The translations under genes and the position numbers were made by a program. The notes beneath the pieces were generated by a model. The model saw only the letters and a program-made list of their open reading frames with translations, was not told where the DNA came from and made no database searches. Shown here in pieces: positions 1-42,374 of a stretch of 42,374 bases of DNA; the first letter of the stretch is position 1; every line of letters starts with the position of its first letter. Source of the stretch: a virus. Location of the stretch: the IMG/VR virus record IMGVR_UViG_3300045988_090786. One strand, written 5' to 3'.

Positions 1-55
1 TACCAGACACCCATGCATTACCAGTCACCTCTGCATTACCAGTCACCTCTGCATT
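1..55. repeat. 55-bp terminal direct repeat, identical to 42320..42374 (circular-contig k-mer overlap)
   Basis: Character-by-character identity of window positions 1-55 and 42320-42374; both lie inside the same 18-bp tandem coding repeat. Confidence 0.9.
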
Positions 56-256
56 GCCAGCCACCCTTGCATTACCAGCCACCCATGCATTACCAGTCAC
101 CCATGCATTGCCATCGTGGCTCAAATTCTTTTCGCTTTCAATAAATCCGCCGATTTCGCCTTTCGCAACAAATCCAAAACTAATTAAAGCACGGATTCTT
201 TTAAGCGTTACGCCTGCTACAATCTTTGTTTCTCCTGTGAATTCATACTTTTTCAT
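1..256 (-). CDS. Hexapeptide-repeat (GNAxVxG) protein, N-terminal part; ATG at 256, ORF open to window edge and continues in frame at 42374 once the 55-bp overlap is removed
   Basis: Minus-strand ATG at 256..254 overlaps the downstream stop (ATGA). Translation is MKKYEFTGETKIVAGVTLKRIRALISFGFVAKGEIGGFIESEKNLSHDG followed by NAWVTG/NAWVAG/NARVAG/NAEVTG units encoded by the 18-nt repeat GCATTACCAGTCACCTCT. No stop before position 1. Confidence 0.7.
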   Translation of the reverse strand, partial: MKKYEFTGETKIVAGVTLKRIRALISFGFVAKGEIGGFIESEKNLSHDGNAWVTGNAWVAGNARVAGNAEVTGNAEVTGNAWVSG

Positions 257-429
257 AATACATTCTCCTGATTTTCAAACTCATTGATTACCGAGTAAAT
301 TAAGTCTTCCGCTTTTATCAAATCGCAGACGATATACAGCTTCTGTCCCCGCATACCCTGACGCTCATAATCCTTGCGCGCCTTATCAATTATTTCTGCC
401 GCCTGTTTCAAACTATCAATATCCATCAT
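253..429 (-). CDS. Small hypothetical protein (about 58 aa)
   Basis: ORF with GGAGGTG SD 5 nt upstream of ATG at 429; stop overlaps next start (ATGA). Confidence 0.45.
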   Translation of the reverse strand: MMDIDSLKQAAEIIDKARKDYERQGMRGQKLYIVCDLIKAEDLIYSVINEFENQENVL

Positions 430-847
430 GCTTACACCTCCACAAACCAACTAATAAACTATACATTTCATCGCCCCAGCGCTCCCAGAATCCCTGCATA
501 TACCACTGGAATGTATTTGTATCCGGCCACGTTGCATGACCGATAACCGGATTAAAATTATACGGCCATCCAATTCGGCATATACCGTATTTCTGATTTT
601 CTGTGAGCGTTGTCCCGCAACCCCGAATCATAAACAAATCCTGAAACAAATTCACATTCCGTTTTCGAGCCTTATCTAATAATTCCGTCCAGCATTGCCA
701 ATCAGACGCTCCATACGGATCAACAATTATTTCTGCGGCCATTTTCTGAAAGGTCGGACTGAGTGTTCGCCTTGCATTCATCTCTACCTGCTTAATTATA
801 ACAAAATTTTCTAAATCGTTTATAATTTGTTTGAAATCAGTTTTCAC
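416..847 (-). CDS. Hypothetical Trp-rich protein (143 aa)
   Basis: Intact ORF in the early operon downstream of the replication module; no recognisable motif. Confidence 0.45.
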   Translation of the reverse strand: MKTDFKQIINDLENFVIIKQVEMNARRTLSPTFQKMAAEIIVDPYGASDWQCWTELLDKARKRNVNLFQDLFMIRGCGTTLTENQKYGICRIGWPYNFNPVIGHATWPDTNTFQWYMQGFWERWGDEMYSLLVGLWRCKHDGY

Positions 848-908
848 TTTGTTTATCCTTTCGTAAATTCAAAGTCTAATATGCAATCGATTTTTATCGA
901 AATGGTAT

Positions 909-1171
909 GGTAACCCACCACCATGGGTTACCCCCGCAAACTTCGGAGCACCCATAAAATCAGGTAGTTTGACACGGTTAACAAAGGTAACCCGAAAATT
1001 CTGAAATACATATTGCTATTTAAAAAGACCTTTTATATAGACCCATGTAACACGCCTTATGTGTATATATATAATTACGGGTTACGGGTTACTTATACTA
1101 TATTTATTTAGGCGTTATCGGATAAAATCACAGTAACCCATAGGTAACCAAGAGGTAACCCAAGTAACCTG
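909..1171. repeat. Iteron array (GGTAACC / GGGTTAC heptamers, about 10 copies in both orientations) with AT-rich stretch; putative phage origin of replication
   Basis: GGTAACCC 909-916, GGGTTACC 925-932 (together a perfect inverted repeat), 986-993, 1079-1085, 1086-1092, 1133-1140, 1143-1150, 1154-1161, 1164-1171. AT-rich TTATGTGTATATATATAATTAC at 1057-1078. Non-coding, immediately 3' of the primase-helicase gene. Confidence 0.6.
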
Positions 1172-1173
1172 AT

Positions 1174-4101
1174 TTACTCGCAATCCGGAATTGGAATCAC
1201 TCTAACAACCTTACCGTTATATTTCATCTGTTTTGTTGGTCTGAAATTTCGATCGGAATCGTTTTTCGCACTTGCCGGTATCCGTCCGGTCTGTACCAAT
1301 TCCCTAAGCGACTTCTCATAACTTATCCCTTCGTCTTCCATCGCCTTCCGCAAATGCGCAGGGAAAACATATGTCGTATTCCCTCGGATGAATCCATAGA
1401 GCGGTGACTGCATATGGATATCACGCGACGAAAATTCACGCTCGAAGTGATTCGGATTCGACACGATCCAGCTCTGGATAAATTCCCATGCCCGATCCGG
1501 ATCGGACATATCCCGTGCTGTAAGCAACGATTTAAACACCTCTGACGCCAAATATAATGCCTGCCGCATAGCTTCAGATTCAGCAATATTCCAAAGCCAC
1601 ATGCTCGACAACACGTCCGCCGTCAGAATGACCGCCATGGCGTCCACATGCGATGATGCGTATGCCAGATATGGACGCCCGAGGGCTTCGTGCAGGCGTG
1701 TCCATATCTCATGCGCCTGTGCCTTACCGGCAAGTAGCCTCCGAATATATTCTGCTCCCGCCCAGCCGTAGTCCTGCATCTGATGGACACGTTTTGCCAG
1801 ATCGTCCGGCATGACCGGATAGGTATTAATCTCCATGATGCGGTTTTTCACACCCCGCACAGAGGTTTCCCGAGTGAGCGGTTCCTCGCCGTTGGCCATG
1901 CCGATCGTCCTCCATGAGGACGTTTTTTGCAGGCCGGTTTTGCTGGCGCGTCCTTTACCTTTACCGCCTTCCAGCATGTAGACAATGTACTCCAGATATT
2001 CCTGTCTCTCCCGTCCCTGCCCTGCGACCTGTCGTTCATTGATAGCCGCCGGAAAATCGGAAAGCATAGATAATCGACGCTCCAGCCCGGCTTTAGTCGT
2101 TAAAAATGAAGTCATAAGTTGATCCGGATTGCCCCAGACAGACAGTGCGGCTTTCATTGCGGCCGTCTTTCCGCCACCGGATGTGCCCCAGAAGTAGAGC
2201 ATGAAATTGCGCTGGTGGAACAGATATAGCAACGGTGCCGCCATGGATGCTGCCAGAATAAGCCGCGAAAAAACATATTTTCTGACTTCCGTAGCGGTCT
2301 GCATCCAGCCCTGCATAGTACCTGATACCTGCATGGCCTCCGTGATATCCCCTTCGTCGTCCATTTCTATTGCATATTTTGATATGGACGGCAGTACGAA
2401 TTCCTCTCCATAATGCCGCCAGCCAAGATTCGCGACGGAATATTTAAGCGGAATCCGATCCGAATTTACTGATTCCAATTGCTGTAAGAATTTAACAAGA
2501 TGTTTTGCCGTTTCCGAAGATACGTTCAGCCCGTAATCGGACAGTTTGACAATCGATCGTGCGGAATAAACCACGGAACGCTGCTGCAATATAGTCCGCC
2601 AGGAATTGAAATATTTAAAACTGAGTTCCAATTTTTCTTCTGACGTATCCATGTTATAAACACGTCCGGTGATCACCACCGGCGTTCCGGAAGCGGGATA
2701 TTTTAACAGTTCGCCATCCATTCGCTGCTTGTATTCCACAACGCCCGTCTGATCAAACGAAAACCCTGCAGGTATGATAAGGTCTATCGGGCAATCAGAA
2801 ACGAGCTGTGCCGTCGATTTTAAGGCCTTGCGACCGTCGGACGATACAGATGTACCTCCGGACGTTTTGGACGCGATTTTGAGCCGGTTTTGGCGTTCTT
2901 TGGCGATTGATTTATTCAGGTCACCAAGATTAACTGTCCCCTGCAGCTTAGCTTTGAAACGTGCGAATTCAATGGGTGCCTGCTGCTGCACCGTTGCCAG
3001 TGCACCGATCACCTCTGGCGTAAATACCGTGTCCGGCGTCGGATTTGATACCGCCCGCACCTTTGCGATTGCCTGCGGCAGTTTCGCCAGCGACCACCCG
3101 GACGGACATTTTACAGGACAGGAGTCACAGTACCGGAAGCCCAGCGTGTGCTGTATGTAATCGCAGGTAGTCGGCGACATATTGTCCAACACCTCAGCTA
3201 TTTTGCGATCCGTATCGGCGGCATTATATCGAGAAGTGTCGATTTTCGATAGCTCATGGCACGCCTGCACCCCATCCGACGCCCGCGCCAGATTCGATAA
3301 TGCCGCCACCCATTCCTCATACGTGATTTTTGTGGCGTCCAGCTGACAGTGCTGCAGAAATTTACAGTTTGCTATCATAGCAGCTGCATTGCCGTCCGTA
3401 GGATTCCGCTTAAATCTCGGTTCCCGAATTTCGGCGGCAGGTTCAGCGACGTCCACATCCAGAGCCGTAAAAACGGACAAATCATAACGGACATCCGATG
3501 ATTCGATAATTTCGCATTTGACCGGCTCCATCGGATTTTTGAAATTCCATGTTCCCGGCACCCGCAGAATGCGGGATGGATCAGCCGTGGAATCTACCGT
3601 CCACCCGCGGGCAGCAGCGTTGTTTTTACAGACTTGCTGTATTTTTTTGATCGCCAGTTTAACGTTGTCTCGTGTTTCCGCCGTGAGCATAGCAGGCTGT
3701 TTTAAGAGCCAGTACGCATGCAGTCCGTGACCGCTGCTCACAATAATTGACGGCGGCAGATCATGTGGCAGTATGAGTTCCGCATACTCGACATTCGGCG
3801 GTAACTTCTGCGATGCATGAGCGTTATCATCCGCGATATCGATGTCAACCCACAAGCAGCCAAGGGCGGAAATATTGTCCGCAGTTGACCGCTTATTTTC
3901 CGCAACCGGAGCCGGAGTGCAGCCGAGCGAAAAATAGACATCAAAACCGTCGTCTGTCAGCCGCTGCGATAACTGCGTCACCGCATCCGGCATATCCGGA
4001 TTGACCGGGATGGGATATGACCGCTTATGCTGTAGCGTCCACAGATATATCCATCCCGGACAGTTCCGGAACAATTCCGCAAAAAATGATTTAATATCCA
4101 T
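1174..4101 (-). CDS. Bifunctional primase-polymerase (prim-pol) / SF3 (D5/P4-type) helicase replication protein
   Basis: N-terminal prim-pol motifs (VDIDIADD, SGHGLHAYW); C-terminal Walker A FWGTSGGGKTAAM typical of P4/D5-like helicases; GGGGAG SD before ATG 4101. A GTG at 4113 is also possible. Confidence 0.85.
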   Translation of the reverse strand: MDIKSFFAELFRNCPGWIYLWTLQHKRSYPIPVNPDMPDAVTQLSQRLTDDGFDVYFSLGCTPAPVAENKRSTADNISALGCLWVDIDIADDNAHASQKLPPNVEYAELILPHDLPPSIIVSSGHGLHAYWLLKQPAMLTAETRDNVKLAIKKIQQVCKNNAAARGWTVDSTADPSRILRVPGTWNFKNPMEPVKCEIIESSDVRYDLSVFTALDVDVAEPAAEIREPRFKRNPTDGNAAAMIANCKFLQHCQLDATKITYEEWVAALSNLARASDGVQACHELSKIDTSRYNAADTDRKIAEVLDNMSPTTCDYIQHTLGFRYCDSCPVKCPSGWSLAKLPQAIAKVRAVSNPTPDTVFTPEVIGALATVQQQAPIEFARFKAKLQGTVNLGDLNKSIAKERQNRLKIASKTSGGTSVSSDGRKALKSTAQLVSDCPIDLIIPAGFSFDQTGVVEYKQRMDGELLKYPASGTPVVITGRVYNMDTSEEKLELSFKYFNSWRTILQQRSVVYSARSIVKLSDYGLNVSSETAKHLVKFLQQLESVNSDRIPLKYSVANLGWRHYGEEFVLPSISKYAIEMDDEGDITEAMQVSGTMQGWMQTATEVRKYVFSRLILAASMAAPLLYLFHQRNFMLYFWGTSGGGKTAAMKAALSVWGNPDQLMTSFLTTKAGLERRLSMLSDFPAAINERQVAGQGRERQEYLEYIVYMLEGGKGKGRASKTGLQKTSSWRTIGMANGEEPLTRETSVRGVKNRIMEINTYPVMPDDLAKRVHQMQDYGWAGAEYIRRLLAGKAQAHEIWTRLHEALGRPYLAYASSHVDAMAVILTADVLSSMWLWNIAESEAMRQALYLASEVFKSLLTARDMSDPDRAWEFIQSWIVSNPNHFEREFSSRDIHMQSPLYGFIRGNTTYVFPAHLRKAMEDEGISYEKSLRELVQTGRIPASAKNDSDRNFRPTKQMKYNGKVVRVIPIPDCE

Positions 4102-4492
4102 AATGCTCCCCACTTAATATCCGCTCCGCATCATTGACGGAACGGGCAACCCCGCAATAACAATGATTCTGCGCCATCCATTCCAGCGTAAGCCGCTGTT
4201 TCCGACGCAGTCCGCCGTGCGGTGTTTTGATTTCCAGCGCGCAAAACACCGCGAGTTTCGTGCCGACCATCTCCGGCGTTATTGTGATTTCCCGGAATCC
4301 GAACAGATCCGGGAACCCGCCGGGAAGTCCCGTAGAAAACGGATGCGGATGTAAAATCCGCAGACAGTCGGGGCTCTCCCGAATAATCGTTTTTCCCGTC
4401 CATCCCGAGCCGACATTTGCCCGGAAAAACGTTCCGAGCTGATTTCGTGATAGATGAACGCGTATTTCATTTTGAAGCTCATGTTCAAGCAT
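4091..4492 (-). CDS. VRR-NUC domain nuclease
   Basis: GFPDL...EIKTPHGGL...Q pattern characteristic of VRR-NUC; GAGGTG SD 8 nt upstream of ATG 4492. Confidence 0.65.
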   Translation of the reverse strand: MLEHELQNEIRVHLSRNQLGTFFRANVGSGWTGKTIIRESPDCLRILHPHPFSTGLPGGFPDLFGFREITITPEMVGTKLAVFCALEIKTPHGGLRRKQRLTLEWMAQNHCYCGVARSVNDAERILSGEHYGY

Positions 4493-4509
4493 ATAAATGC
4501 ACCTCATTT

Positions 4510-5892
4510 TTATCCGGATTGCCGGATGCCCTTAATTTCCATCATCCGGCGTACCCATCCGAATTTGTAACCTCGTTTGACAGCAATATTTTCAAGATCC
4601 GCACGGCTTCGCGCCCGTCCGACTTCCTGCCTGCGCCGGCGTTTTTCTATGATTTCGAGACTTTCAACTTTTGCAAGCAGTCCATCCTGCGACGTAACCT
4701 CATACTCCTGAATCTCCGGGCAATAGCCGCAGTATGGGCAGGTGCGCGTCGGCGTATTCCAGACCTGAAAACATTTCATGCATTGATGCAATGCGAGTGT
4801 GCGATTTTGTTTCTTCTTGACTTTTGATTCCAGCGTCCAGTCCTGTGGCGCATTCGGCAGCCCATGTCGGAAACAGTTTCCGACGTGGTCTATAATGACC
4901 GCCCGCTTGTTCGGATTATCCGGATCGGGACGGAGTGGCCGCATGGATTGCTGAATGAATAATGTCAGTGACGCTGTCGGACGGGCAAGAATAACCGCAT
5001 CCATCCCCGGCACGTCGAAGCCTTCGCCCAACAGATCCACATTACAGAGTATGCGGATTTTTTTATTCCGGAAATCGGTAATAATCTGATCCCGCTCCGC
5101 CCGTGGCGTTTCGCCGTCAACGTGAGCTGCAGGGATATCCGCTGCTCGGAATTGAGCGGCAATATGCTCCGAATGTGACCGGCTGACGCAGTAACATACT
5201 GCCTGACGCCCGTCTGCCAGCTTTTGATAATTTTTAACGATATCGCCGATAATATCGATATCATCAACCACGGCGGACAACTCTGATTTGACATAATCAC
5301 CGAACCGGATATGCACCGATTTCATATCGGCTTTGGACGGCGGCGCGTAATAGTCATACGGTGTGAGCGAATGCCGGCTGATTAAATCATCAACCGACGG
5401 ACCGATAACTAACGATTTAAAGATATCCCCCAGCCCGTTACCGTCCAGCCGTGCCGGTGTCGCCGTAACGCCCAGCGTGAGCGCACCGGGAAATGCGTTA
5501 ATGATTTTTCGCCAGGTTCTGGATGTAGCGTGATGCGCCTCGTCGATGATAATAAAATCCGGCGCTTTGATTTTATCCAGCCGCCGTGCAACGGTCTGCG
5601 TACTTCCAATTTGCACACTTGCGGCATAGTCACAGGCCGCTCCGGCAGATATGATCCCATGATTAATACCCATAGCCGAGAACGTCCGATCGGACTGGTC
5701 AATAAGTTCCCGCCGGTGCACAAGAAACAGAACCCGCTTACCGGTGAGTGCTGTTTTCCCGGCCATCCAGCCCACCATAACTGTCTTGCCTGCTCCGCAG
5801 GGAGCCACGGCACAGACGGACGGCGAGCCTGCGGTGTACTTAGCGGCGATACGGTCAATCAGATCCCTCTGATAATCCCGCAGGGCAATCAT
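4510..5892 (-). CDS. SF2 DNA helicase (ResIII/DEAD-like) with C-terminal Cys4 zinc ribbon
   Basis: Walker A APCGAGKT, DEAH box IIIDEAHH, C-terminal CxxC...CxxC; start abuts the SSB stop. Confidence 0.8.
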   Translation of the reverse strand: MIALRDYQRDLIDRIAAKYTAGSPSVCAVAPCGAGKTVMVGWMAGKTALTGKRVLFLVHRRELIDQSDRTFSAMGINHGIISAGAACDYAASVQIGSTQTVARRLDKIKAPDFIIIDEAHHATSRTWRKIINAFPGALTLGVTATPARLDGNGLGDIFKSLVIGPSVDDLISRHSLTPYDYYAPPSKADMKSVHIRFGDYVKSELSAVVDDIDIIGDIVKNYQKLADGRQAVCYCVSRSHSEHIAAQFRAADIPAAHVDGETPRAERDQIITDFRNKKIRILCNVDLLGEGFDVPGMDAVILARPTASLTLFIQQSMRPLRPDPDNPNKRAVIIDHVGNCFRHGLPNAPQDWTLESKVKKKQNRTLALHQCMKCFQVWNTPTRTCPYCGYCPEIQEYEVTSQDGLLAKVESLEIIEKRRRRQEVGRARSRADLENIAVKRGYKFGWVRRMMEIKGIRQSG

Positions 5893-6381
5893 TTATCTTG
5901 ACCATGGAACACCGGCCGGAGCCTGCGGCATGCCGGGGAGCCGTGTCTGTTGCGGAGCTGGCTGCTGATATGGCACGGATGGTTGAGTATATGCCGGAGC
6001 CGGTGCTGCCGCAGGTGCCGGTGCGGTTTGTGGTGCTGTCGCAGTTTGCGGCGACCATGTCGGCGTATTGTCCGCGCGGGTTTCGACGAATTCCATGCCG
6101 TCAAGTACCGCATTCAGTGTCGCCCGGGCTTCGCCGTCATTTCCGACATATGCGGACGGTTCAAGATTCCGCACGTGCGCAACGATGCGGTTTCCTTTTG
6201 TAAAATACTGCATAATCACATCGCCGCGGCGTCCAAACGCAGAAACATTAACGAACGTAGCTGGCCGATCTTTGCCGTTGTCGCACGCCATGGAAAACCT
6301 GACATACGGATCACCACCGCTCCGTGGTGCGACCTGTTCCGGATTTTTTGTTAATCTGCCGTAGAGTGTAGCTGTTATCAT
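5893..6381 (-). CDS. ssb: Single-stranded DNA-binding protein (SSB) with Pro/Gln/Ala-rich tail
   Basis: OB-fold-like N-terminus, low-complexity PQ-rich C-terminus, strong AGGAGG SD; position between recombinase ATPase and helicase. Confidence 0.7.
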   Translation of the reverse strand: MITATLYGRLTKNPEQVAPRSGGDPYVRFSMACDNGKDRPATFVNVSAFGRRGDVIMQYFTKGNRIVAHVRNLEPSAYVGNDGEARATLNAVLDGMEFVETRADNTPTWSPQTATAPQTAPAPAAAPAPAYTQPSVPYQQPAPQQTRLPGMPQAPAGVPWSR

Positions 6382-6396
6382 AATTCATTCCTCCTG

Positions 6397-7404
6397 TTAA
6401 AACACAATTTCGCCATCTTTGACTTCCGCAATTTGCGCGAAGCCGTTCCGGCTTAAATAATCCGTGATTTCCTTATCGATCGCCGCCAGATCGTCCGCCG
6501 TAATATCGGCTGCGGTCTTGCCGGACGATTTCATTCGCTCCGATAGATACGCATCCAACGACCCTGACGCGTCCCACTTCGTGTCATGCCAGATTCGAGA
6601 CAATCGTTTTTTGTAAATATCCACCGCCGACGGCATGGCTGACGGTTTCGGCTGTGGCTTCGGTTCCGGTGTATTATTTACCGGCTGCGGCTGTGATGCC
6701 GTGAGTGCGGGAGATTCTCCGACTGTCAGCCAGTGCAGCAATGCTTTTCCGCACTCTGCCGACGGGGTGAAATACTGCCCGTCAAACATATTTGTACGGT
6801 CTTTGCTGACTGTTGCGGTGTGATTCTGGCTGAGATCGAACACTGTCGTAAACTCATATTCAATTCCGTCCCTCTGAATCGGAGCCATGCCGACCTTTTG
6901 TATTTGCTTTTTCCCGTTGACTTCGGTCTGGATATATTCCGTTTTCGCCCGCATCGTCGCTATTACATGTAACGGGCTATGCAGTATGGTTTCGACTAAC
7001 TGGTTGTGTAACGGCGTTATTTCCCGCCATGCCGCCCAGCTGTTCCCGCGATATTTGCTTTCTGTAGCTTTACCCTGCTGGTCAAGCAGACCGCCTTCGC
7101 CGCTCCACGCATGCGATAAGCTGTCGATGATAATTAACTCAAATCCGGCATTTTCTGCGGTGTGAATCGCCTCTATATATTTTTGCGGGGAATATGGTGG
7201 ATTTATTGTGACCGTTGAGTAATCACCCAGGTCTGCATATAAATCTGCAGATCCGGATTCTGTGTCAATCACCGCCACCTTGCTCATCGGCACAATGCCG
7301 CTGGCGATGAGCAAAGCAGAATACGTTTTCCCCGCTCCGGAAGCTCCGGAAATTGCCAGCCGGAGCTTCGCTTTGCTTCGTTTTGCTTTTTTAAATTCAA
7401 TCAT
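6397..7404 (-). CDS. Sak4-like RecA-fold ATPase (phage recombination/annealing helper)
   Basis: Walker A GASGAGKT near N-terminus, Walker B-like IIIDS; AGGGAGG SD; adjacent to DUF1351-like and SSB genes as in Bacillota phage recombination modules. Confidence 0.6.
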   Translation of the reverse strand: MIEFKKAKRSKAKLRLAISGASGAGKTYSALLIASGIVPMSKVAVIDTESGSADLYADLGDYSTVTINPPYSPQKYIEAIHTAENAGFELIIIDSLSHAWSGEGGLLDQQGKATESKYRGNSWAAWREITPLHNQLVETILHSPLHVIATMRAKTEYIQTEVNGKKQIQKVGMAPIQRDGIEYEFTTVFDLSQNHTATVSKDRTNMFDGQYFTPSAECGKALLHWLTVGESPALTASQPQPVNNTPEPKPQPKPSAMPSAVDIYKKRLSRIWHDTKWDASGSLDAYLSERMKSSGKTAADITADDLAAIDKEITDYLSRNGFAQIAEVKDGEIVF

Positions 7405-7406
7405 TT

Positions 7407-8333
7407 TTATCCCTCCCTGATTTCCGTATCGTATTTAATATTTGCCGGAATTTCGTATAAGAATTCCTGCATGCTTTGATAATCCAGCTCATTCTGCAGT
7501 GAAATTGTAAGAATCATTGTCCGTGGCCATCCGGTCGTCTGCGGAATCGGCGGCGGAGCAATACTCGGTGTAACCGGAGCGGTAACCGGAGCCGTTCGGG
7601 CTGTGGCTTCAATTTCAGATTGACGCTCTGCGGCCTGCCGGATAAACCCTTTGATCTCTGCATTCGGTTTTTCAAGCACGGCGTCCGCTAATATATCCGG
7701 CGTAAGCGGTGTCGCCAGATTATACTCTGCATTAACTGTATTAATATAGGCGGTTCCCATTTCACGGCGGGTTTCTTTGAGTTCCGCCAGATTATCTGCC
7801 GTAACTTGCTGGGAATACAAATCCGACACGACATGGTCTATATCAATGCAGGTCTCCGACCACTTCGCCGTTTTATTAAACCAGCGTTCCGGAATTTCAA
7901 ATAACCGGTATTCCTCCCGCAAGCCTGCGGCGTCGGCTTTTGCCGTAAACTCTCGGCCGATAGCCGCCTGCAGCTCATCCCGGCGTTTGTTTTCATAGAC
8001 GTCCAGTTGCTCCTTTAATGGAGCTTCGACGCTATTTACGATTGACAGTAAGTTTTTGCATTGCCGGGCGAAATCATCGACCGGCTTTTTTAATTGCCGC
8101 TTGCCATTGATTTCAAATTTCTGAATTCCGGTTCGAATACTGACGACTTCCCGAAGAGTTTTCTCCATGTCCTTCTGGTTTTCATCTGTGACGACCAGCC
8201 CTGCATATTTCTCGACGAGGTTTGACAGATACGCCTCGACGTCTTCAAAATTCGTTTTAACCGGTAATACTTCCGAAATGATTTTCGGTTCTACCGCCGG
8301 AATAATAATTGCTTCTGCTTCAATTGTTTTCAT
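7407..8333 (-). CDS. DUF1351-like phage protein (partner of Sak4-type recombinases)
   Basis: Size, charged/coiled composition and synteny immediately upstream of the Sak4-like ATPase; GGGAGG SD. Confidence 0.4.
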   Translation of the reverse strand: MKTIEAEAIIIPAVEPKIISEVLPVKTNFEDVEAYLSNLVEKYAGLVVTDENQKDMEKTLREVVSIRTGIQKFEINGKRQLKKPVDDFARQCKNLLSIVNSVEAPLKEQLDVYENKRRDELQAAIGREFTAKADAAGLREEYRLFEIPERWFNKTAKWSETCIDIDHVVSDLYSQQVTADNLAELKETRREMGTAYINTVNAEYNLATPLTPDILADAVLEKPNAEIKGFIRQAAERQSEIEATARTAPVTAPVTPSIAPPPIPQTTGWPRTMILTISLQNELDYQSMQEFLYEIPANIKYDTEIREG

Positions 8334-8387
8334 GTTTGTCCTCCCGAATGTGTTATAATAAATGATGTAGACGCACCTTGCGTGCAG

Positions 8388-8427
8388 CCATCGGATATTA
8401 CTGTATCCGGTGGCCTTTTTTATTTGT
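8388..8427 (+). terminator. Plus-strand intrinsic terminator (antisense to early operon)
   Basis: Stem CCAUCGGAU / AUCCGGUGG (one G-U pair), 8-nt loop, followed by CCTTTTTTATTTG on plus strand only. Confidence 0.45.
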
Positions 8428-8517
8428 CCATATCAATAAATCCCATATAATAGAGATCTCCATCTGCATCAAGCAGATATTCCATCCCATTAATTCCGGT
8501 GTTCCTTGTCACAATAA

Positions 8518-8835
8518 TCATCTTTTTATATAAACCTCCTTATCCCTGCGCCCGAATTGAATGGCTGAATCGTAATCCTCCATGAAGATATCAATACAGT
8601 TGTCAATCCCGCAGCGGTCATTCACAATGTATTCCACGCCATCGATAATGATGACCGTCCCGAACGGCAGAAAATTACAAGCTACTCCGCCGACGTGGAC
8701 GCGTTCGCCCGTTGCGGTGATTGTCCCACAATCATACGGCGTGTAAGCGCTGCATTCCGACACGATCCACTCCGCATGTGCAGGTAAGATTCCTGTAACC
8801 CCAATCAGAAAAGCCAATATTAAGGTTCTCCTCAT
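8518..8835 (-). CDS. Secreted 3D-domain protein (MltA/Rpf-type Asp-rich cell-wall domain)
   Basis: Signal-peptide-like N-terminus MRRTLILAFLIGVTGILPAHA, then GERVHVGGVACNFLPFGTVIIIDGVEYIVNDRCG matching the 3D domain pattern; AAAGGAGG SD. Confidence 0.6.
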   Translation of the reverse strand: MRRTLILAFLIGVTGILPAHAEWIVSECSAYTPYDCGTITATGERVHVGGVACNFLPFGTVIIIDGVEYIVNDRCGIDNCIDIFMEDYDSAIQFGRRDKEVYIKR

Positions 8836-9122
8836 TACTTCGCCTCCTTTACCCTGACTACAACAATCGCCCCCGGCTGCAGGTTCCCCGGATCGGTTAT
8901 CCGATTATCCCTGCGTGCTTGCCAGACCAGGCGCCCCATATCCTCCTTATCTGTAGCGATTCCTGCACAGATATTCCAGAGTGTATCGCCCGGCTTCACT
9001 TCCGCCTGATACTCAATCAGGCGTGTTTCCGGAGCTGTTGCATACTGATACGCTCCGGCAGTAATCCCGACAACCACGGCGGCGGTCATTAGTACCCGTC
9101 CCCATCTAATTCTTCTTCGCAC
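8835..9122 (-). CDS. Membrane-anchored LysM-domain protein (GTG start)
   Basis: N-terminal TM (VLMTAAVVVGITAGA) then LysM-like YQAEVKPGDTLWNICAGIA...PGNLQPGAIVVV; GGAGGTG SD 6 nt before GTG 9122. Confidence 0.55.
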   Translation of the reverse strand: MRRRIRWGRVLMTAAVVVGITAGAYQYATAPETRLIEYQAEVKPGDTLWNICAGIATDKEDMGRLVWQARRDNRITDPGNLQPGAIVVVRVKEAK

Positions 9123-9348
9123 TTACCTCACCTCCTGCACGGTATGATTCCACTGCCCTGCGGACATCCTGTAATGTAACCGCTGCCATTCGTGCCAGTG
9201 TTTGTTGATCTATGTAATAGTCCCAGCGTGTCGCTCCGTCCCGGCGGATAGCCCAGCCGAGATCTGTCTTATCCTGCCGCAGCGACCACCGCAGGAAATC
9301 CGCTGATATCCCGAGCAGGCGGGCTGCGACTATGACTGGTATTTTCAT
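9106..9348 (-). CDS. Small HTH DNA-binding protein (early lytic regulator or excisionase-like)
   Basis: IPVIVAARLLGISADFLRW helix-turn-helix-like segment; GGGAGGTG SD. Confidence 0.45.
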   Translation of the reverse strand: MKIPVIVAARLLGISADFLRWSLRQDKTDLGWAIRRDGATRWDYYIDQQTLARMAAVTLQDVRRAVESYRAGGEVSAKKN

Positions 9349-9366
9349 AAATTTTCACCTCCCAAT

Positions 9367-9383
9367 GTAGACTGTTAATCTAC
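9367..9383. promoter_or_regulatory. Operator-like inverted repeat GTAGA-N7-TCTAC (copy 2)
   Basis: GTAGACTGTTAATCTAC; same half-sites and spacing as the site at 9610-9626. Confidence 0.5.
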
Positions 9384-9386
9384 TTT

Positions 9387-9590
9387 TTAATTAAAAAAAA
9401 TAGTATCTCTTTCTTCAGGGGAAAGCTGCAGTAAATCACTAATCGCTTTCACCTCAGATGTCTTAAATTCAGAATTTCCGTTAATTTTGTTCAACAATCC
9501 CTGATACGTCAGGGATAAGAAGTCGGCTACATAGGACAGCTTATAGCCTGACATATTTAATTTTTCTCTTAACTTTTCGATATCGGTCAT
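9387..9590 (-). CDS. cro: Cro-like XRE-family HTH regulator
   Basis: 67-aa HTH protein divergently transcribed from the repressor gene; GAGGAGGTG SD. Confidence 0.7.
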   Translation of the reverse strand: MTDIEKLREKLNMSGYKLSYVADFLSLTYQGLLNKINGNSEFKTSEVKAISDLLQLSPEERDTIFFN

Positions 9591-9609
9591 TTCCTTACAC
9601 CTCCTCTCG

Positions 9610-9626
9610 GTAGACCTGAAATCTAC
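9610..9626. promoter_or_regulatory. Operator-like inverted repeat GTAGA-N7-TCTAC (copy 1), overlapping the leftward promoter start
   Basis: GTAGACCTGAAATCTAC lies immediately downstream of the -10 of the leftward promoter. Confidence 0.55.
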
Positions 9627-9632
9627 ACCGCT

Positions 9633-9661
9633 ATAATAACATTGAGTTGATTATAAGTCAA
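9633..9661 (-). promoter_or_regulatory. Leftward early promoter (TTGACT-17-TATTAT) driving cro and the replication operon
   Basis: Minus-strand TTGACT (9661..9656), 17-nt spacer, TATTAT (9638..9633). Confidence 0.6.
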
Positions 9662-9689
9662 CTTTTTTTTATATTTTTATCAAAATTTA

Positions 9690-9718
9690 TTGAATGATAG
9701 TCTACATTTTGATACAAT
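9690..9718 (+). promoter_or_regulatory. Rightward promoter (TTGAAT-17-TACAAT) for the repressor/lysogeny operon; half operator TCTACA in the spacer
   Basis: TTGAAT 9690-9695, 17-nt spacer, TACAAT 9713-9718; GGAGGTGAG SD and ATG 9741 follow. Confidence 0.6.
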
Positions 9719-9740
9719 GTGATTGCTGGAGGTGAGATAA

Positions 9741-10124
9741 ATGGACAACAATAAAAAGGTTTTTCTCAAACATCTCGGACGACGAATTCGACTATGCAGG
9801 GAGAATATGCATATGTCGCAAGAAACATTAGCGAAACTGCTGGGATATAAATCGAAATCATCAATTAACAAGATGGAATCCGGTATTAATGACATCCCAC
9901 AATCCACATTAAAACAAATTGCCGACATCCTGCATACAACGCCTACATTTTTAATCGACGGAAAGACACCTGAACCAGCAAAACCGATAAACCTCCATGA
10001 TTTGCTCGAATCCTCGCAAGTTATGTTTTTTAGCAAAAATGGCAAACCGATATCCGAACAAGCCCGGAATGAAATCAAAAATTATATTGAGTATGTATTA
10101 TCAAAGGAATCCGAAGAGAAATGA
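9741..10124 (+). CDS. XRE-family HTH repressor (ImmR/CI-like, no peptidase domain)
   Basis: HTH_XRE motif QETLAKLLGYKSKSSINKMESG; followed by an ImmA-type metallopeptidase gene with ATGA start/stop overlap. Confidence 0.8.
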   Translation: MDNNKKVFLKHLGRRIRLCRENMHMSQETLAKLLGYKSKSSINKMESGINDIPQSTLKQIADILHTTPTFLIDGKTPEPAKPINLHDLLESSQVMFFSKNGKPISEQARNEIKNYIEYVLSKESEEK

Positions 10125-10585
10125 AACGAATGCTGCCAGTCGTCCTGGATATAATCAAAAAATACGGAACTAATGACCCGAATGAAATCGCTTCGGCTAT
10201 GCATATATCTGTAAAGAAAGTCCCGCTTCCGGATGAAATCGGCGGATTTTTTCTAAAAGCTCTTGCGATCAAAGAAATATTTATAAACGAAAAAGACGGT
10301 TATAATGCCCAGAACGTAGCACTCGCCCACGAAATCGGACATATTATCCTGCATCGTGCAGGCGATCAGCTATTCACCGTCCATTCGCTGAAAAAGCATA
10401 CCGTCCGCAAGCAGGAATATGAAGCGAATAAGTTCGCGTTTCTTCTGATAGCTCATACCTGTCTCCGGAACAACATTCAGATGATTGACGGTATACAGGG
10501 CGAAAAGCTGCTGACATTTGATGGCGTACTTGAATTATTGGATATATTCAAGAATTATAGTTGCTATCAAGAGGTGCCGAAATGA
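10121..10585 (+). CDS. ImmA/IrrE-family zinc metallopeptidase (anti-repressor protease)
   Basis: HEIGH zinc-binding motif (ALAHEIGHIILH) in a 154-aa protein directly downstream of the XRE repressor. Confidence 0.8.
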   Translation: MKRMLPVVLDIIKKYGTNDPNEIASAMHISVKKVPLPDEIGGFFLKALAIKEIFINEKDGYNAQNVALAHEIGHIILHRAGDQLFTVHSLKKHTVRKQEYEANKFAFLLIAHTCLRNNIQMIDGIQGEKLLTFDGVLELLDIFKNYSCYQEVPK

Positions 10586-11619
10586 AGAAATTTATTATTT
10601 GGTTTTTTGTGATTGCCTTATGCTTAAGCAATGAAGTGTTTCTCAGTATTGGATTAATATATCTCTGTTACAAGCTCTATAAAAAATATTTTAGTGAACG
10701 TGTAAATGTGTCTATCAACAGCGACTATGCTGATCCGCAGACCAGCATGCAGGCAATACGCAACCAGATTGCCCCGACGATCTATAAATACTTGACACCG
10801 TATACCATGACATGGAAAACGTGGCCAACGAAAATCACATTAACAAAATATGATTATGCGTCAATTCGCAATTTAACAGAAAAAGAAACCACAATTGACA
10901 TGAATGAAATAACAGAAGAGCAATTCAATCAAATGATAGACGAACAATTGAACAATGCTGCTAATGTTTTATTTTGTAAAAATTTTGACGTTAAGATTCA
11001 TGAATCCGCATCGCCGAATTACATTGTAATAAACAAAACCGCTCTTATAAAAACATATTATGAAACTTTCGGAATGAATAAATTTTATATTCCACATCTT
11101 ATAAATTACTCGAAAAAATATTCATTCCAGCTTGAAGAAAATGAAATCATTACTGAATTAACAGCAATCAATCGTCGTATTGCAATAGAAAAACGATCTG
11201 CAGCCATAGAGAATTCCATAATAACAAATCGCCCTATTATCTCTAATGTAGATATCCATTACATAGATTCATTGGATGGTGTAGCATTCGAAAAAATCCT
11301 CGGTAAAATATTTGAATCGATGGGCTATTCCGTTCAATTCACGAAAACATCCGGAGACCAGGGGGCAGACTTGCTCTTATCGAAAGGCGATGAGTTAAAG
11401 ATCGTACAATCAAAGTGCTACAAAGACAATGTATCGAATAGTGCCGTACAGGAAGCAGTGGCGGCAAAAGCATTTTATAAATACGATCTGGCGGCAGTAG
11501 TCACAAATAGTCATTTTACGCAGGGAGCAATTGATTTAGCGGAAGCAAATGGTGTTGAGTTAATTGATCGTGATAAACTGATTGAATTATTAAATGTGTA
11601 TCCGATTCCCCGCACTTAA
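10582..11619 (+). CDS. Membrane-anchored protein with C-terminal Mrr-cat (restriction endonuclease-like) domain; low-GC moron
   Basis: N-terminal TM FIIWFFVIALCLSNEVFLSIGLIYLCY. C-terminal GVAFEKILGKIFESMGYSV...GDQGADLLL...KIVQSKCYK matches the Mrr_cat D-(D/E)xK core. AAGAGGTG SD; ATGA overlap with ImmA stop; the region is visibly AT-rich versus the rest of the genome. Confidence 0.7.
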   Translation: MKKFIIWFFVIALCLSNEVFLSIGLIYLCYKLYKKYFSERVNVSINSDYADPQTSMQAIRNQIAPTIYKYLTPYTMTWKTWPTKITLTKYDYASIRNLTEKETTIDMNEITEEQFNQMIDEQLNNAANVLFCKNFDVKIHESASPNYIVINKTALIKTYYETFGMNKFYIPHLINYSKKYSFQLEENEIITELTAINRRIAIEKRSAAIENSIITNRPIISNVDIHYIDSLDGVAFEKILGKIFESMGYSVQFTKTSGDQGADLLLSKGDELKIVQSKCYKDNVSNSAVQEAVAAKAFYKYDLAAVVTNSHFTQGAIDLAEANGVELIDRDKLIELLNVYPIPRT

Positions 11620-11636
11620 TCAGGAGGTGAACATTA

Positions 11637-12758
11637 ATGCGAAGAGCGAACGGCTCCGGATCTGTCTATAAGCGTCCGGATAATGCGCACCGCCGGAAAC
11701 CGTGGGTGGCCGTTGTAAACCTCGGCATGACTGATACCGGCAAACGCAGAAAGAAAATCATCGGCAGCTTCGAACGCCAGCGGGAAGCGCAGGCTGCGCT
11801 GGAAGCGTACAATATGAATCCGCAAACGGCGGCAGCGGCAGACATCACATGGGCGGACATCTGGGAACGTATCAAAACTGGACGAGAACGCTTGAAAAAA
11901 CCGTTAAGTAAAGTTCATTTGATGTACTGGAAAAATCACGTCAGCAAAATTGCAAGTCTGAAAATCAGCGAAACGAAAACACTACATCTGCAGCAAATTA
12001 TAGACGAATCAAACGTTTCGGCATCCGGACAATCCGGTATTATGACTGTCATGCATATGCTTTATAGGTATGCTATTGCTAATGATTTAATCATTAAGGA
12101 TTACTCCCGATTTGTTGTAACTGCAGTAAAAGTTAAATCAGATATCCATAAGCCGTTTACAACGGAAGAAATGCGATTATTGTGGAAGCATTGTAATGAT
12201 GATATAGCGCGGATTATCTTAATACAGACTTATACCGGCATGCGGCCGAAAGAGCTGGCAATGATAAAAATTGACCATGTAAATTTATCCGCCCGCACAA
12301 TGACAGGTGGTCTGAAAACTGATGCAGGGCGCAATCGAACAATTCCGATCGCAGAATGCATCCTACCGTTTGTTATATATTTTTACAGTATTTCCAAATT
12401 TGCAAAACATGAATATTTAGTTATGCCGGATCGGCAGCGTGGATTATATGGTAAAAATGGCCTGCTTTCCATAACCTACTCATACCGCAAATATCTTGAG
12501 AAAATAGGTATTGCAGGACATCTCCCGCACAACCCCCGTCACACATTCATAACGATTGCTGACAATTATAGCATGCCGGAAAAAATTCAAAAAATGATTG
12601 TCGGGCATGTTTCCGGCAATAATGTGACGAAAGATGTGTATACGCATAAGATTATCCCGCAGCTCATCGCTGCCGTTGATGCATTGCCGCATGGCGAAAA
12701 CATGACAATTTATCCTGACGAAAATGGAAGCCAACTGGAAGCCACAGATACGAAATAA
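11637..12758 (+). CDS. int: Tyrosine integrase (phage integrase family)
   Basis: 373 aa. N-terminal SAM-like/core-binding region; C-terminal catalytic region with R...HxxR...Y pattern (NPRHTFIT, VGHVS, YTH). AGGAGGTG SD. Confidence 0.85.
   Translation: MRRANGSGSVYKRPDNAHRRKPWVAVVNLGMTDTGKRRKKIIGSFERQREAQAALEAYNMNPQTAAAADITWADIWERIKTGRERLKKPLSKVHLMYWKNHVSKIASLKISETKTLHLQQIIDESNVSASGQSGIMTVMHMLYRYAIANDLIIKDYSRFVVTAVKVKSDIHKPFTTEEMRLLWKHCNDDIARIILIQTYTGMRPKELAMIKIDHVNLSARTMTGGLKTDAGRNRTIPIAECILPFVIYFYSISKFAKHEYLVMPDRQRGLYGKNGLLSITYSYRKYLEKIGIAGHLPHNPRHTFITIADNYSMPEKIQKMIVGHVSGNNVTKDVYTHKIIPQLIAAVDALPHGENMTIYPDENGSQLEATDTK
12725..12747. repeat. 23-bp motif TGGAAGCCAnnTGGAAGCCACAG (copy A, inside the int 3' end)
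   Basis: Repeats almost exactly at 12923-12945. Confidence 0.6.
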
Positions 12759-12922
12759 CGCATTTTAACTCAAAACACAAAAACAAAAAAGATAGATAAC
12801 GTCGATGTTATCTGGCTTTTACTAATATGGTTTATTATAATAGCCATAATTCTGATGGGGATATAAAATGTTCAATATTCTTAGTATTTATCGTATTTTT
12901 TAGAATTTATGCTTATACAGAT

Positions 12923-12945
12923 TGGAAGCCACGTGGAAGCCACAG
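12923..12945. repeat. 23-bp motif TGGAAGCCAnnTGGAAGCCACAG (copy B, non-coding attP-like region)
   Basis: 21/23 identity to 12725-12747; lies in the AT-rich non-coding region downstream of int. Confidence 0.6.
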
Positions 12946-13318
12946 CGTAATCCTGTGTCAGCCGTAGACGTGACATGTTATAATATTTTCAGAACTCAAA
13001 AACAGAGTATCTGTTTTTACGGGATCAATATCATTTGATATCGATCCTATTTTTTTTATTATAAAAAGAACGGGTATTTCACCGCTCTTATTTTTTATAA
13101 TTCTATTCCTATTTTGATTTTGCAATACTAATTCAAAATATTTTTTATAAATTATTTCTAACATTAAACATAAACAGTTTAAAAATAAATTCAGTAGTTT
13201 TCTTAATGGCCAAGCCGCACACAAAACAGTAAAGTTTACAATATTAAAATTATCAATATTTATAAGCATTCTGACAGACGAAAAATAAAAAAGTCAGTAT
13301 TTATCGAATGGCCATTGC

Positions 13319-13356
13319 AATAAAAAAAGCAGTAAGGACGAAATATCCTTACTGCT
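13319..13356 (-). terminator. Strong intrinsic terminator ending the long leftward transcription unit
   Basis: Perfect 10-bp stem GCAGTAAGGA/TCCTTACTGC with 8-nt loop, followed on the minus strand by TTTTTTTTATTGC. Confidence 0.75.
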
Positions 13357-13372
13357 CAAAAACTTATTTTTA

Positions 13373-13966
13373 CTATTTATCACGACAAAACCAGACGCGA
13401 AACACAATCATTGCTCTGTGATGACTCGTAATTCCGGGCGATAATTTCCATCCTAAATATATCCGCCATCGATAACGGCTGCTAATCGGCAGCGTGCAGT
13501 ATAACATCCAGTGATTTCTTGACGACGCATAATATAGTTCATGTTTGCCGGTTTTATAGTCCGCATAGACTTTAACGCTGCCGGGCGGGATATTACAGCC
13601 GAACCACTCAAAAGCAAAGCCATAGGCGCAATTGCGGTAAAGCCAGAAGACACGGCAACAATACCGCTTAATGCGGTCAATTAACGGCAGCGGCGCTATG
13701 TTAATACTGTATTTTTTCCAACGGTTATATTCCGGTAAAATATGCCGCTCTACACGGTAATATTTGTAAAAGTCGTACCTGATGATCCTCGGAGCATATT
13801 TTGTCACGCAATCTTCAGAGTCCAAGCTGTCATCCCACGTTTGCCATAACCGCAATACCCCCGGCAATTCGCCGTTCTGGTCAGCAAACAATACGACAAT
13901 CCAATTCGTGAGATAGCAAACAATCATACAGACAAGTTGCAAAGGAGCGTAAATAAACCACTTCAT
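13373..13966 (-). CDS. Trp/Tyr/Cys-rich membrane protein of unknown function (moron-like)
   Basis: N-terminal TM segments; unusual W/Y/C/R-rich composition; last gene before the terminator and attP region. Confidence 0.45.
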   Translation of the reverse strand: MKWFIYAPLQLVCMIVCYLTNWIVVLFADQNGELPGVLRLWQTWDDSLDSEDCVTKYAPRIIRYDFYKYYRVERHILPEYNRWKKYSINIAPLPLIDRIKRYCCRVFWLYRNCAYGFAFEWFGCNIPPGSVKVYADYKTGKHELYYASSRNHWMLYCTLPISSRYRWRIYLGWKLSPGITSHHRAMIVFRVWFCRDK

Positions 13967-13970
13967 GCCA

Positions 13971-14384
13971 TCACCTCACCGCTAAGCCTGCGAGCAACCC
14001 ACCGGAAATTAAAATCCACAAATTTCGCTGCCGTGTTTTAATTCGGATTTTCCGTTCCGCCTCTTTCTCGTACTGATTTAAGTATTCCTCGGCTTTCTGT
14101 AATGATTTCTGCGTCTGATCGTTCAATTGCCGTGATATTCTCAGCTGCTCGTTGACTGTCTGTAATTGCTGCTGCGCTTCGTTTAGCAGCGTCTGCTGCT
14201 CGGTCAATAGCCTCTGCTTCTCGCTGTTGTGACTCTCCAGCGTTTGTAAGTTCTGTTCTAACTTCGTCAGCTCCGTGCTGGAGATTTGATACATCATCTC
14301 TGCCTGCACAGACGAACCAGACAATGACGGCAATAAGAATAATGACACCAACAATAAAAATAAAATAAGCCTGTTTCTTCTCAT
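13971..14384 (-). CDS. Membrane protein with N-terminal signal/TM, Gln-rich coiled coil and C-terminal TM
   Basis: MRRNRLILFLLLVSLFLLPSLSG, then heptad-like Q/L-rich region, then LWILISGGLLAGLAV; GAGGTG SD 8 nt before ATG 14384. An alternative overlapping frame exists (14038..14400). Confidence 0.4.
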   Translation of the reverse strand: MRRNRLILFLLLVSLFLLPSLSGSSVQAEMMYQISSTELTKLEQNLQTLESHNSEKQRLLTEQQTLLNEAQQQLQTVNEQLRISRQLNDQTQKSLQKAEEYLNQYEKEAERKIRIKTRQRNLWILISGGLLAGLAVR

Positions 14385-14396
14385 ACATATTACACC

Positions 14397-15371
14397 TCAA
14401 TTCTTATCGACTGCATATAGACTGGTCATATATGATTCCGGCGTGGTACCGTCATAGTTATAACTATTCGACACAATCGGCGATATATATATCTGCATAC
14501 CGCCCTGCGGATAGCCTTTTCCTGCGTATGTTTCACACCGCAAAATCGCTCCCGTCTTAGCCGAAAATACGCCGGACTGTGTCGCACCGACAGACCCCAT
14601 CATTATACTCGAGGTTTCTGACATCGCAATGACCACCTGATTCAGAGTCACCCTGTTAACTGACGTATTGCCGCTCGACGTTGCATATTGATAGACTTTA
14701 CTGACTGCAATAAGAGTGCAGTCTTTCTTTGCAACAAAATCTGTTTCATTTTTAATTTCGAAAAAGTCGTAAAAATCTGCAGATTGATATTTCGTGACCA
14801 TCTTGCAAATGTGAATATTATCTTTCCTGCTCGTTTCAGCTTCATAGCCCTGATAGACAAGATGAAAAATCAGTTCGGTGGATTTCTTGTAATTTTCGAT
14901 AGCCGTGTTAATTGCCGTTGATATTGATTCCGTAGATACGGCGTTGGCATTGATGAGTTCAATAATGCGGGATTCCGTGATTATTTCTGATTTTTTCGCA
15001 TAATCGGTTAAATCTACCGTTGCATCAGATCCATCTTTCCCCGGTTCGCCCCGTATGCCTGGATCACCTTTATCACCGTGCAGGGATTGCAGCCACTCTG
15101 CCACCGTGCCGTCAAATCCGTTATCAACTGCTATTTCGTATGCTGATTTTCCGTCTTTTCCGGTTTCTGTATTCCCGCCAGCGGGAATTGTCAATACGGT
15201 TTCTAAAGGTGCGGGAGCCGTCATGATAATGTCTATACTATCATCGTTATCTATAACAACACTAGATAATACGCCCGTAAATGATAATTTGTCGGTCAAA
15301 TCTTTTTTACCGGAGATAGTACGGTGCAGGGATTCCGTGGCTGCAAGTTTTGATTCTATCTCATTAATCAA
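14397..15371 (-). CDS. Collagen-like repeat tail-fibre/receptor-binding-like protein (TTG start proposed)
   Basis: GKSAYEIAVDNGFDGTVAEWLQSLHGDKGDPGIRGEPGKDG segment typical of Bacillota prophage fibre proteins. GGAGGAAG SD precedes TTG at 15371; the ATG at 15434 would overlap the upstream gene by 71 nt. Confidence 0.5.
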   Translation of the reverse strand: MINEIESKLAATESLHRTISGKKDLTDKLSFTGVLSSVVIDNDDSIDIIMTAPAPLETVLTIPAGGNTETGKDGKSAYEIAVDNGFDGTVAEWLQSLHGDKGDPGIRGEPGKDGSDATVDLTDYAKKSEIITESRIIELINANAVSTESISTAINTAIENYKKSTELIFHLVYQGYEAETSRKDNIHICKMVTKYQSADFYDFFEIKNETDFVAKKDCTLIAVSKVYQYATSSGNTSVNRVTLNQVVIAMSETSSIMMGSVGATQSGVFSAKTGAILRCETYAGKGYPQGGMQIYISPIVSNSYNYDGTTPESYMTSLYAVDKN

Positions 15372-15690
15372 AATTAACTTCCTCCTCAATTCTGAATCGA
15401 TGTGGGGTGATAATCGTACAGACATCTCCGGCAACGGTAGTTATTTGCACATCATAGACATAATCTCCGTAATCAAGATTTTTAGTGTCGTCATGAGATA
15501 GCGTGATAACGCCATTAACCGCCGTTTTCTGTAACACCTTTGCCTTATCGGTGGTTGATTTCTTGACTGTTAAAACAACTCTATCTTTCGTGCTGTCATA
15601 AGCGGCGCTTCCTGCAGATCTGATATTCAGTGATATTTTCGCCGTATCGCCTCTGGTTAAAAATATATTCTGGTTTGATATTGTTAGCAT
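15364..15690 (-). CDS. Hypothetical protein (108 aa), possibly associated with the downstream fibre-like protein
   Basis: Intact ORF with GGGGTG SD directly after the amidase stop. Confidence 0.4.
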   Translation of the reverse strand: MLTISNQNIFLTRGDTAKISLNIRSAGSAAYDSTKDRVVLTVKKSTTDKAKVLQKTAVNGVITLSHDDTKNLDYGDYVYDVQITTVAGDVCTIITPHRFRIEEEVNFD

Positions 15691-15691
15691 A

Positions 15692-16216
15692 TTACACCCC
15701 TTGCTCTAAGTAATACTGCGCTTTTTCGCGGATAATATCCCCGCCGGTGCCGTACTCATCCCCATTGTGCAGGATTTGTAAATCCCAGCGGCAATCGGGA
15801 TCTCCACTGTACAATCCATAACCGTCCTCGTCTGCCGCCTCGCCATGCGTCATAAAGTGATCATAGTCGATTGGATTATCAAAGAATTCTGCAATCACTG
15901 CCGTCATTTGCGCCAGCGTTTCAATCTGCGCTGCTGTCGGCGCATATTCGCCCAAATCTTCGGGTGTACCGTTATAACAAGCGCATAACGCAATAGCGAT
16001 ACTGCCCGTATTCCGGTTCCACGTTGCAGACGGTGTTTCAGTAATCGGGCGGGTATTTATGATCTCTCCGTCACCGTCTATGCAGTAGTGATAATCGTCA
16101 AACGTAGTAAAGTGACGCCCTGCCGTCCAGTGATAATACGTTATAACTGGGAAAGAGAATTGATAAAAGTAATCCCTGTTATCTATAAGTTCTTGCTTAA
16201 ATTCTGTTATATTCAT
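15692..16216 (-). CDS. N-acetylmuramoyl-L-alanine amidase endolysin (Amidase_2/PGRP fold)
   Basis: YYHWTAG, NTGSIAIALC and MTHGEAA motifs consistent with zinc amidase_2; follows two holin-like genes; AAGGGAGG SD. Confidence 0.7.
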   Translation of the reverse strand: MNITEFKQELIDNRDYFYQFSFPVITYYHWTAGRHFTTFDDYHYCIDGDGEIINTRPITETPSATWNRNTGSIAIALCACYNGTPEDLGEYAPTAAQIETLAQMTAVIAEFFDNPIDYDHFMTHGEAADEDGYGLYSGDPDCRWDLQILHNGDEYGTGGDIIREKAQYYLEQGV

Positions 16217-16575
16217 TTTTTATCCTCCCTTTGCGGCGGTATTGTCGGTGGCTTAGGCTTTTCCTTTTTCGCTTCTTTTTCTGCGGCGTCCGGTCTGCCG
16301 TCATGGTTTTTATCAACCAAAAAAACGGAAACAAAAGTAAAAGCCCCGACAACCGCTGGAGCTGTAAACTCTTTAAAAAACGATATTAAAAGCGGCGTAT
16401 TTGCAACGCCTGTCCGCCACCAATCATGCAGCCATGCGGTTAATATCATCAAAAATAAAATGATAAGTCCTGTGCCGTACACATAGACAATCTGCATGGA
16501 CGTTTGTATTTTCCTGCGGGCGGTAGGCAGATATGACACAGCTTTAGTCCATAGATTTTTTAATATGCCCTGCAT
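16213..16575 (-). CDS. Holin-like protein (2 TM, charged Lys/Glu/Pro-rich C-terminal tail)
   Basis: Two hydrophobic helices then AAEKEAKKEKPKPPTIPPQREDKK tail; immediately upstream of the endolysin with overlapping stop/start. Confidence 0.6.
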   Translation of the reverse strand: MQGILKNLWTKAVSYLPTARRKIQTSMQIVYVYGTGLIILFLMILTAWLHDWWRTGVANTPLLISFFKEFTAPAVVGAFTFVSVFLVDKNHDGRPDAAEKEAKKEKPKPPTIPPQREDKK

Positions 16576-16576
16576 A

Positions 16577-17119
16577 TTACCCCCTAACCGATTTAATAAA
16601 TCTGATAAAAGCGTGTCCGATTTTAATTATTTCTGCGTCCAGCATATTTAATTTCTCAATGATGGACGTTATTTCGCAAAGTACCGGAATGATCAAAAAT
16701 GCGAAAGAAACAACGTAATCAAACCGCCAGCCAATGATCTCAACGTCCGGCAACAAGAATGACAGTACGGAAAAAGCAAACAGCACGGGGTACTGCACCG
16801 CCATTTTTAATACTAATGCCGTCCGCAGCCCTTTGCTGATTAAAAACCTGCACTTGCTGCCGTTTGGCAGCGTAACAGAACCCCAGCCGTACCAAAGGAA
16901 GGTGGTAATAATGTTGCACAGAGTATAACTCTTACCTGTGGTTTTTAAATAGTTGTTACACTCAATTGTAATGCGCAACATAACATCAGTGAACAATAGC
17001 GCAAGTGTGAAAAAGATAGTGCCTGTTATATCTACAACCGCATTTGCGGGGATAGTGCAAGTCAAACTGCCTATTATCTGCTGATATAGTGATGGTGACG
17101 TGATAATAATTTCATTCAA
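16577..17119 (-). CDS. Four-TM membrane protein (second holin/antiholin candidate), TTG start
   Basis: Four hydrophobic segments; AGAGGTG SD 5 nt before TTG 17119; lies between tail-fibre genes and the holin. Confidence 0.45.
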   Translation of the reverse strand: MNEIIITSPSLYQQIIGSLTCTIPANAVVDITGTIFFTLALLFTDVMLRITIECNNYLKTTGKSYTLCNIITTFLWYGWGSVTLPNGSKCRFLISKGLRTALVLKMAVQYPVLFAFSVLSFLLPDVEIIGWRFDYVVSFAFLIIPVLCEITSIIEKLNMLDAEIIKIGHAFIRFIKSVRG

Positions 17120-17132
17120 AATGACACCTCTA

Positions 17133-17603
17133 TTATTTGATTACAGGGATATGGGTGCTATAAGTGATTTTCTTTAATGCTTCCAAGTTTTTTGCTGTTT
17201 CGATTGCGTTATATGCCGCCCGCCATTCTGCCCGTGCTTTTTTCATCGGTTCGTACTGTTCAGCGGTTAAAACACCCTCGATGAATTTCGTCACGTTATA
17301 GTCCGTATCTGACAGTAACTGTTTTAACTCTGCCAATTCGGCGGCTTGTAAACGAGCATATTCGATGGCGTCCAACTCTTCCTGCGTAGGCGGCAGCGGT
17401 GCCTGTAGTTTACCGTCACGATATTCATAATTACCGGCAATGGACTCTTGCCATTCATCCTCGGTTTGATTGATATATATAGCGTTCGGATAATCAGATT
17501 TTGCTTTTCTTGTGAGTTCTTCGATAGTTTCGCCGTGAACGCCCGTGACCAATGATGTGATACGTTCGCCGGATGTTTTATTATAAATTGATATGTAAGT
17601 CAT
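17133..17603 (-). CDS. Tail-fibre-associated protein (assembly/XkdW-like), about 156 aa
   Basis: Position directly after the tail-fibre gene; GAGAGGT SD before ATG 17603. Confidence 0.35.
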   Translation of the reverse strand: MTYISIYNKTSGERITSLVTGVHGETIEELTRKAKSDYPNAIYINQTEDEWQESIAGNYEYRDGKLQAPLPPTQEELDAIEYARLQAAELAELKQLLSDTDYNVTKFIEGVLTAEQYEPMKKARAEWRAAYNAIETAKNLEALKKITYSTHIPVIK

Positions 17604-17620
17604 ATATTTTTTTACCTCTC

Positions 17621-19102
17621 TTAAAATCCGATAGCTAAGACTTGGCATAATGGGTTCCAGTTCATTTTAGGGAGCCATATTCCGGTTTTGTTTGTATAAG
17701 AATGCTTCGGCTGATTCCATTCGCCAACAGCATTTTCCTTGATCCACATGTTATTTTCTGAATTATTTTCTGTAACTTGCTTTCCAACATATAGTAGATT
17801 ATTAAAAGCAATCGGGTAAGCGAAAAACGTATTACTATTTGCGCGTCCTCCTTGTATTATTAGACCGCCTTTTAACTTCACCCACCATGCGTTAGCGTTA
17901 TTAACGTTCATACTGTCTATAGCAGTAATGTCACTCAAAAAGGCAATTGCAGACCACGGAGTGAATTGTTTATTACCAGGATAATGGTTTGTTCGAAACC
18001 ACATGCGCCCGTTGTCGTTTTCCGTGAAAATCTGTTGCACCATATTACGCGTGTCATCTATCCCGTATGGCAACGATATGATAGAACCGAATCTCTGACT
18101 GCCGCTAATATTTACACCTTGAGCCCGTGTAAGTGTCATTCTGTTTAACTGTAGTGCTTCTAAAGCGATATTATTATCCTCATCACCAGAAATGCCTTTT
18201 GTGTAGACTATATAATTGGCACTATCAGCAGTACCCGTTGTGTCCTGATTCCCTATTTTGTTCACTCCGGGTAAATCTATATCAGCAGTACCGTCAAATG
18301 ATACTCCGCCTATTCGTCTTGCCGTTTGTAGTCTTGTAGCACTATCAGCATTGCCGTCTAACGCCCCGTGTACAGTCGGTACGGTTAAATCACCTGTCAG
18401 TGTGCCGCCAGATAGCATTAAAAATTTTCGGGCGATACCGGAATAATCTGCTGCATACCGCCATCGCGTCCATGCATTATTGATATACAGTCTGGTTGCC
18501 ATTGATTTTAATGCGGTGTTATTCGTTACAGAATTATACATATTAGCGATATATAACTGTGCAACGGTATCTTGCATTAAAAATACGACTAATACACCGG
18601 ACGTCACCATGCCCGACGGCGCACCTTGCAGGTCAAAACAGGATTCGTCGATAGTATATACTCCGGCTGTCATGATTTCGTCCCATGCATGAAACATACC
18701 TGCGTTCAAGTATGTGCGTCCGCCGACGTATCCTTGAGTAAATTGGACACCGTTCTGATCTGCGGTAGCAGTTGCAGCATTCCCCGCGATGCCCGCGGCG
18801 TGAGCCGCCGGATTCGTATTATGATCATCTAATGGCGTTTTCGCAAATTTCGTCAGTGCTTTCTGCAGATTCTGCGATAATAATTGCGAGTCTTCGTCTT
18901 TCGCATCAAATGCTTGACTGGCGATAAAATCAGCTAAGGCTTTACTCATCATACTAACCTGCCGATATAACTTATTATGCAGTGCGGATGACGCGACGCC
19001 AGATTGCACGCCATTTGACCTCTGCGTGTGATTAGCATAATCAGTATCAGACATTACATTGGTTTTTGTTTCGTCAAATACTTTAAAATTATTATCAGCC
19101 AT
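17621..19102 (-). CDS. Tail fibre protein (P2 gpH / PBSX XkdV position)
   Basis: About 490 aa, Gly/Asn/Thr-rich with repeated GTxDxxL-type segments; follows gpJ-gpI-like genes; AAGGAG SD before ATG 19102. Confidence 0.6.
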   Translation of the reverse strand: MADNNFKVFDETKTNVMSDTDYANHTQRSNGVQSGVASSALHNKLYRQVSMMSKALADFIASQAFDAKDEDSQLLSQNLQKALTKFAKTPLDDHNTNPAAHAAGIAGNAATATADQNGVQFTQGYVGGRTYLNAGMFHAWDEIMTAGVYTIDESCFDLQGAPSGMVTSGVLVVFLMQDTVAQLYIANMYNSVTNNTALKSMATRLYINNAWTRWRYAADYSGIARKFLMLSGGTLTGDLTVPTVHGALDGNADSATRLQTARRIGGVSFDGTADIDLPGVNKIGNQDTTGTADSANYIVYTKGISGDEDNNIALEALQLNRMTLTRAQGVNISGSQRFGSIISLPYGIDDTRNMVQQIFTENDNGRMWFRTNHYPGNKQFTPWSAIAFLSDITAIDSMNVNNANAWWVKLKGGLIIQGGRANSNTFFAYPIAFNNLLYVGKQVTENNSENNMWIKENAVGEWNQPKHSYTNKTGIWLPKMNWNPLCQVLAIGF

Positions 19103-19664
19103 TCGACCATTCTCCTTTTTCGTAACCAGCGAAAACATCAGTATTCAAGTCGTACGCAAATAGCGGATTCGCGGAAATCTGCAGATTTAACCGGACGCCT
19201 TCCGGCTTCGGTATAATGTAGCCCAGTTCTATCATTTCTTTTAATTGTTCGTCACTAACGCCGACTAACGACACGTCTATCGTCATATCCTGATTATCAC
19301 GTATCGATATTGTGATATCCGGCAATAGTGTCTGCCATTTTTCGCTGAGTGATTCAATACCGGCATCCCAACTCATTTTCGCAATCGTTGCTTTAAGCAA
19401 TATACGATACAGCTTATCCGATAATACACTACTTACGCCATTTTTCGCATTAAACGGCATTACCCGTGATCGTCCGAGATACAAGCCGATAATATCAAGT
19501 TGCGTCCCTGCCGCTGTATCGATATTAAATGCATCCGGCATATCAAATGATATCTGCATCGGATCGTCCGTATAACTCAGCAGCATTTTCATCATTTCTG
19601 TATATTTCGGCTTGTCACGATGCTCTGACGTAATGCAGTCTAAGTAACCTTCATATAACGCCAT
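19095..19664 (-). CDS. Baseplate/tail protein gpI-like (DUF2313/XkdU-like)
   Basis: Synteny V-W-J-I-H as in P2/PBSX; GAGGTG SD. Confidence 0.5.
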   Translation of the reverse strand: MALYEGYLDCITSEHRDKPKYTEMMKMLLSYTDDPMQISFDMPDAFNIDTAAGTQLDIIGLYLGRSRVMPFNAKNGVSSVLSDKLYRILLKATIAKMSWDAGIESLSEKWQTLLPDITISIRDNQDMTIDVSLVGVSDEQLKEMIELGYIIPKPEGVRLNLQISANPLFAYDLNTDVFAGYEKGEWSNG

Positions 19665-19666
19665 TA

Positions 19667-20842
19667 TTACACCTCTTCCGCTGTAACCGTGCAGGAATTA
19701 TACTGTGCTACCTGATTAAACACTATCGGGATATTCGCTACAGTCGGATTACTACCCTTAATGCCCAATTTAACCTCAATGACACTAAAAGTCGGATTCG
19801 TAATATCCACAATAGCCCGTGCCGCAATCGCCCAAATACTTGACAAGTAAACGGATTGTCCGATGGCTAAAATTGACAGATAATACTTGACGTAATCAAT
19901 AATTGCCGCCTCGATTTCTTTTGTGTAGCCGGTTAGTTTCTTGACGCGGACGCGAACGTCAATTTTAACATATGTTGGGCGGAAGAATTTAATATTCGTC
20001 GCTACATTTTTGGCGTTCAGTACATTAACCGCCGTAGTGCCATATGTTCCGCATCCCGGAGATTTCCGGAGATAGATTGCTTTCGCAATTTCCTCATCCG
20101 CGCCGCCCTCAACAATTGCCGAAATCGAATGTCCGGGAATACCGTTTCCGTCTGTTACGTTCGTATCATTCTCCAACACAGAATAACGTGTAACACCGGA
20201 AACAGCGGCGATCGCGCCCTTTGTCGATTCGATAACCGCCTGCGACGGATTGGCAACAGAGATAGTCTGTCTTGCCCTCAGTTGCTCGTCCGTTTCCACC
20301 GGCTGCCCCAATACAGCCTGCTCTTTATTCGTAACAGATATCCAACCTTTCGTCGGTGTAACAATACCCGTGACCGATCCTGTCGGTGCCCCGACGGCAC
20401 CAATCTTTTTACATGTAGCGGTGACTGTAGCGGTTCCCGCGTTGCCGATATTGACAACGTACGGCAATGCCCACTGTACATCGTTACTATCCCGCACGAT
20501 ACCCCCCACGACCTGCGTCCCGGCATCACCGGTGAGTGTGACTTGTACTGTACTATATGACGCCTTCTTGCGCGTGAGTCCGTTGATTTTTATGAGCGCA
20601 TCTAATGCGGTGCCGATTGCGGTTTTCGGTGACCGGTTATTATAATCCAACTCGACCGCTTGGAACGTATCGTAAATCTTGAGAGCAAAAATACTGATCA
20701 TCTGGTAATCCTGACTGTCATTACCCAGATAGATATCCTGCCCGTAGATCTGCCGGAATCGATCCATCATGTCGTCCCGTATATCGTTATACGTCGGATA
20801 ATGATATCCGGTACCGTCTATATACGGCTTAAAATATGCCAT
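19667..20842 (-). CDS. Baseplate J-like protein (gpJ / XkdT family)
   Basis: 391 aa at the expected position after the gp25/W-like protein; GGAGGTG SD. Confidence 0.6.
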   Translation of the reverse strand: MAYFKPYIDGTGYHYPTYNDIRDDMMDRFRQIYGQDIYLGNDSQDYQMISIFALKIYDTFQAVELDYNNRSPKTAIGTALDALIKINGLTRKKASYSTVQVTLTGDAGTQVVGGIVRDSNDVQWALPYVVNIGNAGTATVTATCKKIGAVGAPTGSVTGIVTPTKGWISVTNKEQAVLGQPVETDEQLRARQTISVANPSQAVIESTKGAIAAVSGVTRYSVLENDTNVTDGNGIPGHSISAIVEGGADEEIAKAIYLRKSPGCGTYGTTAVNVLNAKNVATNIKFFRPTYVKIDVRVRVKKLTGYTKEIEAAIIDYVKYYLSILAIGQSVYLSSIWAIAARAIVDITNPTFSVIEVKLGIKGSNPTVANIPIVFNQVAQYNSCTVTAEEV

Positions 20843-21196
20843 TTATAACGTCACCTCCGATAACTGCACTTCGCCATAGTCCGTATAAACGGTGCAGGAA
20901 AACGTGTATTGCCGGGAATCGCCGTTCCAGTATGAGTGGAATTCGATGATATCCTGCACGTGCTCAGTTCCTGTTATGCGGTCACGCAGGAGCTGTTCAG
21001 CCGCCTTGATGTCGCTATGACCTAATATTTTCTGCCAGAGCGGCAAGCCGTCATTCAAGTCCTCCCACCATTCCGCGAGAAATAATAAAAGCCGCGTTTT
21101 GATTGCCTGCGCGCAGGCTTCCCGATCGGAGATATAATTTGCCGACCCGGCACCGAAAGTAAAGTCGCCGTTTTCGTTCAATCGTCTGTATTTCAT
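20843..21196 (-). CDS. Baseplate wedge protein gpW/gp25-like
   Basis: 117-aa protein between the spike (gpV-like) and gpJ-like genes. Confidence 0.5.
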   Translation of the reverse strand: MKYRRLNENGDFTFGAGSANYISDREACAQAIKTRLLLFLAEWWEDLNDGLPLWQKILGHSDIKAAEQLLRDRITGTEHVQDIIEFHSYWNGDSRQYTFSCTVYTDYGEVQLSEVTL

Positions 21197-21849
21197 CGAG
21201 GTGCCCCCGTGCTTCCACCACTGTCTCCGCGGTGAGTATGCGTATTCATGTTAATTCCCCCTGCCTTGAGCGTTCCGGTCACGGTATGATTACCGCCGGT
21301 CTGGGCATTACCGGACGTTGATAAATTCCCGTTAATCTGTACATTCGCATTGATCGTAACCTGCCCCGGCTTAAGGTCAATAAACGTCCCGCCATCCTCC
21401 GTCCGAACCTGCACGGAATCACCGGAATACCCCGGTACTGTATGCACTTGCGACCGGAACCCAACAATCGCCATGCCGTCAGACAGATCGTGCCGGCGGC
21501 GTTCTACCTGATTCTGCACGCCGCCGGATTGCCACCATGCGTCGATACAGCTATCCGCGAAAACGACCAAGCATTCATCACCCGGTGAGACCGGGAGCGT
21601 AACACAATAACCGCCGCCGGAATATACGAAAAACGGAACGTTAATCAATATCGGTAATTCGACCCATTTATACGTTCCATCCATTTCGATTTTCTCTCTG
21701 ATAGTCGGCTGTATTGATACCGTTTGAGCGGCATAATTTACCTCAGTCACAATGCCGGGAATCGCAACACGAAGAGTGCGAGAAAAATCACTTCGCTCAC
21801 GCCGGGATTTATCCAAATTCCCTGCAGTTCGACTTTCAATTGATATCAT
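21193..21849 (-). CDS. Baseplate spike protein gpV-like (OB-fold plus beta-helix, His-rich tip)
   Basis: C-terminal GNLSTSGNAQTGGNHTVTG...NMNTHTHRGDSGG resembles the P2 gpV / Mu gp45 spike apex with an HxH metal-binding tip. Confidence 0.65.
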   Translation of the reverse strand: MISIESRTAGNLDKSRRERSDFSRTLRVAIPGIVTEVNYAAQTVSIQPTIREKIEMDGTYKWVELPILINVPFFVYSGGGYCVTLPVSPGDECLVVFADSCIDAWWQSGGVQNQVERRRHDLSDGMAIVGFRSQVHTVPGYSGDSVQVRTEDGGTFIDLKPGQVTINANVQINGNLSTSGNAQTGGNHTVTGTLKAGGINMNTHTHRGDSGGSTGAPR

Positions 21850-22844
21850 GATCTCACCGTCCCATCTGCAGAATCAACCATAATCGGAAGCCCTGATTTT
21901 CCGTTTCTGCCGATTCCTATAATTTCCGTCAGCCATGTTTCGCCATGCGTATCACCAGAATGCACCAGCGAATAGACCTCGTATTCACCGGTCGGATCGA
22001 ATCGGGTGTTCTGATCAGCAACCTTGCCGCCTGCCGGTGACATATTCGGTTTCATCATTTGGCCGGTATCAACTGCCGTCCGCTGAATAATATCATTGTC
22101 AATTTTAATTAAGCCATGAATCGTGACGACCGGATTTAATAGCATGCGAATACCAATGCCGTCATCAGTATATTCCGGTGTCCCGACCAATCCTGTTTGC
22201 GGTGTAAGATATAGACATTTATCATCCGGGATCGGGTCGGTATATTTTCGGACTTCGAGCTTACCATTATCGACTTGCACGAACGAATCAGTGGTGCGCG
22301 CCTGATCATCCAATATATCTGCCGGATAACCAAAGCATACTTTGCCGCGCGGCAATGTTGTTTCCGGTAGATTTTCTGATACATGCTCGATTTCAATCGG
22401 ATAATATGCCAGCTTGGCCGCCGCTTCGATGACATCACGAGGATTACTGCCCGCCGCCAGTGTCGTCCGGATAAAATTACCGCCGTAAAAGCTCTTGCCG
22501 TCGGCAGCTATGATTTCAAGCCGATAATTTATACCGTCTTCACGGTTCCGGAAAACCTGTATAATATCGCCATCAAATATCAACCCGTACTGCGCCGCAT
22601 ATCCGGCTTCAAGCTGGACATGAAAGCCCTCTTTGATGATTTGCGCTTCCGTATCCGGAGCCAGATTATATATCATAATATGTGCAATAGACGGCTGTCC
22701 CAACGCATTTTTCTTGATCTCAAATACTGTTCGAAGATTAGACACATCGAGAGCTGTTGTCTCTTCGTATTGCACTAATACCCGCCACATACGACCGTAT
22801 AAGCCGAGATTGGCTGTCGTTGTAATTTCCTGTCTTGCGCTCAT
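21846..22844 (-). CDS. Baseplate hub/tail protein (XkdQ / late-control-D-like)
   Basis: 332-aa protein after TMP-proximal tail genes and before the spike; GGAGTG SD. Confidence 0.45.
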   Translation of the reverse strand: MSARQEITTTANLGLYGRMWRVLVQYEETTALDVSNLRTVFEIKKNALGQPSIAHIMIYNLAPDTEAQIIKEGFHVQLEAGYAAQYGLIFDGDIIQVFRNREDGINYRLEIIAADGKSFYGGNFIRTTLAAGSNPRDVIEAAAKLAYYPIEIEHVSENLPETTLPRGKVCFGYPADILDDQARTTDSFVQVDNGKLEVRKYTDPIPDDKCLYLTPQTGLVGTPEYTDDGIGIRMLLNPVVTIHGLIKIDNDIIQRTAVDTGQMMKPNMSPAGGKVADQNTRFDPTGEYEVYSLVHSGDTHGETWLTEIIGIGRNGKSGLPIMVDSADGTVRS

Positions 22845-23167
22845 GCCGTATCACTCCAGACAAGCAACCAATCGGCACCGAGATTTCCCGCATTCGGCCA
22901 TTCATCCTCCATCTTGTGGGCAGGGATAACGCAGGCGGCACCAATCTCGAGATATGAATATTGTTCCAGTATATTCTGCCCCGGCAGCATTGGCAGATTG
23001 TGTATCAACTCCGTGCCGTTGCCGTCGGATACCGATACATTCCAATATCCTGCAATCTCATTGTATCTTGTCGAAAATACCAATGTTATATTTTTACTGT
23101 CAACCGGTATTTTGCATGAAAACGTGTTCCGAGGTTTCGCGGTAATCGGTATAATTGAATACATCAT
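22841..23167 (-). CDS. Small baseplate-associated protein
   Basis: 108-aa ORF with overlapping stop/start inside the baseplate gene string. Confidence 0.35.
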   Translation of the reverse strand: MMYSIIPITAKPRNTFSCKIPVDSKNITLVFSTRYNEIAGYWNVSVSDGNGTELIHNLPMLPGQNILEQYSYLEIGAACVIPAHKMEDEWPNAGNLGADWLLVWSDTA

Positions 23168-23946
23168 TTACCTCCGATAGAATCGTTAATCGCAGACAAT
23201 ATGCTTTGATTGTTCGCCGGAGAATCCGTGTCAACCGGCTGCGCGCCGGAATTGGACGATCCCGTCGTTTGCGATCGGGCGGATACCTGAACTTCGGCGA
23301 CTTGCGCCACGTCAATCTGCTCAAAATGTAGCGAGCAGTTCAGCCCGTGCAGGCTGCTTACGTCATCGGGCGCTTCGGCATGGACTAAAAGCATATTGTG
23401 ATACGTTCCGAGACGCGTTACGACATCCACCGGCGTGCGCGCAGTAATCATATTTGCAAACAATGTCCATGCAGATATACCTCTGTCGCCGGTAACTGCA
23501 GGCTGGCCGGGCGGTGCAAAGAAATTTGTAATCGGAATAATACTGTTAATCTGATTGTAACCGCTGATAACCGCGTCAAATAGCCTGTTCCCCGTCTTGA
23601 TTGACCGGGAATACACTTCTGCATCGGACACCATCACGTCAATGTCAAGTTCTGCCGGCAGTAATATCGCGTGATCAGTCATCACCGATCCGCTCTGCAC
23701 CGGATAATGCGTCGCTTCAACCGACAATGCGTGATTTGTCCGCATAATGCCGGAAAATGCAGCTCCGCCGATTGTCCATTTCGGCGTATATAAAATATAG
23801 TCCTCAAAATTATTAAACGCAGTGGTGTAATCCAGCAGCGTTTGATTGTTAAATACTTTCGCGACATCTTTTGTAAAGTCCGTCCAGCTGGCACGAGATG
23901 ATGTGATTTCTTTGCCGTAGTTTTTGATTGACGTAATTAAACTCAC
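23164..23946 (-). CDS. Tail protein distal to the tape measure (XkdP-like position), GTG start
   Basis: GTGA overlap with the TMP stop; 260 aa. Confidence 0.4.
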   Translation of the reverse strand: MSLITSIKNYGKEITSSRASWTDFTKDVAKVFNNQTLLDYTTAFNNFEDYILYTPKWTIGGAAFSGIMRTNHALSVEATHYPVQSGSVMTDHAILLPAELDIDVMVSDAEVYSRSIKTGNRLFDAVISGYNQINSIIPITNFFAPPGQPAVTGDRGISAWTLFANMITARTPVDVVTRLGTYHNMLLVHAEAPDDVSSLHGLNCSLHFEQIDVAQVAEVQVSARSQTTGSSNSGAQPVDTDSPANNQSILSAINDSIGGK

Positions 23947-26276
23947 TGCATACCCGCCCCCCTGTCATAAATATTACCAATATCACGTTCCGGCAGTACC
24001 TTTCTGATTTCTGATGCCGCCGCTCTGCCGATAGTCTGCGGATCGGCGTTATTGCCGTAGACATTGATGGTTACCGGCGCATTAACCGTATTCCTTGCGC
24101 TGCGGGAATCCGCAAAGCTGCTCGTCCCCGCAAGATTGCTAATCGTCCCCGTCCATTCGCCCCACTTTTGCTTTACTGCATTCCAGCCGTTTTCAAGTAC
24201 CCTGCCTGTATTTGCTGCTCTTTCCAACAAAGACGGACTCCCGGACGGCGTTACATCCGGTTCCTGTGGCGGCGGGGGATTATTCCGTGCCCATTCGTCC
24301 GCTTCCTGTTGTATGATCGCTTTCGCGTCAGCACGTTCCGAGTCCCAGCGGTCATGTAATTGCTCGGCAGTAACGCCTTCACTGTTAGCCGTATATCCAT
24401 TACGGACGTTATAGATTGCGTCAATCAATGCTTTTTGCGATTCAGCGGACATATTGATGGCACCTGCTCCGCCCATTGCCTGTATTGCCCGCTCGATGAT
24501 ATTCGTCCCGCCGCCATGCTGCACGGCAACTGACCAGACGGCTTCACGCACACCTCGAGATTGTTTTTCAATATTTAGCCCCGTACTATTCAGGATCTGC
24601 GCAACTTGCGGAGCATAATGCGTTTTTGCAATATACTGTCGCTGCGCTTCCCGGAACCCTTCGGGATCTTCACTGGCAATATCGCGCCATTCCTGATCAA
24701 AGTCTGCAGAGCCGACAGCTCCCGCATTTGATAAACGGTTATACCACTCGGTATTGATGCCGGACAAGTGCTGCAGGAAATCTGGTATATTATCTGGGAT
24801 AATCTGCCAGCTGCCATACGCTCCACCGGAACCCCCTGTGGTACCCGGTGCGCCCTCGTATTTTGACGATAGCGCGCCCAGACGCTTGTCGGACAAGTCG
24901 ACACCGCCAGAGAACATATTACCGATGAGAGCTTTTGCTCCGGCAAAATCACCCGTCAATAATTTACCGATGATATTCGCGAATTTTCCGATGCCGGAAA
25001 TCATCTTTGCAATAGTAATAACAATTTGCTTAAGGACCTTTTTAAATGACGTCCAAGCGCGAGTTTTACTTGTAATGCCGTCACTGATTTTGAAGAATTT
25101 TAGAATTCCGTCAATCAATGACGATATGCCATTCACCAATGACGTGACGCCCTGTCCGAGAGAATCGAACGCTTCGGAAAACGCATTAACAGTTTCTGTA
25201 TCGACGATATACGTCCATAATTCAGATAGTTTTTCAAAAAATTCCTCGCCGAGATATTCTGCTATATCGTAGATAGCTTTCGCCATCCGCTCAAACGCAT
25301 CAACGAATGCCTGCAGCCTCCCCGAATGTTCAACCCAGTGGAAAAATCGACTGACATAATCCACCATGACTGACCATGCTTTATTGCATAACTCTAAAAC
25401 ACGATTCAGCTTTTCCCACTGCTCGCCGAACAGACTTTTCTTGCCGTCCATGTAGGCGAAATAATCGTCTAAGAGCAGCAGCACTCCGCCGATGGCCATG
25501 GCCATAGCACCGATCGGTCCCGCAAGAAACGCAGCAATAGCAGTACCGAGGGCGAGAAACGCCACTCTGCCGTTATGCGGTAGCCGTTTCCAGAATTCGT
25601 TGATACGCTTACCGATGCCGGATAGAACCCGCCAGACGGCGAATGCGATATTTCGCACGAATCCGAAACCGGTCGCGATCGTTCGGGTAATGCGGGGCAA
25701 ATTAGTGATGATGTAATCGTTGATGGTTTTTAGCGTTTTTTTCGCATCACCCAGAGGTTTCGCAAGGTCTTTGACAATATAGTAAGCGACCCACTGCATA
25801 CCGGCTGCGATTTCCTGTTTTAACCGCGTGAATTCAAATGCCAGTTCCTGCACTTGATTCATGGCGGCCTTATAGCCGCCGCCTGCAGTCATTGCCGCAC
25901 TGTCGGACAATAGCTGGCGATACTGCTCGCGGAGCTTCGGATTAATCTGTACTTCATTAGCCGATTTTCCGAGAGCGTCCAACGCCATCTTCATTTGTTT
26001 TGCCTGACCGGCAGAAACGAACATCGTCCGTCCCAACGTTTCATACGCCATTTCCTGATCGCCCATGGACTTTACGAGTGATACTCCGGACGCCACAATG
26101 CCACTAATCGCCGCCATTACAAGTGCGCTGGCTTTCGCCAGTTTCGGAGCCAGCGATTCCATCCCGCCGACCATTTGATGAACAGAATTAACCGCTTTCT
26201 GTAACTCCGCAACCGACCGCGCGTCGACATCAGTACCCAGTTTCACCAGATACTCTTCAATGTAGTTTGCCGCCAC
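23943..26276 (-). CDS. Tail tape measure protein
   Basis: 777 aa with long alpha-helical/coiled regions and Gly-rich segments; follows the chaperone/frameshift region; GTG start overlapping the stop of the frameshift extension. Confidence 0.85.
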   Translation of the reverse strand: MAANYIEEYLVKLGTDVDARSVAELQKAVNSVHQMVGGMESLAPKLAKASALVMAAISGIVASGVSLVKSMGDQEMAYETLGRTMFVSAGQAKQMKMALDALGKSANEVQINPKLREQYRQLLSDSAAMTAGGGYKAAMNQVQELAFEFTRLKQEIAAGMQWVAYYIVKDLAKPLGDAKKTLKTINDYIITNLPRITRTIATGFGFVRNIAFAVWRVLSGIGKRINEFWKRLPHNGRVAFLALGTAIAAFLAGPIGAMAMAIGGVLLLLDDYFAYMDGKKSLFGEQWEKLNRVLELCNKAWSVMVDYVSRFFHWVEHSGRLQAFVDAFERMAKAIYDIAEYLGEEFFEKLSELWTYIVDTETVNAFSEAFDSLGQGVTSLVNGISSLIDGILKFFKISDGITSKTRAWTSFKKVLKQIVITIAKMISGIGKFANIIGKLLTGDFAGAKALIGNMFSGGVDLSDKRLGALSSKYEGAPGTTGGSGGAYGSWQIIPDNIPDFLQHLSGINTEWYNRLSNAGAVGSADFDQEWRDIASEDPEGFREAQRQYIAKTHYAPQVAQILNSTGLNIEKQSRGVREAVWSVAVQHGGGTNIIERAIQAMGGAGAINMSAESQKALIDAIYNVRNGYTANSEGVTAEQLHDRWDSERADAKAIIQQEADEWARNNPPPPQEPDVTPSGSPSLLERAANTGRVLENGWNAVKQKWGEWTGTISNLAGTSSFADSRSARNTVNAPVTINVYGNNADPQTIGRAAASEIRKVLPERDIGNIYDRGAGMQ

Positions 26277-26529
26277 TATGCATCACCACCATTCATCATT
26301 TCCGCATACTCCTGCGCCCTGCGCTTGTTTTCTGCCTGTAGGATAATCATTTCATGAGCATCCAACAGATCATCCAGTGTATAGGTACCATCAAATACTT
26401 CTTTCTGCTGCCACATACCCTGCATAACAGGCAAGTAAGCAAAAGCGTTAATATTTACCGGCTCTGCGACGGCGTAACCTGCTGAATCCCTGACAACAGG
26501 GAAGTCAAGCCGTCTTCGCCGAAAAAACC
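26276..26529 (-). other. Programmed -1 ribosomal frameshift extension of the tail assembly chaperone (G/GT-like); slippery site T_TTT_TTC at 26529..26521
   Basis: Heptamer UUUUUUC in the zero frame at the GFF codons of the chaperone; the -1 frame is open from 26536 to the TAG at 26278..26276 (about 83 codons), ending exactly at the TMP start. Confidence 0.6.
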
Positions 26530-26919
26530 GGATAAATTAAATACCAGTGCCTGCGCTGTAAGAACGAATACAGCCACGGCTTCTTTTTCAAGCCCGATGA
26601 CTGCAAAATTCCCAGATGTATCAAGTACCGGCGTAACACCTGCAGGAAGAATTTCTTCACAGGCACGCAAAGCCTCAGTCTGCAGCTTTCCGAATTCTCC
26701 CTCACTCATAGCAATACTTGACACAATATCATCCGTATTGACCAGCTTTGACATATCAGAAATATCTGCAGGATTCCCCGCGTGAATCTGCAGAATGGAC
26801 GGCAGAAAACGCGACATGACTGTATAGAGAATATAGCTGCCGGTGCGTGCGTCAAATTTATTAATTCGAAATTTACGCTTCTTTCCGGCAACCGTGAGTT
26901 CAATATCTTTGTAATTCAT
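26455..26919 (-). CDS. Tail assembly chaperone (gpG-like)
   Basis: 154-aa acidic protein between the tube and tape measure genes. Confidence 0.6.
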   Translation of the reverse strand: MNYKDIELTVAGKKRKFRINKFDARTGSYILYTVMSRFLPSILQIHAGNPADISDMSKLVNTDDIVSSIAMSEGEFGKLQTEALRACEEILPAGVTPVLDTSGNFAVIGLEKEAVAVFVLTAQALVFNLSGFFGEDGLTSLLSGIQQVTPSQSR

Positions 26920-26927
26920 AGTTCACC

Positions 26928-27368
26928 TCACGCCCGATTCAGCCGCTGAATATCGCCGAAAAGCAGCACCCAGCTGACATTCTGTCCCTGAGATTCGAAC
27001 GGTTCATCCGGTTCTTTCTGAAATGCGCCGTAAGAGCAGGAAATCGTCTTGCTCATTTTCGGGGCGCGGATTGTCAAGCTGATCTGTGCCCATTCATCCG
27101 TGGACGCCGACCACAGATAATTAAACAGCCCCTGTAGCCAGTTATGCAGCGGAGATGTCTGCTGGGCATTGATAGATACAGTGCCATTGTTCCCTGCAAT
27201 CTTGCTGGTCATTACAGAGCCGTCGGCAGCAATATTCTGCTGGGAGCGTTCCGTCGATTTGCTGACAGAAAAATTCCCGATACCCTCGCCGTTAACCGAA
27301 AACTGTCCGTAGGACGGATGCGAAATAACGGCGGTAACATCGGTAAAAGAATAAGTTGAATATCTCAT
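26928..27368 (-). CDS. Tail tube protein (contractile tail)
   Basis: 146 aa immediately downstream of the sheath gene. Confidence 0.55.
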   Translation of the reverse strand: MRYSTYSFTDVTAVISHPSYGQFSVNGEGIGNFSVSKSTERSQQNIAADGSVMTSKIAGNNGTVSINAQQTSPLHNWLQGLFNYLWSASTDEWAQISLTIRAPKMSKTISCSYGAFQKEPDEPFESQGQNVSWVLLFGDIQRLNRA

Positions 27369-27382
27369 ACATTAGCCTCCTC

Positions 27383-28525
27383 TTAGCGGTTGACGTCAAC
27401 CTGCACGACAACGGAATGAATAGCCCCGGCGAGCTTCAGTGCGATGTAGATCGGCGGTGCGATACGGTTATCACGGTCGGACTGGGACTGCTTATCAATC
27501 GGTTCCGACTGAATTAGATATCCGTTCGGCAGCGTATCACCGGCTGTGAGTTCAAGCACATCATTACCATTCCAGACGCCGGACGCCAAGAATCCGATCT
27601 TGTTGTACTCTTGGCAAACATCTTCCAATGCCCTGTGCAAGATCGTCATTCCGGCTTCTGTCTGCGGCACTTTCGCATTCTGTGTCAACCGATCCATGAT
27701 AGCCAGCTGGCAATCATTTTTGAATTTATCAAGGAAAATAATCTCATCAAAGAATGAACCGTCGGCCATAACGCCCTCTTCTAACATATTGTAATAAGTA
27801 CCGCGGTTCACATAGACATTACCATTTGCTCCCTTGATTTTCGTAACGGAATTAGACGGGAAAACAGAAGTTGCATTTTCTGTTTCAATGCCGGAAAGCG
27901 TCTTGAATTTTAACGTGAACGCAGAGTTAATCGTACCGGTCATAAAAGCCATAGCATTTCCGATAGCCGCAGCCACAGCGTCGGAATGCTTTGTCGAAAA
28001 CAGACCAAAGCAACGGCGATACAGTTTATTTTTTGCTTTTACAAAAATACTGTTATCCGTAGCAGCAGCGTCATTTTCGGCATTGCCGGAGGTGTACGCA
28101 TAGACTGTATCCGGCGTACAAGAATTGGTATACTCGAGATTCGCCAAGTGCTGTTCCGGCGTCTGTTCTTCACAGACAATACCAACATACCATTCATAGT
28201 TAGCTTCACGGCACGCCTTGAGTGCCTGTACGGCAGTTTCCGTTACAGACTTCACTGTGGCGATACAGCCGACCATGAATTTATCAGGTTTTTTATTCTG
28301 CCCCATAAGCAGAGCAGCGGCTTTATACAGGCGGTCGGTGAGTTTGAACCCATCCTTCAGCATTTCATCCAGAGATGAATATTCGCGGACGCGTTCTGCT
28401 GCCGGAATAATATCGGTCTTGCCAATCAGGCAGCATACATTGAATCCTTTTCTGACAGCAGATCGCTGAGAAAGATTAACAATAATCTTGACAACGCTTG
28501 TCAGGTCTAACGGTTTAAGCGGCAT
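27383..28525 (-). CDS. Tail sheath protein (short PBSX XkdK / DUF3383-type)
   Basis: 380 aa; AAAGGAGG SD; order sheath-tube-chaperone-TMP. Confidence 0.6.
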   Translation of the reverse strand: MPLKPLDLTSVVKIIVNLSQRSAVRKGFNVCCLIGKTDIIPAAERVREYSSLDEMLKDGFKLTDRLYKAAALLMGQNKKPDKFMVGCIATVKSVTETAVQALKACREANYEWYVGIVCEEQTPEQHLANLEYTNSCTPDTVYAYTSGNAENDAAATDNSIFVKAKNKLYRRCFGLFSTKHSDAVAAAIGNAMAFMTGTINSAFTLKFKTLSGIETENATSVFPSNSVTKIKGANGNVYVNRGTYYNMLEEGVMADGSFFDEIIFLDKFKNDCQLAIMDRLTQNAKVPQTEAGMTILHRALEDVCQEYNKIGFLASGVWNGNDVLELTAGDTLPNGYLIQSEPIDKQSQSDRDNRIAPPIYIALKLAGAIHSVVVQVDVNR

Positions 28526-28545
28526 ATTAGCCTCCTTTTTAATAA

Positions 28546-29115
28546 TCAGGGAACGTTAACACTCCCTGTAAAATCATCTTGATTACCAGAGCTTGGCACG
28601 GAATCGTGCGGGACTGTAAGTGTGACGTGTTCAATAGCTCCAACGTTTTCCGTGTTAACGTAAAGTTCGTTGTAGCGTAACGTCATATCAGACCGTTCCC
28701 ACCATTGTCCGTTAAATAACTCCGGAGAACGTACGATAGCAGGATTCGTGGGAACCAGACACACGTTCTTACTCTCGAGAGTTCTGCGTGTCTTCTCCCA
28801 AAGGACACCCGCACGCACCCGATCCAGCCATTCATGCCCGTCCGTGCCATAGCACGTCAGCAGTATATCCCAGACCCGTGTTCCGACGTGATCACGATAT
28901 ACGGTGCCGTTCTCGGTATGATATACCGGAGAACGGTCATTACCGTAACTGTCGTCGGCCTCATGCAGGTATAAAAACAAAACGGTATCCGTGATTGCAA
29001 ATCCCGGGGCTCCGTTCGTCGGGTATGATACCCTCACGGTGGAGCCGTTCACCGGCTGCTGCAAAATATCGCAGATAGCTGTTCGGAGCAAAGACTGCAG
29101 AGCTTTAATTTTCAT
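28546..29115 (-). CDS. Head-tail joining / tail completion protein
   Basis: Position in the connector gene string between the capsid and sheath genes. Confidence 0.35.
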   Translation of the reverse strand: MKIKALQSLLRTAICDILQQPVNGSTVRVSYPTNGAPGFAITDTVLFLYLHEADDSYGNDRSPVYHTENGTVYRDHVGTRVWDILLTCYGTDGHEWLDRVRAGVLWEKTRRTLESKNVCLVPTNPAIVRSPELFNGQWWERSDMTLRYNELYVNTENVGAIEHVTLTVPHDSVPSSGNQDDFTGSVNVP

Positions 29116-29473
29116 TTGTCCCGTTCCTCCCGAGCATAATTCCGATCATCTTCGTATAGCCGGAATCCTGCCAATTTTCAAGATGCATAATTTTATAAGT
29201 ATTGCCCGCATACCGTAGGCGCGGTGGCGGGCTGGCGGTTAAATCAAGGTCTATCGGCTTGCGTGTCCAGAATGTGATTGAGCCGGATATCCGGTCGGCT
29301 TCCGGAAGCATCTCCAGATCGTCTTTGCCCGTAGCCCTCACGACACCGCTGACCGTTTCCGGCGCAGCTTGTGATACGACATACTCGCCGTCCTGCCACT
29401 CGCCCTGATTTTTAACAATCTGGAACGTAGTGACGAAATCCGGATCATCAAGCAGAAACGAAATATCCAGCAT
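29105..29473 (-). CDS. Head-tail joining protein
   Basis: 122-aa ORF in the connector string. Confidence 0.35.
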   Translation of the reverse strand: MLDISFLLDDPDFVTTFQIVKNQGEWQDGEYVVSQAAPETVSGVVRATGKDDLEMLPEADRISGSITFWTRKPIDLDLTASPPPRLRYAGNTYKIMHLENWQDSGYTKMIGIMLGRNGTNEN

Positions 29474-29477
29474 ACAA

Positions 29478-30038
29478 TCAATCCTTTCTGACTACATAAG
29501 TGATAGCCTCCTGCATGGCACCGGTATCGATGAGCGGGCGGCTTGAACCTTTCAGCTCAATCGTTCGCGGACTGTTCGGTGCCCATCCATTACGCGGATC
29601 GGTAAACCATTTCTTGGCGTACGATGCCGCCAGATTACCCGCACTCCGCAGACCTCGGTCACTCTTAGTCTGCAGATATTGTTTAACGCCGGTATTCATC
29701 GCCCGGGCAATAACGGCTTTATTAGCCGCGATGGCAGGTTCAAGGACAGGACGCGGCGGCGAAGCCCAGAGCGGCGACCCGTGAGATTGCAAATACAACT
29801 CATGAGCCTCGCTATACTTCATTCCACGCTCCACATCCTTATCCATTTCCTGCCGCATGGCTTTTCTGCGGATGCCGTGGGTATGCAGGTAGAGCAGTTC
29901 AGAGCTGGTTACCGATTCGCCGTCACGTGCCGTTCTGTCAGATGGTATACCGACTAATACGCCGATTTTTTCCAGTTCTTTCATGCGGGCTGCCAAGTCA
30001 AAATCGGCGCGTTGCTTCTTTACTACAGTCAAACCCAT
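29478..30038 (-). CDS. Head-tail connector / head closure protein
   Basis: 186-aa ORF in the connector string. Confidence 0.35.
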   Translation of the reverse strand: MGLTVVKKQRADFDLAARMKELEKIGVLVGIPSDRTARDGESVTSSELLYLHTHGIRRKAMRQEMDKDVERGMKYSEAHELYLQSHGSPLWASPPRPVLEPAIAANKAVIARAMNTGVKQYLQTKSDRGLRSAGNLAASYAKKWFTDPRNGWAPNSPRTIELKGSSRPLIDTGAMQEAITYVVRKD

Positions 30039-30050
30039 ATCATTACCAGA

Positions 30051-30509
30051 TTACCAGATTGTCATACCGCCCATGGCGGCAACCTTTGCCAGCTGCACAA
30101 ACTGCTGCCCGTATACAGTCTGAGAAAATGTCCCCCAACCTGCAGATTCACTCGCAACCGAGCCGAAATCATATCCGACGGACATATCCGCAACAGATTT
30201 ACTCGTAGCAATACCGCGGGATAATCCGGCATTGATAATCTGCTGCGTGCTGGCACCTTCAGGTGTCGACGATTGCAGGTATAGCGTGAGAAAATGGGCT
30301 ATATATAATCCCATGCCCATCTCCCACAAGTCATTCCAGCGGTCATACTGCAGGCAGTTCATAGCCATCTTGATCCATGCTTTCCTGACGACTTCCGACA
30401 CGTCTTTAAACTGCGGATACATCGTCAGAAAATCGTCCATTGTATATTCGGGATTATTATCACTGCTCCGGATATTCGACGCAGCAGCGATAATCCCGTA
30501 TATATTCAT
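30051..30509 (-). CDS. Head-tail connector protein (DUF4054-like)
   Basis: 152-aa ORF in the usual DUF4054 position after the capsid gene. Confidence 0.35.
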   Translation of the reverse strand: MNIYGIIAAASNIRSSDNNPEYTMDDFLTMYPQFKDVSEVVRKAWIKMAMNCLQYDRWNDLWEMGMGLYIAHFLTLYLQSSTPEGASTQQIINAGLSRGIATSKSVADMSVGYDFGSVASESAGWGTFSQTVYGQQFVQLAKVAAMGGMTIW

Positions 30510-30811
30510 CAGTCACCTCTGGCCGCTTTGACGGCTTCAAGAAGTTCAGCTTTTGTGGACTTATCAGACAATTCCAGTCCGAGTTTCGTGCCCATTTCGA
30601 TGAGTTCCGCTTTCGTCATATCGTCCAGCGGATCAGTATCGGCAGGTTTGTTTTCCGGGATTGTAATAATCCCGTCCTGCATCGCCCAGTCAAACATCGG
30701 ATCGGCTTTAATCCAATCCGGGGCATCAACCAAATCCATCTCACGGGCGGTAAAAATCGCCCCGGTTTCCAGATTGCGGAAACCTACACGTTTATGCGCA
30801 AAAATAACCAT
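30509..30811 (-). CDS. Small protein with C-terminal HeH/SAP-like (Rho N-terminal-like) motif
   Basis: MTKAELIEMGTKLGLELSDKSTKAELLEAV helix-extended-helix motif. Confidence 0.4.
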   Translation of the reverse strand: MVIFAHKRVGFRNLETGAIFTAREMDLVDAPDWIKADPMFDWAMQDGIITIPENKPADTDPLDDMTKAELIEMGTKLGLELSDKSTKAELLEAVKAARGD

Positions 30812-30825
30812 AATTACCTCCCGGA

Positions 30826-31827
30826 TTAAATGCCGTCACGATAAACAAACGGTTCTGTGTAGTGGACTTTAACCTGACCGACAGCGGATACATACAAGCT
30901 GTCATAGGATGCATTAGCAACTACCGGCTGTGTCATTGCACGGGTGAGCGGAACCGGAACATCCATACCGACGAAGCGTTCTTCATTGACATAGCAGATC
31001 ATGCGGTCTTTCTGGCCAACGCCTGCTTTTTCGCACCAGCGGCATTCGCCGATAAACAGGTCGACGCCCTTATTCTTGGCAATGTTATTCTGCTTGAGAT
31101 ATTCAAGAATGGAGATTGCACCGTTCACGCCGGCGATGGAAACCATAGTAGTTACCAGATACCCATACTGTGTCGGCGGAATCAGAATATGGTTCGGAAT
31201 AGCATTCTGGTCGTACCCAGAAGCAGCCCAACCCGCCATAATAGCCTCGTTGATATCCGTGAGGATTTCAAGCGGCGTTTTCTTCTTCCAATCAGTAGCG
31301 GACGCAGCACCTGTAGCAACAGAAACCGGTGTTACTTTAGACTGGTTCACCAGCCCTTCGGTACCGTAATCTGCATTGCCGATATAAGTATTGCTGTCCA
31401 TGTACTTGTCGTAATCAAGACGGATACCGGTGTTATAAATCTGTTCGATAGAGCGTCCGGTTACTGCGCCACGCTGCATATCCACAAATTTAACGCCCAT
31501 GGTAATTTCATAAGGCAACACCTTAAATACGTCTTTACCGACGTTCGCCTGAATTCTGCGGATTGTGTTCTGGATGCCGCCGGTTTCGGAGTTACCGCCG
31601 ACCGCAGCATAGTCGACATTCATCGCGCTTGTGGATTCTACCCATCCGCCGCCGGACTGAATACTAATATCACGGGGATATGTAGTGCTTGTCAACGGTT
31701 CGCGCAGTTTCGGATCAATTTTCTCGAGTTCAGAAACGAGAAAAGACAGTCCACCGGAAATCGCGGAGCTGTCAAAAGTCGGTACGGCATTTCCGTACAT
31801 AGATGGCATAGTGATTTTTTTACCCAT
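30826..31827 (-). CDS. Major capsid protein (HK97 fold, lambda gpE-like)
   Basis: 333 aa; follows the decoration-like and scaffold genes; natural-looking composition, whereas the equally long antisense ORF is Cys/His/Arg-rich. Confidence 0.65.
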   Translation of the reverse strand: MGKKITMPSMYGNAVPTFDSSAISGGLSFLVSELEKIDPKLREPLTSTTYPRDISIQSGGGWVESTSAMNVDYAAVGGNSETGGIQNTIRRIQANVGKDVFKVLPYEITMGVKFVDMQRGAVTGRSIEQIYNTGIRLDYDKYMDSNTYIGNADYGTEGLVNQSKVTPVSVATGAASATDWKKKTPLEILTDINEAIMAGWAASGYDQNAIPNHILIPPTQYGYLVTTMVSIAGVNGAISILEYLKQNNIAKNKGVDLFIGECRWCEKAGVGQKDRMICYVNEERFVGMDVPVPLTRAMTQPVVANASYDSLYVSAVGQVKVHYTEPFVYRDGI

Positions 31828-31846
31828 AATTATTATTTACCTCCTG

Positions 31847-32353
31847 TTAAACGCCCTGACGGGTCACAATAACAACTTCCGCAACGTTATTAGCGTCTTT
31901 GCCGGTCGCCCACTTTGCATTAGTGAGTTGTACCGTATTAGTTGCATCTGCAGCTGCTGCAAATTCTCCCATTTTGTGACCGCTTGCGGCTGCTTTGTAT
32001 ACATGCACGGCACCGCCCACAGTCGGATTTCCTGCAACACATTCAACCATGACCGCACCGCGTTCGAGAATATCGCAGTTTTCATTGGCTGCATAATATC
32101 CGTGGTTCTGATCAGGATAAACGAGCGCGGACTTTATACGGCGCATAGCAACGCCTGCAAATGCAGCAGCGGTGCCTGCCCCTGCACCCAGTAGCGTGCA
32201 GGTTCCGTCAGCACCGATTTCAACGGCAGCACCGAACGGGATATTCGCAGCACCTTTCTTTACCGGTCTGGTACGAGAAATTTCATCCCCCTGACGGCTA
32301 ATCTGTCCGGGATATCCGAAATTAAGAGTTTTTCCAATAACTGTTCCTGGCAT
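31847..32353 (-). CDS. Capsid decoration / accessory structural protein (Gly/Ala-rich, DUF2190-like position)
   Basis: 168-aa Gly/Ala-rich protein immediately upstream of the capsid gene; AAAGGAAGG SD. Confidence 0.4.
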   Translation of the reverse strand: MPGTVIGKTLNFGYPGQISRQGDEISRTRPVKKGAANIPFGAAVEIGADGTCTLLGAGAGTAAAFAGVAMRRIKSALVYPDQNHGYYAANENCDILERGAVMVECVAGNPTVGGAVHVYKAAASGHKMGEFAAAADATNTVQLTNAKWATGKDANNVAEVVIVTRQGV

Positions 32354-32355
32354 AA

Positions 32356-33537
32356 TTATTTACCTTCCTTTCTGTAATGAGGATTCATTTTTCTGCAGGC
32401 TTCCCCAAAATCGGATGCGTGAGCCATGCCATGGTCTGCAGCTTTTGCATGCAGCATTTTAGCGAAAACTGAATTATCCTTTTTCTGCGGTATCAGTGCG
32501 CCACGAAGTCCGTCAACGACTTTTTGCCGCTGATCATCCGGCAGTGCTGCGATAGTCGGTTTAATCGCCCGAAGAATAGAACGAGCTACCGCGCGGTCAA
32601 CAGTCGGTTTTTCGTCTTCATCGTCCTCGTCTTCGGTTTTAATATTTTCCGGAGCTTCGGTGACGGACTCCTCGTTATCAATCGGATCTTCATCTTCAGA
32701 TAATTCTTTCTCAAGATTGTCCAGATCATCCGGTTTTTCGTCGTTCATGCGCGCTTCCAGATCGGCGATGCGCTTCATGAGCGGTGCGAAAGCTGCATCA
32801 AGTGCTTTTTTTACTTCTTCTTCCGGTACGTCTTCATCTTTCACTTCCGGCTTTACTTCCGGTTTGGTCTCCGGCTTTTCTTCAGGTTCATTCACCGCGT
32901 CCATAGCTTTTTTCAAATCTTCCGGCGTGGTATCTTCATCTTTCGCAAAGACCGCCAGCATTCGACTTACAATATTACCTTTTTTTGTCATGTTCTTACC
33001 TCCATTTTTAATTACTGGTTTTTCATCCCTGATGGCTACCCGACTACCGGCTCGACCGTTATTCACGACCGCTATATGATTGCAGACAATATTACATTGT
33101 TCCAATCCGCCGTCGCATTCCCGATAATCGCACAGATACCCTGCAGATATTTCACGCTTTCCTGCTTCAATCTCGGATATAAGCGTAGCATCATATATAA
33201 TTAAATCGCCGATAATCAAATCGGCATTTTCACCGGCACCCCTGCGGACATTCGCACAGGTACCGCGGATATAACCGGTCGCATTTCCCGGTTCTACAAA
33301 TTCAGCAGGATGATCGTCCGTTACCGGTTTTCCCTCAAAGCTCGCTAAAGTAGACTTCTTAAAGACTTCTTCCGGTTTTCGGTACACTTTTACAATTGAG
33401 CTATCGCTCATTCCGACCTCGCTGCCCAGGTAGTCCTGCTCACCCGTCCGAGCAAGCGGAACATTATGACAGATTAAAAAGCCGTCCGTCGTCCGTGTCA
33501 TATTAGGCGAAAAGCGGCTTCCGTAATAAGCCTGCAT
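32356..33537 (-). CDS. Prohead protease/scaffold-like protein (DUF2213-like N-terminus, acidic coiled-coil C-terminus)
   Basis: N-terminal MQAYYGSRFSPNMTRTTDGFLICHNVPLARTGEQDY pattern; long Glu/Asp/Lys/Pro-rich low-complexity centre; position between MuF and capsid. Confidence 0.5.
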   Translation of the reverse strand: MQAYYGSRFSPNMTRTTDGFLICHNVPLARTGEQDYLGSEVGMSDSSIVKVYRKPEEVFKKSTLASFEGKPVTDDHPAEFVEPGNATGYIRGTCANVRRGAGENADLIIGDLIIYDATLISEIEAGKREISAGYLCDYRECDGGLEQCNIVCNHIAVVNNGRAGSRVAIRDEKPVIKNGGKNMTKKGNIVSRMLAVFAKDEDTTPEDLKKAMDAVNEPEEKPETKPEVKPEVKDEDVPEEEVKKALDAAFAPLMKRIADLEARMNDEKPDDLDNLEKELSEDEDPIDNEESVTEAPENIKTEDEDDEDEKPTVDRAVARSILRAIKPTIAALPDDQRQKVVDGLRGALIPQKKDNSVFAKMLHAKAADHGMAHASDFGEACRKMNPHYRKEGK

Positions 33538-34388
33538 TATATCAGACCTCCTACCATTTTAATAACTGCCGATTTGTTCATACGTGTAATTTTTCCGTTT
33601 TTATGCACCGGTACCGTGTCCGGTATTTGTTCCGGCACAATAACCGGCTCCGGCGTACATCGGCAATTAAACGTGCCGCCGGGCGGATATCGACCATAGG
33701 GCTTCTGATATCCGGGAAATAACGCCTCCGGATTCGGCGGATCATCCCAAGAGCACAGGACGCCATCCATTTTCTTATGCGCCGAACGGGAGCGTTCATC
33801 CCGCACGCTGCGCCAGAAATACCAGTTATGCCCCAGATCCTGACAGTCCGCCTGAATCATAGCCGTGTGATACTTCGCCATTTCCGTGCGGGCAATCAGT
33901 TTTGACCGCGCCCGCGTTCGGTTCGGAAACAGTTTTAATATTTCCGCTTCGATATCTTCAGGTCTTCGTCCTTTTGCTGCCTGCTCAGCAGCGTAATCGC
34001 TAACCTGCTCCGCTGTAGATAAAGGCAGTGTTTGAATTAGCTCGGCGTTTTCGCGTATCATTTCCTGCACGCGCTTGCCTCGCTCACCGGCCATGGATTT
34101 CATCAAGCGCATATACATTTCACGCGTTTTAGAGTTATAGCGTGCAGCCTCACGCCAGTTTCTGCCGACATCAGCAAACAAGCCGGTAATCATTTTACCC
34201 GCCAGAGCTTCGGAAAATGCCCGAAATTCTTCGGTTTTTGACCAAGCGTCCATCGCCCGCTTAAATGCGGCATATGAGCTGCAGTTGCGGCATGTAAAAA
34301 GCGCCTGCTTTAACAGACGCTCCAATGCCCGCTGATACGCCAGCTCAATCCGCCGTCTCGGCTCCCATAGTGGCATATATAACCTCAC
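33537..34388 (-). CDS. Head morphogenesis protein, MuF / SPP1 gp7 family
   Basis: IARTEMAKYHT, WYFWRSVRDERSRSAH and PPGGTFNCRCTPEPV motifs of the Phage_Mu_F domain. Confidence 0.9.
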   Translation of the reverse strand: MRLYMPLWEPRRRIELAYQRALERLLKQALFTCRNCSSYAAFKRAMDAWSKTEEFRAFSEALAGKMITGLFADVGRNWREAARYNSKTREMYMRLMKSMAGERGKRVQEMIRENAELIQTLPLSTAEQVSDYAAEQAAKGRRPEDIEAEILKLFPNRTRARSKLIARTEMAKYHTAMIQADCQDLGHNWYFWRSVRDERSRSAHKKMDGVLCSWDDPPNPEALFPGYQKPYGRYPPGGTFNCRCTPEPVIVPEQIPDTVPVHKNGKITRMNKSAVIKMVGGLI

Positions 34389-34480
34389 AATTGATTTATC
34401 ATCATAAGAAATATATAATCAAGACAGAAGAGATCAAGGTTGTTAGAAGAGTATGTCTTTCTAACGTAAAGTCATGAGAG

Positions 34481-36379
34481 TTAATCGTCTTCATGACTTC
34501 CTTGATCTTTTTTGTCATATACAAAATATCCGGTAACAAGAAAATTCAGTTTATCATTGAATATTTCAGGAGAAATGATAGCTTGATATTTACCTTTAGT
34601 AATCACAAAACGGCCACGCTTATTTATTTTCAACGTTCCATTTTCTATGGTGTCGGATAAATGCGAAACAAGTTCATCGACATCTTCGTTTTCTTCCTTG
34701 CGACGTTTAATAATATGCTTCAGCCCGACTGCATCATTTCCCCAAATTAACGTAATGTCATCAATATCAGAACGAATAAATGCATTTTTGATATGCCCAT
34801 TTTTACAATCAAGTAATTTTTGGACGGCAGCATCTCCGTGAGGAGCTTTATGCTCTTGCCCTAATAGATCAAGGCTTTCCTGCTTAAAGCCAATACTATT
34901 ACCGCCAGTAAATTTACCGTCATCACTGCGCGGGTGTTTGCTTTCTTCGAAATCGGCGTCCTGCGTTTCCATCGAAGACATGCCGGGGATATTCATTTCA
35001 CCGGCGGCTTCCGGCTGATCAGACGCTGCTTCGATCTGTTTATCGGTAATGTTCGTCCACATGCCGGTCAGCTTGCTTGATCCCTGCAGTTCTCGGAGCG
35101 CAGTCTTTTCTGATACCAGCCCCGCCGTATACGCCTGCACGACAGCTGCCGTTTGCTGGCTGCCAAGGCTCTGTTTTTCATCATTACTCGGGCGGCGTAC
35201 CGGATTAAATATATAATCCAGATCGTCAGGCACAGCCCCCAATGCTGACATACAGACAATGGGCAGCAGCTTATCAAGCACCGGACGTAACTGCGATTCC
35301 TGCGACTGCTCAATGGTGTCATAGTAATTATCCATATCCGCATCGCCGGTAGAGTTCATGCCCGCAGGCGACCGACCAAATAACTTTGTGACAGGAATCC
35401 CGCACGCTCCGGAAACGTCCATCATGAAGCGGTCATAGACTTCTCCAAGCCCAGAAAATGTATACTGGTGCGATTCGTAGGAATCATCTTTGCCGAGAAT
35501 CTGAATGCCGTTATTATTCAGCATCATATTCAATCCCTCGAGCGTATTATATAAAGCCTGCTGCGACTTATCGCCGCCGTACGCCAGGAGCTGCTCCATC
35601 CCGTCAATTTTCATAACGCGGATGTTGGCCATGAACGTTAACAGGGCAATATTCCAAGAAACATTATCCCGCTTTTTCAATTCCGAAAAAACGTGTTCCA
35701 TCTCGGACGTTCCCCAATAGTTCTCGGCCAATTTCTCGAGATACGGCATTTCACGGCCGGAGAACCGGCAGACGCGGCTGTTGTGCAGTCGGATAACGCC
35801 CTGCCCTTCCGGCAGCGTAACCTCATAATATTCCGGCATACCGAAATCGGGATCGGTTATATCGGTAATCAAATCGGCACTCGGCATTATACCAGACCAC
35901 CGATCCATAATGAGCAAGCCTTTAAACGCCCCCGGCATCACACGATCCAGATCCAGCGGCTCATCCATGCGATCATCCTCACCGTCAATCATAATGATTC
36001 CGGCAGCACCGCCATACAGCCGTCCCCAGTACAAACCGTTTAATATTTTCGAGTGCAGGCGCGTCTGACGGATAATTTTTGATATTTTCTGTATCTGGTC
36101 TGGATTGATATCAGACTGGAAATCATAGCCATTCTTCATCATATCCTGCGGGATAGTGTTAATAATTTTCTGGACGACCCAGTGCGACCGGTACAGAGAG
36201 TTCAACACCTGCCAGTTTTGAGTAAACCTCGTTAGCGGATATTCTGTCGCCTCGAGCAGGTTAGGCATACCTGCGCCGCTGCGGGCAAGCGGATTCACAA
36301 ACTCATCGAGTGTGAGTTTCCGCCCCACGTTCCGCCCTGCGTCGTTCGTTAAGCGGCGAGCTTTACTTTTCTTCTTCAT
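34481..36379 (-). CDS. Portal protein (SPP1 gp6-like) with C-terminal extension of about 150 aa carrying an EESKHPRSDDGKF motif
   Basis: 632 aa directly after TerL and before MuF; GGAGG SD; the C-terminal region after residue 480 is extra relative to typical portals of about 500 aa. Confidence 0.75.
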   Translation of the reverse strand: MKKKSKARRLTNDAGRNVGRKLTLDEFVNPLARSGAGMPNLLEATEYPLTRFTQNWQVLNSLYRSHWVVQKIINTIPQDMMKNGYDFQSDINPDQIQKISKIIRQTRLHSKILNGLYWGRLYGGAAGIIMIDGEDDRMDEPLDLDRVMPGAFKGLLIMDRWSGIMPSADLITDITDPDFGMPEYYEVTLPEGQGVIRLHNSRVCRFSGREMPYLEKLAENYWGTSEMEHVFSELKKRDNVSWNIALLTFMANIRVMKIDGMEQLLAYGGDKSQQALYNTLEGLNMMLNNNGIQILGKDDSYESHQYTFSGLGEVYDRFMMDVSGACGIPVTKLFGRSPAGMNSTGDADMDNYYDTIEQSQESQLRPVLDKLLPIVCMSALGAVPDDLDYIFNPVRRPSNDEKQSLGSQQTAAVVQAYTAGLVSEKTALRELQGSSKLTGMWTNITDKQIEAASDQPEAAGEMNIPGMSSMETQDADFEESKHPRSDDGKFTGGNSIGFKQESLDLLGQEHKAPHGDAAVQKLLDCKNGHIKNAFIRSDIDDITLIWGNDAVGLKHIIKRRKEENEDVDELVSHLSDTIENGTLKINKRGRFVITKGKYQAIISPEIFNDKLNFLVTGYFVYDKKDQGSHEDD

Positions 36380-37646
36380 AAGCAGACAGCCTCCAGCTTT
36401 TAATCATAGTTTTTACACAATAACGCATGGCATCGCATGCATGATCAGATTGTTTTACAGGCTTTTCCTGCCCGTGAGTTAATGCGGCTTTTTCGTCCCA
36501 GACGTAAGACGCCAATTCATCCCGCGTATTTTGACACCGCTCATGTATATGCAGGTGTAGTGTCCGAAACAGCATGGCGACCATACGGATTCCGTCATTG
36601 ACGTCATTATCCGCGTCCTTAACACGATACCCCGCCTGTCGCAGTAGCACCTTGAAGCTGGCGGCGGACGGGTCAATAATCACATAATCGGGATCTTCGT
36701 CGCCGACAAATTGCTTAAAGTCTTCCAGATACTCGGCATCGGATTTCTGCCGCCCCTCTTTGCGGGAATTGTAATAATATTCTTTGTCTAACCAGAGGTC
36801 GGTGCCATCATCGTAAATATCTAAAAAGACCATGGGATTAATCGTCCCATAGTCTATAGAGATATATCTCCGGCTCCGACCGCGCAACTGCTCCGGCCGC
36901 GTATTGTCATTATACAGATTCGCATCGGTAAACATGTCATATATAACGCCCTCGGCAATAACCCACAGCCCAAGAATCATCCGCTTGTACCAGATCCCCT
37001 GATACAATCTGCGATAACGCTCTTTAACCTCTTCGGTAAGTGATAAGTTATCATCAAGCGTAAAGTGCAAGTGTAGGATTCGTTTTTCTTCAGCTTTATC
37101 AATGTAATCCGTTTTAATGTAATGGTACGGTGATTCCGGATTACAGTTCATCCAGATTTTAGAATTTTTAACAGAGCAGCGGCCAATCATCTGTTCAACG
37201 AACGACCGTGGAAACAATGCAGCTTCATCAGCCAGCGCTCCGGCGGCAGTCAACCCTTGAATCACATCCTGACTGGCTTCATTGCTTGCACCGAAACAGT
37301 AATATGTATTACTGCCGATCGTTATATAATTCTCTGATCGATTATATGTATACGGCACCTGCATAGAGTGCAGGATCTGAAACATCGGCCGAAGCAGATT
37401 ACGTTTTAATGCGCCGGACGACCGCCCCGCCACGATAAACGCCTGCCCCTCAAACTGACTGAGTGACCAAAGCAGAAACGCATTCACCATAGCAATTGTC
37501 TTTCCGGAACGAATAGACCCGTCAGCGATAACCAAATCATAATCAGCATATGGCGAATTTCCCTGCATCCACCATGAGAGAAGTTGTTTTTGCTTTCGGG
37601 AAAACGGCAGAAATTGAAACGATGCACCCCTATCAATCACCGCCAT
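36363..37646 (-). CDS. terL: Terminase large subunit
   Basis: Walker A DGSIRSGKT; C-terminal nuclease-like region; GGAGGTG SD before ATG 37646; overlaps the TerS end. Confidence 0.9.
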   Translation of the reverse strand: MAVIDRGASFQFLPFSRKQKQLLSWWMQGNSPYADYDLVIADGSIRSGKTIAMVNAFLLWSLSQFEGQAFIVAGRSSGALKRNLLRPMFQILHSMQVPYTYNRSENYITIGSNTYYCFGASNEASQDVIQGLTAAGALADEAALFPRSFVEQMIGRCSVKNSKIWMNCNPESPYHYIKTDYIDKAEEKRILHLHFTLDDNLSLTEEVKERYRRLYQGIWYKRMILGLWVIAEGVIYDMFTDANLYNDNTRPEQLRGRSRRYISIDYGTINPMVFLDIYDDGTDLWLDKEYYYNSRKEGRQKSDAEYLEDFKQFVGDEDPDYVIIDPSAASFKVLLRQAGYRVKDADNDVNDGIRMVAMLFRTLHLHIHERCQNTRDELASYVWDEKAALTHGQEKPVKQSDHACDAMRYCVKTMIKSWRLSAYEEEK

Positions 37647-38319
37647 TATTCCACACCTCCGACGTTCCAGCCTGTAACGCATTTATATAGCCCGCCAGAT
37701 CGGGCTTGCCATCTGCAGACCCCAGACGTTTAATATTCTGTATTTCTGCCCGCATCTTATCAATGCGAGTAATACGTTCCTCATTCTCCGGAGATTCCGG
37801 AAGCATATCCTCATATATTCTTAGCATATGTGATAGTGTAGCCATTGCTCTGGCTTGTGTATTCAAAAACGACTGCCATTTATCAAAGACCAATACTTTC
37901 TCGGTATGCGTTGATACGGTCACTACCCGCTTACCGGTCGTATCCGTACTTACAGTTTTATCCGTAGTAGTGACTTCCGTATCGCCTTGTCGGATAAATT
38001 CAATCATCGCCTGCCACGACGTCATGATCGCGACGAATTTCAAGCTGATCAACATCCACTGTATATCAAGCGGAGATACTCCCCGGAGTTCAGCTGCGGC
38101 CTTGAGTGTTTCCGGCGTAAGATACCGGCTGTATAAGTTATGCCGCAGACCGCGTGCGCTTATTACCGATTTCTTATTCGAATTACTGCGCCATTTCCGA
38201 AACCAACCGTAGACGGTATTTTTATTTAACCCATATTTGCTGGCAATTTTGGCGGCAGCGACACCGCGCTTGAAATCGTTGTAAGCAGCATTATATATCT
38301 CCTCATTCCGCCGCGGCAT
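37633..38319 (-). CDS. terS: Terminase small subunit (HTH N-terminus)
   Basis: YGLNKNTVYGWFRKW HTH near the N-terminus; GGAGGTGAGGTG SD before ATG 38319; immediately upstream of TerL. Confidence 0.75.
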   Translation of the reverse strand: MPRRNEEIYNAAYNDFKRGVAAAKIASKYGLNKNTVYGWFRKWRSNSNKKSVISARGLRHNLYSRYLTPETLKAAAELRGVSPLDIQWMLISLKFVAIMTSWQAMIEFIRQGDTEVTTTDKTVSTDTTGKRVVTVSTHTEKVLVFDKWQSFLNTQARAMATLSHMLRIYEDMLPESPENEERITRIDKMRAEIQNIKRLGSADGKPDLAGYINALQAGTSEVWNNGGD

Positions 38320-38336
38320 CACCTCACCTCCGCATA

Positions 38337-38363
38337 GAAAAAGCACCCCGATCGAGGGTGCTT
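38337..38363 (-). terminator. Terminator-like hairpin immediately 5' of terS
   Basis: Minus strand AAGCACCC-UCGAUCG-GGGUGCUU followed by UUUCUAUGCG, then the terS SD. Confidence 0.45.
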
Positions 38364-38472
38364 AATGTAATATAAATTATTGCATTTTCATTCCAATCCT
38401 AAGGATATTGAATTCATCTTTTTTCTTCGGGATCACGTAAGGATTGTTGCTTGATAAAGAAGCGATACTTTT

Positions 38473-39078
38473 TTATCCCCTTTTCCGTTTTTGAATTTCA
38501 GATTCCAGCACTTTGGATAGTGAATTACGGTACTGCTTCGCACCTTCTGCAGTATACCCATCACCAAGTGATCTCGGACTTCCTTTCTCAATAGCGACAC
38601 CGGCTTTTATATATTCATTGAAGATTTTTTCTAAATTCGGATTTTTTGCCAACTTCATAAAATCTTCCCACGGCTGATCATCATCAATATAGCAGCGCTC
38701 CTGCATTTCTCTTGAAGTAATAGCAGCGTTTGCTTTTGAAATATCTTCGCCGAGCATTTCAGATATCGCATTTTTTGCAATATTTCTGCACTCGTTTTTC
38801 TGTTGTGCAGTCTTTCCCGCGTCAGCAATATCGGCAAATAAATCGGAACCCAATCCAGCCTCGTTCAACACTTTGCTTTCTTTAGAACGCATACCAAGAC
38901 TGACATTTTCACCAGCCTTTTTACCGGATTTTGCAGCTCCGTTCAGATGACTGCCATTTGATGTAAATTTACCATCATCACTACGCGGATGCTTGCTCTC
39001 CTCGAAATTAGCGTCAATAGATTTTACTATGCTATCCAGTACCATACGTTTCATAACAGTAACCATCCTTTCAGTCAT
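38473..39078 (-). CDS. Hypothetical protein carrying an EESKHPRSDDGKF motif (shared with the portal C-terminus); exact start uncertain (39078/39066/39054)
   Basis: ANFEESKHPRSDDGKFTSNGSHLN near the N-terminus; rest Lys/Ala/Glu-rich with no recognised domain. Confidence 0.5.
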   Translation of the reverse strand: MTERMVTVMKRMVLDSIVKSIDANFEESKHPRSDDGKFTSNGSHLNGAAKSGKKAGENVSLGMRSKESKVLNEAGLGSDLFADIADAGKTAQQKNECRNIAKNAISEMLGEDISKANAAITSREMQERCYIDDDQPWEDFMKLAKNPNLEKIFNEYIKAGVAIEKGSPRSLGDGYTAEGAKQYRNSLSKVLESEIQKRKRG

Positions 39079-39096
39079 AATATTAACTCTGTATTT

Positions 39097-40500
39097 TCAG
39101 GTTTGCAAATCCATATAATTAATTACATCCCCGCCGCGATGCAGCTTCACATCAGCAGCAGTGCCTACCTGTTTAATGTATCTTTTAACGATCACATCAC
39201 AGTACACCGGATCGAGTTCAACCGCCCGGCACTTCCGCCCCGTTTGCTGACAAGCAATCAATGTACTGCCGGAACCGCAGAACGGTTCTAATACGATTTC
39301 ACCCTTACGGCTTGAATTTAATATACCTCGCGTACAGAGCGCGATCGGTTTCATTGTCGGGTGATCTTCCGACCGCGTCGGTTTCGGTATCCGCCAGATT
39401 GTAGTATCAGCGTCAGTGCCGGAATCAACCACATCATAACTTGGTACTTTAATATTTATATCCTGCATATCTGTTCTAAAATTTAGCACATAACCATCAT
39501 CCGTTTCCGTAATAGACAGCGGCAGATGTTCATCAATCACAGTAGATTTATTTCGCCCACCGTAAAATTTATGCGAACCATCCGGCTTCCATCCGTACAA
39601 TATCGGTTCGTGCTGCCATTGATAATCCTGACGACCTAAAACTATTGTATTCTTTACCCAGATTAAGCACTGCTTTAACAGCAAGCCTGAATCCCTAACC
39701 GCTCGCCGGAAAATATCACCGGAGCTATCCGCATGACAGATGTAATACGCCCCGCCATTTTTGAGCACTGCCGCCATCGCAACGAATGCCTCTGATAAAA
39801 ACAGCCGGAATTCATCTTCATCCATCTTATCATTCTGTATGGTGAGGTGATCTTTAGTCTTGCCGACATATTCCACATTGTACGGCGGATCGGTAAATAC
39901 CATATCCGCCAGCTGCCCATCCATAACGGTTTTAACATCATCCGGATTAGTAGAATCCCCGCATATCAATCGATGGTCGCCCAATTCCCAGATGTCGCCC
40001 GGCTGCGTCACCGGTTCTTTAATATCTGCAGCTTCCGCTTCGGCATCAAAATCATCCTCACCGACGCCCGCACCGGCAGCCGCCGATTCCGCCTCACCGA
40101 TAAGCCGGTCAATATCACTGTCAGAGTAGCCGGTGACGTCCGCAAAATCGCCTGTATCCGCCAATAACTGTCCAAGCAGGTCATTATCAATATTCGATAA
40201 TTCCGCAATACGATTATCCGCAACCAAATCTGCATATTCCGCCGCTTCCGATTCATATTCCTGCACATCCACAGGCACCTCTGTCAGCCCTAAAGATAAT
40301 GCAGCCAGCAAACGGCCATGACCACGGACAACGAACCCGGAACGCTTAGAAATAGTAATCGGAGCACGCCAGCCCTGCGTCTGTATGATTTTTGCTAACA
40401 GAGCAATCTGCTTATCGCTGTGCCGATTCGGATTTCGCGGATTCGGAATTAACGTCTCAGGATCGCGCATGTCTACATACGCACAATAAACCGGTATCAT
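39097..40500 (-). CDS. ParB-like nuclease domain fused to a DNA methyltransferase (beta-class N6A/N4C, motif IV DPPY before motif I)
   Basis: N-terminal ParB/Srx-like LIPNPRNPNRHSD...VVRGHGRLLAA; motif IV FTDPPYN; motif I LEPFCGSGST near the C-terminus. Confidence 0.85.
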   Translation of the reverse strand: MIPVYCAYVDMRDPETLIPNPRNPNRHSDKQIALLAKIIQTQGWRAPITISKRSGFVVRGHGRLLAALSLGLTEVPVDVQEYESEAAEYADLVADNRIAELSNIDNDLLGQLLADTGDFADVTGYSDSDIDRLIGEAESAAAGAGVGEDDFDAEAEAADIKEPVTQPGDIWELGDHRLICGDSTNPDDVKTVMDGQLADMVFTDPPYNVEYVGKTKDHLTIQNDKMDEDEFRLFLSEAFVAMAAVLKNGGAYYICHADSSGDIFRRAVRDSGLLLKQCLIWVKNTIVLGRQDYQWQHEPILYGWKPDGSHKFYGGRNKSTVIDEHLPLSITETDDGYVLNFRTDMQDINIKVPSYDVVDSGTDADTTIWRIPKPTRSEDHPTMKPIALCTRGILNSSRKGEIVLEPFCGSGSTLIACQQTGRKCRAVELDPVYCDVIVKRYIKQVGTAADVKLHRGGDVINYMDLQT

Positions 40501-40521
40501 AACTTACCTCACGCACAATGT

Positions 40522-40556
40522 AAAAAGCGCACCGTGGGAAGGTCAGTGCGCTTTTT
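40522..40556. terminator. Bidirectional intrinsic terminator between the late-regulator gene and the ParB-methyltransferase
   Basis: AAAAAGCGCAC-12-nt loop-GTGCGCTTTTT: 7-bp GC-rich stem flanked by an A-run and a T-run. Confidence 0.65.
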
Positions 40557-40580
40557 ACTTAATTAAGGAGGAGATGAATC

Positions 40581-40769
40581 ATGGAAACATTCAGGAGTAT
40601 TATTTCTTCATCTTCACGCTACCATAATATCACATTTCGATGTACTTTTTTGTACTTTTTTGTACTAAACTCATTTAAAACTGTAAAAGTTCCGGCGGAA
40701 CAACACGGGATAAATGCACCAGAGAATCATCTTTACGCTTGTTCAGCGGCGTCCTTGCATAATTCATAG
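40581..40769 (+). CDS. Possible small plus-strand ORF (62 aa) with strong AAGGAGGAG SD, antisense to the 3' end of the late-regulator gene
   Basis: AAGGAGGAGATGAATCATG context (SD 7 nt before ATG 40581); hydrophobic segment CTFLYFFVLNSF; contains the TGTACTTTTT repeats. Confidence 0.25.
   Translation: METFRSIISSSSRYHNITFRCTFLYFFVLNSFKTVKVPAEQHGINAPENHLYACSAASLHNS
40624..40666 (-). promoter_or_regulatory. Candidate activator-dependent late promoter: 2.5 tandem AAAAAGTACA repeats replacing the -35, then extended -10 TGaTATTAT
   Basis: Plus-strand TGTACTTTTT x2 plus TGTACT (40641-40666); minus-strand TGATATTAT at 40632..40624; located just downstream of the sigma-like regulator gene. Confidence 0.35.
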
Positions 40770-41106
40770 CCCGCATAATCTCATCCCATGACTGATCTAA
40801 GATATACCAGCGGAGCAATACCGAATACGACACATTATCCGTTTCATAGGCAATGATATCCAGCGCCCGCGCCCGATATCGCAATGATTCCGCTATCCTT
40901 TCCTGTACCAGTTGTTCATAATGTTCAATACTGATAAACAGATCAGACGTATCTTTCTGATTAGAAGACTGCACCCGCTCGGTTAAAGCCGGGGATGATA
41001 TTAATTCAGCGTCCGCCCGGCACTGCTTTAACTCATCTTCCAGCGCAGATAAACGATACCGCTGCCCGCGGACACGTTCCAAAAAACTACATACAGTCAT
41101 AATCAA
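40675..41106 (-). CDS. Late-gene transcriptional regulator, sigma-70 region-4-like HTH (ArpU/RinA-like position)
   Basis: C-terminal VLLRWYILDQSWDEIMRAMNYARTPLNKRKDDSLVHLS resembles sigma region 4 / ECF-like HTH; last gene before the packaging module. Confidence 0.45.
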   Translation of the reverse strand: MIMTVCSFLERVRGQRYRLSALEDELKQCRADAELISSPALTERVQSSNQKDTSDLFISIEHYEQLVQERIAESLRYRARALDIIAYETDNVSYSVLLRWYILDQSWDEIMRAMNYARTPLNKRKDDSLVHLSRVVPPELLQF

Positions 41107-41570
41107 TCTCCCTTTGGATGCATAAAAACAAGAAATATACCACGTCCGCGACGAAACCCAAATAACGGTTTAATGGGTAGGATTCGGAGTACATCCGCTG
41201 TACTAATCTGCCCATCGCTCCATTTCATGCATAGGACGCCGTCAGGTTTCAATACTCGCATACATTCCACAAACCCCGCTTTTATTAAATGTTCCCAATT
41301 TTCAGGAAGAATTCCATATTTTAATACTAACCATGACCGCTTCCCCGCATGCTTCAAGTGTGGCGGGTCGAAAACAACTAAACTGAAAGTATTATCGTTA
41401 TAAGGAATATTCCGGAAGTCACCATGAATATCCGGCTTAATCTCTATACGCCTACCATCCGGCATATCTTCAGAAATCTCTCGGCTATCCATAAAAACCA
41501 CATCAGGATTATGCTTATCAAACCAAAACATCCGACTACCACAACAGACATCTAATATTCTTTGTCGCAT
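41103..41570 (-). CDS. Small SAM-dependent methyltransferase (putative DNA N6A/N4C or RNA MTase; motif I then DPPH)
   Basis: Motif I ILDVCCGSRM and motif IV VVFDPPH; GAGGGGG SD before ATG 41570. The longer 260-aa ORF would overlap the upstream gene by 300 nt. Confidence 0.55.
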   Translation of the reverse strand: MRQRILDVCCGSRMFWFDKHNPDVVFMDSREISEDMPDGRRIEIKPDIHGDFRNIPYNDNTFSLVVFDPPHLKHAGKRSWLVLKYGILPENWEHLIKAGFVECMRVLKPDGVLCMKWSDGQISTADVLRILPIKPLFGFRRGRGIFLVFMHPKGD

Positions 41571-41577
41571 ATTTCTA

Positions 41578-42018
41578 TTACCCCCTCGGATTGATTTTCT
41601 TTCCGGCGGCCGCCTGCTTGAGCCACTCATTAAACTGCAAACATTTAGCCATATCCCGTTCATACGGCTCGCCCGGTTTCTTCCCTGCACGGCAGAAATA
41701 TTTAAACATATTTCCTTTGAGCCAGCCGCGAAATTCTTCCGACGTGAGAATATCCTGCAACATTTCCACAGGCTGCAGCCTTGCGCCGTCAATCTGATAA
41801 TGCTTGGCGGTAGCCGCTGAACCGTCGGAAGATTCGTCACAGGATTGATTATTATTGGACTGGGTTTTCTGCTTTGATAGTTCACAGTCTATACCTGCTG
41901 CCATTTTCCGCAAATACCGGAGTAGCACAAACGCACTAATTCTCTCATCGTAAGTATCATGATACTCAATATATTTAATCAAAGCGTCTAACCGATTTAA
42001 TACTATTTGCATATCCAT
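41578..42018 (-). CDS. DUF3310-like phage protein
   Basis: AKHYQIDGARLQPVEMLQD...FRGWLKGNMFKYFCRAGKKPGEPYERDMAKCLQFNEWL matches the DUF3310 HY...GN.FKY..R...K...D..KA..Y pattern; CAGGAGG SD. Confidence 0.5.
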   Translation of the reverse strand: MDMQIVLNRLDALIKYIEYHDTYDERISAFVLLRYLRKMAAGIDCELSKQKTQSNNNQSCDESSDGSAATAKHYQIDGARLQPVEMLQDILTSEEFRGWLKGNMFKYFCRAGKKPGEPYERDMAKCLQFNEWLKQAAAGKKINPRG

Positions 42019-42374
42019 TATTCCGCCTCCTGGTCTAAAATCTGCATTTCAGCCAAGTCTGCCGCGACTTTATATATTTTTGCATGTTTAGTGTTCGTAC
42101 CATGTGTTTCTTCGACCTTTTCTCTAAATTCTTCTATTGTCCCACTAAAACACCCGCATTTAACAGATATACCGCCGTCTTTATCCTTAAAAAACGTTGT
42201 GAAATCGGAGCGGCTGCCAATTCTGCCAATAAGCATACAATCTGCATTACCAGCCACCCATGCATCACCAGCCACCCATGCATTACCAGCCACCCATGCA
42301 TTACCAGTCACCCTTGCATTACCAGACACCCATGCATTACCAGTCACCTCTGCATTACCAGTCACCTCTGCATT
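42018..42374 (-). CDS. Hexapeptide-repeat protein, C-terminal part (continues from 1..256 across the circular junction); Cys-containing C-terminal domain
   Basis: Frame open at the window end; NAEVTG NAWVSG NARVTG NAWVAG NAWVAG DAWVAG units, then CMLIGRIGSRSDFTTFFKDKDGGISVKCGCFSGTIEEFREKVEETHG; TAATG overlap with the DUF3310 gene start. Confidence 0.7.
   Translation of the reverse strand, partial: NAEVTGNAEVTGNAWVSGNARVTGNAWVAGNAWVAGDAWVAGNADCMLIGRIGSRSDFTTFFKDKDGGISVKCGCFSGTIEEFREKVEETHGTNTKHAKIYKVAADLAEMQILDQEAE
42320..42374. repeat. 55-bp terminal direct repeat, identical to 1..55
   Basis: See the feature at 1..55. Confidence 0.9.

Follow-up and report, generated by a model that had tools for sequence, protein, structure and literature searches.

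What does a gene lodged between the repressor module and the integrase of a temperate phage do for the prophage that carries it? This question is raised by a gene, here called X, in a 42,374-nucleotide stretch of viral DNA (IMG/VR record IMGVR_UViG_3300045988_090786, hereafter the window). An earlier note on this DNA had proposed that X is a membrane-anchored nuclease acting as a single-gene defence or exclusion system. The phage is temperate, and its host is a human-gut Dialister-like bacterium (diderm Bacillota).

X lies between immA and int in a lysogeny operon

ORF coordinates and Pfam matches bore out the order repressor, ImmA, X and integrase. The features of the locus are the following:

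9387-9590, minus strand: cro-like gene, opposite the repressor; the early lytic operon lies on that side
9633..9718, no strand assigned: divergent switch region from the cro-like gene to the repressor, with promoter-like consensus matches on both strands
9741..10124, plus strand: CI-type repressor (HTH_3/XRE), first gene of the operon (Pfam HTH_3, E=1.2e-12; PHROG transcriptional repressor families)
10121..10585, plus strand: ImmA/IrrE-type metalloprotease, Peptidase_M78 (PF06114, E=3.7e-10; phrog_87 metallo-protease, E=2.5e-18)
10571..10576, plus strand: Shine-Dalgarno-like GAGGTG, read from the sequence, inside the 3' end of immA
10582..11619, plus strand: gene X, 345 aa, in three parts (anchor, novel helical domain, Mrr_cat nuclease)
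11637..12758, plus strand: tyrosine integrase, last gene of the operon (Pfam Phage_integrase and Arm-DNA-bind_4; phrog_1, E=3.9e-41)

As read from the sequence, the X ORF starts with ATG at 10582 and stops at 11617-11619; a longer alternative with a TTG start begins at 10561. The start of X overlaps the stop of immA in an ATGA at 10582-10585, and the gap to the ATG is 5 nt from the end of GAGGTG and 7 nt from its GAGG core. The overlap and the Shine-Dalgarno motif agree with the coupling of X to immA claimed earlier, a coupling that is confined to this lineage. A consensus scan of the switch region gave a minus-strand promoter-like site, TTGACT-17-TATTAT, at 9661-9633 and plus-strand sites at 9647-9675 and 9690-9718. 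Judged from consensus matches alone, the plus-strand sites are probably the promoter of the rep-immA-X-int operon; the total of promoter-like sites in the scanned region showed no excess over the shuffled expectation. No terminator-like site was found between rep and int except a weak 5-bp stem inside immA (10424-10437), and Rfam and tRNA scans found no structured RNA or tRNA in the window. Since DNA homology to integrated copies stops at about 12839 (blastn, L005/L009), attP lies just downstream. The same phage also carries an N6/N4 DNA methyltransferase gene at 39097-40500.

The AT-rich composition of X had been taken as a sign of horizontal acquisition. The GC content of X is indeed below that of the window (35.0% versus 46.4%), with only 12 of 827 X-sized windows as low. 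Yet the switch genes beside it are AT-rich as well (repressor, 37.8% GC; cro-like gene, 34.3%). Because the whole switch region has this composition, base composition alone is a weak sign of recent acquisition, and the mobility of X is better seen in its mosaic distribution, described below.

Domain organization of X

Three parts could be delimited in X, all on the plus strand, together with the putative catalytic codons:

10582..10701, plus strand: hydrophobic anchor, residues 1-40 (hydropathy, family pattern, AF2 helices 2-16 and 18-41)
10744..11226, plus strand: all-helical "WxxWP" domain, residues 55-215, compact, about 160 aa, six helices
11263..11592, plus strand: Mrr_cat PD-(D/E)xK nuclease, residues 228-337 (PF04471, E=1e-27)
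11290-11292, 11368-11370, 11407-11409 and 11413-11415, plus strand: putative catalytic codons of E237, D263, Q276 and K278, respectively, by motif position

The C-terminal Mrr_cat domain with its GDQGADLLL and KIVQSK motifs was found as described in the earlier note, and the Pfam match covered the full profile (positions 1-115 of 115) at 96.9 bits against a cut-off of 21. The model for an inactive relative, NA-iREase1, scored 41.2 bits on X, far under Mrr_cat. E237, D263, Q276 and K278 were invariant across 15 full-length homologues, and the GDQGADL and QAK motifs were also kept in full-length distant members. From motif position and general knowledge of the family, we take these four residues to be catalytic. 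In the AF2 model (pLDDT 83), residues 233-328 are predicted to form a helix, four strands, a helix and a strand, a restriction-endonuclease-like alpha/beta fold. Foldseek matched MspJI, AspBHI, EndoMS and AF1548 at E=2e-4 to 9e-4, with matches confined to the nuclease domain.

The sole hydrophobic stretch of X spans residues 4-30 (Kyte-Doolittle 19-residue maximum, 2.16). It consists of two segments, 4-16 and 19-30, with N17-E18 between them, K2/K3 before them and K31/K34/K35/R40 after them. The anchors of the family follow the same plan, with a pair of uncharged segments, each 10-17 residues long and mostly 11-13, a polar or proline-containing turn between them and Lys or Arg on both flanks. 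Of the N-terminal transmembrane helix proposed previously, the hydrophobic anchor was confirmed, but its shape looks like a hairpin or a kinked structure rather than a plain single helix. By the positive-inside rule alone, the C-terminal domains of X are predicted to be cytoplasmic. Anchoring is kept in the family though the anchor sequence varies, and it is also seen in distant members. Moreover, N-terminal hydrophobic segments were found in 53 of the 85 nearest relatives that have Mrr_cat only. A Pfam search gave no holin family match in X.

The middle region had been described as lacking a recognisable domain, and the HMM and structure searches suggested in the earlier note agreed with this: Pfam, PHROGs, NCBIfam, PDB and BFVD yielded zero matches. 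On the evidence of an 11-sequence alignment with 24 invariant columns and of a model with a pLDDT of 88.5, the region is nevertheless a real domain. Its invariant residues are W78, W81, P82, D91, Y92, S94, I95, R96, E102 and R205. A profile of this domain recovered 19 representatives only, out of 1.84 billion proteins searched. No winged-helix or SRA fold was found in it by fold search, and Pfam and fold searches of X likewise failed to reveal Mrr_N, an SRA-like domain or any other known reader of modified bases. The net charge of the domain varies among homologues from -7 to +7, so that no conserved basic surface for DNA binding can be made out from the sequence.

X homologues occupy a slot behind the repressor module in unrelated phages

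Full-length homologues of X form about 15 clusters with 43-94% identity, every one metagenomic. To judge from these clusters and their common conserved residues, X is a gene far beyond chance expectation. Conservation across the family decreases from the nuclease (71%) to the middle domain (39%) and the N terminus (24%). Six lineages were inspected, and in each of them X directly follows a repressor module in the same orientation, with int downstream. The module varies and consists of HTH+ImmA, HTH-S24 or HTH with a mini-ImmA-like ORF (72 aa). The lineages also differ in their replication modules, integrases and integration sites, and the phage backbones are otherwise unrelated. According to the earlier note, a consistent occurrence of homologues in ordinary type IV restriction loci unrelated to prophages would have spoken against a defence role; instead, the six full-length lineages are all prophage lysogeny modules.

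Among close IMG/VR relatives of the phage, X was present in 9 of 9, and it was retained where the immunity region had been swapped. No X-less sibling of this exact phage was thus available among the 9 relatives, and evidence for an empty slot was drawn from more distant ImmA modules. In three of these (L086-L088), the repressor/ImmA pair is followed by int alone. In L089 and L090, the slot holds a homologue of SNIPE (PADLOC PD-Lambda-1, E=8e-80), a TM+DUF4041+GIY-YIG protein that cuts phage DNA during injection as a direct defence (Saxton et al., Nature 2026, PMC13190303). The slot of Roseburia phage Jekyll holds a TM2-Mrr_cat protein, and AbiD and PDC-S22 genes adjoin X in the L007 and L001 prophages, respectively. 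These gene contents support the view that the slot behaves as a hotspot for cargo or defence genes. No conserved partner gene adjoined X in the contexts inspected, so a single-gene system fits.

Among the three distant relatives inspected, two showed no recognisable prophage context: P0106 is flanked by thioredoxin reductase and PHP genes, and P0108, on a short contig, has an unassigned ORF on one side and a chemoreceptor gene on the other. The third, P0104, comes from a contig of 2.4 kb, where it lies behind a small ORF with an HExxH motif. In GenBank phages, X had no match by megablast, and tblastn returned matches to the Mrr_cat domain only. A search of GTDB species representatives with exact peptide patterns, by which absence stays unproven, found no full-length relative of X.

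Possible functions of X

We propose that X is a lysogen-expressed, single-gene antiphage defence or superinfection-exclusion nuclease of the prophage that cuts DNA at injection. This proposal is made from the build and position of X and by analogy, and we give it a little under an even chance. X would be transcribed with the repressor in the rep-immA-X-int operon, and from this we infer that it is made in the lysogen. The hydrophobic hairpin would fix X in the cytoplasmic membrane, with the helical domain and the nuclease facing the cytoplasm, and this tether would hold the nuclease apart from the nucleoid and the resident prophage. When another phage injects its DNA through the inner membrane, X would cut it at or near the entry site by means of E237, D263, Q276 and K278. 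The WxxWP domain may act as an adaptor that places the nuclease or permits it to cut, for instance through contact with the injection machinery, with DNA or with both; a sensing role for it is likewise inferred. The logic would be the spatial self/non-self discrimination of SNIPE, built from non-homologous parts. A bolder version, which we regard as rather doubtful, is that X and the roughly 19 representatives of its family arrived at the SNIPE principle independently; here the WxxWP domain would recognise the injection apparatus, be it the tape-measure protein or the entry channel, that serves phages of gut Negativicutes and other Bacillota, and the chromosome would be spared by location.

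The position of X in lysogeny modules is also compatible with abortive infection or with a cargo function other than defence. In abortive infection, X would stay latent, either membrane sequestered or auto-inhibited, until infection frees it to degrade both host and phage DNA, so that the cell dies before progeny are released; the trigger could be a disturbed membrane, a phage protein to which the helical domain binds, or release by proteolysis. We consider this unlikely. The architecture and the slot evidence are the same as for direct defence, and no computational result separates the two; moreover, papers on Avs/NLR-like and Lamassu systems describe Mrr_cat as the part that kills the cell, and the AbiD gene adjoins X in L007. 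Release alone would suffice for killing, because SNIPE without its TM is toxic via chromosome cleavage (PMC13190303). However, no conserved protease site, sensor NTPase or partner gene adjoins X, and the family-wide retention of the anchor is explained equally well by direct defence. There is only a small chance that X serves the prophage otherwise: it might, for example, stabilise it in the manner of an addiction system or toxin, cut host or competing DNA after induction, or degrade, at the membrane, DNA taken up by transformation or conjugation. The operon position shows prophage cargo only, and the presence of X in 9/9 close relatives and across the immunity swap resembles that of a core accessory function. 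Yet X is dispensable for lysogeny, since related modules work with the slot empty (L086-L088). The slot otherwise holds recognised defence genes, and X is predicted to be co-transcribed with the repressor, not with the lytic genes, and has no conserved antitoxin-like partner. The depositors of the Jekyll genome labelled the genes next to its slot a toxin-antitoxin pair, but the "toxin" is a Peptidase_M78 ImmA homologue.

Two further explanations start from the relatives of the nuclease and of the repressor module. As a membrane-tethered type IV restriction enzyme, X would read DNA modification with its helical domain and cut modified incoming DNA with Mrr_cat, in the manner of Mrr and MspJI. 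Mrr itself cuts with an Mrr_cat domain, the top structural matches MspJI and AspBHI are modification dependent, and PADLOC gave a weak mREase_IV match (E=4.6e-4). This explanation is nonetheless very unlikely in our judgment: the modified-base readers searched for were not found, none of the full-length homologues in the six lineages lies in a restriction or immigration-control locus, the phage's own N6/N4 methyltransferase (39097-40500) implies a risk of self-targeting, and the conserved membrane anchor is left without a role. The other explanation is that the repressor and ImmA are a CapH/CapP-type pair dedicated to X, so that X is induced by DNA damage or infection instead of being constitutive. 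CapH/CapP control of immune operons is documented (PMC13228613). PADLOC matched ImmA to capP (E=2e-10) and the repressor to capH (E=7.8e-7), with PDC-M69A/B matches in addition, and X is translationally coupled to immA. However, the pair belongs to a classic divergent switch, where it faces the cro-like gene and the early lytic operon, it occurs with int alone in L086-L088, and X homologues elsewhere follow S24-type repressors, even within the same phage backbone. From the switch position, the X-less modules and the S24 contexts, we take the pair to be the phage's own immunity module; a dedication to X is highly improbable, and ImmA was rejected as a dedicated partner of X since the pair occurs without X and X follows other repressors.

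Membrane-tethered single-protein nucleases that tell self from non-self by location have been recognised recently (SNIPE 2026, PMC13190303; Epona 2024, bioRxiv 10.1101/2024.07.02.601686). If X is a defence nuclease acting at injection, it would add a second, non-homologous nuclease chemistry, PD-(D/E)xK, and a new adaptor domain to the same architecture, and it would be a clear case of a superinfection-exclusion device in the repressor operon of temperate phages. It would also be a defence example from human-gut Negativicutes. To our knowledge, this group has almost no tested defence biology. On the bolder version, immunity by membrane-tethered nucleases would be widespread and have evolved convergently, with temperate phages using it for superinfection exclusion, and the class would include many TM-Mrr_cat proteins now called merely "restriction endonuclease"; with N-terminal hydrophobic segments in 53 of the 85 nearest Mrr_cat relatives, many such annotations would be re-labelled. 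The repressor-integrase junction, which holds X, SNIPE, AbiD, PDC-S22 or TM2-Mrr_cat depending on the phage, stands out as a defence hotspot that can be mined.

Comparison with known systems

SNIPE (PD-lambda-1) of E. coli is, like X, one polypeptide with an N-terminal anchor, a middle domain and a C-terminal nuclease. SNIPE homologues show the same order of conservation, nuclease over middle domain over N terminus (PMC13190303), and one of them takes the place of X behind the rep-ImmA pair of a related lysogeny module (L089/L090). The nucleases are not homologous, being GIY-YIG (T5orf172/MUG113) in SNIPE and PD-(D/E)xK Mrr_cat in X, and X had no PADLOC PD-Lambda-1 match. The middle domain was also compared with the DUF4041 of SNIPE, and this candidate was rejected: hhalign against the L089 homologue gave a probability of 0.1%, and neither X nor its relatives had a Pfam DUF4041 match. 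SNIPE holds a cytoplasmic nuclease at the membrane by a single N-out helix, whereas the conserved anchor of X looks like a short hairpin, its topology is predicted from the charge distribution, and its mechanism would be an analogous one.

Epona, from a chromosomal-integron cassette of Vibrio cholerae, is an antiphage gene validated in E. coli (bioRxiv 10.1101/2024.07.02.601686). Like X, it fuses a membrane domain to Mrr_cat in one gene. It is described as a holin-like 2-TM domain plus Mrr_cat, with no intervening domain mentioned, and by this description X is set apart by its additional helical domain of about 160 aa and by its occurrence in prophage lysogeny modules of gut Bacillota. The uncharacterised TM2-Mrr_cat protein of Jekyll (LR596902.1, VUE37434.1, 280 aa, "putative restriction endonuclease") stands in a gene order like that of the X locus: HTH_3 repressor, Peptidase_M78, membrane-anchored Mrr_cat and, further on, integrase. 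The two Mrr_cat domains share 48% identity, but its anchor is a zinc ribbon plus TM2 and it has no WxxWP domain. In the literature on TM+Mrr proteins in prophages, only Epona and general mentions were found.

The type IV enzymes Mrr and MspJI have in common with X the Mrr_cat family, the fold and the D...QxK motif, the variant that MspJI uses. They are soluble, with N-terminal readers of modified DNA, and belong to chromosomal restriction loci, whereas X is anchored, carries the novel helical domain and is found in prophages. The best PADLOC match of the X nuclease domain was the Mrr-like nuclease ZorD of Zorya (E=2.6e-23). In type I Zorya, ZorD is recruited to the membrane complex ZorAB and acts at the phage entry site. 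ZorD is, however, a large SWI2/SNF2 helicase-nuclease of a four-gene system. X is one small protein that brings its own anchor, and it matches only the C-terminal ~140 profile positions of ZorD (923-1065). The lactococcal Sie2009 and the Ltp of S. thermophilus are small membrane-associated proteins of the lysogen, encoded between repressor and integrase, that block the entry of superinfecting DNA. They resemble X in position and membrane association, but they lack a nuclease domain and instead block injection. PDC-S02 of PADLOC is an unvalidated single-gene candidate of similar length (profiles of 334-390 aa), also with a C-terminal Mrr_cat; X matched it at E=1.4e-13 over the nuclease only (profile 192-307 of 334), the N-terminal two thirds of X being unmatched. 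On the best reading, X and SNIPE are analogues without homology, and X stands with the TM-Mrr_cat proteins, Epona among them, as a longer relative.

Gene X in the lysogeny module

The temperate phage genome in the window (42.4 kb) is circularly permuted. The replication genes span 1-8.3 kb (minus strand) and are followed by a lysogeny module (9.4-12.8 kb) and, from 13.4 kb to the window end on the minus strand, by tail, head, and packaging genes. The lysogeny module contains the following features.

9387-9590, minus strand: cro-like gene, divergent from the repressor
9741-10124, plus strand: HTH_3 repressor, upstream of X
10121-10585, plus strand: Peptidase_M78 ImmA, upstream of X
10571-10576: GAGGTG, before the X ATG
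10582 (ATG) to 11617-11619 (stop), plus strand: gene X, a 345-codon ORF
11637-12758, plus strand: tyrosine integrase, 17 nt downstream of X

The X start and the immA stop overlap as ATGA (10582-10585). Promoter-like sites were found on both strands at 9633-9718; together with the divergent cro-like gene, they locate the genetic switch here. Between the repressor and the integrase, no terminator-like site was found except a weak 5-bp stem (10424-10437) within immA. The ORF and a domain search confirmed the description of X in an earlier note: its reading frame, the coupling to immA, the order repressor-ImmA-X-int, and the Mrr_cat domain. That note had also taken the low GC content of X as a sign of horizontal acquisition. 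The composition is as described (35.0% versus 46.4% for the window), and 12 of 827 equal-size windows were as GC-poor as X. However, the repressor (37.8% GC), the cro-like gene (34.3% GC), and the attP-proximal region are AT-rich as well, which weakens the acquisition argument.

Near the attP side, a 103-codon ORF (12958-13269, minus strand) is very AT-rich (24.7% GC, GC3 20%), has terminator-like hairpins inside and downstream, and gave no match in a Pfam search; it could be either a second moron or noncoding att-flanking DNA. The late-operon end adjoining attP encodes a DUF7338 protein with an N-terminal TM segment (13373-13966, minus strand; E=3.5e-35). Two small early-operon genes (8518-9122, minus strand) encode exported or membrane proteins, one of 105 aa with a signal-peptide-like N terminus and no match in a family search. 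The other, of 95 aa, contains a TM segment and weakly matches LysM (E=1e-4). LysM ORFs homologous to the latter were also present in the early regions of three X-carrying prophages (L005, L009, and L013). A 777-aa tail-region protein (23943-26276, minus strand) has a C-terminal VgrG3-like domain (PF21277, E=9.5e-28) and is probably a cell-wall-degrading module of tail tip or tape-measure association. In the portal protein (34481-36379, minus strand; Phage_portal_3, E=1e-114), residues 533-618 form a C-terminal PBECR1 domain, of a Barnase/EndoU/ColicinE5-D/RelE-like nuclease class; a toxin-like domain is thus joined to a virion protein. A 467-aa protein (39097-40500, minus strand) contains an N6/N4 DNA methyltransferase domain (PF01555, E=9.6e-27). 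No family was assigned to its first ~190 residues, and a weak, sub-threshold Cons_hypoth95 match covered 193-219 only. This methyltransferase may have an anti-restriction role, and it bears on a possible modification dependence of X.

Domain architecture of X

X and its 15 full-length homologues (43-94% identity) can be aligned over their entire length. Its sole hydrophobic region is residues 4-30. Across the family, this anchor is built from a pair of uncharged segments, each 10-17 residues long (mostly 11-13), parted by a polar turn of 1-5 residues, usually with Glu/Asp and Pro, and flanked on both sides by Lys/Arg, which are more numerous C-terminally. The AF2 model placed helices at 2-16 and 18-41. 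By the positive-inside rule, the rest of X is predicted to be cytoplasmic, whether the anchor forms a re-entrant hairpin or crosses the membrane once with a kink.

A disordered linker (residues 41-54, pLDDT below 50) leads to a six-helix domain at residues 55-215, predicted with confidence (pLDDT 88.5, pTM 0.80), in which W78, W81, P82, D91, Y92, S94, I95, R96, E102, and R205 are invariant in the alignment. This domain matched no family in Pfam, PHROG, or NCBIfam, and no relative was found among PDB sequences. Its profile retrieved only 19 representatives at E<=0.001 among 1.84 billion proteins, and all 10 distant matches scanned had Mrr_cat at the C-terminal end. The helical domain is therefore rare and dedicated to the Mrr_cat nuclease. 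The N termini of those ten relatives differ, carrying extra TM segments, zinc ribbons, or DUF4236.

Residues 228-337 matched Mrr_cat over the full profile length (E=1e-27; 96.9 bits versus a cut-off of 21), and the "inactive" NA-iREase1 model scored only 41 bits. E237, D263, Q276, and K278 are invariant in the 15 homologues, and the predicted fold, over the nuclease domain only, resembles MspJI, AspBHI, EndoMS, and AF1548 (E=2e-4 to 9e-4). By profile, motif, and fold, X belongs to the Mrr_cat domain family. Mean pairwise identity was 24% in the N terminus, 14% in the linker, 39% in the helical domain, and 71% in the nuclease.

Assignment to the SNIPE (PD-Lambda-1) family failed on both DUF4041 and GIY-YIG, and X could not be called as PDC-S02, the match being limited to the nuclease part. 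Neither by architecture nor by genomic context is X a type IV restriction enzyme. X is a member of the loose TM-Mrr_cat class typified by Epona, from which it differs by its inserted helical domain. A search of the available literature found no description of the X family.

Genomic context of X homologues

Six X homologue lineages were surveyed, each located on a long metagenomic contig. Every one of them has X co-oriented with the repressor module, directly downstream of it, and upstream of the integrase at the prophage end.

Genes flanking X in the six lineages (homologue: upstream of X; between X and integrase)
P0001: HTH and ImmA; none
P0004: HTH-S24; none
P0006: HTH-S24; KilA-N gene
P0007: HTH-S24; Abi_2 gene
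P0010: HTH and 73-aa ORF; none
P0015: HTH and 72-aa ORF; none

Replication modules (PolA, DUF927 primase, ERF, or SMC-like), integrases, and integration sites varied across lineages. The 72-73-aa ORFs between repressor and X (L010:7770-7991 and L013:7770-7988) look like truncated ImmA, with a weak Peptidase_M78 match for the one before P0015 (L013, E=8e-4). A similar small HExxH ORF (89 aa, L094:375-644) precedes the distant relative P0104. Mini-ImmA genes of this kind may regularly accompany these repressors. P0104 is one of three distant X relatives examined; the other two had no recognizable prophage context. Of these, P0106 stands alone as a chromosomal gene, and the short contig with P0108 has a chemoreceptor gene next to it.

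Contig L005 has the phage backbone of the window (87-88% nucleotide identity) with the immunity region swapped, an HTH-S24 repressor replacing HTH and ImmA. Since X was retained, it is not functionally tied to ImmA. Nucleotide homology restarts within X at window 10748 (L005:8176), after about codon 55. Given this recombination boundary, the anchor and linker move with the immunity cassette and the remainder with the integrase.

X was present in 9/9 close IMG/VR relatives of this phage; the identical protein occurred on 53 contigs (up to 592 kb), and the 90%-identity cluster has 161 members. Host DNA flanking the prophage indicates a Dialister-like host within the Veillonellaceae; GdpP in this flank shares 70% identity with its Dialister hominis counterpart and 59% with the Allisonella one. 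The lpx genes adjoining contig L001 fit a diderm host.

The repressor-integrase junction as a defense hotspot

The junction was also compared in more distant repressor-ImmA modules (ImmA 32-38% identical). In L086-L088, the integrase directly follows repressor-ImmA. In L089 and L090 (IMG/VR contigs 3300045988_157930 and 2835000839_000001), the slot directly behind repressor-ImmA is filled by a 548-aa protein (L089:4443-6089, plus strand; identical region in L090) that combines a TM hairpin with a long coiled middle and a T5orf172/MUG113 domain. This protein is homologous to PD-Lambda-1 (SNIPE) over nearly the full length (PADLOC E=8e-80). A 333-aa secreted protein without a family match follows it. 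Neighbors of X include AbiD in L007 (E=4e-29) and PDC-S22 in L001 (E=3e-131). The cultured Roseburia phage Jekyll (L095:2498-6881 = LR596902.1 41216-45599) has the same layout as the window: HTH_3, Peptidase_M78, a 280-aa protein composed of zinc ribbon, TM2, and Mrr_cat, then an HslV-like gene, and last the integrase. Three Jekyll annotations were rejected: the "Xre-like antitoxin" is the HTH_3 repressor, the "toxin component of TA system" is a Peptidase_M78 ImmA homologue, and the "putative restriction endonuclease" is the zinc-ribbon-TM2-Mrr_cat membrane protein. These slot states, from empty to SNIPE, AbiD/PDC-S22 neighbors, and TM2-Mrr_cat, indicate that the junction is a hotspot for defense cargo. 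Among the 85 nearest Mrr_cat-only relatives of X, 53 had a strongly hydrophobic N-terminal segment. Together with the Jekyll protein, this shows that the membrane-anchored Mrr_cat class is broad and largely unrecognized.

Possible function of X and comparison with known systems

X is a real gene, and its defense role, proposed in the earlier note, is well supported as a candidate; a defense or exclusion function of some kind is probable. Our preferred reading, held tentatively, is that X would be made in the lysogen, that its nuclease would be stationed at the membrane, a location keeping it off the chromosome, and that it would destroy incoming DNA. Abortive infection through release or activation of the nuclease is unlikely, and a nondefense prophage function is quite unlikely. 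That X acts as a tethered type IV restriction enzyme is improbable; it is without a reader domain, and the phage has its own N6/N4 methyltransferase. It is very improbable that the repressor and ImmA form a CapH/CapP-style regulator pair dedicated to X, given the HTH-S24 repressor upstream of X in P0004, P0006, and P0007, the repressor-ImmA modules with the integrase alone in L086-L088, and the retention of X in L005 despite its swapped immunity region.

The concept of a membrane-tethered nuclease already has precedents. SNIPE, which joins a TM anchor to DUF4041 and a GIY-YIG nuclease, is constitutively membrane-bound and cuts phage DNA during injection, the middle domain assisting; without the TM, it is toxic via chromosome cleavage (PMC13190303). 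Epona, a holin-like 2-TM domain fused to Mrr_cat, shields E. coli from phages (bioRxiv 10.1101/2024.07.02.601686). X has the layout of SNIPE, whose homologues show the same conservation gradient by region, and a nuclease of the Epona type. This combination favors the reading of X as a membrane-stationed nuclease, with an additional domain that sets it apart from both systems.

Follow-up and report, generated by a model that had tools for sequence, protein, structure and literature searches.

A short peptide motif shared by a portal–effector fusion and a stand-alone prophage protein: a possible leader of capsid-carried effector modules

In bacteriophage T4 a short N-terminal peptide, the capsid targeting sequence (CTS), steers unrelated proteins into the prohead and is linked to processing by the prohead protease. 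The cargo-loading peptides of encapsulins are likewise short; attached through a Gly/Ser-rich tether and usually C-terminal, they bring diverse cargo to the inside of a shell with the HK97 fold. MARTX toxins and viral polyproteins are multi-effector polypeptides in which recognition sites recur at domain-sized spacing, and for which the protease and the cleavage chemistry are defined. In the polymorphic toxins, pre-toxin junctions such as the VENN element of CdiA and the PxxxxDPxGL element of Rhs proteins (PMC3482391) are short conserved elements that divide a constant carrier from a swappable C-terminal effector; MuF toxins (PMC5576092) are a further case.

The polyvalent proteins of phages bring together carriers such as the portal, MuF and a capsid-processing serine peptidase with cargo domains such as ART, PBECR, LPD3, NUDIX, InPase and Zeta. 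Lists of these carrier and cargo families in phage-type polyvalent proteins, for which packaging and injection are presumed, are given in PMC5512222 and PMC9503650, and processing by zincin-like metallopeptidases has been proposed in the same papers. The fusion of a portal to a PBECR domain is a known architecture of phage effector delivery (PMC5512222).

The DNA analysed here, a stretch of 42,374 nucleotides from IMG/VR virus record IMGVR_UViG_3300045988_090786 (the window), is a temperate myovirus-like prophage of 46% G+C, with an integrase, a Baseplate_J protein and a sheath-like DUF3383 protein; its host is probably a gut Clostridia species. The head/packaging cluster is apart from the integrase and tail genes and has the gene order terS, terL, portal, MuF, DUF2213/Pa193_gp24, cement protein and major capsid protein (MCP). 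One copy of the motif lies in the portal and the other in a separate reading frame, ORF201, which is flanked by terS and by the gene for a ParB-N6/N4 methyltransferase (ParB-MTase). The features discussed below are listed in Table 1.

Table 1. Features of the head/packaging region of the window and the evidence for each
Feature	Coordinates	Strand	Evidence or position
DUF2213/Pa193_gp24 protein	32356..33537	-	Pfam DUF2213 E 7e-50; PDB 9B40 gp24 scaffolding protein
MuF-family head morphogenesis protein, 283 aa	33537..34388	-	Pfam Phage_Mu_F E 1e-15; PHROG head morphogenesis
Portal gene, 632 aa	34481..36379	-	Pfam Phage_portal_3, TIGR01555, PDB portals Pam3, Pa193, E217
PBECR1 (phage BECR-fold RNase-like) domain, portal-fused	34526..34783	-	Pfam PF18809, aa 533-618, E 8e-8
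Motif copy 1, FEESKHPRSDDGKFT	34907..34951	-	portal aa 477-491 (F477-T491), junction of portal crown and add-on domain
ORF201, stand-alone cargo candidate	38473..39078	-	variable slot between ParB-MTase gene and terS
ORF201 orphan C-terminal domain, aa 61-201	38476..38898	-	predicted helical; AF2 pLDDT about 50-60 only
ORF201 leader, aa 9-60	38899..39054	-	short helix, motif, Gly/Ser/Lys-rich linker; aligned with P0002
Motif copy 2, FEESKHPRSDDGKFT	38962..39006	-	ORF201 aa 25-39 (F25-T39)

The two copies encode the same 15-residue peptide, FEESKHPRSDDGKFT. The first lies in the segment QDADFEESKHPRSDDGKFTGGNS of the portal ORF and the second in the segment IDANFEESKHPRSDDGKFTSNGS of ORF201, and the readings around them are METQDADFEESKHPRSDDGKFTGGNSIGF and VKSIDANFEESKHPRSDDGKFTSNGSHLN respectively. 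A back-translated pattern of the 15-mer matches the window at exactly these two sites and gives no match in 100 dinucleotide shuffles, and strict and relaxed regular expressions applied to the peptides of every frame found no third copy in the window. Over 20 aligned codons nine are identical, eight differ synonymously and three non-synonymously; all three non-synonymous changes sit in the flanks of the 15-mer, and the 15-codon core has seven synonymous differences and no non-synonymous one. Because the codon differences in the core are all synonymous, it is the peptide rather than the DNA that is conserved. This bears out the original prediction, made by a model from the letters of the DNA, that the portal extension and a separate protein share one peptide whose DNA differs mostly at synonymous positions; the coordinates that it gave (38968-39012 and 34902-34946) mark the right stretches, off by a few bases. 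The comparison supports selection on the peptide. The diverged synonymous sites speak against the other possibility considered, a repeat or recombination site at the DNA level, which was rejected.

The portal protein runs from a Phage_portal_3 core (aa 59-413, E 1e-114 in Pfam) through the crown and an acidic, low-complexity, disordered linker to the motif, a short Gly-rich stretch and the PBECR1 domain. As in other polyvalent proteins, a virion structural domain and an effector domain are thus joined in one polypeptide that is encoded inside the prophage head/packaging cluster, and the arrangement corresponds to the 'simplest architecture' described for phage polyvalent proteins (PMC5512222). 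The closest cultured portal, that of Agathobaculum phage AB434P2, is 48% identical, and all relatives retrieved in a word-index search with the portal are at least 98% identical. An AF2 model of portal aa 441-632, built on a 6-row alignment, has a mean pLDDT of 34 and is too poor to interpret.

ORF201 matches no Pfam, NCBIfam or PHROG family, and the homologues of its C-terminal domain are near-identical copies only (P0001 and locus L119). Its start is probably the ATG at 39054 (MKRMVLD...), which has GAAAGGA just before it and is equivalent to the MKRMVLD at which the homologue P0002 starts; the separate protein of the original prediction would then have about 193 residues in place of the 201 stated, and from this start the motif begins at aa 17. 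The AF2 model of ORF201 (3-row alignment, mean pLDDT 44) is likewise too poor to interpret, with a helix at residues 3-26 followed by coil; the motif regions of both ORF201 and the portal are coil in the AF2 monomer models, both of low confidence.

Comparison of ORF201 with P0002 shows that aa 9-60 are conserved and that the remainder is unrelated, the C-terminal domain of P0002 being DUF7678. In loci whose portals are more than 98% identical, the slot holds ORF201 (L119), the P0002 leader with DUF7678 (L124 and L125) or nothing (L177), which implies that the leader is constant while the cargo is swapped. Like a pre-toxin junction, the conserved element of ORF201 and P0002 therefore precedes non-homologous C-terminal domains in near-identical loci. 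From these observations ORF201 is built and placed as a cargo protein would be, with leader, linker and swappable domain and in a variable slot beside terS, and we infer that its product may be packaged.

Two other products of the head cluster could interact with the motif. The MuF protein of the window, a candidate partner, consists of the MuF domain only and is without the motif, and so is not a MuF-toxin fusion. The DUF2213/Pa193_gp24 protein combines an N-terminal putative head maturation protease domain with an acidic, scaffold-like C-terminal part; it matches PHROG 530 and PHROG 12864, both 'head maturation protease', and 53-54 of 54 homologues keep its H76, S131 and H154. It fits a serine protease–scaffold fusion, as judged from these matches, and is a candidate reader of the motif. 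The head module that encodes the motif thus also encodes a putative head maturation protease with a candidate triad, as would be expected if the motif were a prohead-protease substrate. No zincin-like metallopeptidase domain was found in the window proteins scanned.

The consensus drawn from 480 instances is [WF]-[DE]-E-x-x-H-P-R-x-x-x-G-[KRQ]-[FW]-[GTA]-x-G-G-G, followed by a Gly/Ser linker, and six of the positions are nearly invariant across phyla. Self-cleavage of the Ni(II)-dependent S-x-H type was considered as a general mechanism and rejected, since the serine is found in 240 of the 480 copies and another residue stands there in the rest. At the variable positions of the motif the identical fraction is 0.53 within a protein and 0.32 between proteins, and the two copies of the window agree at every one of them. 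Such a lineage-specific flavour would be expected with a reader that is encoded by the phage and co-evolves, or with concerted evolution.

A search for the motif beyond the window, which the original prediction had proposed, found it to be very widespread. A profile search of 1.84 billion representative proteins matched at least 2,332 clusters at E ≤ 1e-3, of which 245 reach E ≤ 1e-10; the 2,332 representatives are dominated by multi-copy proteins, single copies falling under the library-wide threshold. Among the top matches are giant proteins of 7,334 aa with 18 matched stretches (P0019), 5,313 aa with 15 (P0023) and 2,155 aa with nine (P0020). A strict degenerate DNA pattern for EE[ST]KHPRxxxG[KQ]F occurs in at least 120 viral contigs, and the variant WDE[ST]KHPRxxxG.F at no fewer than 49 genome loci from more than 10 bacterial phyla, compared with a chance expectation of about 0.02 by our own calculation. 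The taxa with this variant include Actinomycetota, several classes of Bacillota, Desulfovibrionaceae, Neisseria, Mannheimia, E. coli and Bacteroides, with Planctomycetota, Verrucomicrobiota, Melainabacteria, Elusimicrobiota and others. Among cultured phages the motif is rare, being present in 7-11 of 50,697 records, although 583 of these have a homologous portal. Searches with tblastn located the motif at the junction between portal core and C-terminal add-on in Pseudomonas phage Orisa03, Xanthomonas phage PhiXhv-5 and a Helicobacter prophage; in Orisa03 it precedes an ART-like region, assigned by reading the sequence.

The motif corresponds to no Pfam, NCBIfam or PHROG family, the sole overlap of a motif copy being with phrog_30637, and a profile search of the PDB found no chain that contains it and no match to a solved complex. 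Megablast of the region against phage records gave no match, and a word-index search with the motif profile returned short fragments only. A string search of 8 million full texts, with supplements and subscription literature outside its scope, found no report of the motif, and it is absent from the main texts of PMC5512222, PMC9503650, PMC3482391 and PMC5576092. The portal fusion of the window belongs to the known portal–PBECR class, and the leader or junction motif itself is new to the databases and literature searched. The shared peptide is a local pair of a very widespread, apparently undescribed short linear motif, and not a private duplication of this prophage.

The position of the motif within proteins follows simple rules. 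Between it and the end of the domain upstream, be it portal core, MuF, DUF2213 or ART, are 15-25 aa, and some 35 aa follow before the next domain begins; the median spacing of successive copies, 261 aa, is roughly the length of one domain. Of 147 proteins, 61 have their first copy in the N-terminal 60 residues, and in none does a copy come closer than 30 aa to the C-terminus. Many small stand-alone proteins start with M-x-WDESKHPR or MFEESKHPR, which indicates that the unit consists of the motif, the linker and the downstream module.

Whether the motif accompanies the portal or the add-on is evident from 77 portals picked by their core alone (44-99% identity), in which an extension was defined as at least 100 C-terminal residues. 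The junction motif is absent from all 57 portals with a shorter C-terminal extension and from 3,850 shuffled controls, and is present in 16 of the 20 extension-bearing portals, eight with strict copies and eight with recognisable variants; the other four are without a recognisable copy. The variants (YPGQPRxxxGRF, FPGQKRxxxGQF, YNPHHDxxxGRF, and WEESDHPR with a longer loop) and the strict copies alike are found 50-70 aa past the end of the portal core. The motif goes with the cargo, and not with the portal as such.

Upstream of the motif are found the domains Phage_portal_3, Portal_Mu, Phage_portal_2, MuF, DUF2213, Mu-like_Pro and Peptidase_S78_2. Downstream, ADP-ribosyltransferases (ARTs) are commonest, together with PBECR1/2/3, LPD3, LPD13, NUDIX, Zeta toxin, GNAT, InPase, Topo I, sigma-70, MutS_I, M23, NlpC/P60 and AbiEii; fusions of MuF, motif and ART exist outside the window (P0029). 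The motif builds modular leader-plus-cargo units, stands strictly before modules, and is tied to head-gene carriers and to known families of injected effectors. The original prediction of a functional, recognition-type element connected with head-associated cargo agrees with this distribution.

The same association is seen in gene neighbourhoods. At 41 of 59 long viral loci, a sample that is not exhaustive and in which counts are minima, at least one homologue of the window's portal, MuF or DUF2213 protein is encoded within about 4-10 kb of the motif. Other motif loci have head modules of the Mu type, the lambda type (with an S49 protease), the HK97 type or the SPP1 type, and in all, five or more portal families accompany the motif, as do proteases of unrelated types, S49 and assemblin-like, so that no single family of either is obligatory. 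With so many portal and protease families, a single conserved phage-encoded reader is hard to name. As the sole model, a reader specific to Phage_portal_3 or DUF2213 was rejected, since other portal and protease families carry the motif too.

Outside phages, the motif is found in Rhs/YD-shell proteins of Desulfovibrionaceae, which account for 6 of 54 genome matches; no phage genes were seen near these Rhs genes. Here it lies 1-10 residues after an autocleavage motif of the PxxxxD(P)xGL type, ahead of NlpC/P60 or pesticin-like toxins, and the cargo of these proteins acts in the periplasm. The position of cleavage is presumably that established for Rhs proteins in general. In one case the motif is carried by an AbiEii-like protein beside an AbiEi gene. 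The original prediction had named wide occurrence in unrelated non-phage proteins as evidence against it, and the Rhs toxins partly bear out this objection. The Rhs cases weaken a strictly capsid-specific reading, and a capsid-only role of the motif is not secure.

Set against the T4 CTS, the model proposed below would work alike, and ADP-ribosyltransferases are typical cargo in both; we take the CTS, as known from the leaders of the internal proteins (IP) and Alt, to be unrelated in sequence to this motif. The CTS is confined to T4-like phages and is strictly N-terminal, a position shared by ORF201 and the M-x-WDESKHPR proteins but not by the internal portal copy. The motif described here, in contrast, is also found between the modules of polyproteins and behind carriers, in many phyla and with many types of head, and in Rhs toxins too. 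Encapsulin cargo-loading peptides resemble it as short tethered peptides, but differ in sequence and in their usual C-terminal location. With pre-toxin junctions it has in common the division of a constant carrier from an exchangeable effector, and in some Rhs proteins it directly adjoins the DPxGL-type site; the motif differs, however, in belonging to the downstream cassette, in heading stand-alone proteins and in repeating within one protein. The genes that flank ORF201 are terS and the ParB-MTase gene, and no small ORF was recognised as an immunity gene in the annotation. It also recurs at domain-sized spacing, as do the recognition sites of MARTX toxins and viral polyproteins, whereas cleavage at the motif is a proposal. 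Unlike polyvalent proteins, the motif is seen in phage and prophage sequences, Rhs toxins excepted, with no match in 72,556 plasmids. By analogy, it may act most like the T4 CTS and the encapsulin peptides, and its behaviour as a cassette resembles that of the pre-toxin junctions of polymorphic toxins.

The reading that we prefer, and to which we would give about an even chance, is that the motif is a leader tag of effector cargo carried in capsids, read by a head-internal component for loading, for release or for both. The motif and its flexible Gly/Ser-rich linker would form the N-terminal leader of effector modules carried inside the capsids of tailed phages. In the present prophage one leader would connect the portal crown to the PBECR1 RNase-like domain, and the other would head the stand-alone orphan ORF201 in a variable cargo slot near the packaging genes. 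Some component inside the head, whether the protease-scaffold, MuF, the portal crown or the inner side of the shell, would recognise the disordered leader, and this recognition would load or retain the module in the procapsid. The leader may also mark the point of detachment from the carrier, be it portal, MuF, protease or a neighbouring module, and the detached module would exit together with the DNA. Cleavage in the motif or close to it, ejection and the candidate readers are inferred parts of this model. A loading-and-release tag of this kind would account for copies at the N-termini of stand-alone proteins and at junctions, and for the flexible linker and the lineage flavour; an effector tethered to the portal would also have to come off it before it could be injected. 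As to loading alone, a tag before each module of a polyprotein that is already fused to portal or MuF would be redundant.

Rather unlikely, in our view, is that the motif is purely a processing site, at which the head maturation protease (here the DUF2213 protein) would cut polyproteins and fusions into modules with no role in loading. Models for such a site are the release (R) and maturation (M) sites of herpesvirus assemblin and the sites cut by T4 gp21, and the aromatic-x-Glu start of the motif recalls the P3-x-Glu rule of the T4-type prohead proteases. The domain-sized intervals between copies, up to 15-18 per protein, speak for processing, as do the invariant His, Ser and His of the DUF2213 protein with its head maturation protease PHROGs, the position of the motif 14-25 aa past the DUF2213 domain in natural fusions, and the existence of fusions with Mu-like_Pro and S78_2 proteases too. 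An effector tethered to the portal would, moreover, have to be detached for injection. However, the full motif including [WF][DE]E is found at the extreme N-termini of many stand-alone proteins, where there is nothing to release, and in phages whose head module is of another kind, with an S49 protease; in the Rhs proteins it comes after the protein's own autocleavage site, and a protease site would not normally have about 11 conserved residues on its primed side.

The Rhs proteins bear on a further alternative, which we consider distinctly unlikely, namely that the motif acts after delivery, in the recipient cell, in channel threading, as a refolding aid or in binding a conserved host factor, and could serve any encapsulated toxin, be it in a phage capsid or an Rhs cage. 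The motif heads Rhs C-terminal toxins directly past the autocleavage site, it always stands ahead of its module, with a flexible linker in between, it spans more than 10 phyla whatever the type of head module, and its cargo includes both periplasm-acting and cytoplasm-acting proteins. That last feature is also a difficulty, there being no universal host factor known in both periplasm and cytoplasm. The lineage flavour would be more readily explained by a partner encoded in the phage than by a universal one, the PDB profile search matched no solved complex, and the Rhs cases, all from a single bacterial family, could be cassettes captured from prophages. The exchange of cassettes just past the leader in ORF201 and P0002, and the presence of like cargo domains behind different carriers, Rhs included, might instead be taken to mean that the motif is a recombination scar or hitch-hiker that marks only the 5' boundary of mobile effector cassettes, like the conserved junctions of polymorphic toxin loci, and has no biochemical role. 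We give this hardly any credence: the synonymous sites have diverged around an invariant peptide, so that DNA homology is not what is kept, the near-invariance of six positions holds across phyla, and the within-lineage flavour persists across non-homologous modules.

Broader than the leader tag of capsid cargo is the proposal that the motif and Gly-rich linker suffice by themselves, and universally, as a leader for the ejection or translocation of proteins stored in closed shells, whether capsids or Rhs cages; the stored proteins would pass, threaded through a narrow channel, into another cell. We hold this to be quite improbable. If true, it would amount to a delivery signal common to phage and toxin systems across bacterial phyla and independent of the family of head protease or portal. 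The place of the motif behind the Rhs autocleavage site does hint that effector delivery by phages and by Rhs proteins may be linked.

For the preferred reading, a leader tag of capsid-carried effectors, the motif may help to find phage-injected proteins. If the leader marks capsid cargo, a 14-residue pattern would be a sequence-only predictor of phage-injected effectors in prophages and metagenomes. Such effectors would be the first-line anti-defence and host-takeover proteins, and would include orphan domains like those of ORF201 and DUF7678. The motif also offers a handle on two questions raised by polyvalent proteins, how their modules are loaded and how they are separated, and it could serve as a portable tag with which to load foreign proteins into phage particles.

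The slot that holds ORF201, the stand-alone cargo candidate, differs in content between phages whose portals are >98% identical (the window and the loci L124, L125 and L177). Three states are seen: the slot carries ORF201, carries a DUF7678 protein bearing the leader of ORF201, or is empty. The ORF201 reading frame probably begins at the ATG at 39054 and not at the listed ATG at 39078, since a Shine-Dalgarno-like GAAAGGA lies 5' of the former, which also agrees with the start of P0002, a homologue with the same leader.

Coordinates and distinguishing features of genes in the window
Feature	Coordinates	Strand	Description
Mrr_cat / NA-iREase1 restriction-endonuclease-like protein	10561-11619	+	Adjoins integrase
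Integrase	11637-12758	+	Beside Mrr_cat / NA-iREase1 gene
777-aa tail-module protein	23943-26276	-	C-terminal T6SS VgrG3-like (lysozyme-like) domain
DUF2213/Pa193_gp24 protein	32356-33537		Invariant His76, Ser131 and His154; very acidic tail
terS	37633-38346		One flank of ORF201 slot
ORF201	38473-39078	-	Slot bounded by ParB-MTase gene and terS
ParB-MTase gene	39097-40500		Other flank of ORF201 slot
115-aa protein	42018-42365	-	N-terminal half of GNAWV[AS]GNA repeats

Elsewhere in the window, the Mrr_cat / NA-iREase1 protein may be a prophage-borne defence moron, and the 777-aa protein is possibly a tape measure or a cell-wall-degrading tail protein. The repeats of the 115-aa protein weakly match the YdcK beta-solenoid repeat. 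In the DUF2213/Pa193_gp24 protein, the candidate reader of the motif, each of the three invariant residues is retained in 53-54 of 54 homologues, and the acidic, scaffold-like tail lies C-terminal to them. Herpesvirus assemblin employs a His-Ser-His set, and the putative set of this protein resembles it.

Shortened or substituted versions of the motif (YPGQPREKNGRF, FPGQKRNKNGQF and YNPHHDPSNGRF) occur at the junction between portal and extension in portal homologues from viral contigs (L217, L231, L243, L245, L246, L249 and L250), and suggest that R-x-x-x-G-[KRQ]-F is its most constrained half. The giant proteins P0019 (7,334 aa) and P0023 (5,313 aa) contain 15-18 copies each, all of one flavour, WDExKHPRGEHG[KR][WF]A, which divide them into domain-sized segments, most with no Pfam match.

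The motif is also found outside a head-gene context. In Rhs/YD-shell proteins on six Desulfovibrionaceae genome contigs (L133, L141, L153, L159, L161 and L176), it follows the C-terminal, DPxGL-type autocleavage motif by 1-10 residues and is itself followed by toxin domains of the NlpC/P60 or pesticin-like kind; the regions flanking these loci yielded no phage genes. In L128, from a Microbacterium MAG, it opens an AbiEii-like nucleotidyltransferase ORF, which may be truncated, adjoining an AbiEi-like antitoxin gene, a context that is toxin-antitoxin-like rather than head-gene.

The homologous portal of Pa193 (PDB 9B41) is 765 aa long, and its C-terminal extension of 237 aa lacks cryo-EM density (PMC11456595). 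As no chain in the PDB was matched by the motif profile, this extension carries no recognisable motif, and portal add-ons can thus exist without it.

What the first reader, a model, noticed from the sequence alone, without database searches (positions are those of the whole stretch)
42320..42374. Window is a complete circular phage genome: exact 55-bp end overlap, with one gene spanning the junction in frame
Positions 1-55 and 42320-42374 are identical. That is the k=55 overlap left by de Bruijn assemblers on circular contigs. Removing one copy joins the minus-strand ORF that runs off position 1 to the ORF that enters at 42374, in the same reading frame (55 mod 3 = 1 matches the partial codon at position 1). 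The result is one protein of about 185 aa. The genome is therefore about 42,319 bp and circular or circularly permuted; the coordinate origin falls inside a coding tandem repeat, so the true repeat number may be collapsed.
Basis: seen in the sequence. Interest (0 to 1): 0.7.

Follow-up and report, generated by a model that had tools for sequence, protein, structure and literature searches.

The report
Complete circular phage genome, assembler overlap
The identical 55 bases at the two ends are an assembler artefact marking a complete, circular 42.3-kb temperate phage genome. This is ordinary, except that the cut falls at a repeat whose copy number (11 or 18 units) the assembly cannot settle.

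Summary
Window 1-55 and 42320-42374 are identical, and 55 is the only prefix/suffix match longer than 1 base. Removing one copy gives a 42,319-bp circle and joins a minus-strand gene in frame: exactly 185 aa, with 11 hexapeptide (18-bp) units.

The join is real. An independent contig (k119_200199; 42,438 = 42,319+119 bp) reads straight through the junction with 1 mismatch in 8,432 bp. Its own break lies inside the window, at 15398-15516.

The window carries attP internally (17-bp core, 12835-12851). In integrated relatives, host DNA starts there, not at the window ends. The gene set is a full temperate myovirus-type set, probably from a Dialister host.

Another otherwise identical contig carries a 126-bp (7-unit) duplication. 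In it, the window's terminal 55-mer occurs twice and is one of only four branching vertices in a simulated k=55 graph. The window equals the path that skips that loop. A 42,500-bp contig that starts at the same base has exactly the length of the path that takes the loop once.

So the genome is 42,319 or 42,445 bp. The phenomenon is known and interest is low.

The parts
1..55 (.). Left copy of the 55-bp terminal overlap. Its reverse complement is called V in this report.
   Evidence: Identical to 42320-42374. Unique in the circularised genome.
42320..42374 (.). Right copy of the 55-bp terminal overlap. It is redundant; remove one copy to get the 42,319-bp circle.
   Evidence: The junction reconstructed this way is contiguous in the independent contig L014.
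1..256 (-). 5' part of the junction gene: ATG at 256-254, the N-terminal domain, and hexapeptide units 1-7 (the last one partial).
   Evidence: The same 85-aa partial product is called at the end of scaffold_246 (L015).
42018..42374 (-). 3' part of the junction gene: units 4-11, the C-terminal domain, and the stop codon at 42020-42018.
   Evidence: PHROG 20532 matches residues 90-181 and phrog_7964 matches both halves.
1..112 (-). Left half of the coding 18-bp (GNAxVx) tandem array, units 1-7.
   Evidence: TRF. Unit table.
42234..42374 (-). Right half of the coding 18-bp tandem array, units 4-11. Units 4-7 are duplicated by the overlap.
   Evidence: TRF. Unit tables.
42312..42314 (-). Codon 4 of unit 7: AGG (Arg) in the window, TGG (Trp) in L014. 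It lies 5 nt from the overlap and is the SNP that distinguishes the two copies of the 126-bp duplication in L010.
12835..12851 (.). attP core, TTATAATAGCCATAATT (17 bp). This is the point where integrated relatives switch to host DNA on either side.
   Evidence: Homology to 8 integrase-side loci ends at 12851. Homology to 6 loci from the other prophage end stops at 12835.
11637..12758 (+). Tyrosine integrase with an arm-binding domain.
   Evidence: phrog_1. PF00589 and PF14657. The exact protein is found integrated in 360-590 kb contigs.
12725..12745 (+). Two TGGAAGCCA(A/C) motifs on the left arm of attP. Candidate arm-type integrase sites (inferred).
12923..12943 (+). Two TGGAAGCCAC motifs on the right arm of attP. 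Candidate arm-type integrase sites (inferred).
   Evidence: All 3 exact GGAAGCCAC matches in the window lie within about 110 bp of the core; 0.18 expected by chance. TRF row.
36363..38346 (-). Terminase small subunit (37633-38346) and large subunit (36363-37682).
   Evidence: phrog_509 and phrog_2. TerL is at most 55% identical to any GenBank phage.
19095..36379 (-). Virion module: portal, head morphogenesis protein, protease, major capsid protein, neck, sheath, tube, tape measure and baseplate.
   Evidence: PHROG hits.
1174..8333 (-). Replication and recombination module: primase/helicase, VRR-NUC nuclease, helicase, SSB, Sak4-like protein, DUF1351.
   Evidence: The same order continues across the junction in L002 and L003.

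Best explanation
The window is one full turn of a circular assembly path through a temperate, contractile-tailed phage genome whose host is probably Dialister. It is written out with the assembler's k = 55 vertex at both ends. Deleting one copy gives a 42,319-bp genome and restores a single 185-aa gene. That gene encodes a YdcK-like beta-solenoid protein with 11 GNAxVx units, lying between the replication module and the DUF3310/methylase/terminase genes.

The cut is not arbitrary. The terminal 55-mer is the vertex at which a 126-bp (7-unit) loop joins the graph. The window is the cycle that skips that loop, and taking the loop once gives 18 units, 227 aa and 42,445 bp. The source sample therefore very probably contained the 18-unit allele, alone or mixed with the 11-unit one, and the array length in the window is a lower bound.

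Shown here: the overlap, the in-frame join, read-through in an independent assembly, the internal attP, the full gene set, and the coincidence of the window end with the graph vertex. Inferred: the assembler identity and k, which allele(s) the sample held, the physical topology, and the host species.
For: The ends share an exact and unique 55-mer. The in-frame join gives 185 aa.

L014 (k119_200199, 42,438 bp = 42,319+119) carries the junction internally, with 1 mismatch in 8,432 bp. Its first 119 nt are window 15398-15516.

L010 (k127_126686, 42,572 bp = 42,445+127) equals the window with 0 mismatches over 3,518+4,797 nt, plus an exact 126-bp V-to-V insertion. V occurs twice there, preceded by C in one copy and T in the other.

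The k=55 simulation shows that the window genome alone has no branching vertex. The 18-unit genome has four, and V is one of them. The zero-loop cycle from V to V is identical to the reverse complement of the window (42,374 nt). The one-loop cycle is 42,500 nt, which is the length of scaffold_246; that contig starts at window base 1 and is 100% identical over all 8,822 nt retrieved.

Other assemblies also fail in this array: L012, L013 and L016 end in it, and L004 has 100 N there.

attP is internal and host DNA begins at 12851/12835 in 14 loci from integrated relatives. The phage gene set is full, with no tRNA and no host genes. Homologues of the junction protein cover both halves, and gene order across the junction is conserved.
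Against: No reads are available, so nothing directly shows molecules spanning the junction in the source sample. The assembler and its k are unknown; 55 is the metaSPAdes default maximum from my own knowledge, not a tool result. The right end of scaffold_246 and the right end of k119_200199 could not be retrieved, so their overlaps of 55 and 119 nt rest on length arithmetic. The exact 185-aa (Arg form) protein was not found as an intact gene in any other assembly (which also missed forms known to exist, so it is uninformative). The 18-unit graph used in the simulation was built from L010's array, not from the source sample.
Confidence: 0.92

Rival explanations
1. The genome is complete and circular, but the window under-counts the array. 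The phage in the source sample really has 18 units (227-aa protein, 42,445 bp), and the 11-unit form in the window is purely an assembly collapse of the 126-bp duplication.
For: The window is exactly the zero-loop path of the k=55 graph of the 18-unit genome and ends on its branching vertex. L010 is identical apart from the loop. The two 11-unit versions seen (window with Arg, L014 with Trp) are exactly the two ways of collapsing the duplication, through its 60-nt and its 73-nt exact repeats.
Against: L014 was finished at k=119, longer than either exact repeat (60 and 73 nt), so an 11-unit allele probably does exist. A mixture of 11- and 18-unit genomes gives the same graph. Where the loop was well supported, an assembler took it (scaffold_246, 42,500 nt). 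Unit number varies naturally from about 4 to 25 among close relatives.
Confidence: 0.35
2. The 55-bp identity is a real direct terminal repeat of a linear virion genome with fixed ends at window 1 and 42374.
For: Identical ends are also what a short DTR would produce.
Against: The length equals a default assembler k. The repeat lies in frame inside a coding tandem array. An independent assembly reads through the site and breaks elsewhere with a different overlap length (119 nt at window 15398-15516). The end coincides with a de Bruijn branching vertex.
Confidence: 0.02
3. The contig is not from a free circle. It comes from two prophage copies integrated in tandem, or from replication concatemers or permuted headful-packaged DNA. 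All of these also close the graph.
For: The phage is temperate and its exact integrase sits in many 360-590 kb host contigs. A tandem lysogen recreates an attP-like join. The terminase belongs to the Terminase_6N class alongside a gp7/Mu-F-like head protein, which suggests headful packaging.
Against: Nothing in the sequence separates these forms. They all give the same 42.3-kb unit genome, so this rival concerns physical form only, not the finding. No contig with host flanks shares the window's exact tail-fibre allele: all 5 carriers are 20-50 kb.
Confidence: 0.25
4. The match between the ends is chance similarity between two halves of a tandem repeat, or between two paralogous genes, and the contig is an incomplete linear fragment.
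For: Both ends are in an 18-bp array with 88-92% unit identity.
Against: All other registers have 5-10 mismatches against 0 for the true one. L014 shows the join at 99.99% identity. The gene set is complete and attP is internal. Gene order across the join is conserved in many contigs.
Confidence: 0.01

Closest known systems
k-mer end overlap of circular contigs from de Bruijn assemblers (metaSPAdes k=55; MEGAHIT final k). This is the signal that completeness tools read as 'DTR/circular' (own knowledge).
   Same: There is an exact prefix/suffix identity of length k. Trimming one copy restores a continuous sequence. Different assemblies of the same genome show different k-length overlaps at different places: 55 here; 119 and 127 inferred for k119_200199 and k127_126686.
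   Different: The origin here is not arbitrary. It sits on a branching vertex created by a 126-bp tandem duplication, so the circle hides an unresolved loop.
Temperate myoviruses of Firmicutes, such as Clostridioides phage phiCD418, Aeribacillus phage AP45 and Streptococcus phage EJ-1.
   Same: They have a similar size (about 42-53 kb) and a related large terminase: 54-55% identity to phiCD418 and AP45, 48% to EJ-1. The window also has an integrase, a sheath/tube/baseplate module and a gp7-like head protein; the gene order of those phages was not compared.
   Different: There is no nucleotide-level match to any GenBank phage. The host flanks point to Dialister, a Negativicute. The phage is known only from metagenome contigs.
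YdcK-type beta-solenoid proteins (PDB 2pig/2f9c; Pfam PF18836) and their phage homologues, such as S. thermophilus phage Sfi19 orf229, phiNJ2, Mannheimia phage 587AP2 and phiRM10 gp34.
   Same: The junction protein has an N-terminal sheet followed by GNAxVx hexapeptide coils. The best structural match is YdcK (prob 0.99). Homologues cover at least 80% of the query in 38 GenBank phage records. Homologues carry precomputed PF18836 hits.
   Different: The 11-unit protein scores below the Pfam thresholds (25.4 against 30 bits). It has an extra conserved Cys/His-containing C-terminal domain (phrog_20532). The function of the whole family is unknown. Repeat number is highly variable among near-identical phages.
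True direct terminal repeats of linear phage genomes (T7-like; own knowledge).
   Same: Identical sequence at both contig ends.
   Different: Such repeats have fixed physical ends, are usually more than 100 bp and non-coding, and do not depend on the assembler's k. Here the site is read through by another assembly, and the overlap length equals a default k.

Membership tests
Assembler k-mer end overlap of a circular contig | Exact identity of contig prefix and suffix, with no longer imperfect extension. | tested here: met
   55/55 identical. The only prefix=suffix lengths are 1 and 55.
Assembler k-mer end overlap of a circular contig | Overlap length equals the k of the assembler used. | not testable with these tools
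   The assembler of the window is not given. 55 is the metaSPAdes default maximum k (own knowledge). Sister contigs named k119 and k127 have lengths of 42,319+119 and 42,445+127.
Assembler k-mer end overlap of a circular contig | Trimming one copy gives a sequence that exists contiguously in independent data. | tested here: met
   L014 spans the join with 1 mismatch in 8,432 nt and no gap.
Assembler k-mer end overlap of a circular contig | Reads or read pairs from the source sample span the junction. | not testable with these tools
   No reads are available.
Complete temperate tailed phage genome (Caudoviricetes, contractile tail) | Terminase, portal, major capsid, sheath/tube/baseplate, lysis and replication genes are all present. 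| tested here: met
   PHROG and Pfam hits.
Complete temperate tailed phage genome (Caudoviricetes, contractile tail) | Integrase plus an attP whose core matches the prophage/host boundaries; no host DNA in the contig. | tested here: met
   The 17-bp core at 12835-12851 is defined by 14 loci from integrated relatives. Host genes start just outside it.
True direct terminal repeat of a linear virion genome | Fixed physical termini at the repeat, independent of the assembly. | tested here: not met
   An independent assembly reads through the site and breaks at window 15398-15516 instead.
YdcK beta-solenoid repeat family (Pfam PF18836) | Score at or above the Pfam gathering threshold. | tested here: not met
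   25.4 bits against a cut-off of 30 for the 185-aa protein. Longer homologues do carry PF18836, and the fold search puts YdcK first at prob 0.99 but E 0.2. It works like a YdcK-type solenoid, but formal membership is unproven.
Bactofilin (Pfam PF04519) | Score at or above the Pfam gathering threshold. | tested here: not met
   22.8 bits against a cut-off of 27.9.

The most novel reading that the evidence does not exclude
The 18-bp array in the beta-solenoid gene may be a fast-changing contingency locus. Genomes with 0-1 substitutions in more than 8 kb of flanking sequence carry 11 (Arg form), 11 (Trp form) or 18 units. The two short forms are the reciprocal products expected from unequal recombination within the 126-bp duplication. 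The source sample itself seems to hold more than one allele. If these are real molecules rather than assembly collapses, the phage varies the length of an early-expressed solenoid protein faster than it accumulates point mutations, possibly under selection from host defence or superinfection.
Probability: 0.3. Interest if true: 0.4.

Novelty: new member of a known kind. Interest (0 to 1): 0.2.

Why it matters
In practice, the contig can be treated as a complete 42.3-kb phage genome. One copy of the 55-mer should be trimmed, the split gene annotated as one 185-aa protein, and the origin moved, for example to the terminase genes or attP.

The array should be flagged as unresolved, since the 42,445-bp, 227-aa form is equally compatible with the graph.

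More generally, the case shows that the origin of a 'circular' short-read contig can mark a hidden graph branch. Here the position of the cut itself reveals a repeat-number polymorphism.

Biologically, the window is an undescribed but widespread temperate phage of a Dialister-like human oral/gut bacterium. Nothing about the terminal overlap itself is new.

Tried and rejected
- Looking up the window's own right-end partial product (118 aa) to identify the source contig: not on record.
- Exact 55-mer in IMG/VR: no match.
- Allele-diagnostic 66-nt pattern in JGI metagenomes: no match.
- Megablast of window 1-25000 against GenBank phages: no match.
- Integrase peptide patterns in the GTDB representative genomes: no relative found. 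The host was therefore inferred only from the LeuRS in the flank, which is 81-83% identical to several Dialister MAGs.
- Retrieving the right end of k119_200199 through the 493-aa tail fibre: the contig was folded into 'similar places not shown'.
- Exact look-up of the three protein forms (185 aa Arg, 185 aa Trp, 227 aa): none is in the collection, although two of them are called genes in L014 and L010, so the result is uninformative.
- tRNA scan for a tRNA att site: none found.
- Pfam assignment of the junction protein: only sub-threshold hits.
- Foldseek against the PDB: only the N-terminal ~55-59 residues match YdcK, and there is no informative match for the C-terminal domain.
- A paper on Negativicutes prophages mentions Dialister only in passing.
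- Rejected idea: that the array of this genome alone tangles a k=55 graph. Its longest exact internal repeat is 35 nt and the simulation shows no branching vertex.

Full report
OBSERVATION

Window 1-55 and 42320-42374 are identical. A script found that the only prefix=suffix lengths up to 2000 are 1 and 55.

Both ends lie in an 18-bp tandem array (TRF: 1-113 with 6.3 copies, 42243-42374 with 7.3 copies, 88-92% matches), so I asked whether repeat self-similarity could explain the match. It cannot. In the circularised sequence the 55-mer occurs once. The in-register alternatives at +/-18, 36, 54 and -72 nt differ at 5-10 positions. The longest exact internal repeat of the joined array is 35 nt.

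Removing one copy gives 42,319 bp. On the minus strand, 256 nt (window 256->1) plus 357 nt (42374->42018) minus 55 nt equals 558 nt. This is one open frame of exactly 185 aa plus a stop, with 11 GNAxVx units.

IS THE JOIN REAL?

Three independent lines say yes.

(i) Protein family. More than 6,700 database proteins match the joined protein, and the best 120 cover 71-100% of it (97-100% for nearly all). Their lengths run from 137 to 299 aa, and within the sub-families lengths step by 6 aa, for example 137/143/149/155/161/167/179/185. PHROG 7964 matches both halves. Homologues covering at least 80% of the query occur in 38 GenBank phage records, including Sfi19 orf229, phiNJ2, SVep1, Mannheimia 587AP2 and phiRM10 gp34.

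(ii) Gene order. In contigs of 69-590 kb the order is SSB - helicase - VRR-NUC - 979-aa primase - 143 aa - 57 aa - solenoid protein - DUF3310 - (methylase) - ParB-methylase - TerS - TerL - portal. This is exactly the window read on the minus strand across its ends.

(iii) The same genome assembled elsewhere. Contig k119_200199 (ENA ERZ27263245) is 42,438 bp, which is 42,319+119. It holds the junction internally. Its 8,432-nt locus L014 differs from the circularised window at one base, with no gap. Its first base is window 15516, and its first 119 nt equal window 15398-15516. Each assembly therefore bridges the other's break, which is the strongest evidence for closure obtainable without reads. 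That its last 119 nt repeat the first rests on the length arithmetic, because I could not retrieve that end.

COMPLETENESS AND ABSENCE OF HOST DNA

PHROG and Pfam searches assign a full temperate, contractile-tailed phage set:
- Replication: primase/helicase at 1174-4113, helicase, SSB and a Sak4-like protein.
- A plus-strand lysogeny block at 9741-12758: HTH repressor, ImmA-like protease, an Mrr-type nuclease and the integrase.
- Tail fibres and an amidase endolysin.
- Baseplate, tape measure, tube, sheath, neck, major capsid protein, protease, gp7-like head protein and portal.
- TerL, TerS and two methyltransferases.
No tRNA was found.

The exact integrase protein occurs in 176 index blocks, many of them in 360-590 kb contigs. 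In all eight loci examined, homology to the window stops at window 12851. Host genes follow: an FAA-hydrolase and then LeuRS. At the other prophage end, in the same host contigs, homology runs from window 18966 down to 12835 and is followed by a class-I (Gln/Glu-type) tRNA synthetase.

The 17 bp shared by both ends, TTATAATAGCCATAATT (12835-12851), is therefore the att core. The window carries it once, flanked by both phage arms, so it is attP, the excised configuration. Host DNA begins at attP in integrated relatives, not at the window ends. The whole window is phage.

I therefore assign the host only as Dialister or a close relative.

WHY THE CUT IS WHERE IT IS

The array occupies about 0.45% of the genome, yet many assemblies break in it. 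L012, L013 and L016 end inside it. L004 has 100 N there. Scaffold_246 (42,500 bp) starts at exactly window base 1 and is 100% identical to the window over all 8,822 nt retrieved.

Contig k127_126686 (locus L010) is 42,572 bp, which is 42,445+127. It is identical to the window over 3,518+4,797 nt except for an exact 126-bp insertion that duplicates seven units, giving an 18-unit, 227-aa protein. In it the reverse complement of the window's terminal 55-mer, here called V, occurs twice. One copy is preceded by C and the other by T. V is followed after 5 nt by T (Trp) in the first copy and by A (Arg) in the second.

I simulated k=55 de Bruijn graphs.
- The window genome alone has no branching vertex.
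- Any graph containing the 18-unit allele has exactly four, and V is one of them, with in-degree 2.
- The cycle from V to V that skips the loop is string-identical to the reverse complement of the window (42,374 nt).
- The cycle that takes the loop once is 42,500 nt, the length of scaffold_246.

All four contig lengths are thus explained by two genome lengths (42,319 and 42,445 bp) and three k values (55, 119, 127). A cut landing on one of four special vertices among about 42,000 positions by chance has a probability near 1e-4. So the source graph very probably had this branch, and the 18-unit allele was present in the sample.

Whether the 11-unit form is also a real molecule there is open. 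It probably exists in nature, because L014 was finished at k=119, which is longer than the 60- and 73-nt exact repeats of the duplication. However, the two 11-unit versions (window with Arg at unit 7, L014 with Trp) are exactly the two possible collapses of the 18-unit array. They are equally the two products expected from unequal recombination.

WHAT THE JUNCTION GENE IS

An AlphaFold model built from 47 sequences has mean pLDDT 80 and pTM 0.42. It shows an N-terminal beta-sheet (residues 4-39), an extended coil region over the repeats, and a C-terminal beta/alpha domain (127-184) containing invariant Cys140, Cys142 and His158.

Foldseek places Salmonella YdcK (2pig, 2f9c) first, but only over 55-59 columns (prob 0.99, E 0.2). 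Pfam gives only sub-threshold hits: PF18836 at 25.4 against 30 bits, and bactofilin at 22.8 against 27.9 bits.

I regard it as a YdcK-like beta-solenoid protein of unknown function. Its solenoid length varies from about 4 to 25 units (143-269 aa) among phages that share an identical 146-aa downstream neighbour.

COMPARISON WITH WHAT IS KNOWN, AND VERDICT

An exact k-length end overlap is the standard signature of a circular path in de Bruijn assemblies (own knowledge). Every testable defining feature is met. The alternative, a physical DTR, fails because another assembly reads through the site.

The phage has no nucleotide-level relative among GenBank phages. Its TerL is at most 55% identical to those of phiCD418 and AP45, and 48% identical to that of EJ-1. 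The same genome is nevertheless present in several public metagenome assemblies.

The finding is correct and useful for curation, but it is ordinary. The one non-trivial point is that the contig origin marks an unresolved 126-bp repeat loop. The genome is 42,319 or 42,445 bp, and the junction protein is 185 or 227 aa.

Noticed in passing
window 1-112 and 42234-42319; loci L005-L011 and L014: The number of GNAxVx units in the solenoid gene is very variable. Protein lengths of 143, 161, 173, 185, 215, 227, 245 and 269 aa occur among phages that share an identical 146-aa DUF3310 neighbour. Three genomes with 0-1 substitutions in about 8 kb differ only in the array (11 units with Arg, 11 with Trp, 18 units).
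   Followed up: partly
window 12725-12745 and 12923-12943: Four TGGAAGCCA(C) motifs flank the att core, two on each arm. All three exact GGAAGCCAC matches in the window are here, against 0.18 expected. They are likely arm-type binding sites for the integrase, which has an Arm-DNA-bind_4 domain.
   Followed up: partly
window 12835-12851: The 17-bp att core, TTATAATAGCCATAATT, is not in a tRNA. The integration site lies in an intergenic region between an FAA-hydrolase/LeuRS cluster and a class-I (Gln/Glu-type) tRNA synthetase gene of a Dialister-like host.
   Followed up: yes
window 10561-11619 (+): An Mrr_cat / NA-iREase1 restriction-endonuclease-like gene sits between the ImmA-like protease and the integrase. 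In relatives L024 and L025 the same slot holds an unrelated 218-aa gene with a faint PdaC hit. This looks like a variable cargo or defence slot in the lysogeny module.
   Followed up: no
window 39097-40500 (-) and 41103-41570 (-): There are two DNA methyltransferases near the packaging genes: a ParB_N-N6_N4_Mtase fusion (467 aa) and a 155-aa phrog_954 methylase. The ParB-methylase gene is split or truncated in several relatives (L005, L008, L011).
   Followed up: no
window 14397-19138 (-): The tail-fibre region is mosaic. The exact 324-aa and 493-aa fibre proteins occur only in 5-7 contigs, whereas the flanking endolysin/DUF7338 region and the integrase occur in hundreds. Relatives L027, L030 and L031 lack window 14397-15688 altogether.
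   Followed up: no
window 9000-13000: GC content falls to 38-40% in the lysogeny/attP region, against 45-53% elsewhere. GC skew is negative throughout, in line with nearly all genes being on the minus strand.
   Followed up: no
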